Positions 1-32,000 of a stretch of DNA of 32,000 nucleotides are shown here, piece after piece. Under the pieces are notes generated by a model. The model made no database searches. It was given only the letters and a program-made list of their open reading frames with translations, and was not told the origin of the DNA. This DNA is from Thermodesulfobacteriota bacterium (GTDB taxonomy: Bacteria; Desulfobacterota; BSN033; UBA1163), in assembly GCA_026415035.1 (NCBI GenBank), contig JAOAHX010000022.1, forward strand, positions 23,026 to 55,025, written 5' to 3'. Both the position numbers and the translations under genes were made by a program. The first letter of the stretch is position 1; the number at the start of each line of letters is the position of its first letter.

Positions 1-118
1 CGAGGAAGGGTATCTGGTGATCGGAAAGGAGGAATCCCTGCCCCTTACCTTTCCTACCCTCTTTGTTCCGGTTCTACCGGATAGAGGCATCTATCAGAAG
101 TTTCTTCCACACCCGTAG
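1..118 (+). CDS. 3' fragment of a CDS running in from the window edge; C-terminus looks like a CheR-type SAM-dependent methyltransferase
   Basis: The frame starting at nt 2 is open to a TAG at 116-118 and reads EEGYLVIGKEESLPLTFPTLFVPVLPDRGIYQKFLPHP. The G-Y-L-x-x-G-x-x-E-S-L ... I-Y-x-K pattern resembles CheR-family C-termini. Only 38 aa are visible. Confidence 0.35.
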   Translation, partial: EEGYLVIGKEESLPLTFPTLFVPVLPDRGIYQKFLPHP

Positions 119-134
119 GCCAGTGCCTCACCTC

Positions 135-557
135 TCAATAGTGGCGCCAATGCCCTTCGACCCAGACCCTTCTCTCCACATAATAGCCAGGGGTCTCTCG
201 GTATTCATAATGGCCCGGTACCCAGTTTCCACACCGATCGTAGTGGCCCGGGACCCAAACCCTTTCACAGGTACCAGGGACCCATTCCCGAACCACTTCC
301 CAGCGGCCTGGGACATATTCGGTCCGAGGGGGGCAATAGGAGGGCTCTCGAGGGGGAACCAGGACCACCGGAGCAGGAGGAGGTGGCACATGGGCGTGAA
401 TCTGGTGGGCAATCAAGCCTCCTAAGGCCACAGCTCCAAGGGCCATGGCTGCCCCTTGCCAGCGATATCTTGCCTTTGAGCCCGCCTCGGCAGATGGGAT
501 GGTAAGTAGGGTGATAAAGAAGAGGATCAGGACCGATCTCAGAAATTTCTTTCCCAT
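135..557 (-). CDS. exported WxxGxW/YxWGxW-type repeat protein (140 aa)
   Basis: ATG at 557 sits 3 nt after an AAGGAGGGAGG SD; the ORF-track TTG at 575 lies just upstream of and partly overlapping that SD. The signal-like N-terminus is MGKKFLRSVLILFFITLLTIPSAEA, followed by a Pro-rich linker. Five [WY]-V-[PE]-G-x-[WYC] units follow: YVPGRW, WVPGTC, WVPGHY, WVPGHY, WVEGHW. Confidence 0.6.
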   Translation of the reverse strand: MGKKFLRSVLILFFITLLTIPSAEAGSKARYRWQGAAMALGAVALGGLIAHQIHAHVPPPPAPVVLVPPREPSYCPPRTEYVPGRWEVVREWVPGTCERVWVPGHYDRCGNWVPGHYEYRETPGYYVERRVWVEGHWRHY

Positions 558-596
558 AAACCTCCCTCCTTTCAAACCCTCTGTCTTCGTTTTTGA

Positions 597-629
597 CTCT
601 TTAGACGGCCGAGGAATGGGGTTTATTCA
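597..629 (-). promoter_or_regulatory. candidate ECF-sigma promoter (site B): TGAATAA-N15-CGTCTAAAGAG upstream of the repeat-protein gene
   Basis: The minus strand reads TTGAATAAACCCCATTCCTCGGCCGTCTAAAGAG, 39 nt before the ATG at 557. The 7-mer and 11-mer are identical to site A at 2210-2241. The CGTC-type -10 is typical of ECF promoters. Confidence 0.5.
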
Positions 630-686
630 ATGGGGCCTAAGGGAATTGGCGGGGATGGGAGGGAGGGGCGTTTCATAGGTCCCTCA

Positions 687-1163
687 TTAAAAATTGGCCG
701 AGAGGGCCAAGATGGCCACGCCTTGGCCCAGCGTCGGACCTCCGATGAGAACCGTCCTGTTCGGGGAGAGCCTTACTTGGGTATTGAGGAGGTCGGTCCC
801 GTCCTTCTTGATCCTCACCCGTAATTCGGCTATGTGGGGTTGAGATCCCAATTGGGTCAATTCGATGGTTCGGCCCTCTTGCATCGGAATGGACGTGGGC
901 TGGTTCGGTACGAGGTTCAACCGCTCATCCCTTAGGAGCCGATAGGAGGTATAGCGAAAGAGGGAGCCCAATTGACCATGGAGGTCCTTCAAAGCGGGAT
1001 CGATGGTGCTTCCCACGTTGGAGGCTTCGATCACCCTCAATCGGGTTTGGACCTGAGCCCCGACGGGGTTGGGAAGGGAACCGAAAAGAATCCCCATCCC
1101 CAGGAGGGAGAGGATAGGGATCACGATAACGGAAATCCATTGGCGTTGCCCTCGAATAGCCAT
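687..1163 (-). CDS. exported hypothetical protein, last gene of the sigma/anti-sigma operon
   Basis: ATG at 1163 is preceded by AAGGTGA. The N-terminus has Arg residues followed by a hydrophobic span (VIVIPILSLLGMGILFG) and a VGA-Q cleavage-like site. It overlaps the anti-sigma 3' end by 43 nt. No family recognised. Confidence 0.6.
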   Translation of the reverse strand: MAIRGQRQWISVIVIPILSLLGMGILFGSLPNPVGAQVQTRLRVIEASNVGSTIDPALKDLHGQLGSLFRYTSYRLLRDERLNLVPNQPTSIPMQEGRTIELTQLGSQPHIAELRVRIKKDGTDLLNTQVRLSPNRTVLIGGPTLGQGVAILALSANF

Positions 1164-1633
1164 ATGACGGTCACCTTCTCCTTTTCGGATTCGTAGACCA
1201 TGACATTATAAACCCCGCTTTCGATAAATTCTACAACAGGTCGATCCAAATCGGAAGGGGTCTTCTTAAAGAGGAGAGGAAGGACAAACAGGAGGAGGGT
1301 TGCCGCCGTGACCACCGCAGGAACCCAGATCTTCTTTCTCATCAGGTGCGCCAGATCGAGAGAGGAGCGGAACCCTTCCCACCAAGAGGGCTCCTTTTGT
1401 TCTCGGAGGCCCCTTTCGATTTTCTCCCATATCCAAGGGAAGGTTTCGTCCTTCAAGGCCTCTTCGACAGGGGCTTTCAGGGCTGCCCTCAATCGTTCGA
1501 GACCTTGAAGGGTTTCGGTGCAGGGTTTGCAGGTGCGGAGGTGATGTTCGACGAGGGCCTTCTCCTCCTCCGTGGCCTGATGGTCGAAATATCTCTCGAG
1601 GAGTCTCGTGATGGATTGGCAAGGACCTTTCAT
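1121..1633 (-). CDS. anti-sigma factor, zf-HC2 type, single-pass membrane
   Basis: HHLRTCKPC matches the H-x3-C-x2-C motif near the N-terminus. A TM segment (VPAVVTAATLLLFVLPLLF) follows. An ATGA overlap at 1630-1633 joins it to the sigma gene stop. Confidence 0.8.
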   Translation of the reverse strand: MKGPCQSITRLLERYFDHQATEEEKALVEHHLRTCKPCTETLQGLERLRAALKAPVEEALKDETFPWIWEKIERGLREQKEPSWWEGFRSSLDLAHLMRKKIWVPAVVTAATLLLFVLPLLFKKTPSDLDRPVVEFIESGVYNVMVYESEKEKVTVIWLFEGNANGFPLS

Positions 1634-2199
1634 CGGTTTCCTTCCCCTTTAAGGTGGTCTTTCAAAAGTTCCAGAAGTCTCTTCCTCCCATAATGGAGAC
1701 GGGACATCACGGTGCCGATGGAACAGCCCATCGTCTCGGCAATCTCGGCATAGGAGAGTTCCTCGATCTCCCGGAGCAGGAGGGCCGATCGCTGCTCACG
1801 GGGGAGTTGATCGATCGCCCATTTCATGATGGCTTCGAGTTCCTTTCGAGCCGCCAGCTGGTCCGGCCGTCCCTCCTCCGCCTCGACGGCCCGGATGTCT
1901 CCCGTTGCTTCGAGGCTGACCCCCGGAGTCTTCTTCGACCGCCGACAATGATCGATCGCCGCATTCAGGGTCAGACGATAGAGGTAGGTCGAGAGGGTCG
2001 ATTTCCCTTTGAAACCTTTTAAGGAACGGAAAAGCTTGATAAAAACTTCCTGCACCACATCGAGGGCGTCCTCCCTCCTTCGAACCACGCCGTAAGCGAT
2101 CCGGTAGACCCTCCGATGGTGCTGCTCAAAGATTTCCCTCATCGCGGTCTGATCGCCTTGTTGGCAGCGCTTAATCAGCTCGGCTTCTTTCTCATCCAA
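1630..2199 (-). CDS. ECF (sigma-24 / RpoE-like) RNA polymerase sigma factor
   Basis: Region 2 reads VYRIAYGVVRRREDALDVVQEVFIKLF ... YLYRLTLNAAIDHCRR. The region 4 HTH reads LSYAEIAETMGCSIGTVMSRLHYGRKRL. The only usable in-frame start is TTG at 2199. Confidence 0.9.
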   Translation of the reverse strand: MDEKEAELIKRCQQGDQTAMREIFEQHHRRVYRIAYGVVRRREDALDVVQEVFIKLFRSLKGFKGKSTLSTYLYRLTLNAAIDHCRRSKKTPGVSLEATGDIRAVEAEEGRPDQLAARKELEAIMKWAIDQLPREQRSALLLREIEELSYAEIAETMGCSIGTVMSRLHYGRKRLLELLKDHLKGEGNR

Positions 2200-2209
2200 T
2201 CGACCTTAC

Positions 2210-2241
2210 CTCTTTAGACGAAAGGGGATGGGAATTATTCA
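2210..2241 (-). promoter_or_regulatory. candidate autoregulatory ECF-sigma promoter (site A): TGAATAA-N14-CGTCTAAAGAG
   Basis: The minus strand reads GATGAATAATTCCCATCCCCTTTCGTCTAAAGAG, ending 11 nt before the TTG start of the sigma gene. It shares both the 7-mer and the 11-mer with site B. Confidence 0.5.
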
Positions 2242-2295
2242 TCTGCCTTGATTTTGGGACCCCATTAGTGTAAAACTTCCCAACAGGCTGGGCAA

Positions 2296-2589
2296 ATGGA
2301 AGGCCTCAAGCGCATCCTCTTCCTCCTCATCGGGTGGTTCTTCATCGGGTTGGGTCTCCTGGGTCTCTTTCTCCCCTTCCTTCAAGGGATTCTCTTCCTC
2401 ATGATCGGCCTTCTCATTCTTTCCACCCATAGCACCAGGGTCAAGGGGTGGGTGAGACGTTTTGAAGAACGTCATCCTCATTATCATGAGCATATGGAGA
2501 AGTGGAGGGGAAAATTGAGAAAGTGGTTTAAGAGGGGCGAAAAGGCGGAGGAGCCCTCCCGGGGGGAAGAAAAGAAGCCTCTGGGCTGA
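2296..2589 (+). CDS. small two-TM membrane protein (PGPGW / YbaN-DUF454-like) with a basic His-rich tail
   Basis: LKRILFLLIGWFFIGLGLLGLFLPFLQGILFLMIGLLILS forms a hydrophobic hairpin. The C-terminus is K/R/E-rich. The family assignment is tentative. Confidence 0.5.
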   Translation: MEGLKRILFLLIGWFFIGLGLLGLFLPFLQGILFLMIGLLILSTHSTRVKGWVRRFEERHPHYHEHMEKWRGKLRKWFKRGEKAEEPSRGEEKKPLG

Positions 2590-2599
2590 GGAGATTTCA

Positions 2600-3721
2600 A
2601 TGCCTGAGGGGGATGTGAAAGGGTTGGAGACGCTCGAACGGATCGAAGAGAGGGCCGAGAGGCTTCGTCTGCTGTCTCATCTGGGACAGATTCTGAATTC
2701 CACCCTCGATCCCAGGGAGGTCAGGAAGAGGGCGATGGAGGCGGCCACCCAGCTCATGAAGGCCGAAGTGGGCTCACTCCTCCTCATCGACGAGGCGAAG
2801 CATCGGCTTTATTTTGAAGTCGCCTTGGGCGAGAAAGGGGAGGCGGTGAAGGAGATCGCCCTTAACCTCGGCGAGGGGATAGCGGGATGGGTGGCAGAGC
2901 AGGGGGAGCCATTGATCGTCAACACCCCCGGACAGGACCTGCGCTTTTATAAAGGGGTGGATGAGCGGACCGATTTTGAGACGAGGAATCTCATCTGCGT
3001 TCCCGTCAAGATCAAAGGAAGGACGATCGGTGTGTTGGAGGCGATCAACAAGAGGGATGGAGGGGCCTTCGACGAGGAGGACCTCCTTCTTCTCCAATCC
3101 CTCTCCGACCAGGTGGCCATCGCCCTGGACAACGCCCGACTCTACCAGGAATTGGAGGAGATGTTTTTTGAGACGGCCGAATCTCTTGCCGATGCGATCG
3201 AGAAGCGGGACCCCTATACCGGCGGGCATACGAAGAGGGTGACCCAATACAGCCTGGCCATTGCGAGGCAGCTTCGATGGAAACCCGAGGAGATGAAGTG
3301 GCTGAAGATCTCGGCGGCACTCCACGATATCGGCAAGATCGGGATCGACGATCAGATTCTACGGAAGCCGGACCGACTGGCCCCGGAAGAATACCAAGCG
3401 ATTAAGCGCCATGCCGCGTTAGGGGCGGAGATCATCGACCACATCAAGCAGCTCAAGCGGATCGTCCCGGGGATCCGACATCATCATGAGCAGCTGGATG
3501 GCAAGGGGTATCCAGAGGGTTTAAGGGGAGCGGAGATCCCGGAGGTGGCCAAGATCATCGCCGTGGCCGATACCTATGATGCCATGACCACGGATCGGCC
3601 CTATCGGAAAGGAATGAGCAAAGAGGTGGCCTTCAGAGAATTGAAGAGGTGTTCGGGAACCCAGTTCGACGAGGCCGTGGTTCAGGCCTTTATCAAAGCC
3701 TATGAGGCGGGAGAGGTGTGA
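2600..3721 (+). CDS. GAF domain / HD-GYP domain protein (probable cyclic-di-nucleotide phosphodiesterase)
   Basis: GAGGAG SD lies 6 nt upstream of the ATG. The N-terminal GAF-like region contains GIAGWVAEQGEPLIVN. The C-terminal part carries HDIGKIGI and HHEQLDGKGYPEGL (HHExxDGxGYP). Confidence 0.88.
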   Translation: MPEGDVKGLETLERIEERAERLRLLSHLGQILNSTLDPREVRKRAMEAATQLMKAEVGSLLLIDEAKHRLYFEVALGEKGEAVKEIALNLGEGIAGWVAEQGEPLIVNTPGQDLRFYKGVDERTDFETRNLICVPVKIKGRTIGVLEAINKRDGGAFDEEDLLLLQSLSDQVAIALDNARLYQELEEMFFETAESLADAIEKRDPYTGGHTKRVTQYSLAIARQLRWKPEEMKWLKISAALHDIGKIGIDDQILRKPDRLAPEEYQAIKRHAALGAEIIDHIKQLKRIVPGIRHHHEQLDGKGYPEGLRGAEIPEVAKIIAVADTYDAMTTDRPYRKGMSKEVAFRELKRCSGTQFDEAVVQAFIKAYEAGEV

Positions 3722-6155
3722 AGACCCTGAGTTGACCGCAGGGGGTTCGGAAGGGGCAAGGAGGTCCCTCGGCAGGGAGACCTCTGGCCTGTCCATCGAA
3801 GAGGTCCTTCAGACGTGGAAGCGGACGAAAGGGATCTCCTCCTGTATCACGGCCCTGCGGGTGTTTGAGAAGAGGGAGGGAGAATACCGGCCCGTTCCGG
3901 ACTTCCTCCACCCCCTCTTGAGAGAGGCCCTGAAGTCGAAAGGGATTGCCACGCTCTACTCCCACCAGGCCGAAGCCCTGCGGTCCATTCAGGAAGGCCG
4001 CGATGTGGTCATCGTGACCCCCACCGCGTCAGGGAAGACCCTCTGTTACAACCTTCCGGTCTTGAATCAGAAGCTTTCCGACCCCTCCACCAAAGCCTTC
4101 TATCTCTTTCCTACGAAGGCCCTGTCTCAGGATCAGAGGGTTGAGCTTCAGGATCTGATCGAGAGGGTGGGGAGACCCATCCGGGCGTTCACCTATGATG
4201 GGGACACCCCGGCCGAGGCCCGGCAGGCGATCCGAAGCCAGGGCGATGTCGTCATCACCAATCCGGATATGCTCCATACGGGCATCCTTCCCCACCATAC
4301 CAAGTGGGCGTCCTTCTTCCAGGGACTGAGGTTCGTGGTGATCGATGAACTCCACACCTACCGAGGCGTCTTCGGCTCCCATATGACCAATGTCTTGAGA
4401 CGGTTGAAGCGGATCTGCGAATTTTACGGGGCCTCGCCCCAGTTCATCTGTTGCTCCGCCACGATCGCCAATCCGAAAGATTTGGCAGAGAGGCTTCTGG
4501 AACGGCCCACCGTTTTGATTGACCGAAACGGCGCTCCCTCCTCCGAGAAGATCTTTCTCTTCTACAACCCCCCTCTCGTCAACAAGGAGCTCGGGATCCG
4601 GGGGAACCCTCTCCATGCGGCGAGGCGACTGGCCACCCCTTTCCTCCAGAAGGGCATCCAGACCATCCTTTTTGCCACGAGCCGGCTACAGGTCGAGGTG
4701 CTGACCAAATATCTCAAGGACCGATTTGAGAAGGAGATCGGAGACAGGGGGAAGGTGAGGGGCTATCGGGGCGGTTATCTCCCGGAGGTTCGGCGGGAGA
4801 TCGAAAGGGGGTTGCGAGAAGGAGCGGTGAAGGCGGTCGTCTCCACCAATGCCCTCGAACTCGGGATCGACATCGGCGACCTCGACGTCTGCCTCATCGT
4901 GGGCTACCCCGGGACCATCGCCAGCACCTACCAACAGGCCGGCAGGGTGGGGAGGCGGGGGGAGAGATCGCTGGTGGTGCTCATCGCGAGAAGCCTGCCC
5001 CTGGACCAGTTCATCGTGGAAAATCCGGACTACTTCTTCGGAAGGTCGCCGGAATATGGATTGATCAATCCCGACAACCTCCTCATCTTGCTCAGCCACC
5101 TTCAGTGCGCGGCCTTCGAGCTCCCCTTTCGGGAAGGGGAACGTTTCGGAAAAGAGGACCTGAAGGAGATGCTCCAATTTCTTGAAGAGAAGGGGATCCT
5201 CCATCAGGCGAACCGACACTGGTACTGGGCCCGGGAGGCCTATCCCGCGGAGAAGGTGAGCCTTCGGTCCTCCTCCGAGGAGAACTTCGTCGTCGTCGAT
5301 ACGACGAAGAAGAAGGAGGAGGTCATCGCCGAGGTCGACTTCGTCGCCGCCCATACCACCCTCTATGAGGGCGCGGTCTACCTCTGTGAATCCGAGATCT
5401 ATTCGGTGGAGAGGCTGGATTACCCCAACCGGAGGGCCTATGTCAAAAAGGCCGAAGGGGATTATTACACCGAGGCCATCGACTATACCGATGTCGCCAT
5501 CCTGGAAGGATTTGCGGCGAGACAGGGGGAGGGGATCGTCTATGAGCATGGCGAGGTGAGGGTCCTGACGCGCCTGGTGGGCTACAAAAAGATCAAATTC
5601 TATACCCTCGAGAACTTGGGGTACGGGAAGATCGAACTGCCGGACCTCCAATTTCACACCGCCGCTTACTGGATGACCTTTCGTAAGGAATGGCTGGATC
5701 GGTTGCCCTATTCCAGACTGGAGTTGATCGAAGGGGTGTTGGGCCTGAGTTATGCCCTCCATTCCGTCGCTTCCCTCCATCTCATGTGCGATCCCCATGA
5801 CCTCAACCGCTGTGTGGGAGACCGGGGAGCCCGATGGTTCCTGCGGCTCTCGAGAGATGCCCAAGGGTGGTATTCCTTCTGCGAACCAGAGGAGGTCTCG
5901 AAGGAGACCCTCGGCCCCTTCGAGCCCACCCTCTTCCTCTACGAGAACTATCCCGGAGGGATTGGGTTCAGTCCACAGCTCTTCGACGACACACCGGTGC
6001 TTCTCGAGAAAGCGGAGAGGCTGATTTCCAAATGCGATTGCGCCCACGGATGCCCCTCCTGTGTGGGACCGGTGAAAGAGGTGGGAGAGAAGTCGAAAAG
6101 GGTGGCCCAGGCCTTGTTGAAAGAAATTTTGAGGCTCGGAGTCCAGAGGGGGTAG
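3702..6155 (+). CDS. mrfA: YprA/MrfA-type DExH-box helicase with C-terminal DUF1998 (4-Cys Zn) module
   Basis: Walker A is TPTASGKT and the DExH box is VVIDELHTYRG. Also present: VSTNALELGIDIG, YQQAGRVGRRG and the C-terminal CDCAHGCPSCVGP. It is collinear with my recollection of B. subtilis YprA. The start is uncertain: ATG at 3702 overlaps the upstream gene by 20 nt. Confidence 0.88.
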   Translation: MRRERCEDPELTAGGSEGARRSLGRETSGLSIEEVLQTWKRTKGISSCITALRVFEKREGEYRPVPDFLHPLLREALKSKGIATLYSHQAEALRSIQEGRDVVIVTPTASGKTLCYNLPVLNQKLSDPSTKAFYLFPTKALSQDQRVELQDLIERVGRPIRAFTYDGDTPAEARQAIRSQGDVVITNPDMLHTGILPHHTKWASFFQGLRFVVIDELHTYRGVFGSHMTNVLRRLKRICEFYGASPQFICCSATIANPKDLAERLLERPTVLIDRNGAPSSEKIFLFYNPPLVNKELGIRGNPLHAARRLATPFLQKGIQTILFATSRLQVEVLTKYLKDRFEKEIGDRGKVRGYRGGYLPEVRREIERGLREGAVKAVVSTNALELGIDIGDLDVCLIVGYPGTIASTYQQAGRVGRRGERSLVVLIARSLPLDQFIVENPDYFFGRSPEYGLINPDNLLILLSHLQCAAFELPFREGERFGKEDLKEMLQFLEEKGILHQANRHWYWAREAYPAEKVSLRSSSEENFVVVDTTKKKEEVIAEVDFVAAHTTLYEGAVYLCESEIYSVERLDYPNRRAYVKKAEGDYYTEAIDYTDVAILEGFAARQGEGIVYEHGEVRVLTRLVGYKKIKFYTLENLGYGKIELPDLQFHTAAYWMTFRKEWLDRLPYSRLELIEGVLGLSYALHSVASLHLMCDPHDLNRCVGDRGARWFLRLSRDAQGWYSFCEPEEVSKETLGPFEPTLFLYENYPGGIGFSPQLFDDTPVLLEKAERLISKCDCAHGCPSCVGPVKEVGEKSKRVAQALLKEILRLGVQRG

Positions 6156-6209
6156 GGAAGATCGAGAAAAGGTCCAGTCCCCTTCCAAGGGCTTGGAAGT
6201 TTTCAATCG

Positions 6210-7493
6210 ATGGAATTGAAAGAGCGACTTCGTCAGCTGACCTCGTTATGGAAGGCCCCCGGTCTCCCTCCCGAGGGCGGGCGGGAAGGAGACCTGAGGC
6301 GCCCTTTTGAAGAAGGATTGCCGGAAGGACGCCCCCCTTGGCATCGAGAGCCCATCCCCATCGAGAGGCTGATCGAAGGAGAGGTCGTCAACACCCCCGA
6401 GGGCACTACCTTTCGGACCGAGACATATTACCCTCCCCAATTTCGATATGGGGCGATGACCCTGGCCGAGATCCATACCATTCCCACCTATCCGGCCCAC
6501 CTCCTGGTCAGGGATGATCGCCTCAAATCGCTCGACCTTCAAAAGACCCTCTTCCTCGATACCGAGACCACGGGCCTTTCAGGCGGGACAGGGACCCTGG
6601 CCTTTCTGATCGGCTTGGGATTCTTTCGCGGGGAGGGTTTTATCATCCGACAGCTCTTCGTGAGAGATTTCTCTGAAGAGAGGGCCGCCCTCTCCCTTCT
6701 CGAAGAGACGCTCACCTCCTTCGGGTTTCTCGTCACCTTCAACGGCCGCCATTATGACGTCCCCCTTCTTGAGACCCGGATGATCCTATCGAGGATACGC
6801 ACCCGGATCCGGGAGATTCCCAACTTCGACCTCCTCTATCCATCGCGGAAGATCTGGCGAGGGGCCTATGAGAACTGCAGGCTGGTGACGCTCGAGGCCA
6901 GGCTCCTGGGAATGGAGCGAGAGGAGGATGTGCCCTCGGAATGGATTCCTTCCCTCTATTTCGAGTACCTTCAGACCCGGGATGCGAGAAAGATCCACCG
7001 GGTCTTCTACCACAACCGGATGGACATCCTGGCGATGGTGGCGCTCACGGCGAGGATCCATCTCATCTATCACGATCCTCAGGCCGCCCGTCCGAAGAAA
7101 GGGATCGAGCACTTCTCGCTGGGTCGGCTCTTCTGGGATCATGGGGAACGGGAGAAGGCCATCCCCTGCTTCGAGGCCGCCCTGAAACGGTGTGACGATG
7201 AACTGGCCTGGGAGGTGATGAAATGGCTTTCCATGGCATTGAAGCGGACGGGGAGGATCGAACAGGCGAGGTCGGTCTGGGAGGAGATGTTGAGCTTCCC
7301 CCACCCCAAGGATGCCCATCCCTACCTCGAGCTGGCCAAATTTCATGAGCATCGGCTGAAGGACTTTAAAAAGGCCATGGACTATGTGGACCGGGCCTTG
7401 GCCCTGACCCCTTCCCACCAAGGGAGGGAGATCGAAAGCCTCCTCCTGAGGAAGGGCCGATTGGCGAAGAAGTCCCGCAATGCGACTCCCTGA
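6210..7493 (+). CDS. mrfB: YprB/MrfB-type RNase-H-fold (DEDD-like) exonuclease with C-terminal TPR repeats
   Basis: LFLDTETTGLSGGTGTLAFLIGLG is an exonuclease motif I. FNGRHYDVPLL and HNRMDILAM follow. The C-terminus has TPR-like helices (GEREKAIPCFEAALKR ... FKKAMDYVDRALAL). It lies directly after the helicase, as in yprAB. Confidence 0.78.
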   Translation: MELKERLRQLTSLWKAPGLPPEGGREGDLRRPFEEGLPEGRPPWHREPIPIERLIEGEVVNTPEGTTFRTETYYPPQFRYGAMTLAEIHTIPTYPAHLLVRDDRLKSLDLQKTLFLDTETTGLSGGTGTLAFLIGLGFFRGEGFIIRQLFVRDFSEERAALSLLEETLTSFGFLVTFNGRHYDVPLLETRMILSRIRTRIREIPNFDLLYPSRKIWRGAYENCRLVTLEARLLGMEREEDVPSEWIPSLYFEYLQTRDARKIHRVFYHNRMDILAMVALTARIHLIYHDPQAARPKKGIEHFSLGRLFWDHGEREKAIPCFEAALKRCDDELAWEVMKWLSMALKRTGRIEQARSVWEEMLSFPHPKDAHPYLELAKFHEHRLKDFKKAMDYVDRALALTPSHQGREIESLLLRKGRLAKKSRNATP

Positions 7494-8715
7494 GCGGTAT
7501 CGGTGGTTGCTCTGGCTCTCCCTTGCCGAGATCGGCACGATGCTCGTCTTCAACAATTACGCCGCCCTCCTCCCCATCCTTCAGAAAGAGTGGTCCTTGA
7601 CCAACAGCCAGGCGGGGTGGATCTACTCCTCCTATCAGATCGGTTACCTCCTCGCCGTCGTCCTCCTGACCTCGCTCACCGATTACGTCCCGACCCCATA
7701 TATCTATATCCTCTCCTCCTTCTGGGCGGGGGGGGCCGGGATGCTCTTTGCGTTCTGGGCAGAGGGGTTTAACTCCGCCCTCATCCTGAGGACGCTCATG
7801 GGCATCGGGTTTGCCGGGACCTATATGCCCGGATTGCGGATGGTCTCCGAGCGATTCGGGCCGTTCGAGAGAGGCCGGGCCGTCGGGATCTATGTGGGGA
7901 CGTTCACCCTGGGAGCGGCCATCTCCCTCTTCGTCACCGGCACGCTCTATTCCCTTTACTCCTGGAGATGGGCCTTCTTCCTGACCTCCCTTGGGCCGAT
8001 GCTGGGAGGGTTTCTTGCCCTCTTCACCTTCGGCAAGGGGGCTGCAGCAAAGGGAGAGGAGGGAAGGAGGATGCCCCTTCGAGAGATTTTGAACCACCGG
8101 CCGGCCTTGCGCATGATCGGGGGATATGCGGCCCATATGTGGGAGATGTTTGGGATGAGAGGGTGGATCGTCGCCTTTCTGACCGCCTGCCTCCTCACCG
8201 ACCAGGGGGGCATCGAGAAGGCCACGAGCCTCAGCGCGGTGATCGCCTCCTTCGTGACGCTGGCAGGAGCCCTCTCCAATGCCATAGGCGGAGCCCTCTC
8301 CGATCGCTTTGGAAGGGTCCCCACGATCATCGTCGTGATGGTGGGGAGCAGCCTCCTCTCCCTGTCGATCGGATGGATGAGAGGCGCCCCTTTGCCCTGG
8401 ATCGTGGGCCTCTCGATCCTGTATGGATTCCTGGTGACGGGAGAATCTTCGGTGCTCTCCACCGGAATCACGGAACTGGCCCCCCGGGGAGGGTTGGGAA
8501 GAACCCTGGCCCTACAATCCTTCCTCGGATGGACAGCGGCCTCCCTGTCTCCGATTGCCTTTGGGTTCGTGCTGGATCTGACCAACCCCGCGGAAGCGGC
8601 GGTTCGAACGGGATATGTCGCCAACTGGGGGTGGGCCTTCATGGTCCTGGGATTGGGAGCGATGATCGGCCCTTTCCTTCTCTGGCCTTTGAAGCAAAAA
8701 CCCCTTGACAGGTAG
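7480..8715 (+). CDS. MFS transporter
   Basis: About 12 hydrophobic spans with an MFS-like loop (GALSDRFGRVPTI). It overlaps the upstream gene by 14 nt. Confidence 0.8.
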   Translation: MRLPERYRWLLWLSLAEIGTMLVFNNYAALLPILQKEWSLTNSQAGWIYSSYQIGYLLAVVLLTSLTDYVPTPYIYILSSFWAGGAGMLFAFWAEGFNSALILRTLMGIGFAGTYMPGLRMVSERFGPFERGRAVGIYVGTFTLGAAISLFVTGTLYSLYSWRWAFFLTSLGPMLGGFLALFTFGKGAAAKGEEGRRMPLREILNHRPALRMIGGYAAHMWEMFGMRGWIVAFLTACLLTDQGGIEKATSLSAVIASFVTLAGALSNAIGGALSDRFGRVPTIIVVMVGSSLLSLSIGWMRGAPLPWIVGLSILYGFLVTGESSVLSTGITELAPRGGLGRTLALQSFLGWTAASLSPIAFGFVLDLTNPAEAAVRTGYVANWGWAFMVLGLGAMIGPFLLWPLKQKPLDR

Positions 8716-8733
8716 GGATCGAATTTTTATATT
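8705..8733 (+). promoter_or_regulatory. sigma-70-type promoter TTGACA-N17-TATATT for the zinc-ribbon gene
   Basis: TTGACA at 8705-8710, a 17-nt spacer, then TATATT at 8728-8733. A GAGGTC-CAC-GACCTC hairpin at 8756-8770 lies in the predicted leader just before the SD. Confidence 0.6.
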
Positions 8734-8792
8734 ATCGGGGCAAAGGGAAATGGTAGAGGTCCACGACCTCGAGAAGGAGGGAGGAAGAGCGG

Positions 8793-8957
8793 ATGCCCAC
8801 CTACGACTATCATTGCCCGAAATGCAAGAAGAAATTCTCTCTCGTGATGAGCATCAAGGATCACGATGAGGGGAAAGCCAAATGCCCCAAATGTGGCAAT
8901 AAAAAGGTTGAACAGCAAATCAGTCTCTTCCAGGCCAAGACCTCGAGGAAGAGTTAA
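8793..8957 (+). CDS. FmdB-family (CxxC_CxxC_SSSS) zinc-ribbon protein, 54 aa
   Basis: Not in the ORF track because it is under 60 aa. Sequence: MPTYDYHCPKCKKKFSLVMSIKDHDEGKAKCPKCGNKKVEQQISLFQAKTSRKS. It has the Y-x-Y-x-C-x2-C ... C-P-x-C-G signature. The SD is GAAGGAGGGAGG. Confidence 0.8.
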   Translation: MPTYDYHCPKCKKKFSLVMSIKDHDEGKAKCPKCGNKKVEQQISLFQAKTSRKS

Positions 8958-9007
8958 CCCCTGCCATCACCCGATCCGAATCCCCCGACTCCCCCAGTCG
9001 AATCTTT

Positions 9008-9048
9008 CCGAGACCGAGAGGTGAGCCGTCTCGGAAGGGATATCCCTT
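9008..9048. other. two adjacent inverted repeats in a convergent intergenic gap
   Basis: CCGAGAC-N13-GTCTCGG at 9008-9034, then the palindrome AAGGGATATCCCTT at 9035-9048. Neither strand has a clear U-tract. Confidence 0.3.
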
Positions 9049-9072
9049 TGCACCGAAGGGGCCTCTTTTTCC

Positions 9073-9963
9073 TCAGATCAACGTCCCTTCCGTCCAACCT
9101 AATTTGACGATGTCGATGCGGCCAAGATCGCTGACGCCGAGGCGATACTTCTCGTCGGCGGCGAAGATATGGGTGGGCGGTGTTTCGAGGGGTTTATCCT
9201 CTTTGAAGTAGGCGATCCGCTGGAGCTGGAGCAATCGCGCCCCCACGGCGTCGAGGGCCACCGGGTCCTTTCCGAGGAGAAGGCCCTTGTAGTCGGAGAC
9301 GAATCTCGGGTCAAAGTGGTGGGGGCCACGATTATAGAACTGGGTTCGGAGGAGGCTGAGGATGTTGAGCCTCGTTTTTCCCCTGACGATCGGTTTGTTC
9401 CAAATCGAGGCCAGTGGGGAACAGGCCTCTCCATGGTAGAGCCATGGCGTCGGGACGAACATCACGTAATTCTTGATACAGCCCCCGATGCCTGACCAAT
9501 GGTGGGTCCTCAAGGGGCGGACATTGATCAAGGCGGTGGAGGATTTGAAAATGGGATTGTTCAAAACCCCCCGGTCGTCGATCGCGATATTTTTCCGCGA
9601 AACGCCCGCATCCATCACCCTCCTGACGATGGCCTCTTCGAGCTCCGGAGGGGTGGGAAGATAAGGCCAGACATTGCTCTTGACGCCCACGATGTCATGG
9701 GGTTTGATCAGCCTCTTCCAGGCCTGAACGGGATCGGTCTCCTCTAAAAGGGCACAGACGCCTTCATCCAGCATCCTCTGCACGACCTTTGCGTTGAGGT
9801 GGCCCTGAGGGTCGATGGCGTTCTCGTCACGGACGAGAACCACTTTGACCCTGTCCCCTCCCTCCGATCCTCCCGTGAGCGAGGAACCTATGGCCGCACC
9901 CAACGTGGCATAGGCCGTGCTTCGGAGGAAATCCCTCCGGGTGATGATCTTGCGGAATGTCAT
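9073..9963 (-). CDS. Tat-signal DUF362-like protein
   Basis: I chose the internal ATG at 9963 because it forms an ATGA overlap with the upstream stop. That gives MTFRKIITRRDFLRSTAYATLGAAIG, a twin-arginine signal. The body (VKVVLVRDE ... HDIVGVKSNVW) resembles DUF362; the family call is from memory. Confidence 0.6.
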   Translation of the reverse strand: MTFRKIITRRDFLRSTAYATLGAAIGSSLTGGSEGGDRVKVVLVRDENAIDPQGHLNAKVVQRMLDEGVCALLEETDPVQAWKRLIKPHDIVGVKSNVWPYLPTPPELEEAIVRRVMDAGVSRKNIAIDDRGVLNNPIFKSSTALINVRPLRTHHWSGIGGCIKNYVMFVPTPWLYHGEACSPLASIWNKPIVRGKTRLNILSLLRTQFYNRGPHHFDPRFVSDYKGLLLGKDPVALDAVGARLLQLQRIAYFKEDKPLETPPTHIFAADEKYRLGVSDLGRIDIVKLGWTEGTLI

Positions 9964-10907
9964 GGGCGACCTCGTTTCAAGCGGTTCTGAGCCGATTCGA
10001 TCAGGGTTTCGGCCTTTTCTTGCGAAGGTGCGTCGAAGACGATAAGGAGATACCTCTCCGTTAATGTGGCGGAGGTCCATTTTCCATTTTCCGTTTTTAC
10101 GGTTTGGGTGGGCGGGGCCTCAGGCATATAGGCCTTCATAAACCTCTTCAGAGCGTTTTCCGCCTGCCTCCGTCCGGGATACTGGATCAGGAGAAGGAAG
10201 GCCCTGTCTTTCTCGCCCCCCAGGAGATAGGGGGCCAGGACCGCAGGGGTTTTCTCTCCTAAACCCAAAAGGTTTTCGTGAGCGAGGAAGTAGTGATGGT
10301 TGAGAATCTGGGGATGGCGAAAGTAACGGATGGCATTTTTCGTCAGCCCTCCTTCGGGGAGGTATTGGATCAATGTCGGAAGCGTCCCCTCCTCCTTGAT
10401 CTTTTTTGCGATGGCCCTGCCGATCTTCAGGAGTTCGACCTTGGTGGTGGCGGTCTCCTTCTCAGCAAAGAGGGAGACGAAATACCTTCCTTTCCAGAAC
10501 CTGAGAAGGCCGCCTCCGTAATCTGACCCCTGACCAATTCCCACCTCTTCTTCCGGCGTCTGGTAGGAAAAGATCCCGAAGGCATCTTCGGAGGCGCCCA
10601 TATCGTAGAGCTCCACCACGATGGCGGGGTGGCCCTCTTTGACATATTTTCGGACCATCAGGAGGCTAAAGGCGTAGGCACGGTAAAGCTCGGCTGCACC
10701 GTCCATATATTTGAAGGCGGTCTGGCGGTCGTAAAACTCCTCCTTTCCCTCCGCCTTATAGTCCTCCAGCTGGGAGGGGAGCAATCTCCTCATCTCCCCC
10801 CTCCTCCCCTCTTTCTCGGCTGAAAAGGCGAAAGGTTGGGCGGTCATGAAGGTCCCCCAAATCAGAAGGAAAGAGGCCAGGGGAAGGATCCGGTCAGGTT
10901 TCACCAT
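9960..10907 (-). CDS. exported hypothetical protein (315 aa)
   Basis: The signal-like N-terminus is MVKPDRILPLASFLLIWGTFMTAQPFAFSA-EKE. It overlaps the upstream gene by 14 nt. No family recognised. Confidence 0.6.
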   Translation of the reverse strand: MVKPDRILPLASFLLIWGTFMTAQPFAFSAEKEGRRGEMRRLLPSQLEDYKAEGKEEFYDRQTAFKYMDGAAELYRAYAFSLLMVRKYVKEGHPAIVVELYDMGASEDAFGIFSYQTPEEEVGIGQGSDYGGGLLRFWKGRYFVSLFAEKETATTKVELLKIGRAIAKKIKEEGTLPTLIQYLPEGGLTKNAIRYFRHPQILNHHYFLAHENLLGLGEKTPAVLAPYLLGGEKDRAFLLLIQYPGRRQAENALKRFMKAYMPEAPPTQTVKTENGKWTSATLTERYLLIVFDAPSQEKAETLIESAQNRLKRGRP

Positions 10908-11667
10908 TTTGCCCCACAGGACACGATTTAAAGCAGTTGAAACAGAAGTATTGAAAGCCGATGAAGCCGGCCTGATAGAGACGCCAGAAGTGGACGTCCT
11001 TGATCATCCTCTTCTGGTCTTCGATCGGGCTTTCGGCGAATTTCGTCCAGAAGCGGATGGCGCTGCCGATGCCATAGGGCTGACTGTTTTTAAGGCACTT
11101 CATGTCGTCGGTTTTACCCTCTTCGTCGAGGGCTCCGACGGGACAACTCGTGACGCAGAGGTGGCAGCCCGTGCAGAGCGTTTCCGTGACCGGAGGATCC
11201 GAGGGCAGATCGAGGTTGGTGAGAACGGCGGTGAAAAGGACCCGGGATCCGAGCCTGGGATGGATGACGAGGTTATGCCTGCCGAGATGGCCCAATCCGG
11301 CTGCAATCGCGGCATGGCGCAGGGAGACATCGCCGATGGTTCCCTTGGTTTCGTCACTCATGTAGAGGGGGTAAGAAGGGGGAACGGTCATGGCCTTGGC
11401 CTTCAGCTCTTTTTCTAAGAAGCGGGCCAGACGATAATTGGTGGATCGGGCAAACTCGATCTCGTCGAGCCGACCGCCCATGGCGATCTGCATATTGCCG
11501 CTCTCACAATTGGAGAGGGCCTTGTGGGCGAGGACCACGATCGATCGGACCCCTGGAAAGATCGATTGAATGTCGGGAGACCTGGGGCTCCTATAGTCCC
11601 TGACGGATGCGATGCCGACATCGTCCACCCCCAGCCCCAAGAGGAAGGCTTTGATCTTCTCTTTCAT
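10894..11667 (-). CDS. QueG / reductive-dehalogenase-superfamily 4Fe-4S protein (short form, 257 aa)
   Basis: ATG at 11667 follows an AGGAGG SD; the ORF-track start at 11760 is an extension. LRHAAIAAGLGHLGRHNLVIHPRLGSRVLF is a QueG-like core. The cluster motifs are CTGCHLCVTSCPVGAL (CxxCxxCxxxCP) and CFNCFKSCPVG (CxxCxxxCP). Confidence 0.65.
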   Translation of the reverse strand: MKEKIKAFLLGLGVDDVGIASVRDYRSPRSPDIQSIFPGVRSIVVLAHKALSNCESGNMQIAMGGRLDEIEFARSTNYRLARFLEKELKAKAMTVPPSYPLYMSDETKGTIGDVSLRHAAIAAGLGHLGRHNLVIHPRLGSRVLFTAVLTNLDLPSDPPVTETLCTGCHLCVTSCPVGALDEEGKTDDMKCLKNSQPYGIGSAIRFWTKFAESPIEDQKRMIKDVHFWRLYQAGFIGFQYFCFNCFKSCPVGQNGET

Positions 11668-11703
11668 GGAGAGCCTCCTGATTTCAGCCTGCCCTTCTCT
11701 TCC

Positions 11704-11733
11704 ATTATAGGGGAAAACCCCCATGGAAAGCAA
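11704..11733 (-). promoter_or_regulatory. possible internal promoter TTGCTT-N18-TATAAT ahead of the QueG-like gene
   Basis: On the minus strand, TTGCTT is at 11733-11728 and a perfect TATAAT at 11709-11704, in the 79-nt gap after dctM. Confidence 0.4.
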
Positions 11734-11746
11734 AAGGCCCCTCGCA

Positions 11747-13030
11747 CTAATGGAGACCAAAGAGGTCAGGAAGCCAGAGGGAGAGGCCGGGGAGGTAGGT
11801 GATGATTAAAAGGGCAACGATCAGGGCAGCCACAAAGGGAAGGGCGGCCCGGGAGATGCGCTCCATCGAGATCTCGGCCAGATTGGCGGCCACATAGAGA
11901 TTTAAGGCCACCGGCGGTGTCACGGTGCCGATGGAGAGGTTGACGGCCATCATCACGCCAAACCACATCGGGTCCCACCCGAAATGCCTGATCACCGGCA
12001 GGAGAATGGGGAGGAAGACATAGAAGATGGAGATGGCATCCATGATCATCCCCGCGATCAGGAGCAGGAGGTTTAAGAGCAAGAGGAGGGCGATGGGATT
12101 CTGCGAGAAGGAGAGCAGGGCCTTGGCGGCTCGATCCATGACGCCGAGGGTGGAGCCCGTCCAGGCGAAGAGCCCGGCGAAGGCGACCACGATCATGACC
12201 ACGGAGGTGGCCACCGCAGCATCCCTCAGCACCTCGTAAAGGATCTTCATCTTCAGATTTCGATAAATGAAGATCCCGACCACGAGGCCATAAAAGACGG
12301 CGACGACGGCCGCCTCCGTCGGCGTGAAGATGCCCCCGTAAATCCCCCCCAGGATGATCACGGGAGCGAGCAGACCGAAGATCGCCTCCTTGAAGGCCTT
12401 CCTTATTTCGGATTTGGTTCCCCATCGCTCTCCGCCCCATCCCTTTCTTTTCGAGATGAGGTAGACCGGGATGACCAGGGCCAGCCCCATGATGAGCCCA
12501 GGGACGACCCCTGCGGCGAAGAGGCCGCTTATGGACGTTTCCGTGATCACCCCATAGACCACGAAGGCGACACTGGGCGGGATGAGGACGTCGGTCGTGG
12601 CCGCGGAGGCGACGAGGGCCGATGCAAACCCCTTGTCGTAACCCCGTTTCACCATGGCCGGGATCATGACCGCGCCGATGGCCGCCGTATCCGCAGGGCC
12701 GGTCCCAGAGATGGCTCCGAAGAAGACGCAGCCCGCCACCGCCACCAACCCCAGGCCTCCCGGAATCGGGCCGATGAGAAGGTTCAGAAGGTTGACCAAC
12801 CGCCTCGAGAGCCCAACCCGGTCCATGAGGAATCCGGCAAGGATGAAGAAGGGGATGGCCAGGAGCGGAAATTTGGCGATGTTGGCGAAGAAGTTCGTCG
12901 AGATGACCATGATGCCCAGATGGTACTGATAGAGGAAGACGATCGCCGTGATCCCGACGCTGATGGCAATCGGAACCCCGAGGAAAAGGAGGAGGAAGAA
13001 GAGCCCGAAGAAGAGGATTCCCGGTTCCAT
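11747..13030 (-). CDS. dctM: TRAP transporter large permease (DctM family), 427 aa
   Basis: Start set to the ATG at 13030, reading MEPGILFFGLFFLLLFLGVPIAISVG, which forms an ATGA overlap with the dctQ stop. The ORF-track extension to 13495 overlaps dctQ. The protein is polytopic and DctM-like throughout. Confidence 0.88.
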   Translation of the reverse strand: MEPGILFFGLFFLLLFLGVPIAISVGITAIVFLYQYHLGIMVISTNFFANIAKFPLLAIPFFILAGFLMDRVGLSRRLVNLLNLLIGPIPGGLGLVAVAGCVFFGAISGTGPADTAAIGAVMIPAMVKRGYDKGFASALVASAATTDVLIPPSVAFVVYGVITETSISGLFAAGVVPGLIMGLALVIPVYLISKRKGWGGERWGTKSEIRKAFKEAIFGLLAPVIILGGIYGGIFTPTEAAVVAVFYGLVVGIFIYRNLKMKILYEVLRDAAVATSVVMIVVAFAGLFAWTGSTLGVMDRAAKALLSFSQNPIALLLLLNLLLLIAGMIMDAISIFYVFLPILLPVIRHFGWDPMWFGVMMAVNLSIGTVTPPVALNLYVAANLAEISMERISRAALPFVAALIVALLIITYLPGLSLWLPDLFGLH

Positions 13031-13515
13031 CAGGTTTTTCCAGCTCTTTGACAGGCCAGGTAGGCGCCTTGAAAGATTCGAAAGATAACCAGGAGGCTCC
13101 AGATCGGCATCCCGATGGTGTACCACCATTGGGGGACCCCGATGCCGCTCGAGGTAATTTTCAAGGCCACCTCTTCTTTGATCTGGAGGATCGAGAAGTA
13201 AATCAGAAGGGCGAAGAGGATCGCTCCTAAAAGGGCACTGATCCAGAGAAGGAGTTTCCGGGCCTTGAGGGGAAGCCGGTCCGTGAGAAAGGTGAAACTG
13301 AGATGGGTCCCCTGACGGAAGGCGATGGCTGACCCCAGGAGCGTGACCCAGACGAAGAGGCTGACGACCAGCTCCTCGGTGAAGGCGAGGGAAAATTTTA
13401 GCAGGTAGCGAGAGACGATGTTGACGAACAGGATGAGGCCCATGAGGCCAAAGAGGAAGACACAGAGGACTTCTTCCAGATGGGAGGCCAGCCACTTCCC
13501 TCTTTTGAGCATCAT
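13030..13515 (-). CDS. dctQ: TRAP transporter small permease (DctQ family)
   Basis: About four hydrophobic spans at DctQ size. The start is taken at the tandem ATG ATG (13515/13512); the exact start is uncertain. Confidence 0.8.
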   Translation of the reverse strand: MMLKRGKWLASHLEEVLCVFLFGLMGLILFVNIVSRYLLKFSLAFTEELVVSLFVWVTLLGSAIAFRQGTHLSFTFLTDRLPLKARKLLLWISALLGAILFALLIYFSILQIKEEVALKITSSGIGVPQWWYTIGMPIWSLLVIFRIFQGAYLACQRAGKT

Positions 13516-13599
13516 GATTCGACCCCGACTTGCCCCCTCTCGACCCGAGATCGGAACGAAATCCTTTCCCAAGGCCAGAGGGGGCCGGAAGGGATTGGA

Positions 13600-14622
13600 T
13601 TATTTGACGCCTTTGATCACCTTATCCGCCGCACTGACCAAATCGGCCCCGATCTCCGGTACCCACTTATCATAGACCGATTTGGTCTTGGCCTTGAAGA
13701 CTTCCATGTCCTTTGCCGTGAAGACGACGACCTCCATGCCTTTCCCTTTCAGAAGGTCAATGGCCTCCGTGCTGCCCTCCAGGCCTTTTCTCGCCTCCTT
13801 GAGATTCCAGGCGGCGGCCTCCTGGGCGGCTTTGGCGATCATCTCCCGATCCTTCGGGTCGAAGCCCTCCCAGGTGGCTTTGCTCACCCCGAAGATCAGG
13901 GGGTCGATCGTGTAGTGCCAGATGGTGATATGTTTGTTCATCTCCCACAATTTGTACGGGATGATGATGGAGACGACGGGGTTCTCTTGGCCATCGACCG
14001 TCCCCTGCTGGAGCGCGGTCAGGGCCTCGGACCAGTTGATCGAGACGGGATTTCCTCCCATGGCCCTGAAGGTGTCGACGAAGATCGGGGAACCCACCAC
14101 GCGGATTTTCAGCCCTTCCAGGTCTTCCGGTTTACGAACGGGCCGTTTGGAGTTGGTCAACTCCCTGTACCCATTTTCTCCCCAGGCGAGGCCGACCACC
14201 CCCCGTTCCTCGATGATCTTGAAGAGTTTCTTGCCGGGTTCCCCTGCCTTGACCGCATCGAGATGTTTGTAGTCGGGGAAGAAGAAGGGAAGGGAGAAGA
14301 GGTTGAGCTCTTTGACGGCTGGCGACCAGTTGATGGTGGAGCCGACGGCAAAATCGGCCACTCCCTGCCGGAGGATGAGGAATTCGTTGGTCTGCATCCC
14401 CGCAAAGAGCTGCCCGGCGAAGTAGCATTTGATATTGATTTTCCCTCCGGAACGCTCCTTGACCAAATCGGCGAATTTCTGTGCCGCCTGGCCCCAAGGC
14501 GTTTGGGGTCCGATGACGAGGCTCAACTTGTATTCCGGTTTGTACATGGTGGCCCCGGTTTCGCCGATCCCGAACAGGACAAGACCAAAGACGACGGTAG
14601 CGAAAAGCATCTTTCTAAACAT
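13600..14622 (-). CDS. dctP: TRAP transporter substrate-binding protein (DctP family)
   Basis: ATG at 14622 lies 6 nt after GAGGAGG; the ORF-track start at 14640 is a TTG upstream of the SD. It has a signal peptide and the DctP-like GENGYRELTN and LKIRV motifs, including the carboxylate-binding Arg context. Confidence 0.88.
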   Translation of the reverse strand: MFRKMLFATVVFGLVLFGIGETGATMYKPEYKLSLVIGPQTPWGQAAQKFADLVKERSGGKINIKCYFAGQLFAGMQTNEFLILRQGVADFAVGSTINWSPAVKELNLFSLPFFFPDYKHLDAVKAGEPGKKLFKIIEERGVVGLAWGENGYRELTNSKRPVRKPEDLEGLKIRVVGSPIFVDTFRAMGGNPVSINWSEALTALQQGTVDGQENPVVSIIIPYKLWEMNKHITIWHYTIDPLIFGVSKATWEGFDPKDREMIAKAAQEAAAWNLKEARKGLEGSTEAIDLLKGKGMEVVVFTAKDMEVFKAKTKSVYDKWVPEIGADLVSAADKVIKGVK

Positions 14623-14667
14623 CTTTGACCTCCTCTTCAAAGTTTCCCTTTCCCTAAGGGTGAAAAT

Positions 14668-14696
14668 TTTTTAACAAATCCTTTCCGTTTTGACAA
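14668..14696 (-). promoter_or_regulatory. possible promoter of dctPQM: TTGTCA-N17-TAAAAA with a TGT extension
   Basis: The minus strand reads TTGTCAAAACGGAAAGGATTTGTTAAAAAAT in the 91-nt gap upstream of dctP. Confidence 0.4.
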
Positions 14697-14713
14697 GGAA
14701 GGGTTGGACGCTC

Positions 14714-15133
14714 TTAGAACTCCTCGAAAAATGGGTGTACGAAGTCGAAGAAGGTCTGTCCGAAGGGCTTGCCTTGGAAGCCATCTACCGCAAGGGAGAG
14801 GAGAAACCCGAGGGCCACCAGGGTCAAAAAGGCGAAGAGGAGGAGGTCGTGATAGTGGTAGAAACGGCCGATCCTCTGGGCTGCCTGATGGAAGGGGGTC
14901 TTTTCGGGCTCCGAATCCCTTCCTGGCTTGGAGTAGTAGGGCGTGTCCACCCCGGAAAAGAGGAGGAGCAGCCTCGAGCCGACATAAAAGGCAAACGTCA
15001 GGAATCCGACGGAAAGGGCCGCCCCGGAGGGGGCCCCGAGGAGCCGGACGAGCCCATAGGCCAGCAGGCCATAGAGCCCCCCTCCGATGATCCCCAACGA
15101 TATCCTGACCGTCAACGCATTGAAGAAGCCCAT
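14714..15133 (-). CDS. small integral membrane protein (139 aa), unknown family
   Basis: About four hydrophobic spans. It starts 4 nt after the stop of the acyl-CoA synthetase alpha-type gene. Confidence 0.6.
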   Translation of the reverse strand: MGFFNALTVRISLGIIGGGLYGLLAYGLVRLLGAPSGAALSVGFLTFAFYVGSRLLLLFSGVDTPYYSKPGRDSEPEKTPFHQAAQRIGRFYHYHDLLLFAFLTLVALGFLLSLAVDGFQGKPFGQTFFDFVHPFFEEF

Positions 15134-15137
15134 GAGG

Positions 15138-16526
15138 TCAACGATTCAATCTTCGGTATCTCACAAGGTTCGAAAGGGCCTTGGCCGCCCGCTCCGGTGT
15201 GGGATAGTTGGGCATCCCCGCTGCCTCAAGGCGTCCGATCTCTTCGTCCCAGATCCCCTCCGGGGCCGACATACAGCAGAGGATCGGTTTGTCGATCTCC
15301 ATCCGGACCAGGGCGTCGGCCAGGGTCCCTACGGCCGAGCGGTTGGCCGAAGCGAACATGATGCAGAAGAGGAGGGCGTCGATTCGCTCGTCCTTTAAGA
15401 CGGCCTCCACCGTTCCGCGAATGGCCTCGGAATCGTACCAGGCGGGTCCCATGTCTACGGGGTTGGTGCGTATGGCCAGAGGGGGCAGAAGGCGGTTGAT
15501 CTTCTCCTGGGTGGTGGGGGAGAAGGGGGGGACAAGCAGTCCCTCCCGCTCACACACGTCGCAAGCGGCCATTCCAGGCCCGGCCTGTCCCGAAAGGACC
15601 GCCACCCGGTTTCCTTTTGGGAGATGAGCGAGGGCCAGGGCCTTCGCCGCATCGAGAAGTTCCTCCGAGCTGTTGACGGTGAGGATACCGGATTGCTTGA
15701 AGGCCGCCTCGTAGATTTCATGCCTGCCGGCGAGGGACCCTGTATGGAACTGGGAGGCCTTGTCTCCGGTCGAGGAACGGCCTGTTTTGTAGGCGACGAT
15801 CGGTTTTCCGGCTGCTCCTGCCTTGGCCGCCTCGAGCAATCGTCTCGGCTGGTCCAGTCCTTCGAGATAAAGGGCCATCACTCCGGTATGGGGGTCCCGA
15901 TCGAGATAGTCCACCATGTCCCAGAAATCGACATTACAACGGTTCCCAAGCCCCACGATCTTGCTCAATCCAACGGAGTGGCGCATCGTTAAGAAACCGA
16001 AGAGGTGGGACATCCCGCCGCTCTGGCTCACAAAGGCGATGTTTCCTCTTCTGACCCTCGAGAATTCGGGGGTGAAGGTGGCGTTCAGGGGGAGGTGGAG
16101 ATTGACGATGCCGAAGGTATTGGGGCCAATGATCTTTATTCCAGACCGGTTGGCCAGTTCGGTGATCTCCCGTTGCAACAGTTCGCCCCTTCGGTCCTCG
16201 ATCTCCTTGAACCCCGCCGTGATGAGGACGACGCCCCTCACCCCCTTTTCGCGGCAGACCTGAAGGGTCTTGGGCACCTGTTCGGCCGGAAGAACGATGA
16301 TGGCGAGTTCCACCCTGTCAGGAATCTCGAGAAGGGAAGGGGAGGTCCGAATCCCGAAGATCTCGGCCTTTCCCGGGTTGACCGGATAGATCCGGCCGGG
16401 ATAATTCCCCTCGGTCAAGCTCCTCATCACATGGGATCCGAGCTTGTTTGGGTTATCCGAGGCGCCGATAACCGCCACCGCCTCGGGTTCGAAGATGGCG
16501 TGAAGTGCCTCTCGGTCTTGGCTCAT
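15138..16526 (-). CDS. CoA-binding, ADP-forming acyl-CoA synthetase alpha-type protein (462 aa)
   Basis: Start is at MSQDREALHAIFEPEAVAVIGASDNPNKLG (ATG at 16526); the ORF-track extension to 17120 is discarded. VIGAS...G is a CoA-binding Rossmann motif. IIGPNTFGIVN, FVSQSGG and FHTGSLAG (phosphohistidine-loop-like) are also present. Confidence 0.8.
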   Translation of the reverse strand: MSQDREALHAIFEPEAVAVIGASDNPNKLGSHVMRSLTEGNYPGRIYPVNPGKAEIFGIRTSPSLLEIPDRVELAIIVLPAEQVPKTLQVCREKGVRGVVLITAGFKEIEDRRGELLQREITELANRSGIKIIGPNTFGIVNLHLPLNATFTPEFSRVRRGNIAFVSQSGGMSHLFGFLTMRHSVGLSKIVGLGNRCNVDFWDMVDYLDRDPHTGVMALYLEGLDQPRRLLEAAKAGAAGKPIVAYKTGRSSTGDKASQFHTGSLAGRHEIYEAAFKQSGILTVNSSEELLDAAKALALAHLPKGNRVAVLSGQAGPGMAACDVCEREGLLVPPFSPTTQEKINRLLPPLAIRTNPVDMGPAWYDSEAIRGTVEAVLKDERIDALLFCIMFASANRSAVGTLADALVRMEIDKPILCCMSAPEGIWDEEIGRLEAAGMPNYPTPERAAKALSNLVRYRRLNR

Positions 16527-16733
16527 GGCTCTTCCTTTCCGGTTCCCTCGGGTCTTTCGCTCCTTTGAATCCCCTTTCGAGGAAGGCCCTCCGAGGTCCT
16601 CTCCGTCCGACCCTGGAGGGTAAGGGGTTCTGGGTAAACTTGAATATACACTGTTTTTGAAATGGAGGGAAGCCCCTCCTTTGTTGTAGAATGTAGGCAG
16701 GAAGCGTATTCGGATCCCTATCGAAGGTGAAGG

Positions 16734-18098
16734 ATGGATCGGCCTGCCTTCCTTGCGTTGCTCCTTCTGCTCATCCTCTCCTCGATCCACGGGACGACCG
16801 AGGCCCTGGGCGGAGGCCATCCCTGTTGTCCTGAAGATCGGGAGCTTTCTTATCTCCTCCATCCCAAACCCACCCAGAGCTATTCCTACCTGGTCCGGTA
16901 CGAAACCTTTTTCTCCACGGTGTTGGGGAAGGAGAAGGGGTTTTTCGTCATCCTTCCCATCGATTTTTACCAAAATCCCAAAATGCGGTATCCCCACCTT
17001 TATCTTCTTCACGGGTACAATTTCCATCGGAGGGGATGGCGTTGGAAAGCCAAATCTCCCGAAGAGGTGCGGAAGCATCTCTGCGAAGCCAAGGAGGAGG
17101 AATACCATTGGCTTCTCCATGAAGACATCGCGGTGATTGCCTATGCGATGATGGATTCAAAAAATCGGACCTATCGGGAGTTGCAACGTTCCCTGGAGGA
17201 TCGGTTTTATGAGCTTTCAATCCACGGGGGTCTCCTGAAGGAGGACTACCATCCGAGGGAGATTGCCCAATCCCTTGTCCTCCATAATCTCCACCCAGGG
17301 GGAAATTTGGATGACCCCTTCCAGCCTATCCTTAAGATGGTCCTCGTTCTGCCGGACGGAGACAACGGATTCTATACCGATGAAAACGAAGGAAGGAGGC
17401 TCTTTCCCGAAACAGAAAATCGAGGGCCCTGCGATGGGTTCCACCCGAGGGAGTCTTGGAACTATTCGCTCTTCCCTTTCCTTTGGATGCAACCGGGCGC
17501 CTTAGGGCAATACGAGACCTATTTCCTCGAACTGGTCAGACATTTGGAGACCCGATCCCCTTACAGAGAGAGGCTTCTGCCCGTCAGAGGGATCGGAGGG
17601 ATGTCGATGGGCGGGTTCGGGGCCATGAAATTGGGGCTGAAGTATCCCGACCTCTTCCATTCCATCAGCAGTCAGAGCGGGCTGCTGGACCTCGAGCTCC
17701 TCAGGAATCGATGGACCCTGAAGATGGTCCTCCCGGAATTTTTGGAGGTCTTCGGACGCCTCGACCCGAAGAGCCTCCCTCCGGGTTCTCGTCTCGACCT
17801 TTTTTACATCGCTTCCAACAATCCCCTCCGCCTGCTGGCAAAAAGGGGGATCAAGCGATTGCCCCCCTGGATCTATTTCGACTATGGAGAACAAGAGGGA
17901 TATCCTTGGATCGTCGAAGGGAACCGGAATTTCGAGAAGGCCTTGGCCGCGGCGAGCCGCCGGATCTCGGCCCAGGCTTTCAACGGAACTTCCCAGCATA
18001 ATTACCAGTTCTGGCGAAGCCGGGCAGGAAATATGCTGCGGCACCACTCGGAGGTTTTCCGGGGGCTCCTTTTAGGTCATTCCGTGTCTTCGCCCTGA
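16734..18098 (+). CDS. secreted alpha/beta-hydrolase, putative esterase family
   Basis: Signal peptide MDRPAFLALLLLLILSSIHG. YLLHGY and GIGGMSMGGFGAMKLGLKYPDLF (a GxSxG nucleophile elbow) match esterase-D/PF00756-like proteins. Confidence 0.7.
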   Translation: MDRPAFLALLLLLILSSIHGTTEALGGGHPCCPEDRELSYLLHPKPTQSYSYLVRYETFFSTVLGKEKGFFVILPIDFYQNPKMRYPHLYLLHGYNFHRRGWRWKAKSPEEVRKHLCEAKEEEYHWLLHEDIAVIAYAMMDSKNRTYRELQRSLEDRFYELSIHGGLLKEDYHPREIAQSLVLHNLHPGGNLDDPFQPILKMVLVLPDGDNGFYTDENEGRRLFPETENRGPCDGFHPRESWNYSLFPFLWMQPGALGQYETYFLELVRHLETRSPYRERLLPVRGIGGMSMGGFGAMKLGLKYPDLFHSISSQSGLLDLELLRNRWTLKMVLPEFLEVFGRLDPKSLPPGSRLDLFYIASNNPLRLLAKRGIKRLPPWIYFDYGEQEGYPWIVEGNRNFEKALAAASRRISAQAFNGTSQHNYQFWRSRAGNMLRHHSEVFRGLLLGHSVSSP

Positions 18099-18101
18099 GG
18101 A

Positions 18102-19910
18102 CTACTGCTCGAGGAGCAGGCGACCGAGCCTCTCCCGCTCGATCCCCATCCATTCCCACGCCTCGACGTATACCGCTTTCCCTTTCTCGTCGTAAGGGTC
18201 GACAAGGATCTTCCTCAGAAAGAAAGGAGAATTCCTGACATGACATTCTTTGCAGCCTTTGGCCCCGAGAGCGAGGGACCCGGGCCGGACGTTGTGGTTG
18301 AGGGAGAGGTCCGTCGGTCGGGCCCTATCGTGGGGAATCTTCTCCACCGCCCCTTTTTTATCCAATCGATAGAGAAATCCTCCCTTGAGGAGGACGGGCA
18401 GCTCGGCGATGGGATTTCCGAAGCGGTCTCTTCCTTTGAGGGCGAGGAGGAAGGATCGAATCTCCTCGAGGCTGTTCACCTCTGGAACGCCGTCCCCGTT
18501 GTCATCTCGGAGGGGCGGTTTCTTCATCTCCCGGATCTTCCAGAGCGGGATGGGTCTGACGACATTCCTCTTTTCGTCCAGATCTCCCCAGTAGATCGGA
18601 AGGGCGGGCTTCACCGGTACGATCTTTCCCTTGAAATTCCTGAGACCAGGGTACCAGAGAGGGGACCTCGCTCCGGCGGAGGGGATGAAGTCCGAGGTCT
18701 CATAGATCCGTGTCTCTCCGGTGGTGTGATCATAGACGAGCTCCGCGGAAAGGGACCGGTAAGGAAGGTGGCAGGTCTGGCAGGCGATCCTCCGCAGGTG
18801 GCGGGGCGAGAAGGGGTGGCGGGGGCGGGGCGCTTTGCGATCCCTTCTTTTGTAGTGGCAGTCCTCGCAGGAAGGCATCGTCTGGTCCAGGTCGTCTCGG
18901 ACCGTCAACGAGAGGGAATCTCCCTTGGCGATCTGGTGTTCCTTGTTCCCCGGATGGCAGGAGACGCACTCCATCCCTCTGGCCCGGTGGACATCCGTCT
19001 CGGGGCTCCACTCGTATCCCCTCTTCTTTTCTCCATAGGGGGCATGGCAGGACCAGCAATTCTCGGAAGGAGGCCTTCGGACGATCTGAACATGGAGGTT
19101 TTCGAAATCGGCCACCTCCTTGTTGGTGTAATCGATCCGCGGGGAGCCGGTCTGGGCCTCAGGGGTTTGTGGAGAAGGAGGTTTGAAGGTGGCCCAGCCC
19201 GCTCCTGCCGCAGGTCCGTAGCGAAACAGCCCCGCCCTCAGAAAGGCCGCGCGTTCTTTCCATCGATATCCCGGGAGGTGGCAGATGAGACAGTCCGCTT
19301 CGTTCACCCCGCTTCGGTCCCAAGGGGCGCCGTAATTCTCATGGCCTCCGCTGAAAGGGGTATAATCCCCGTCGAGGTGAGGAGGCTCGCCAAAAAATTC
19401 ATAGCCAAACTTCCGTTTCGAGGGATCGTAGTAAGGGTTTCCCCTTCGATCGAACTCGGCCCATCCTCCTCCTGGATGGCAGGGGCCGCAATTCCGGACG
19501 TAGAAGAAGGTGGATCGATCCATTTCGGAAAAGGTCCGATTCGTTTTTCGGGAGAGGAGGCTCGCATCGGGTGAGAGGGGAGAGTATTTTCCATAGAGCC
19601 CGGAGGAGAGACTCCCGGGCGTTTGGGGATCGAAGGTGTCGCTCACCGCGATCTTCCCCGACCCATCCAGGCGGCCCTGTTGGAAGTGGTACCCCTTTGT
19701 GATCTGGTCGTAGTCGTGGCAGGCACCGCAGGTCTTTTTGGGGCTGTAGGGAGACTGGCTCCCCATCGTGAGGGGAGTTCCCTCGTGGTCCCTCAATACG
19801 ATCTTCGGATGAGGGGAAGTCCCGGAGGAGATCGAAGAAGGAGTCGGGGAGAAGAGACCAAGGCCGGCCAGCGCGATCAAAAAGAACGACCCAAAGAGGA
19901 ATCGTTTCAG
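18102..19910 (-). CDS. octaheme c-type cytochrome (8x CxxCH), exported
   Basis: The heme motifs are CGACH, CGPCH, CLICH, CWSCH, CVSCH, CEDCH, CQTCH and CKECH. The 5' end is extended to the CTG at 19910 (see finding); the first canonical start is TTG at 19880. Confidence 0.85.
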   Translation of the reverse strand: MKRFLFGSFFLIALAGLGLFSPTPSSISSGTSPHPKIVLRDHEGTPLTMGSQSPYSPKKTCGACHDYDQITKGYHFQQGRLDGSGKIAVSDTFDPQTPGSLSSGLYGKYSPLSPDASLLSRKTNRTFSEMDRSTFFYVRNCGPCHPGGGWAEFDRRGNPYYDPSKRKFGYEFFGEPPHLDGDYTPFSGGHENYGAPWDRSGVNEADCLICHLPGYRWKERAAFLRAGLFRYGPAAGAGWATFKPPSPQTPEAQTGSPRIDYTNKEVADFENLHVQIVRRPPSENCWSCHAPYGEKKRGYEWSPETDVHRARGMECVSCHPGNKEHQIAKGDSLSLTVRDDLDQTMPSCEDCHYKRRDRKAPRPRHPFSPRHLRRIACQTCHLPYRSLSAELVYDHTTGETRIYETSDFIPSAGARSPLWYPGLRNFKGKIVPVKPALPIYWGDLDEKRNVVRPIPLWKIREMKKPPLRDDNGDGVPEVNSLEEIRSFLLALKGRDRFGNPIAELPVLLKGGFLYRLDKKGAVEKIPHDRARPTDLSLNHNVRPGSLALGAKGCKECHVRNSPFFLRKILVDPYDEKGKAVYVEAWEWMGIERERLGRLLLEQ

Positions 19911-20542
19911 CGAGGGTCACCTCCCTTCAAACAGGGTCGGTCCAAGGCCCTGGGACGGGCCCCCGAGAGCCCCTTTTTCCGACGGGCGATCTCCCGTCTG
20001 GCCATCTCCTTTGCCGAATCGGTCAAGAACCATCGGCCGATGGCCTGTTCGAGGTAGGCGAGCCAAGCGGGCTGGGAGAGGTTAAACCGGTTGGCATCGA
20101 TCGCCACCCCCCTGGCCGAGTAACGCCAGAGTTTGTCCGCATCTTTCACGATCCGATCGTTGAGGGAGAGGGGCCTCTTTCTCGAATCGTGGCCACGGAT
20201 GATCCGACAGATCTCCTCCGTTTTCTCTTTCGGATAACCCATCGTCTCGAGTATCGCCTTGGCGATCTTCGCCCCTTCCCGTTCATGGATCTTCATCAAT
20301 TTAGGGTTGGTGGCCTTGGGTCCAAAGGCCTGGAGGTGGAGGGATGCCGGAATGGCCATCCACCCGACATCGTGAAGCAGGATCGCTGGGATGATGACCT
20401 CTTCGTCGCCCCCTTCCCTCTCGATGAGTTTCAAGGCGTAGCGGCGGGCGATCCGGGTGTGGACCAGATTACACCGGATCTGAAGAAAGGGCCTGGCCAG
20501 CTCAAAGATCTTCTGATAGGTGCTGCCCCTGCGGCTTTTCAC
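19907..20542 (-). CDS. HD-domain metal-dependent phosphohydrolase
   Basis: IPAILLHDVGW and VKDADKLW supply the HD-domain residues (H...HD...D). The start is placed at the GTG at 20542 after GAAGGAAGGGG, because the ORF-track start at 20740 would overlap the divergent gene. Confidence 0.65.
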   Translation of the reverse strand: MKSRRGSTYQKIFELARPFLQIRCNLVHTRIARRYALKLIEREGGDEEVIIPAILLHDVGWMAIPASLHLQAFGPKATNPKLMKIHEREGAKIAKAILETMGYPKEKTEEICRIIRGHDSRKRPLSLNDRIVKDADKLWRYSARGVAIDANRFNLSQPAWLAYLEQAIGRWFLTDSAKEMARREIARRKKGLSGARPRALDRPCLKGGDPR

Positions 20543-20559
20543 CTCAGCCCCTTCCTTCG

Positions 20560-20588
20560 TTGGGTTCGAATGGAAATTATGGTATGAT
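20560..20588 (+). promoter_or_regulatory. possible extended -10 promoter (TTGGGT-N17-TATGAT with TGg) for the 189-aa gene
   Basis: TGGTATGAT is at 20580-20588. It is embedded in the inverted repeat AATTAT-N6-ATAATT at 20575-20592. Confidence 0.4.
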
Positions 20589-20608
20589 AATTTGATCAGG
20601 GGATCAAG

Positions 20609-21178
20609 ATGAAGCGGATCTATCTGGACCGGAGGGTCTGGCAGGAGTCGAAAGAGAGCTGGGTGAGCTTCGAGAGCGATCCGAACCTTCGAATGACGAA
20701 GTGGAGTATTTATGGGCGCTGTGTCCCCTGCATCACCCATCTCTACGAGCAGTTACAGGCCGGCCGGGACGAAATCGAGTTGAAGGAGGCCTTCCACTGC
20801 TGGAAGGTGGTGGCGGTTCTGAACGATCAAGAGGAGTGCCTGGAGGTCCTCAAGGAGTACGAGGAACGGTTCCTCGGGGATCGCCCGGTCCGAGGGAAGT
20901 TCGGCTCGAGCCAACCGGAAAAGCCCACCAAGGTCTTGATGTTCCATACCGAGGACGAGGGGGAGAAAGACCGGCTTCTGAAGGAGCTGAAGGAGTGCGT
21001 GAAGAGGGTGAATCCGGAGGGAAAGGTCTTCTGTCAGAAGGCCTGTGCCAACCTCTACTATGAACTCCTGGGGGATTGGAGAGAGTGGAAAGAGGTGACC
21101 CGTATCAGGAATGCGGCGGTCCGTTCCGCATTGATCGAGCGGATCAAGAAATTGCTTTACTGGGAGAAAGACGGGTAG
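20609..21178 (+). CDS. hypothetical protein (189 aa), no recognisable family
   Basis: ATG follows an AGGGGA SD. The composition is charged and helical, with scattered Cys and His residues. Its 3' end overlaps the convergent ribK-like gene by 22 nt. Confidence 0.55.
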   Translation: MKRIYLDRRVWQESKESWVSFESDPNLRMTKWSIYGRCVPCITHLYEQLQAGRDEIELKEAFHCWKVVAVLNDQEECLEVLKEYEERFLGDRPVRGKFGSSQPEKPTKVLMFHTEDEGEKDRLLKELKECVKRVNPEGKVFCQKACANLYYELLGDWREWKEVTRIRNAAVRSALIERIKKLLYWEKDG

Positions 21179-21540
21179 AGGAGGACCTCGATCTCGATCT
21201 CATCGCCTTCTTTTAAAGAGAGGGAGGTCTGGATCTTTTGGGAGGCGATGAGCTCCACCTTGTTTTCGGGATAATGTTCCACGAGGGGAAGAACGATGGC
21301 CCCCCTCAGGCGCTGATGGATGAGGACCGGGTAACAACGAGCCCTGCAGAAGGAGGGGTCTTCCGGGACGATTTCGATCCCCTCCCTCTTTTTGAGATCT
21401 TGGTAGGCCCGAAGCGAATCGAGGTCGTGGATCTGGAGGTTGAGGGTGCCGGGATAGGGATCGATGGAAAGTTTCTCGATGAACTGTCTTCGCACCCAGG
21501 GGATCTGGGTAAATTGATTCGCCTCTTTCAACCCCCCCAC
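21157..21540 (-). CDS. archaeal-type (CTP-dependent, DUF120) riboflavin kinase-like protein
   Basis: IDPYPGTLNLQI matches the PYxGTLN motif. HYPENKVELIASQKIQTSLSLKEGDEIEIEV resembles the C-terminus of M. jannaschii RibK as I recall it. The start is a GTG at 21540, 6 nt after GAGGA. Confidence 0.65.
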   Translation of the reverse strand: MGGLKEANQFTQIPWVRRQFIEKLSIDPYPGTLNLQIHDLDSLRAYQDLKKREGIEIVPEDPSFCRARCYPVLIHQRLRGAIVLPLVEHYPENKVELIASQKIQTSLSLKEGDEIEIEVLLYPSFSQ

Positions 21541-21556
21541 AATTTTTCCTCGAATC

Positions 21557-22156
21557 TTAATGGTTCAACCCTCTCTTTTTCAGATGATTTTTGACCGTTT
21601 GGCTCCCCCAGCGGGCGAAGAGGTTGTGTTCGATATGGAAGAGGTCGAGGACCTTTCCGACGGTGTGGTTGATGAGGTCATCCATCGTCTTGGGGTGGAA
21701 ATAGAAGGCCGGGGCAGGCGGAAGGATGATCACCCCGAGGTCGGCCAGGTTCATCATCAGGTTGAGATGGCCTTTGTGGAGCGGGGTTTCCCGGACGACG
21801 AGGACCAGCTTTCGTCGTTCCTTGATCGTGACATCGGCGGCCCGGATCAGGAGGTTGAGGTTGAAAGAGTTGGCGATGGCCGAAAGGCTCTTAATCGAAC
21901 AGGGCATGACGACCATCCCGTCGGTCTGGAAGGAACCGCTGGCGATATCGGCCCCCACATCCTTGATGTCGTAGACCACCTTGGCCAGGGCCCGGACCTC
22001 CTCGACCCTCCAATCGGTCTCCATCCGGATGGTCTTCTCGCCCGCCTCCGTGATCACCAGGTGCGTCTCCACCTTGGATCTCGAGAGGACCTCGAGCAAT
22101 CGGATTCCGTAGATGGCCCCGGTGGCTCCCGAGATTCCCACGATCAACCGTTTCAT
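21557..22156 (-). CDS. ubiX: UbiX-type flavin prenyltransferase (prFMN synthase)
   Basis: MKRLIVGISGATGAIYGIRLLEVL is the start, and MVVMPCSIKSLSAIANS, VLVVRETPLH and ILPPAPAFY follow. An ATGA overlap joins it to the upstream UbiD gene stop. Confidence 0.92.
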   Translation of the reverse strand: MKRLIVGISGATGAIYGIRLLEVLSRSKVETHLVITEAGEKTIRMETDWRVEEVRALAKVVYDIKDVGADIASGSFQTDGMVVMPCSIKSLSAIANSFNLNLLIRAADVTIKERRKLVLVVRETPLHKGHLNLMMNLADLGVIILPPAPAFYFHPKTMDDLINHTVGKVLDLFHIEHNLFARWGSQTVKNHLKKRGLNH

Positions 22157-23541
22157 CTCATTCCTTTCGCCTTGAGGTCGTGGAGAAGAGGGGAGAGCCT
22201 TCGTTTTACCTCCTCCGGGACATCGACCTTTTTGAACCCCTCGGGCCTCGGCCGCGTGGCATCCAACCCCATCTTGGCGGTGAAGAACCCCTCTCCCGCT
22301 GAAGGATCGATAGGTTGTCCCCTCATCTCGGTCAATACCATGAGGTCTCGGTCGGCCTGGAAACGGGTGGCCAGGGCCCATTCGATCTCCTGATTGCTGT
22401 GAAGGTCGATGTCCGGATTGACCGCCACTGCCTTTTTGATATGGGGAAAGGAGAGGGCCAAGGCCAGGGCCCTTCGGACCTCCGCCCGGCTATCGGTCTC
22501 TATGCTTATGACCGCATGGGAGCCGAAGGTTCCGGGGACGAAGCGTATCTCCCGGATGGCGGGGACCTCCCTTTTCATCTTTGGCACAAAGTCGAGGCCA
22601 TGGACGAGGTAGAGGAGGTTGTCCACCTCGAGGCTCCAGGGCACGATGGCGTGATAGAAGGCCCCCTTTTTCAGGGTAAGGGCCGTCACCTCGATGGAGG
22701 GGCTCCTGGAGAAGCCCATGTAATAGCCGCTCGATTCTCCGAGGACCCCGTCCTCTTCCTTACCCATGGGATCGATCACGCCTTCGATCACGATCTCGGC
22801 GCGGGCGGGGATTTCGAGATCGACGGTCTCCGCCTTGACCGTCTCGATCGCCCTTCCGATGAGACCTCCCACCAGGGCGAGCTTGTCCATTCCCGGAGGG
22901 GCTTTGAGTATGGGCGCGATGAAGATCAGGGGATCCAGGCCGATGGCCGTGGCGATCTCCATCTTTCTCCGTCTCTTTTTGTACTTCTCGTAGATTTCCG
23001 AAAGGGGAGGGTTGAGCAGGGAGATCCCGAGGCGGTCTTTGCCTCTGAGTTCCATTCGGTGAAGCCCCCGTCCCATCGCGCCGGTTTCGGGATCCCGGGC
23101 GGAAGAGACCCCCGAGGTGATGTAAGGACCGGAGTCGTCCTCATAGTGGGTGAGGATGGGCAACAGCCTCCTCAGGTCGAGGCCCTTTCCCCTTTTGATG
23201 ACCTCCTTGGGGGTCTCCTCGCGGACGAGGACAGGTGGGATTTCTTGTCCGAGGCGCTTAAGAAATTCCTCAAAGAGCGTTTCGGGCTCCGCCCGGAGGG
23301 CCAGGGCCAGGCGTCTTTTCGTTCCGAGAAGGTTACCGACCACGGGCACCCGATGGCCTTTGACCCGCTCAAAAAGGATCGCTGGTGAGTCCCGCTTCCC
23401 CAGCTCCGACAGGACCGCCGAGATTTCATATCGAGGGTCCAGCGGAAGCTTGATGGAAAGGAGGTCGCCTTGGGATCTCAAGGCGTCCAGAAAGTCACCC
23501 AGCCCTGAGATTGGCCTCAAGGAGGCTCCGGAAGAGATCAT
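22153..23541 (-). CDS. UbiD-family decarboxylase/carboxylase paralog 1 (462 aa, most divergent)
   Basis: UbiD-like throughout: PAILFERVKGHRVPVVGNL, DDSGPYITSG, IATAIGLDPL. The active-site loop reads DGVLGESSGYY where other UbiD proteins have E-x-P-F-G-E/D-x-x-G-Y. The start at 23541 forms an ATGA overlap with the 85-aa gene. Confidence 0.85.
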   Translation of the reverse strand: MISSGASLRPISGLGDFLDALRSQGDLLSIKLPLDPRYEISAVLSELGKRDSPAILFERVKGHRVPVVGNLLGTKRRLALALRAEPETLFEEFLKRLGQEIPPVLVREETPKEVIKRGKGLDLRRLLPILTHYEDDSGPYITSGVSSARDPETGAMGRGLHRMELRGKDRLGISLLNPPLSEIYEKYKKRRRKMEIATAIGLDPLIFIAPILKAPPGMDKLALVGGLIGRAIETVKAETVDLEIPARAEIVIEGVIDPMGKEEDGVLGESSGYYMGFSRSPSIEVTALTLKKGAFYHAIVPWSLEVDNLLYLVHGLDFVPKMKREVPAIREIRFVPGTFGSHAVISIETDSRAEVRRALALALSFPHIKKAVAVNPDIDLHSNQEIEWALATRFQADRDLMVLTEMRGQPIDPSAGEGFFTAKMGLDATRPRPEGFKKVDVPEEVKRRLSPLLHDLKAKGMR

Positions 23542-23795
23542 TGAAATTTGTTGACCTCTTTGAGGATCTTGATCGACCAGGGCCTCTCCTGGAGTTGACC
23601 CCTTCCCAGGCGGACCCACAGAAGGTCTGGGTATTTGGTCTCCGATTTGGAGACCATGGCAATGGCGTAGGTACTTCTGTATTTATAGCGGCGATCCTCA
23701 GGGGTGAGGTCTCGGACGATCATCTCCATCTCCTGGTCTTCTGGGAAGGTGTCGGGGTCTGTCAGAATGAAGGTGTCGTACTCTTTTCTGGCCAT
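23538..23795 (-). CDS. 85-aa acidic, Cys-free protein; candidate small subunit of the UbiD-type complex
   Basis: ATG at 23795 lies 5 nt after GAGGAGGGAG and 11 nt after the UbiD-2 stop. Its stop overlaps the UbiD-1 start. Sequence: MARKEYDTFILTDPDTFPEDQEMEMIVRDLTPEDRRYKYRSTYAIAMVSKSETKYPDLLWVRLGRGQLQERPWSIKILKEVNKFQ. Confidence 0.6.
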   Translation of the reverse strand: MARKEYDTFILTDPDTFPEDQEMEMIVRDLTPEDRRYKYRSTYAIAMVSKSETKYPDLLWVRLGRGQLQERPWSIKILKEVNKFQ

Positions 23796-23806
23796 GCTCT
23801 CCCTCC

Positions 23807-25258
23807 TCAATCCTTGAATCCATAGGCTTTCCAGTTGGTCAAAACCTTTTCCTGAATCGCCTTGGGGTAGATATCGGGGTTGCTGAAATTGACCTTGATC
23901 GGAACCATCCCCTTCGGCCAATCGAGGGGGAAGGTGCAGTCGAAGAGGACCTGAGCGCCCCGGCTCCACTTTCGATCGGCGGGGTCGGCGAAGGGATAGA
24001 GCGGCGTTCCGGGGGCCTGTTCATATTTTCGAATGCCCCGGATGGGATGGCATTTGGTGCAGAGATCGTGAATCACCTCGTCCTTGTTGTAGATATCGGT
24101 TTTATCATCGACCACGACGACCATGTGGAACCAAGGGCTCAATTTCGATCCGAAGACGAGATTGGCAATCTGGGTGGCGATCCCGCTGTAGGCGACCTTG
24201 GTTCCGACGACGACAAGATGGTGGGTCGATTCGGGCCACATGAAGACCCCGGTGATGGGAATGCCCTGGCTTTCGAGGAGCTTTCTCATTTCAAGGCCTA
24301 ATGAAAAAGATCGCAGCAATTGCCCCTCGTCGGTGGGGACGCCCATATTGGAGACCGTCAAGATGGGGTTGTTGCGGAAGGTGATGGCCTTGATCCGGTA
24401 AACGGTCCTCGGTTCTCTCGGGGAGGTCCGATAGCCCGTATACTCTCCGAAGGGCGCCTCCTCGATCAAGACGTTGGGAATGACGTCTCCCTCGATGATG
24501 ATCTCGGCATGGGCCGGGACGAGGAGGTCGTTCGTTTCGCACGGGACCAGCTCCACGGGAGCGCCCATCAACATGCCCGTGAACTCGTCTTCGGGGATGG
24601 GGGAAGGGGCGCAGGCGGCCACCCCAGCCAGGGGATCGCAGCCGATGACCGTAGCAAAGGGCATGGGTTTGTTTTTGGGGACGTATTTTCCATAAAACAT
24701 CTTTCCCATGTCGGAAAAGGGAAGGACCGGGCCGACCATGGTCTTTTCGTCGAAGACCGACTGTCGGTACATCCCCCAGTTGACGAATCCGTTGTCAGGA
24801 TCTTTGGAGACGACGAAATGCCATGTGGCCAGATACCTCCCTCCATCTCCTCCGTGAACCATCGGGGCCGGCAACTTGAAGAGGTCAGCATCCTTGTCCA
24901 GCCAGATGTTCTCTTTACAGGGAGCCTTTTTCTTGTCGACGACGACCGGTTTGATCGGCTCTCCGGTCGTTCGCTTCACATACTCATCGGAGATTTCAGG
25001 CACGGAGGCATCTGGTTGCATGCCCATGGCGATGGCGAGCCGTTTGTAGGTGGCCAAAGGGGCCCCGAAGGCTTCGAATCCCGGATAGTCCCGAATCTTT
25101 TTAAAGTAGGGGGCAGGTGATTTCCGTTCGCAGACCCTGCGGACGATCGCGCCCATCTCAAGGTCCCAGTCCACCTCCTGGTGGATGGTGACGAGGTCGT
25201 CATGGGTCTCCAGGGCCTTGATGAATTCCCGATTATCTTTGTAAAACGTATAAGCCAT
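23807..25258 (-). CDS. UbiD-family paralog 2 (483 aa), phenylphosphate-carboxylase alpha/beta-like
   Basis: Start MAYTFYKDNREFIKALE follows an AAGGAGGA SD. GGRYLATWHFVVSKDPDNGFVNWGMYR, ATVIGCDPL and the EAPFGEYTGY active-site loop are present. Confidence 0.85.
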   Translation of the reverse strand: MAYTFYKDNREFIKALETHDDLVTIHQEVDWDLEMGAIVRRVCERKSPAPYFKKIRDYPGFEAFGAPLATYKRLAIAMGMQPDASVPEISDEYVKRTTGEPIKPVVVDKKKAPCKENIWLDKDADLFKLPAPMVHGGDGGRYLATWHFVVSKDPDNGFVNWGMYRQSVFDEKTMVGPVLPFSDMGKMFYGKYVPKNKPMPFATVIGCDPLAGVAACAPSPIPEDEFTGMLMGAPVELVPCETNDLLVPAHAEIIIEGDVIPNVLIEEAPFGEYTGYRTSPREPRTVYRIKAITFRNNPILTVSNMGVPTDEGQLLRSFSLGLEMRKLLESQGIPITGVFMWPESTHHLVVVGTKVAYSGIATQIANLVFGSKLSPWFHMVVVVDDKTDIYNKDEVIHDLCTKCHPIRGIRKYEQAPGTPLYPFADPADRKWSRGAQVLFDCTFPLDWPKGMVPIKVNFSNPDIYPKAIQEKVLTNWKAYGFKD

Positions 25259-25281
25259 CACATCCTCCTTTCGGAATGGTT

Positions 25282-25824
25282 TTAATCCCCTTTCGAGAGT
25301 TTTTCGATCACGTCGGTCCACTTCCCCTGGGCCCTGAGGATGAATTCGGCCACCTCCCTGACCACCCCCCTTCCACCCCCTGCCAGGGTCACATAATCCG
25401 CCACCTCTTTGGCCTCGACCGAGCCGTCTGAGGGGGCGACCGAAAAACCGACCCGCTTCATGACGCCCAGGTCGATCATCTCGTCCCCGACGTAGCAGAT
25501 CTCCTCGTCCTTGAGGCCAGAGTCTTTTTCAAATTCATCGAGCTTTCCGATCTTGGCCGAGGTCCCCCATAATTTCTCCAGCGGGACCCCGTAGATCTTC
25601 CCCACCTGTTCATCCGTCCTCGTGATTTTACTGGTCAGGAAGGCCACGCCGATCCCCCCTTCCTGGAGGGCCAGGCATCCCAGACGGTCGCGAAGGGAGA
25701 AGCATTCCGACTTCTTCCCATCATCCGTATAATATAGGGTGTTATCCGTCAGGATCCCGTGAATGTCGAGGATCACAAACTTTACCTTTTTGGCTTTCTC
25801 AACGGCCTGCTCCCTGTCTTTCAT
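25282..25824 (-). CDS. KdsC-like HAD-superfamily protein 1 (180 aa), phenylphosphate-carboxylase 18-kDa-subunit-like
   Basis: Collinear with KdsC as I recall it: VILDIHGILTD, FSLRDRLG, VAFLTSK, YVGDEMIDLGVMKRVGFSVAPSD, GGGRGVVREVAEFILRAQGKW. Motif I is D-I-H-G, with the His codon CAC at 25761-25759. An ATGA overlap joins it to the ligase stop. Confidence 0.8.
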   Translation of the reverse strand: MKDREQAVEKAKKVKFVILDIHGILTDNTLYYTDDGKKSECFSLRDRLGCLALQEGGIGVAFLTSKITRTDEQVGKIYGVPLEKLWGTSAKIGKLDEFEKDSGLKDEEICYVGDEMIDLGVMKRVGFSVAPSDGSVEAKEVADYVTLAGGGRGVVREVAEFILRAQGKWTDVIEKLSKGD

Positions 25825-27494
25825 CGGAAACCTCCCCTTTCGAAATCTCCTTTCAGTTTTCTCTCGATATCCTCTTTGAGGGCCTTCTTGTCGATCTTTT
25901 CCGCTTTGGTCAAGGGCATCCGATCGACGAACTCGATCCTCTCCGGAAGCTGGAGGACCGAGGCCTTCTTCTCTTTGAGGTGGGCGATGATCTTTTCAAA
26001 GCTTAAATCCGCCCCCGGCCTGGGTTGAATGTATGCGCAGACCCGTTCTCCGAGGTCCGGGTCGGGCATGGGCACGACCGCAACCAGGGCGACATCGGGA
26101 TGGGTGCTGATCAGGGATTCGATCTCCGTGGCGCTGATGCTTTCGCCTCCTCGATTGATCATCTCTTTGACCCGGCCGGTGAGCCTGACCACGCCCCTTT
26201 CATCGATGATGGCCAGATCCCCGGTCCGGAAAAACCCATCTTCGGTGAAAACCTTCGCATTCTCCTCGGGCGCTTTGTAGTAACCGGTGAAGACTCCCGG
26301 CCCTTTGATGACCAATTCTCCCGGCGTGTTGGGAGGGAGCTCTCTGCCGTCCGGGCCCACCACCTTGTAAAGGTCGTAAGGACAGGTGGGTTTCCCCACG
26401 GTATGGAGGATCGTCTCGAGAGGATCCCCGGTTCGGGTCAGGGTGGTCTGGCCCTCTGTGCCTCCATACCCATTGTAGAAGTGACAGCGGAGATCTTCCC
26501 TCACCCCCTTCACCAGCTCAGGAAGGCTCAGGCTCCCGCCACAATGCATTGCCCTCAGGGAACGGAGATCATAGTTTTTCCGGCCTTCGTAGTCGAGTAG
26601 CCTTTTTGCAAGCGTCGGCGTCCAGACGATCGTGGTCACCCTCTCTCTCTGGATCGTCTCGCAGACCTCCTTCATCTCCGTCGTATCGAGAAAGACGTTC
26701 TTGCCAAAGGCAAAAAGGGTGCTTCCGAGCCCTTTGGTGAAGGTGAGGTCATGGCCGATCGGTCCGGCGAGGAGGCAGGTGTCTCTGTGACTCACTTCCC
26801 AGGCATAGGCGGCAAATTCCATGGTGCAAATGAGGCTGTTGTGGGTTCGGGGGACCAGTTTGGGAAGACCCGTCGTCCCACCCGTGGGACCCATGTGGGC
26901 GACCTCCATGGGATCCGGTCTTCTCAAGGCAAGCCGGGTGAGGTTGGCTTCGTTGAGCTCCACCCCTGCCATCAATTTCTCCATGCTTTTATAGAGTCCC
27001 AGACCCTCGCTCCGGACAAGGATGACGTTTCTCAAAAAAGGGGTCTCCTTGACCACATCCTCGACGATGGGAAGGTAATCGGTCTTCTTATATTTTTCCG
27101 GCACGATCCACAAGGTGGCCTCCGAGAGTTTGGCCAGGTACTGGATCTCGTGCTGTCGATAGCGGTCGATGAGCAACACCGGGATGGCACCGACCTTTTG
27201 GGTTGCAAAGTAGGCGAAGACGAACTCCACCCAGTTTGGGAGTTGAATCAGGACGCGGTCTCTCGGGGCGACCCCAAGGTCCAAAAGGCTCACCGCGAGG
27301 CGGTCGGTTTTCTCCCTCGCCTCTTTGAAGGTGAGCCGGTGCTGTCCGTCCACAAAGGCCTCTTTGTCCGGAAAGACATCCGCCGCCTTGTCCAGGAGAT
27401 CCCCCAAGGTCATACCGGACCACCAGCGAAGGCGAATATATTTCTCAGCATCTTCTTGGGGATAAGGGGTGAAGCCTTCGAGATAGCCTGTCAT
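25821..27494 (-). CDS. aryl-acid adenylating enzyme / CoA ligase of the EntE-DhbE (2,3-dihydroxybenzoate-AMP ligase) type
   Basis: The N-terminus GFTPYPQEDAEKYIRLRWWSGMTLGDLL resembles DhbE/EntE. The ANL motifs are TGGTTGLPKLVPRTH, GYGGTEG, FRTGDL and GRVKEMINRGGESI. Confidence 0.85.
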   Translation of the reverse strand: MTGYLEGFTPYPQEDAEKYIRLRWWSGMTLGDLLDKAADVFPDKEAFVDGQHRLTFKEAREKTDRLAVSLLDLGVAPRDRVLIQLPNWVEFVFAYFATQKVGAIPVLLIDRYRQHEIQYLAKLSEATLWIVPEKYKKTDYLPIVEDVVKETPFLRNVILVRSEGLGLYKSMEKLMAGVELNEANLTRLALRRPDPMEVAHMGPTGGTTGLPKLVPRTHNSLICTMEFAAYAWEVSHRDTCLLAGPIGHDLTFTKGLGSTLFAFGKNVFLDTTEMKEVCETIQRERVTTIVWTPTLAKRLLDYEGRKNYDLRSLRAMHCGGSLSLPELVKGVREDLRCHFYNGYGGTEGQTTLTRTGDPLETILHTVGKPTCPYDLYKVVGPDGRELPPNTPGELVIKGPGVFTGYYKAPEENAKVFTEDGFFRTGDLAIIDERGVVRLTGRVKEMINRGGESISATEIESLISTHPDVALVAVVPMPDPDLGERVCAYIQPRPGADLSFEKIIAHLKEKKASVLQLPERIEFVDRMPLTKAEKIDKKALKEDIERKLKGDFERGGFR

Positions 27495-27524
27495 CTCATC
27501 CTCCTCTCCAAGGCTTGGGGAAGG

Positions 27525-28082
27525 TCATTTGTATCCCATGCGGGTCACCTTTTCGACCCACTCTTCCCATTTTCCCATCGAACGGAGGATGAATTCACAG
27601 GTCTCCCGGATTGGCCCTCGACCTCCGGGTGCGGTGGTGATGTAGTCGGCGACCTCCTTCACTTCATCGATGGCATCGGCTGTGGCCACAGCGAATCCGA
27701 CCCTTTTCAGGAGGGGGAGGTCCGTGATTTCGCAACCGATGTAACCCACCTCTTGGTCGCTGAGGTTCAGCTCACGTTTTAACTCCTCCAGTTTTGCCAC
27801 TTTATCTTTCACCCGGAAGTAGAATTTATCGAGTTTTAATTCCCTGGCGCGGAAGAGCCCCTCCTCATCGATGGAGGTCGTATCCAAAAACGCGATCTGG
27901 ATTCCATTGGCCGTCAGGGAGAGATCGCCAAACCCGTCCATGTGCCAGAAGGCATACTTCCGTCGGCCTTCGATATCGCAGAAGAAGGTGTTCGGGGTGA
28001 GGACGCCGTGGACATCGTGGGCGAACAATTTGATCCTCTTGGCCTTCTCTCTCGCCTTTGCGAGGTCTTTTTCGAATCCCAT
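27525..28082 (-). CDS. KdsC-like HAD-superfamily protein 2 (185 aa), degenerate paralog
   Basis: Motif I is LFAHDVHGVLT (D-V-H-G), with the His codon CAC at 28010-28008. Motif IV reads YIGCEITDL where KdsC has GDDxxD. GGRGPIRETCEFILRSMGKW is also present. Confidence 0.75.
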   Translation of the reverse strand: MGFEKDLAKAREKAKRIKLFAHDVHGVLTPNTFFCDIEGRRKYAFWHMDGFGDLSLTANGIQIAFLDTTSIDEEGLFRARELKLDKFYFRVKDKVAKLEELKRELNLSDQEVGYIGCEITDLPLLKRVGFAVATADAIDEVKEVADYITTAPGGRGPIRETCEFILRSMGKWEEWVEKVTRMGYK

Positions 28083-28119
28083 GCCTTTCTCCTTTCCCTC
28101 AAGCCTTTCGGGGACCGGC

Positions 28120-28611
28120 TCAGCCCAGCTTTTTCCCCAGTTGGTAGTAGCGATTTTCGAACCAGATCAAGGGTTTCAACTTGGGTCGGATCTTGTGGGC
28201 GACGACCTTCCCGACGTAGAGGATATAGTCGCCCTCCTTCACCGAATTCACCAGTTTACATTCGAGATTGGCGAAACAATCGGTGATCATGCTTCCTTTG
28301 ATCGTAGAGGCAGGCTCGGTGTTGATCTTAAATGTCTTCAATTTGTCGATGGATTCTCCGTGGATCGCCCCTAACTTCTCGGCCAGGTCGACCTGATGGG
28401 TGGAGGCGAGGTTCACGACGAATTCCTTGGCCTTGGGGATGAGGCGATGGGTGGTGCTCTCCTTGGAGATGCTGATGGCGATCAGGGGAGGGGAATCCGA
28501 GACAAACATCCCCGAAGCCGTCATGAGATTATGTTTCCCCCCTGCTTCGACGCTCACAAAGGTGACGATGCAGGGAAGTTCTCCAAAAATTACATCTCTA
28601 TAATGCCACAT
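28120..28611 (-). CDS. flavin reductase-like FMN-binding split-barrel protein (163 aa)
   Basis: The SD is AAAGGAGGAAG. NLMTASGMFVSDSPPLIAISI, EFVVNL, ANLECKLV and GDYILYVGKVV follow the PF01613-type pattern. Confidence 0.7.
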   Translation of the reverse strand: MWHYRDVIFGELPCIVTFVSVEAGGKHNLMTASGMFVSDSPPLIAISISKESTTHRLIPKAKEFVVNLASTHQVDLAEKLGAIHGESIDKLKTFKINTEPASTIKGSMITDCFANLECKLVNSVKEGDYILYVGKVVAHKIRPKLKPLIWFENRYYQLGKKLG

Positions 28612-28647
28612 CTTGCCCTTCCTCCTTTCTCTGCGTTCAGAACCGAT

Positions 28648-30066
28648 TCAATCCTCAAACCCGTACTCCTTCCATCGGGACTTCACCTTGGCCAGCATCG
28701 CTTCCGAAAGCTTGATTTCCGTCGGCTTGACCGTCCACTCAAAGGGGATGGTGGCGTCGAGGATGATCCGGGAGGTGATAAATTTATTGTCCTCCGGCCC
28801 GAGGGAAGGATCGAGGGGGGTCGATCGTCCGCGGTGGATGATCTGGGTGCCCCGCTGAGGGTTATAACGCGTCCCGAGGGCCCACCATACCCGGGGGAGG
28901 TCGTCGGCCTCGATGTCGTGATCGACGATGATCACCATTTTCACCCCGTACATTCCTGTGTTGCTCGCGATCACCGCAGCTGCCACCTGATCGGCATGAC
29001 CTGGATACATCTGCTCCACGGAGACGACCACGATAAATCGGCCGGAGGCCTCGGGCAGGGTGTAGACCGATTTGATTCCAGGGATCTCCATCTTGGCCAG
29101 TTCGGTCCAGAGGCTGGCGTTCCTCGTGAAGGCATAGAGGATATGCTGGTCTCCGACGGGCCTGCCCACGCTCGTTTCCCAGAGGATGGGGTTGTTTCGA
29201 TGATAGATCCGTTTTACGTCGAGAGCGGGCTTCGGGATGGGTTTGATCAATTCCTCCGTGTAATAACCGGTATATTCTCCGAAGGGGCCTTCGTTTCGGA
29301 GGTTTTTCGGATCGATCTCCCCTTCGAGAACGATCTCCGCGGCCGCAGGGATGGGGAGCCCCGTCAGGGGGGCCTTGACGATCTCGACGGGTTCCCCTCG
29401 TAAAGAGCTCACCACGTCGTAACCACTCTTCGCCTTCACCGTGGTGGCCGCACCGGCCAGGACGTGGAGGGGGTCTCCCCCGATGATGGCACAAGCGGGC
29501 ATCTTTTTGCCCGCCTTGGCATACTTTTTCAAGATGCGGTCCCCTTTTTTCCCCTTCAGGATCTGGACGCCCACCGTCTTATCATCGAGGATCCCCATCC
29601 GGTAGGTTCCGAGATTGATATCGCCGGACTCGGGGTCCTGCAACACCATGAAGACCGCGGTCCCGAAATACCGACCCCCATCGAGCTCATAGAATCTGGG
29701 GGAGGGGAAAGCAAAGGTATCCACCTTGTCTCCCTCGAGGACGTTTTCGAAGATGGGCCCATCTTTCTGCTCCTTGGCCTTAATCACTTCCTTGACGGCC
29801 ACATTGACCCATTCCTTGGTGAGCTGGACCATGGAAAGGGAGGGGTCCTTTCCCAGGATGATGGCGAGCCTTTTGGTCGTTCCGAAAGCGCCGGTCAGAA
29901 CGGGGCTGGTATATCCCTTGACGTTTTCAAAAAGCAGGGCCGGTCCGCTTTTCTCTTCCACGAGCTTGGCGATATGGGAGATCTCGAGGTCCCAATCCAC
30001 CTCGGCCTTGATCCGTTTTAATTCCCCGACCGCTTCACATTTAGCGATAAATTCCCTGAGGTCCAT
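28648..30066 (-). CDS. UbiD-family paralog 3 (472 aa), phenylphosphate-carboxylase alpha/beta-like; first gene of the operon
   Basis: ATG at 30066 lies 6 nt after GGAAGGAGG; the ORF-track GTG at 30072 abuts the SD. GPALLFENVKGY, DGGRYFGT, NLGTYRM, AIIGGDPL and the EGPFGEYTGYY active-site loop are present. Confidence 0.88.
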   Translation of the reverse strand: MDLREFIAKCEAVGELKRIKAEVDWDLEISHIAKLVEEKSGPALLFENVKGYTSPVLTGAFGTTKRLAIILGKDPSLSMVQLTKEWVNVAVKEVIKAKEQKDGPIFENVLEGDKVDTFAFPSPRFYELDGGRYFGTAVFMVLQDPESGDINLGTYRMGILDDKTVGVQILKGKKGDRILKKYAKAGKKMPACAIIGGDPLHVLAGAATTVKAKSGYDVVSSLRGEPVEIVKAPLTGLPIPAAAEIVLEGEIDPKNLRNEGPFGEYTGYYTEELIKPIPKPALDVKRIYHRNNPILWETSVGRPVGDQHILYAFTRNASLWTELAKMEIPGIKSVYTLPEASGRFIVVVSVEQMYPGHADQVAAAVIASNTGMYGVKMVIIVDHDIEADDLPRVWWALGTRYNPQRGTQIIHRGRSTPLDPSLGPEDNKFITSRIILDATIPFEWTVKPTEIKLSEAMLAKVKSRWKEYGFED

Positions 30067-30113
30067 CTTCACCCTCCTTCCCCAATCGTGGGTTAAAAGT
30101 CGATTTGGCCTTC

Positions 30114-30143
30114 ATTATCTTTTGAACAGGAGGGGCTTGTCAA
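30114..30143 (-). promoter_or_regulatory. candidate promoter of the UbiD operon: TTGACA-N18-GATAAT
   Basis: On the minus strand, TTGACA is at 30143-30138 and GATAAT at 30119-30114. That leaves about 40 nt of leader before the ATG at 30066. Confidence 0.5.
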
Positions 30144-30166
30144 TTCATTTATTTTTATGTTTTAAT
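30137..30166 (+). promoter_or_regulatory. candidate lysR promoter TTGTCA-N18-TTTAAT, back to back with the operon promoter
   Basis: The -35 at 30137-30142 overlaps the opposite-strand -35. The -10 ends 11 nt before the ATG at 30178 and no SD is visible, so the mRNA may have a very short leader or none. Confidence 0.4.
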
Positions 30167-30179
30167 AACTTCTGGTTAT
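30165..30179. promoter_or_regulatory. LysR-type T-N11-A dyad ATAAC-N5-GTTAT
   Basis: A perfect 5-bp inverted repeat at 30165-30179 overlaps the lysR start codon. It lies roughly 65 nt upstream of the TSS inferred for the divergent operon. Confidence 0.45.
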
Positions 30180-31119
30180 GGGCAAGCAGATCCCCCTTTA
30201 TGATTCGATCCAATCCCTTTTCGTTTTCCACGAGGTGGCGAAGCAGAAGAGTTTTTCGAAGGCCGCCGAGGAACTCTACGTCACCCAGCCCGCGGTGACC
30301 AAACACATCAAAGGGCTCGAGCAGAAGATCGGGATGCGCTTGATCGAAAGGGGAAAGGCCGGTTTCGGCCTGACGGAAGCGGGAAAGATCCTTTTCAAAT
30401 CGACCCAGAGGATCGCAGGACACCTTCAGGAGGTCGAGCATCTTCTTGGAAAACTCCGGAAGGAGCACCATGGTTTTCTGAGAATTGGAACGACGGAATC
30501 CTATTCCCGATGCCTGATGCCCGAACTTCTCTCGGAATTTCAGACGCGCTTTCCTTCGATCAAGATCGCCCTCGATGTCGGGAGCTCGGAGGAGATAGAG
30601 AAGAGCCTGCTGGCCTACCAGAACGATGTGGCCTTGATCGCCGTGACCAAAATTTCCCCCAAGTTCGAATGCGTTCCGTTTCTTAAGGAAGAACTCGTCC
30701 TGATCGTCTCCCCCCAGCATCCCCTGGCCAGCCACCGGAGCGTCTCCCTCAGGGCCGTGGAGGGATACCCTTTTATCATCCGGGCCAGAGGATCGACGAC
30801 GAGAAAAATCGTGACGGAGGCCTTCAAAGAGCTGGGAGTTCACCCCTCCCTTTTCATCGAAGCCGGCAGCTCAGAATTCATCAAACAGTGGGTCTCCGAA
30901 GGAAGAGGGATTTCGGTCATCGTCGATCGGATCGCTGAGGAGGAGGCGAAAAGGGGACAGGTGGTCCGGATCCCCCTGGAAGAAAGATTCCAGTTACAGG
31001 TCTCTTTGCTCTATCTGAAGGCGGAGAGAGGCAACCCGGCCATCCAACATTTCAGCCGCTTCATCGAGGAGAAGAGGGAGGGGGGAGGCAAGGTACGGAA
31101 TTTACAAATTAAAACTTGA
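30178..31119 (+). CDS. LysR-family transcriptional regulator
   Basis: The N-terminal wHTH reads FHEVAKQKSFSKAAEELYVTQPAVTKHIKGLEQKIGMRLIER. A LysR substrate-binding-type C-terminus follows. It is divergent from the UbiD operon. Confidence 0.9.
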   Translation: MGKQIPLYDSIQSLFVFHEVAKQKSFSKAAEELYVTQPAVTKHIKGLEQKIGMRLIERGKAGFGLTEAGKILFKSTQRIAGHLQEVEHLLGKLRKEHHGFLRIGTTESYSRCLMPELLSEFQTRFPSIKIALDVGSSEEIEKSLLAYQNDVALIAVTKISPKFECVPFLKEELVLIVSPQHPLASHRSVSLRAVEGYPFIIRARGSTTRKIVTEAFKELGVHPSLFIEAGSSEFIKQWVSEGRGISVIVDRIAEEEAKRGQVVRIPLEERFQLQVSLLYLKAERGNPAIQHFSRFIEEKREGGGKVRNLQIKT

Positions 31120-31145
31120 CAAAAAAATAATACTTGGTTAAAAAT
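31116..31145 (+). promoter_or_regulatory. possible promoter for the tRNA/tuf cluster in an AT-rich spacer
   Basis: TTGACA at 31116-31121 overlaps the lysR stop. TAAAAAT follows after 17-18 nt, an imperfect -10 about 110 nt upstream of tRNA-Tyr. Confidence 0.35.
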
Positions 31146-31253
31146 AATAAGTTAAAAATCTTTTTGCTCTGGGATCTTCTAATATAACTCATTGATTTTC
31201 CAATCTTTTTGTTTGCACGGAGGATTTTGCTCAAAAGCAATTCAAAAGATCTT

Positions 31254-31338
31254 GGAGAGGTTCCCGAGCGGCCAAAGGGGACAGACTGTAAATCTGTTGG
31301 CAATGCCTTCGGAGGTTCGAATCCTCCCCTCTCCACCA
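31254..31338 (+). tRNA. tRNA-Tyr (anticodon GTA), class II long variable arm, CCA encoded
   Basis: GGAGAGG...CCTCTCC acceptor stem. The anticodon loop is CTGTAAA. The T-arm is GGAGGTTCGAATCCTCC and the 3' end is ACCA. Confidence 0.92.
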
Positions 31339-31339
31339 G

Positions 31340-31361
31340 TTCGATATTAATTCGATATTAA
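31340..31361 (+). repeat. perfect tandem duplication of an 11-mer (TTCGATATTAA x2) just 3' of tRNA-Tyr
   Basis: Unit 1 is 31340-31350 and unit 2 is 31351-31361, starting 1 nt after the CCA end. Confidence 0.9.
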
Positions 31362-31484
31362 AAGGTCTGAAGCTGGGCGGAAAAGGTTTTTGAGCGGTTT
31401 GCCCGCTGAAGTGTGGTTTCGTCGATATCCGTGGATCCGAGAAGTGACCGTTGTCCAACAAAACGACCCCGATTGAGAGGAAAA

Positions 31485-31560
31485 GCGGGAGTAGCTCAGT
31501 TGGTAGAGCATCAGCCTTCCAAGCTGAGGGTCGCGGGTTCGATCCCCGTTTCCCGCTCCA
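31485..31560 (+). tRNA. tRNA-Gly (anticodon TCC), CCA encoded
   Basis: GCGGGAG...TTCCCGC acceptor stem with one G-U pair. D-arm TAGCTCAGTTGGTAGAGCA. Anticodon loop CTTCCAA. T-arm GCGGGTTCGATCCCCGT. Confidence 0.92.
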
Positions 31561-31606
31561 AAGAATACAACCTTACTTGGTGATAGAGGTTCCATTCAAG
31601 AGGAAG

Positions 31607-31634
31607 CCTGTCTCGATTCGCTGACAGGTTTTTT
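31607..31634 (+). terminator. intrinsic-terminator-like hairpin between tRNA-Gly and tRNA-Thr
   Basis: CCTGTC (31607-31612), a 10-nt loop, then GACAGG (31623-31628), followed by TTTTTT at 31629-31634. Confidence 0.45.
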
Positions 31635-31656
31635 ATTTATTTTTCTCATCACCCAT

Positions 31657-31732
<76 letters not shown>

Positions 31733-31787
31733 ACGAGGCGAGGCCTTTCGATCATCTTCTTTGGAGGAACTCAAGGAGGGAGGAGCC

Positions 31788-32000
31788 ATGTCGAAGCCGA
31801 AGTTTGAGAGGACGAAGCCGCATGTGAATGTGGGGACGATTGGGCATGTGGATCATGGGAAGACGACGTTGACGTCGGCGATTACGAAGGTGTTGTCGGC
31901 TCGGGGGTTGGCGCAGTATATGGCGTTTGATCAGATTGACAAGGCGCCGGAGGAGAAGGAGCGGGGTTTGACGATTGCGATTGCGCATGTGGAGTATGAG
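31788..32000 (+). CDS. tuf: elongation factor Tu, 5' part (runs off the window)
   Basis: ATG at 31788 follows an AAGGAGGGAGGAG SD. Sequence: [37 protein letters not shown]...[13 protein letters not shown], containing the G1 motif GHVDHGKT. It is absent from the ORF track because there is no stop in the window. Confidence 0.95.

Follow-up and report, generated by a model that had tools for sequence, protein, structure and literature searches.

The window, by which we mean the whole 32,000-nt stretch of DNA analysed, carries ten intact ORFs on the minus strand (21157-30072) under a divergent LysR gene. Three ATGA stop/start overlaps occur (25821-25824, 23538-23541, and 22153-22156), and the remaining intergenic gaps in the ten-gene operon are 11-37 nt. 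A purine-rich stretch precedes the start codon in 10/10 operon genes, and for most of the ten a Shine-Dalgarno sequence of the GGAGG or GAGG type is clear. The preliminary description of this DNA had reported a ten-gene minus-strand operon with this gene order, these families, the ATGA overlaps and gaps of at most 37 nt, all of which was confirmed. The three UbiD active-site loops that it quoted (EGPFGEYTGYY, EAPFGEYTGY, and DGVLGESSGYY) were all found in the operon's translations. The features, whose gene content and family memberships are established here, are listed from the regulator to the 3' side of the operon:

30178-31119, plus strand: LysR-type regulator (ORF), divergent from the operon
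30114-30143, minus strand: sigma-70-like promoter candidate (consensus match) in the LysR-ppcB spacer
28648-30072, minus strand: PpcB, phenylphosphate carboxylase beta (UbiD-3; TIGR02724 equivalog)
28120-28611, minus strand: flavin reductase-like protein, accessory insertion (PF01613, Flavin_Reduct)
27525-28082, minus strand: delta-2, KdsC-type HAD subunit paralog (HAD-2; best family TIGR02726, below cut-off)
25821-27494, minus strand: AMP-forming aryl-acid ligase (PF00501 and PF13193)
25282-25824, minus strand: delta-1, KdsC-type HAD subunit (HAD-1; best family TIGR02726, below cut-off)
23807-25258, minus strand: PpcA, phenylphosphate carboxylase alpha (UbiD-2; TIGR02723 equivalog)
23538-23795, minus strand: gamma subunit, 85 aa (PF09662, Phenyl_P_gamma)
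22153-23541, minus strand: PpcX-type third UbiD paralog (UbiD-1; TIGR00148, positional orthology)
21557-22156, minus strand: UbiX flavin prenyltransferase (PpcY; NF004685)
21157-21540, minus strand: DUF120/CTP-dependent riboflavin-kinase-domain protein (PF01982)
20609-21178, plus strand: Cys-rich conserved protein of 189 aa, convergent with the operon 3' end and associated with ppc clusters

The far end of the window carries tRNA-Tyr, tRNA-Gly and tRNA-Thr, followed by the start of tuf at 31789.

A LysR gene occupies the equivalent position in the related loci L001, L002, L003, L030, L041-46, and L075 (62-81% identity), whereas with the LysR of L036, a locus linked to phenylphosphate synthase (pps) genes, the window protein shares only 39% identity. 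The promoter candidate (TTGACA, 18-nt spacer, GATAAT; 30143-30114, minus strand) showed 11/12 consensus matches, and is a consensus match only, such sites being about as numerous in the region as expected from shuffling. The divergent LysR protein may activate the operon as a single transcript.

UbiD-2 and UbiD-3 correspond to the alpha and beta subunits of phenylphosphate carboxylase. PpcA scored 709.6 bits against the TIGR02723 equivalog (cut-off 564.6) and showed 62.9% identity to the annotated ppcA of Azoarcus sp. KH32C and 81-82% identity to its counterparts in the pps-linked loci L036 and L038. PpcB scored 690.2 bits against the TIGR02724 equivalog (cut-off 468.95), shared 62-63% identity with PpcB of Azoarcus and 81-83% with the L036 and L038 proteins, both from pps-linked loci, and retained the N-x-G-x-Y-R and E-x4-E motifs. 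Both fall in the characterised PpcA and PpcB families. The 85-aa protein, in the role of the roughly 10-kDa gamma subunit, scored 49.7 bits against PF09662 (cut-off 25) but only 53.2 bits against TIGR02725, where the cut-off is 135.55 and the pps-linked L036 gamma reaches 54.7. Judged by family models, a predicted set of alpha, beta, gamma, and delta subunits such as this one is peculiar to phenylphosphate carboxylase, and the equivalog matches of alpha and beta argue against UbiD subunits of the AbcA or naphthalene-carboxylase type.

We compared the operon with the cluster of Azoarcus sp. KH32C (pAZKH, NC_020548.1), taken as a stand-in for the clusters of Betaproteobacteria denitrifiers (Thauera aromatica, Aromatoleum). 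That cluster reads ppsABC, ppcB, ppcD, ppcA, ppcG, UbiD, UbiX, DUF120, NUDIX, AMP-ligase. The window order ppcB, delta, ppcA, gamma, third UbiD, UbiX, DUF120 is collinear with it, so this collinearity with a canonical cluster is established. Because the order matches that of an annotated phenol cluster, the three UbiDs, UbiX and the RibK-like gene are canonical. The trio of UbiD paralogs and the private supply of flavin and prFMN had earlier been considered without match among described loci; however, the third UbiD belongs to the collinear stretch, and UbiX and DUF120 are present in the Azoarcus cluster too. The two clusters differ in that Azoarcus has ppsABC and a sigma-54 regulator directly upstream, whereas the window has LysR and no pps; Azoarcus has a single delta with D-V-D-G, whereas the window has two delta paralogs with D-x-H; and Azoarcus has a NUDIX gene where the window has a flavin reductase. 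Canonical ppc clusters also include a CoA ligase, of the PaaK type; it stands at the cluster end in Azoarcus, while that of the window is EntE-like and lies between the deltas.

We consider it likely that the locus is a phenylphosphate carboxylase operon for anaerobic phenol degradation in a Syntrophorhabdus-related Desulfobacterota MAG, leading from phenylphosphate to 4-hydroxybenzoate and its CoA ester, the synthase gene lying elsewhere. The earlier interpretation, in which a Ppc-type operon for aromatic carboxylation is coupled to a ligase that activates the aryl acid, is supported. Rather than a new type of carboxylase, the locus is a modest variation on a known system, since it matches the Azoarcus/Thauera-type cluster gene for gene except for what is particular to it: the EntE-like ligase between the deltas, the flavin reductase, and the absence of pps from the window.

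Against TIGR02726 (phenyl_P_delta), delta-1 scored 132.8 bits and delta-2 124 bits, both under the cut-off of 282; the delta genes of the pps-linked L036 likewise scored below it (119.5 and 107 bits). In L036 and L034 (both pps-linked) and in L031, the second HAD gene encodes a protein 69-80% identical to delta-1, and the first HAD gene is the delta-2 ortholog (65-73%). Motif I reads D-I-H-G in delta-1, compared with D-V-D-G in Azoarcus PpcD, and D-V-H-G in delta-2, which has G-C-E in motif IV. Both paralogs keep the nucleophile Asp, with His replacing the second Asp of the HAD D-x-D. They are among the operon's best conserved proteins (83-96% across sibling loci), which speaks for continued use of the subunits that handle phosphate.

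A pair of delta-type HAD genes is standard among clusters of the Desulfobacterota type, those with ppsAB included; the pps-linked clusters of close relatives (L036, L038, L034) carry it, and the Pps-Ppc operon of Syntrophorhabdus aromaticivorans UI is listed as PpcBCCAD with PpcX and PpcY (Ju et al., 2018, PMC5946492). The view that two HAD paralogs fit no described locus is thereby contradicted. S. aromaticivorans UI and related MAGs, L036, L038, and L034 share with the window both lineage and subunit set (two delta HADs, alpha, beta, gamma, PpcX, and PpcY); the window subunits are 60-83% identical to those of L036 and L038, which also have a divergent LysR. However, the S. aromaticivorans-type operons, L036, L038, and L034 include or adjoin ppsAB, which the window lacks, and carry neither a ligase nor a flavin reductase in the ppcB-ppcA interval.

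The 32-kb window contains no gene of the PEP-utilizer or PPDK_N (pps) type, as had been noted before, and in L003 and L030, which are syntenic, pps genes are also missing from the 5-7 kb on the far side of LysR. Linkage to pps is established in sibling loci. In L036 and L038, genes in the order B, delta-2, delta-1, A, gamma, UbiD, UbiX, RibK-like are directly linked to ppsAB. In L046, a ligase-containing operon with 79-89% identity, PpsA and PpsB lie directly beyond LysR, and this PpsA (NF006153, 830 bits) is of the same family as Azoarcus PpsA (809 bits). The preliminary description had held that ppsABC just outside the window would make this an ordinary phenol cluster; ppsA and ppsB stand in that place in the sibling L046, but the window has none.

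The absence of pps from the window and the syntenic flanks could also mean that carboxylation is independent of phosphorylation. The genome would then have no Pps, the alpha-beta-gamma core would reversibly carboxylate free phenol or another arene, the ligase would pull the equilibrium by CoA-ester trapping, and the altered deltas would be scaffolds only, so that ATP would be saved in a syntroph. The insertion of a ligase into a carboxylase operon, between the delta genes, is in keeping with this, as are delta paralogs without the D+2 Asp, one of which also has G-C-E in motif IV. However, the same D-x-H deltas occur in the ppsAB-containing operons L036, L038, and L034, pps stands beside the ligase version in L046, and the delta proteins are strongly constrained with the nucleophile Asp kept. 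The Thauera enzyme, in work of Schühle and Fuchs from 2004, reportedly did not carboxylate free phenol at useful rates. We regard phosphorylation-independent carboxylation as highly improbable.

The AMP ligase encoded between the two delta HAD genes showed full-length similarity to DhbE (1md9, 352 bits). In the alignment to 1md9, the DhbE specificity residues were not kept (N235 to D249, Y236 to L250, S240 missing), and the scanned window ORFs included no aryl carrier protein, isochorismatase, or NRPS genes. Both results speak against a 2,3-dihydroxybenzoate- or salicylate-AMP ligase of the EntE/DhbE type. Whereas the DhbE/EntE enzymes adenylate in siderophore synthesis, the neighbours of the window ligase family are catabolic: orthologs with 51-69% identity adjoin 4-hydroxybenzoyl-CoA-reductase-like Mo-enzyme genes and TRAP transporters. 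Of the EntE-type assignment made earlier, the overall similarity stood, but the specificity residues and the neighbours of its relatives did not follow it. The reductase-like neighbours had their best matches in TIGR03194, TIGR03195, and TIGR03193 but scored under the equivalog cut-offs (610 bits vs 995), and the acid could thus be a different hydroxybenzoate or an aminobenzoate. The ppc-linked ligases form a shallow clade within the family adjoining reductase-like genes and have the binding motif GH-D-L-x-F-T-K-G in common with these relatives. From its operon position and its relatives' neighbours, we infer that the enzyme is a 4-hydroxybenzoate-type CoA ligase.

The ligase-containing loci form a clade of their own, monophyletic for beta and PpcX, and together with the 39% LysR identity to L036 this leaves room for paralogy with a shifted substrate. 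The operon would then encode a paralogous aryl-phosphate or aryl-phosphoamidate carboxylase acting on another substrate, for instance catechol, hydroquinone, a cresol, or aniline; the ligase of the operon would act on the matching substituted benzoate, and the gene for the activating synthase would lie elsewhere. The distinct LysR, the lack of pps in cis in the window lineage, and the ligase Asp at the position of the ortho-substituent-binding Asn of DhbE all fit such a shift, and there is a precedent in Desulfatiglans anilini, where Ppc-like subunits from separate clusters are used for aniline (PMC7500099). We nevertheless consider a shifted substrate unlikely, because alpha and beta are 81-83% identical to the pps-linked ones and above the Ppc equivalog cut-offs, L046 pairs the same operon type with a PpsA of the NCBIfam subfamily of Azoarcus PpsA, and the ligase motif is shared with relatives adjoining 4-hydroxybenzoyl-CoA-reductase-like genes.

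In the phenol-degrading reading that we prefer, a PpsAB encoded elsewhere in the genome would phosphorylate phenol. By orthology with the Thauera enzyme, whose biochemistry is established, the two delta-type HAD subunits would remove the phosphate from phenylphosphate, and the core of PpcA, PpcB, and the 85-aa protein would carboxylate the para position with CO2, yielding 4-hydroxybenzoate. The inserted ligase, from its position and its relatives' neighbours, would convert this to 4-hydroxybenzoyl-CoA, which would pass to a reductase and a benzoyl-CoA pathway encoded elsewhere. A role in supplying or maturing the prenylated flavin cofactor is probable for UbiX, the DUF120 protein, PpcX and, in this subclade, the flavin reductase.

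Among these cofactor-related genes, UbiX scored 263 bits against NF004685 (cut-off 188) and 248.5 against TIGR00421 (cut-off 108.9), and has the same position in Azoarcus, L036, L038, and L031. The DUF120 protein matched PF01982 (105.7 bits) and fell under the cut-off of the NCBIfam ribK_Meth model (NF040694, 50.2 bits vs 168). An archaeal-type CTP-dependent riboflavin kinase (RibK) at equivalog level was rejected, as only the PF01982 domain was matched. A DUF120 gene follows UbiX in Azoarcus KH32C (annotated as DUF120 only), L036, L038, L034, and L031 as well. The flavin reductase-like protein (PF01613, 109.5 bits) has PheA2 and flavoredoxins as its nearest solved relatives; its gene was found only in the window and its closest relatives L001, L030, and L075, and is absent from the otherwise identical operons L002, L003, and L041-46.

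The PpcX-type UbiD-1 (TIGR00148, 288 bits) is the positional ortholog of the UbiD that follows ppcG, with 39% identity in Azoarcus and 50-61% in L036, L038, L034, and L031, and in PpcX-type proteins of all lineages G-R-G-L-H-R replaces N-x-G-x-Y-R. Its nearest solved structures are the UbiD-family entries 6h6x and 6h6v, which we take to be the decarboxylase HmfF. UbiD enzymes are reversible, and with this structural kinship the locus could be read as mainly a decarboxylase system that removes CO2 from a hydroxybenzoate. We give this reading very little credence: the operon's own CoA ligase would be a competitor for the acid, the predicted subunit set is that of phenylphosphate carboxylase, and sibling loci are linked to pps.

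A further, quite improbable conjecture is that the ligase-operon genomes truly have no phenylphosphate synthase, with the D-x-H delta complex carboxylating free phenol and the ligase trapping the product as CoA ester; and/or that the flavin reductase, PpcX and the 189-aa protein form an oxygen-independent prenylated-flavin maturation system of strict anaerobes. Carboxylation of free phenol would, if true, spare an energy-starved syntroph the two ATP equivalents of phosphorylation.

Other loci resemble the window in part. The 'PpcA2' locus of Desulfosarcina variabilis (CP159846.1; L031) shares with the window a pair of delta HADs together with alpha, gamma, PpcX, UbiX, LysR, a RibK-like gene, and a 189-aa protein homolog, and pps genes are likewise missing within 10 kb of it. 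Unlike the window, it has two alpha-like genes, a distant beta gene, extra IDI-2-like and HAD_2 genes, and a divergently oriented PaaK-type ligase in place of an EntE-like one. The putative anaerobic benzene carboxylase cluster that Abu Laban and colleagues are said to have described in 2010 (abcDA, bzlA, ubiX) would, by that description, combine a Ppc-like UbiD with an aryl-CoA ligase and UbiX and no pps, as the window does, whereas the window has the full alpha, beta, gamma, and delta set with alpha and beta at the Ppc equivalog level.

The 189-aa Cys-rich protein had no match in Pfam, NCBIfam, or the PDB, and its AlphaFold2 model (pLDDT 81.6) had no fold match in the PDB. Its homologs number 240, and in all inspected loci (L001, L030, L042, L075, L121-125, L031, and L034) the gene lies at or inside the ppc cluster; it is probably an accessory gene of the ppc operon.

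The locus is predicted from sequence comparison to be a phenylphosphate carboxylase (Ppc) operon belonging to the Syntrophorhabdus lineage; a CoA ligase and a flavin reductase have been inserted into it, and its phenylphosphate synthase (Pps) is putatively unlinked. The ORF list and the Pfam and NCBIfam scans gave ten minus-strand genes from 30072 to 21157, and the structural statements of the preliminary description were all borne out, with the three ATGA overlaps exactly where it had placed them and remaining gaps of 11-37 nt. The features, taken from the ORF list plus the Pfam and NCBIfam scans (for the LysR gene, from the ORF list), were as follows.

30178-31119, plus strand, LysR gene, divergent from the operon
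28648-30072, minus strand, UbiD-3 (PpcB, beta)
28120-28611, minus strand, Flavin_Reduct protein
27525-28082, minus strand, HAD-2 (delta-2)
25821-27494, minus strand, AMP-binding ligase
25282-25824, minus strand, HAD-1 (delta-1)
23807-25258, minus strand, UbiD-2 (PpcA, alpha)
23538-23795, minus strand, 85-aa protein (gamma)
22153-23541, minus strand, UbiD-1 (PpcX type)
21557-22156, minus strand, UbiX (PpcY)
21157-21540, minus strand, DUF120/CTP-dependent riboflavin-kinase domain protein (RibK-like)

A purine-rich stretch preceded the start codon in 10/10 operon genes, mostly as a clear GGAGG- or GAGG-type Shine-Dalgarno sequence. The spacer between LysR and ppcB held a good sigma-70-like promoter match, a candidate by consensus only. 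Beyond LysR, at 31254-32000, the window carries tRNA-Tyr(GTA), tRNA-Gly(TCC) and tRNA-Thr(GGT), after which tuf begins at 31789; the syntenic locus L003 has a tuf-sized ORF of 399 aa at the corresponding position.

UbiD-2 and UbiD-3 scored above the NCBIfam equivalog cut-offs for the phenylphosphate carboxylase alpha (709.6 bits against 564.6) and beta (690.2 against 468.95) subunits, UbiX passed the cut-off of its family model, and the 85-aa protein was a Phenyl_P_gamma member in the Pfam scan. For both HADs the best family was phenyl_P_delta, with scores under its cut-off. Delta-1, delta-2 and gamma scored 132.8, 124 and 53.2 bits in the window and 119.5, 107 and 54.7 bits in the pps-linked locus L036, all under the TIGR cut-offs, which the Azoarcus gamma and delta proteins pass. 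Because L036 scores equally low, we read these values as lineage distance and not as evidence against membership. PpcA and PpcB retain the N-x-G-x-Y-R and E-x4-E motifs of prenylated-FMN (prFMN) enzymes. UbiD-1 was a generic UbiD-family protein with 6h6x and 6h6v as its closest solved structures. In this PpcX type, G-R-G-L-H-R replaces N-x-G-x-Y-R in every lineage compared (window, L031, L033, L034 and L036) and the first Glu of the E-x4-E loop is altered in most members, and the third UbiD may be no conventional prFMN decarboxylase.

In Azoarcus sp. KH32C (L033), tblastn of plasmids found an annotated phenol cluster that runs sigma-54 regulator, ppsA, ppsB, ppsC, ppcB, ppcD, ppcA, ppcG, UbiD-family decarboxylase, UbiX, DUF120 protein, NUDIX hydrolase and AMP-binding protein. 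From ppcB to DUF120 the window operon is collinear with this cluster, which makes the third UbiD, UbiX and the RibK-like gene regular components of a known system. Three UbiDs and a private flavin/prFMN supply had been described as unlike any described locus; the Azoarcus cluster already contains the third UbiD, UbiX and DUF120. The finding itself stood and the novelty of its interpretation was overstated, and the main value of the present analysis is that correction: a phenol-catabolic phenylphosphate carboxylase operon instead of an orphan multi-UbiD system. The operon of S. aromaticivorans UI has been listed as PpsAB, PpcBCCAD, PpcY (UbiX-like) and PpcX (UbiD-like) (PMC5946492). The isophthalate cluster of S. 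aromaticivorans (ligase, UbiD and UbiX) was rejected as a match because its ligase is PaaK-type and it has no Ppc subunits. Candidate genes for prenyl-phosphate supply neighbour UbiX in the Desulfosarcina variabilis CP159846.1 'PpcA2' locus L031 (FMN_dh, IDI-2-like, and a HAD_2 phosphatase) and in Azoarcus (NUDIX hydrolase). No FMN_dh (IDI-2-like), HAD_2 or NUDIX gene accompanies UbiX in the window, which has instead a flavin reductase confined to a subclade.

Comparison loci were contigs carrying close relatives of the alpha subunit. L036 (82% alpha identity) has LysR and then, divergently, PpsA, PpsB, B, HAD, HAD, A, gamma, UbiD, UbiX and RibK-like. L038-40 (81%) have PpsA, PpsB, a response regulator and LysR, then divergently the same eight genes from B to RibK-like. 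Two adjacent HADs were also present in L034 (74%) and in L031, and the suggestion that two HAD paralogs fit no described locus was not upheld; the pair is a trait of the lineage. The two window HADs have separate orthologs in the comparison loci, at 65-80% identity. Delta-1 and delta-2 share only about 42% identity, and each is about 40% identical to Azoarcus PpcD. D-x-H takes the place of the D-V-D of Azoarcus PpcD in both window HADs and in the L031, L034 and L036 deltas, and motif IV of delta-2 reads G-C-E. In a set of about 37 top-ranking cluster representatives from the KdsC-like family, D-I-H-G occurred in the delta-1 representative alone and D-V-P-G in one delta-2-like representative; the remaining 35 keep D-x-D (D-V-D-G in 32/35, D-A-D-G, D-C-D-G and D-I-D-G in the other three). 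The HAD general acid/base Asp is replaced by His in the Desulfobacterota-type delta pair, or by Pro in one delta-2-like representative, and these deltas may work by a mechanism other than that of the Thauera/Azoarcus type.

As first reported, the 32-kb window contains no pps genes: no PEP-utilizer or PPDK_N gene was found anywhere in it. In the window lineage, no pps occurs in the 21 kb on one side of the operon, and the tRNAs and tuf occupy the other; past tuf, L003 has ORFs of sizes fitting nusG and ribosomal protein genes. The preliminary description had held that ppsABC just outside the window would make this an ordinary phenol cluster. That was seen in part: in the sibling locus L046, PpcB, HAD2, ligase, HAD1, PpcA and gamma (78-89% identical) stand with PpsA and PpsB immediately past LysR, and the flank of L003 and the different flank of L030 are without pps over the 5-7 kb past LysR. 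PpsA scored 830 bits on NF006153 in L046, 828 in L036 and 809 in Azoarcus. Evidently pps has no fixed place in the lineage and may lie within the operon, beside LysR or unlinked. In L046 at least, the ligase-type operon is predicted to function together with a synthase. Carboxylation independent of phosphorylation, which the pps-free window might suggest, is very unlikely in our judgement. The separation of synthase genes from the carboxylase operon in the window lineage is a point for specialists.

Across its full length the ligase is similar to DhbE and salicylate-AMP ligases, as its first assignment as EntE-type implied. A functional EntE-type siderophore role was rejected: DhbE N235, Y236 and S240 align with Asp, Leu and a gap, and no carrier protein or NRPS gene was present among the window ORFs. 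Among 78 relatives surveyed, those at 51-69% identity directly adjoin a three-gene molybdenum hydroxylase, and others, up to 81% identical, adjoin TRAP transporters. The ppc-linked ligases form a shallow clade nested within this reductase-/TRAP-linked family, and the motif GH-D-L-x-F-T-K-G is common to ligases of all contexts. On the simplest reading of these relationships, the operon has recently acquired a 4-hydroxybenzoate-type CoA ligase, which would stand in for the PaaK-type ligase of the Azoarcus and L034 clusters. The best NCBIfam matches of the hydroxylase are 4-hydroxybenzoyl-CoA reductase alpha, beta and gamma, under the equivalog cut-offs, and a related hydroxy- or aminobenzoate substrate is therefore possible. 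A shifted substrate for the whole operon is rather unlikely, and a decarboxylase role is hardly to be expected; conversion of phenol to 4-hydroxybenzoyl-CoA is the probable function. A Syntrophorhabdus-like lineage would have put the next pathway step, an aryl-CoA ligase from a TRAP-/reductase-linked family, inside its carboxylase operon. Cassettes combining ligase relatives with the 4-hydroxybenzoyl-CoA-reductase-like three-subunit Mo enzyme (L010, L016-18, L067, L077, L096, L097, L100 and L114) often add an aldehyde:ferredoxin-oxidoreductase-like gene, a second ligase and a TRAP transporter, and form an uncharacterised aromatic-acid module widespread in Desulfobacterota.

NCBI MCX8118664.1, encoded on a 55-kb contig of a 'Desulfobacterota bacterium' MAG, was 100% identical to the window ligase, and the closest genomes were uncultured Syntrophorhabdus MAGs. 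L001 was syntenic throughout, also for the genes downstream of the operon, with protein identities of 77-97%, and the ligase-containing operon was also present in L002, L003, L030, L041-46, L054 and L075. In neighbour-joining trees the ligase-type loci formed a clade sister to the pps-linked L036 and L038, which fits species-level orthology and recent paralogy alike.

The flavin reductase was found only in the window, L001, L030 and L075 and was absent from otherwise identical operons; it is a late accessory and plausibly feeds reduced FMN to UbiX. An LpdD-type prFMN chaperone was rejected as its analogue, as LpdD differs in fold and is unrelated. No literature link of prFMN or UbiX with riboflavin kinase was found. 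The Cys-rich 189-aa protein at 20609-21178 (plus strand), convergent with the operon, had no Pfam, NCBIfam or PDB match, and its AlphaFold2 model (pLDDT 81.6) matched no PDB fold. Its 120 best-scoring homolog clusters were all at least 69% identical, with Cys38 and Cys41 (a CxxC pair), Cys64, Cys77, Cys146 and His113 invariant. It lay at the 3' end of, or within, a Desulfobacterota-type ppc cluster in every locus inspected (window, L001, L030, L042, L075, L121-125, L031 and L034) and may be an unrecognised accessory factor; as a conserved companion of unknown fold it is of possible specialist interest. Together with the delta subunits it offers a cheap target for studying assembly and maturation of prFMN-dependent carboxylases in strict anaerobes. 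UPF0261 (PF06792) genes recur beside the ppc clusters of the lineage (L036, L038-40 and L121-125), and L121-125 have an amidase gene inserted 3' of the RibK-like gene.

Elsewhere in the window, 9073-19880 encodes DUF362, DUF6599 and 4Fe-4S proteins, a TRAP transporter (DctP and fused DctQM), an ADP-forming acyl-CoA-synthetase-like protein, an esterase and a multihaem cytochrome c, with no evident link to the operon; the cytochrome and esterase are syntenic in L001 and L030. At 3702-7493 a DEAD-box helicase gene whose product carries an MrfA Zn-binding domain precedes the gene of an RNase_H-superfamily/TPR protein, and the two resemble a DNA-repair pair of MrfAB type. The stretch 1121-2199 holds an ECF sigma factor paired with a zf-HC2 anti-sigma factor.

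Follow-up and report, generated by a model that had tools for sequence, protein, structure and literature searches.

The window, which is the whole stretch of 32,000 nucleotides that was analysed, carries on its minus strand an operon with the gene order ppcB, flavin reductase, HAD-2, aryl-acid ligase, HAD-1, ppcA, gamma, ubiD, ubiX and riboflavin kinase. The PpcB-like UbiD-family beta subunit (28648..30072) scored 690 bits against TIGR02724 and the PpcA-like UbiD-family alpha subunit (23807..25258) scored 709 bits against TIGR02723, both above the cut-offs; the ATG at 25258 was taken as the start of PpcA and agrees with the consensus N-terminus of its orthologues. Downstream of ppcA lie the genes for the phenylphosphate carboxylase gamma subunit (23538..23795; PF09662, 85 aa), a third UbiD-family paralog (22153..23541), whose internal ATG start was estimated from orthologue lengths, a UbiX flavin prenyltransferase (21557..22156) and a CTP-dependent riboflavin kinase domain protein (21157..21540). 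A divergent LysR-family regulator on the plus strand (30178..31119) adjoins ppcB here and in the orthologous clusters. Both HAD genes lie in the ppcB-ppcA interval, upstream of the gamma gene, in the slot of the delta subunit: HAD-1 (25282..25824, 180 aa) is a delta-like HAD subunit and HAD-2 (27525..28082, 185 aa) a degenerate delta-like HAD paralog. They are separated by an aryl-acid AMP/CoA ligase (25821..27494) that is closest to DhbE and the salicylate-AMP ligases and whose stop overlaps the start of HAD-1 by 4 nt. This insertion is limited to close relatives, and the ligase probably activates the 4-hydroxybenzoate product. The flavin reductase-like protein (28120..28611), found in some relatives only, is presumably the source of reduced FMN for prFMN synthesis.

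This operon is a phenylphosphate carboxylase operon of Syntrophorhabdus. Homologues of the phenylphosphate synthase subunits PpsA and PpsB (ppsAB) were found on another contig (C22), with 42% and 48% identity, respectively, to those of Aromatoleum. An aniline (phenylphosphoamidate) pathway was considered as the main reading and set aside, as the system of Desulfatiglans anilini works with UbiD-type subunits only and has a different cluster, and the present genome has ppsAB homologues. A benzene or naphthalene carboxylase was likewise rejected, given that PpcA and PpcB pass the equivalog cut-offs of phenylphosphate carboxylase and that the cluster is collinear with the ppc cluster of Aromatoleum.

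An earlier note on this DNA had pointed out that both HAD proteins carry D-x-H-G in place of D-x-D-G and that HAD-2 reads Y-I-G-C-E-I-T-D-L at motif IV, and the sequences read exactly so. Motif I is V-I-L-D-I-H-G-I-L-T-D in HAD-1 and F-A-H-D-V-H-G-V-L-T in HAD-2, and the His at the D+2 position is encoded by CAC in both genes (His22, 25759..25761, and His25, 28008..28010, minus strand). In end-to-end alignments of HAD-1 and HAD-2 with solved KdsC structures, this His stands opposite the second Asp of D-x-D-G. D-I-H-G is present in 120/120 close homologues of HAD-1 and D-[IV]-H-G in 120/120 homologues of HAD-2, of which 119 also have G-[CAS]-E at motif IV. The D+2 His is thus the product of neither chance nor sequencing error, the latter having been considered unlikely in the earlier note because both codons are CAC. 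Several further changes had escaped the earlier note. Motif IV of HAD-1 is G-D-E-M-I-D, in which the second Asp is replaced by Glu, and HAD-1 lacks an invariant Arg (V74, at the position of E. coli R86) and an invariant Gly (R47). HAD-1 also lacks the hairpin His and the C-terminal tail; apart from H22 and the motif IV Glu, its catalytic core is intact. In HAD-2, the motif II Thr is replaced by Asp (D67), the neighbouring Lys by Thr (T69) and the residue preceding the nucleophile by His, while R78 (the invariant Arg), H47 (the hairpin His) and the conserved C-terminal tail K-M-G-Y-K are retained.

AlphaFold models of HAD-1 and HAD-2 (pLDDT 93.9 and 89.9, respectively) superposed on E. coli and Moraxella KdsC (2R8E, 4UM5, 4UM7) with TM values of 0.83-0.89, revealing a capless (C0) KdsC-type HAD fold; the C-terminal domain of murine CMP-sialic acid synthetase was also among the fold matches. 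In common with the HAD superfamily, both are Rossmannoid proteins whose nucleophile Asp lies at the end of strand 1 and which possess the Lys of motif III. The canonical set of D-x-D, Thr/Ser, Lys and D-D-x-x-D is complete in neither: HAD-1 has two changes from it, both of which it shares with HAD-2 (His at position 34 and Glu at position 126 of E. coli KdsC), and HAD-2 has in addition Thr to Asp and Cys for the first motif IV Asp. HAD-1 and HAD-2 scored 132.8 and 124 bits against the TIGR02726 equivalog of the phenylphosphate carboxylase delta subunit, far below its cut-off of 281.95 bits, and 105.7 (just under) and 91.7 bits against TIGR01670 (KdsC), whose cut-off is 106.95 bits.

To place these proteins among the known delta subunits, approximately 100 orthologous clusters were compared. 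Their shared gene order, with the HAD gene or genes between ppcB and ppcA, was present in 24 genomes of the phylum and at 80 named genome loci, and three types of delta could be distinguished. A single delta with D-V-D-G and G-D-D-L-V-D (the Asp type) was found at 36 loci, including those of Aromatoleum, Azoarcus and Sulfuritalea; a single delta with D-V-H-G and G-D-E (the single His type) occurred at 18 loci in Thermodesulfobacteriota and Bacillota; and the His-type pair of HAD-2 and HAD-1 occupied 37 loci. HAD-2 was always accompanied by HAD-1, the two seeming exceptions being explained by a contig edge in one case and by a frameshift in a draft assembly in the other. Two Asp-type deltas of Aromatoleum scored 373 and 371 bits against TIGR02726, and among the proteins tested the Asp type alone exceeded the cut-off, which 0/10 scanned matches of the HAD-1 search of 50% representatives passed. 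No Asp-type delta was among the best 150 matches of that search; the Asp-type deltas were reached through the synteny of PpcA rather than through similarity to HAD-1. The earlier note had allowed that D-x-H-G might be the universal motif of the 18-kDa-type subunits of phenylphosphate carboxylase. It is not, and instead marks one well-supported clade (SH-aLRT 99), while the Asp type is the kind that has been studied biochemically.

Residue conservation was evaluated across 135 aligned, non-redundant members of the family, comprising 81 His-clade, 36 Asp-type delta and 18 KdsC sequences. The D+2 residue is His in 100% of the His clade and Asp in 100% of the Asp-type deltas, and it is Asp in all of the KdsC sequences except one, which has Asn. 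The nucleophile (D32 in E. coli KdsC numbering, used hereafter) is Asp in 100% of every group, and the motif III Lys is kept at 96-100% in all groups. Across the His-type clade, the D+2 His is strictly paired with the replacement of the second motif IV Asp by Glu. In the HAD-2 group, T76 is replaced by Asp and L31 by His in 100% of the sequences, K78 by Thr in 93% and by Ser in the rest, and D125 by Cys, Ser or Ala. In the HAD-1 group, R86 has become Val or Met and G59 Arg or Lys, and the hairpin His and the G-[WY] tail are gone, both of which are present in 100% of HAD-2 and of the single His-type deltas. These results illustrate that the losses within the pair are complementary. Relative to the nearest relative, dN/dS was 0.05 for HAD-1 and 0.027 for HAD-2, indicating that each gene is under strong purifying selection.

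In the phylogeny, all of the ppc-linked HADs formed one clade (SH-aLRT 94), in which HAD-1 and HAD-2 fell with the Asp-type deltas and away from unlinked KdsC, in a quick tree search whose outgroup was not cleanly separated. The Asp-type deltas separate in it from a His clade (SH-aLRT 99), within which HAD-1 (SH-aLRT 99) and HAD-2 (SH-aLRT 100) are each monophyletic on long stems. The type of delta subunit follows the PpcA tree, on which it changes 3 times against a minimum of 2. An old duplication of the delta subunit within the His-type lineage gave rise to HAD-1 and HAD-2. Their position in the ppcB-delta-ppcA-gamma operon and their grouping with the Asp-type deltas bear out the earlier view of them as subunits of the 18-kDa (delta) type rather than KDO-8-P phosphatases.

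On the basis of these sequence patterns, we consider it moderately probable that the duplicated pair constitutes a hetero-oligomeric delta module in which HAD-1 is catalytic and HAD-2 is not. HAD-1 and HAD-2 would form a KdsC-like hetero-oligomer in which HAD-1 provides a working phosphoryl-transfer site composed of the nucleophile Asp20, His22, Thr64, Lys91, Asp114, Glu115 and Asp118. HAD-2 would be incapable of ordinary Mg-dependent phosphoryl transfer and would supply its invariant Arg, hairpin and C-terminal tail to the site of the neighbouring subunit. This arrangement and the assignment of residues in cis and in trans are proposed by analogy with the tetramers of KdsC and KDN9P phosphatase; in KdsC tetramers, the Arg, the hairpin and the C-terminal tail reach into the site of the adjacent subunit. 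The module would strip the phosphoryl group from phenylphosphate made by PpsAB, the UbiD-type alpha/beta/gamma core would receive the phenolate and carboxylate it in the para position, and 4-hydroxybenzoate would then be activated by the ligase of the operon. The His, probably together with the covarying Glu, may stand in for Asp as a proton-transfer or electrostatic residue, and such a change from Asp to His would be tolerable because phenolate is a good leaving group. The earlier note had regarded the change to His as suited to the release of an unprotonated phenolate. The idea that His is needed for this is unsupported in that form: the studied enzyme type performs the same reaction with Asp at this position, and His is therefore no requirement of the chemistry, although it may represent a lineage-specific tuning of this kind.

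The earlier note's description of HAD-2 as a degenerate and probably non-catalytic partner agrees with its loss of the motif II Thr, the neighbouring Lys and the motif IV Asp, with purifying selection and with its constant company of HAD-1. Nevertheless, five residues are conserved at 96-100% in the HAD-2 group (nucleophile Asp, D+2 His, motif III Lys, and the Glu and last Asp of motif IV), which exceeds what a pure scaffold needs, so that HAD-2 may have a pocket function of its own. This retention, the dN/dS of HAD-2, below that of HAD-1, and the two invariant pocket-region residues that it has gained (a His at -1 and the motif II Asp) would also suit a scenario in which both paralogs are active but specialised, for example with HAD-2 using a remodelled site (H-D-x-H, Asp at motif II and Cys-Glu at motif IV) for another metal or phosphorylated substrate, or with the two sites working in relay. 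We regard this scenario as unlikely. With the phosphate-binding motif II Thr changed to Asp and a Mg-ligand Asp missing, phosphoryl transfer by the established HAD mechanism is difficult to envisage, and the motif IV Cys gives way to Ser or Ala in approximately 10% of the homologues and so is not an obligatory metal ligand. Moreover, a HAD-2-like lineage (P0241) has lost the His and all of motif IV, its motifs now being D-V-P-G and G-S-Q-V-T-E, which suggests that the function of HAD-2 in this lineage does not need the catalytic residues. The opposite possibility, that neither protein is a working phosphatase and that the His-type deltas are structural or assembly subunits while another part of the complex cleaves the P-O bond, appears quite unlikely. 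The general acid/base Asp at D+2 is absent throughout the His clade, and KdsC-fold domains can serve as non-catalytic tetramerisation modules, as exemplified by the one in murine CMP-sialic acid synthetase. It has also been reported that two UbiD-type subunits of D. anilini alone, with no gamma or delta, convert phenylphosphoamidate (PMC7500099), which implies that a delta subunit is not always required for related reactions. However, across more than 40% sequence divergence, HAD-1 and the single His-type deltas show 100% conservation of the nucleophile, of the motif II Thr, of the Lys and of the Asp that binds Mg, His can itself be a general acid/base, and its strict covariation with the motif IV Glu looks like a site that was remodelled, not abandoned.

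Two further explanations concern the fate of the phosphoryl group and the identity of the substrate. The His-type delta could be a phosphoryl-conserving transferase, in which a long-lived aspartyl-phosphate, or one relayed via the His, is passed to ADP, AMP or Pi rather than to water, with HAD-2 as a gating or partner subunit. Replacement of D+2, as by Thr in P-type ATPases, stabilises the aspartyl-phosphate, and the His type occurs mostly in lineages labelled Thermodesulfobacteriota and Bacillota, while the Asp type is mainly betaproteobacterial. This distribution is confounded with phylogeny, since one clade amounts to one event, and an Asp-type delta is also present in a Desulfuromonadales MAG. 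In addition, no extra conserved gene for a possible acceptor or partner was found to separate the His-type from the Asp-type clusters, and His is competent as a general base for hydrolysis; we therefore judge this explanation very unlikely. The HAD proteins might instead be merely co-located housekeeping or cofactor-supply phosphatases acting on KDO-8-P or feeding prFMN synthesis, for example through dimethylallyl monophosphate. Indeed, the genome, which is 97% complete, has a KDO-8-P synthase and no KdsC-family gene besides HAD-1 and HAD-2, each of five sampled genomes of the genus likewise has two KdsC-family matches, and the operon contains the cofactor genes for UbiX, riboflavin kinase and flavin reductase. 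This origin seems highly improbable, because the HAD genes fill the exact delta slot, cluster with the Asp-type deltas and score under the KdsC cut-off. The KdsC Arg pair (E. coli positions 78 and 86) is not retained together (K66 and V74 in HAD-1, T69 and R78 in HAD-2), and no kds or lpt gene was found among the neighbours, which are ppc, ubiX and ligase genes, kdsA lying on a different contig. KdsC is, moreover, dispensable in E. coli. Taken together, a catalytic HAD-1 with a non-catalytic HAD-2 is the reading that we prefer.

Studies of phenylphosphate carboxylase have been confined almost entirely to Thauera and Aromatoleum. Our results reveal a large branch of His-type delta subunits, hitherto undescribed in the literature that could be searched, mostly in lineages labelled strict anaerobes (Syntrophorhabdus, many Thermodesulfobacteriota, Thermincola and other Bacillota), whose phosphatase-type subunit differs systematically from the studied one. 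The groups with the His type in Syntrophorhabdus, Thermodesulfobacteriota and Bacillota are dominant in methanogenic and sulfidic phenol degradation, and in many of the lineages the delta gene is split into a catalytic-looking and a degenerate copy. Annotation pipelines wrongly label these proteins KdsC or generic HAD hydrolases, which a subfamily model would remedy. The His-type delta amounts to a clean experiment of nature on what D+2 contributes when HAD proteins act on aryl phosphates, and HAD-1 and HAD-2 provide a tractable example of how subfunctionalisation can yield an enzyme paired with a pseudoenzyme. Should the phosphoryl group meet a different fate because of the His, this would be relevant to the energetics of phenol activation in energy-limited anaerobes; were the transferase explanation true, syntrophs and other strict anaerobes would regain some of the ATP that this activation costs them.

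Comparison with known systems places these features in context. The D+2 Asp is replaced in other HADs, by Thr in P-type ATPases, by Ala in phosphonoacetaldehyde hydrolase and also in 2-haloacid dehalogenases. As here, the nucleophile Asp is kept, and in those proteins the change at +2 alters the fate of the covalent intermediate, but these are distant families with caps or membrane domains. No HAD phosphatase family with His at +2 is known to us, and the literature that could be searched yielded neither such a family nor any prior description of a His-type delta or of paired HADs. A precedent for the non-catalytic role proposed for HAD-2 is the C-terminal KdsC-like domain of vertebrate CMP-sialic acid synthetase (PDB 3EWI), described as a catalytically inactive tetramerisation platform, although it is eukaryotic, fused to another enzyme, functionally unrelated and without an active paralog partner. 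The KdsC/YrbI KDO-8-phosphate phosphatases (E. coli 2R8E, Moraxella 4UM5, Aquifex 2P9J) share the fold, approximately 30-37% identity and collinear motifs I-IV with HAD-1 and HAD-2, which unlike them lack D-x-D-G, G-D-D-x-x-D, the paired Arg and an LPS gene context; the unlinked KdsC homologues of related genomes have all of the canonical motifs. The delta (18-kDa) subunit of the phenylphosphate carboxylase of Thauera aromatica and Aromatoleum (Schuhle and Fuchs 2004, as summarised in PMC6114531) has the same KdsC-like HAD-IIIA fold and size, belongs to the sister clade and occupies the same slot in the ppcB-ppcA interval, with gamma, ubiD and ubiX downstream. HAD-1 shares with this Asp type the nucleophile Asp, the motif II Thr, the motif III Lys and the first motif IV Asp. 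However, the Asp-type delta is a single gene with D-V-D-G and G-D-D-L-V-D, whereas here His occupies D+2 and Glu takes the place of the second motif IV Asp, the His clade has the hairpin His and the C-terminal G-[WY] tail as clade-specific extras, and the subunit has been duplicated into two diverged, complementary copies with approximately 42% identity to each other and to the Asp type.

Re-reading of the sequence showed that the motifs of the two KdsC-like HAD genes, HAD-1 (25282-25824, minus strand) and HAD-2 (27525-28082, minus strand), and both CAC codons for the motif I His are exactly as claimed in the earlier note. The collinearity with KdsC that it described was borne out by full-length alignment of both proteins to solved KdsC structures, in which the His stands opposite the second Asp (D+2) of D-x-D-G, and the AlphaFold models (pLDDT 93.9 and 89.9) superpose on KdsC with TM 0.83-0.89. 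D-I-H-G was found in all 120 HAD-1 homologues listed (identity at least 78%) and H-D-[IV]-H-G in all 120 HAD-2 homologues listed (identity at least 71%), of which 119 also possess G-[C/A/S]-E in motif IV. D-x-D-G, T-G-R and G-D-D have been kept by unlinked KdsC homologues in the genomes from which orthologous clusters were collected (below). Among the best 150 representatives of the wider family at 50% identity, a residue other than Asp at D+2 occurs only in the HAD-1 and HAD-2 clades, plus one Asn. The D+2-to-His substitution is conserved, not accidental.

Both genes belong to a tightly packed operon on the minus strand, at about 21.1-30.1 kb of the window. Its genes encode a PpcB-like UbiD protein (28648-30072; TIGR02724, 690 bits, above the cut-off), a flavin reductase (28120-28611) between ppcB and HAD-2, HAD-2 itself, an AMP-forming ligase (25821-27494), HAD-1, a PpcA-like UbiD protein (23807-25258; TIGR02723, 709 bits, above the cut-off) and a Phenyl_P_gamma protein of 85 aa (23538-23795), and these are followed by a third UbiD, UbiX and a CTP-dependent riboflavin kinase. 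The gene at 30178-31119, for a LysR regulator, is divergently transcribed. The flavin reductase gene is present in some relatives only (L103, L104, L114, L078 and L084). Beyond the regulator, 31254-32000 holds tRNA-Tyr, tRNA-Gly and tRNA-Thr genes and then the start of an EF-Tu gene; an 82-aa ORF at 31347-31595, which lies opposite the tRNA-Gly gene and overlaps with it, was rejected as an artefact. Upstream neighbours (9073-19880) include a TRAP transporter (DctP, 13600-14640; DctM fusion, 11747-13495), an ADP-forming acyl-CoA synthetase-like protein (15138-17120), a multihaem cytochrome (18102-19880), DUF362 and DUF6599 proteins and a ferredoxin-like protein.

The closest named relative is an uncultured Syntrophorhabdus MAG (L103), with a PpcA identity of 97%. 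Away from contig C14, which is that of the window and the carboxylase operon, on contig C22 of the host genome, adjacent genes on the minus strand (G000:C22:18814-21723) encode homologues of PpsB (48% identity) and PpsA (42% identity), measured against the Aromatoleum proteins; for PpsC there were weak matches only. Because PpsA and PpsB homologues are encoded in the genome, the expected pathway leads from phenol through phenylphosphate to 4-hydroxybenzoate. The nearest relatives of the operon ligase are DhbE and salicylate-AMP ligases, and the enzyme probably activates the pathway product. The stop of its gene and the start of HAD-1 share 4 nt, and this gene separates the HAD pair only in the window and its closest relatives (L103, L115, L082 and L084); in clusters beyond these, the HAD genes are side by side and a ligase homologue is elsewhere in the cluster or absent.

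Orthologous clusters were collected without the HAD proteins as query, by searching 401 genomes of the phylum for the gamma-subunit Pfam family (25 positive) and a named genome collection with a PpcA alignment (80 loci). HAD genes were found between ppcB and ppcA in nearly all of the clusters collected, and they fell into three types of the delta subunit, the 18-kDa KdsC-like HAD subunit of phenylphosphate carboxylase. The earlier note had allowed that D-x-H-G might be the universal motif of such subunits; it is not, as 36 loci with a single Asp-type gene read D-V-D-G, together with G-D-D-L-V-D. Of these, 32 are from Betaproteobacteria, including Aromatoleum tolulyticum, A. buckelii, A. anaerobium, Azoarcus and Sulfuritalea, and there is one each from Rhodospirillales, an unclassified Proteobacteria MAG, Desulfuromonadales and Ardenticatenia. 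The TIGR02726 cut-off was passed, of all the proteins scanned, by Asp-type members alone: two Aromatoleum proteins (373 and 371 bits) and the one from Desulfuromonadales (292 bits). The Ardenticatenia Asp-type delta, with 269.5 bits, falls just short of it. The single His type (18 loci) has one gene with D-V-H-G and G-D-E-[IV]-I-D and occurs in Thermodesulfobacteriota MAGs and Bacillota, including Thermincola, Syntrophomonadaceae and Moorellales, with odd taxonomic labels on two short contigs. The His pair of HAD-2 and HAD-1 (37 loci) is found in Syntrophorhabdus and relatives, other Thermodesulfobacteriota and Desulfosarcina cetonica. Two loci are seeming exceptions to the pair: L125 is cut by a contig edge, and L133 (Desulfosarcina cetonica JCM 12296) has HAD-1 in two ORFs and PpcA in four pieces, which are probably frameshift errors of a draft assembly, not real pseudogenes. 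One genome of the phylum carries two tandem gamma-subunit paralogs after ppcA (L074:9597-10139, G044). More distant PpcA-like and gamma pairs (42-50% identity) at L094, L096 (G090) and L097 (G026) have no linked HAD gene; they may be UbiD-type carboxylases working without a delta subunit.

Residues were compared in E. coli KdsC numbering. The nucleophile D32 and D129 are retained in KdsC, the Asp-type delta, the single His type, HAD-1 and HAD-2, as is K102 (96% in HAD-2). The general acid/base D34 is Asp in KdsC and the Asp-type delta (Asn in one KdsC) and His in the other three groups. The second motif IV Asp, D126, is replaced by Glu in these same groups (96% in HAD-2), so that Glu covaries strictly with the His. 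The two paralogs show reciprocal losses. In HAD-2, T76 of motif II (T or S in KdsC and Asp-type delta, T in the single His type and HAD-1) is D; K78 (R or K in KdsC and Asp-type delta, K in the single His type and HAD-1) is T, or S in 6%; the first motif IV residue, D125, is C, S or A and L31 is H, both being kept in all other groups. In HAD-1, R86 is V or M and G59 is R or K, both being kept elsewhere; the hairpin position after motif I (V56, V or I in KdsC and Asp-type delta) is L, where the single His type and HAD-2 have His; and the C-terminal G-[W/Y] tail, present in these two and lacking in the Asp-type delta, is mostly absent. Against the closest relative, dN/dS was 0.05 for HAD-1 and 0.027 for HAD-2 (PpcA, 0.012; PpcB, 0.018), and both are thus under strong purifying selection. 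The HAD-2-like protein P0241, which is 184 aa long and encoded on an NCBI contig of 438 kb, reads D-V-P-G, with Pro for His, and a fully degenerate motif IV, G-S-Q-V-T-E, and retains the hairpin F-W-H-x-D-G-F-G and a K-M-G-Y-K tail; by its motifs, this lineage is HAD-2-like and further degenerated.

In the phylogenetic tree, all ppc-linked HADs formed one clade (SH-aLRT 94). Its two parts are the Asp clade and a His clade that comprises 96 rows, with a support of 99 and a stem of length 0.77. Within the His clade, both HAD-1 (support 99, stem 1.02) and HAD-2 (support 100, stem 1.22) are monophyletic with long stems, and the position of the single-gene forms is basal or unresolved. The most economical history has a single Asp-to-His change, which requires one base (GAY to CAY), then one duplication with both copies diverging fast. 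On the PpcA tree the delta type changes 3 times (minimum 2), with the Asp type to one side of a branch; since delta type tracks this tree, the whole enzyme has split into Asp-type and His-type lineages.

A housekeeping KdsC role for HAD-1 and HAD-2 has in its favour that the 3.06-Mb, 97% complete host genome encodes KDO-8-P synthase (KdsA; C1:68565-69335), as does the whole sampled genus, yet a whole-genome search found no KdsC-family gene beyond the two, and in the genus the other five genomes sampled likewise have only the HAD pair. Against a housekeeping role stand the synteny, the phylogeny and the fact that the two Arg residues of KdsC are not retained as a pair. As to the His, the earlier note had proposed that it would suit the release of an unprotonated phenolate. 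An aryl phosphate leaving group has little need of acid catalysis. The enzyme studied biochemically is the Asp type (Schuhle and Fuchs 2004, as summarised in PMC6114531). As that enzyme functions with Asp at D+2, the His is not required for phenolate release. That the His-type delta conserves the phosphoryl group instead of hydrolysing it is very improbable, its one support being the taxonomic distribution of the His type, which is confounded with phylogeny. A His-Glu pair could serve as a base for aspartyl-phosphate hydrolysis, or as a cation beside the phosphate or phenolate.

In the literature searched, we came across no account of delta subunits that are of the His type or paired. In public annotation such proteins go by the names KDO-8-P phosphatase, HAD hydrolase or, in rare cases, delta subunit. 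The findings bear on HAD enzymology and on anaerobic aromatic degradation. KdsC-type capless HADs are known as tetramers in which a neighbouring subunit contributes its hairpin, its C-terminal tail and an Arg to complete each active site. Given such a trans-completed tetramer, reciprocal losses are the expected outcome of subfunctionalisation into a hetero-oligomer, in which the core for phosphoryl transfer would come from HAD-1 and the elements acting in trans from HAD-2.
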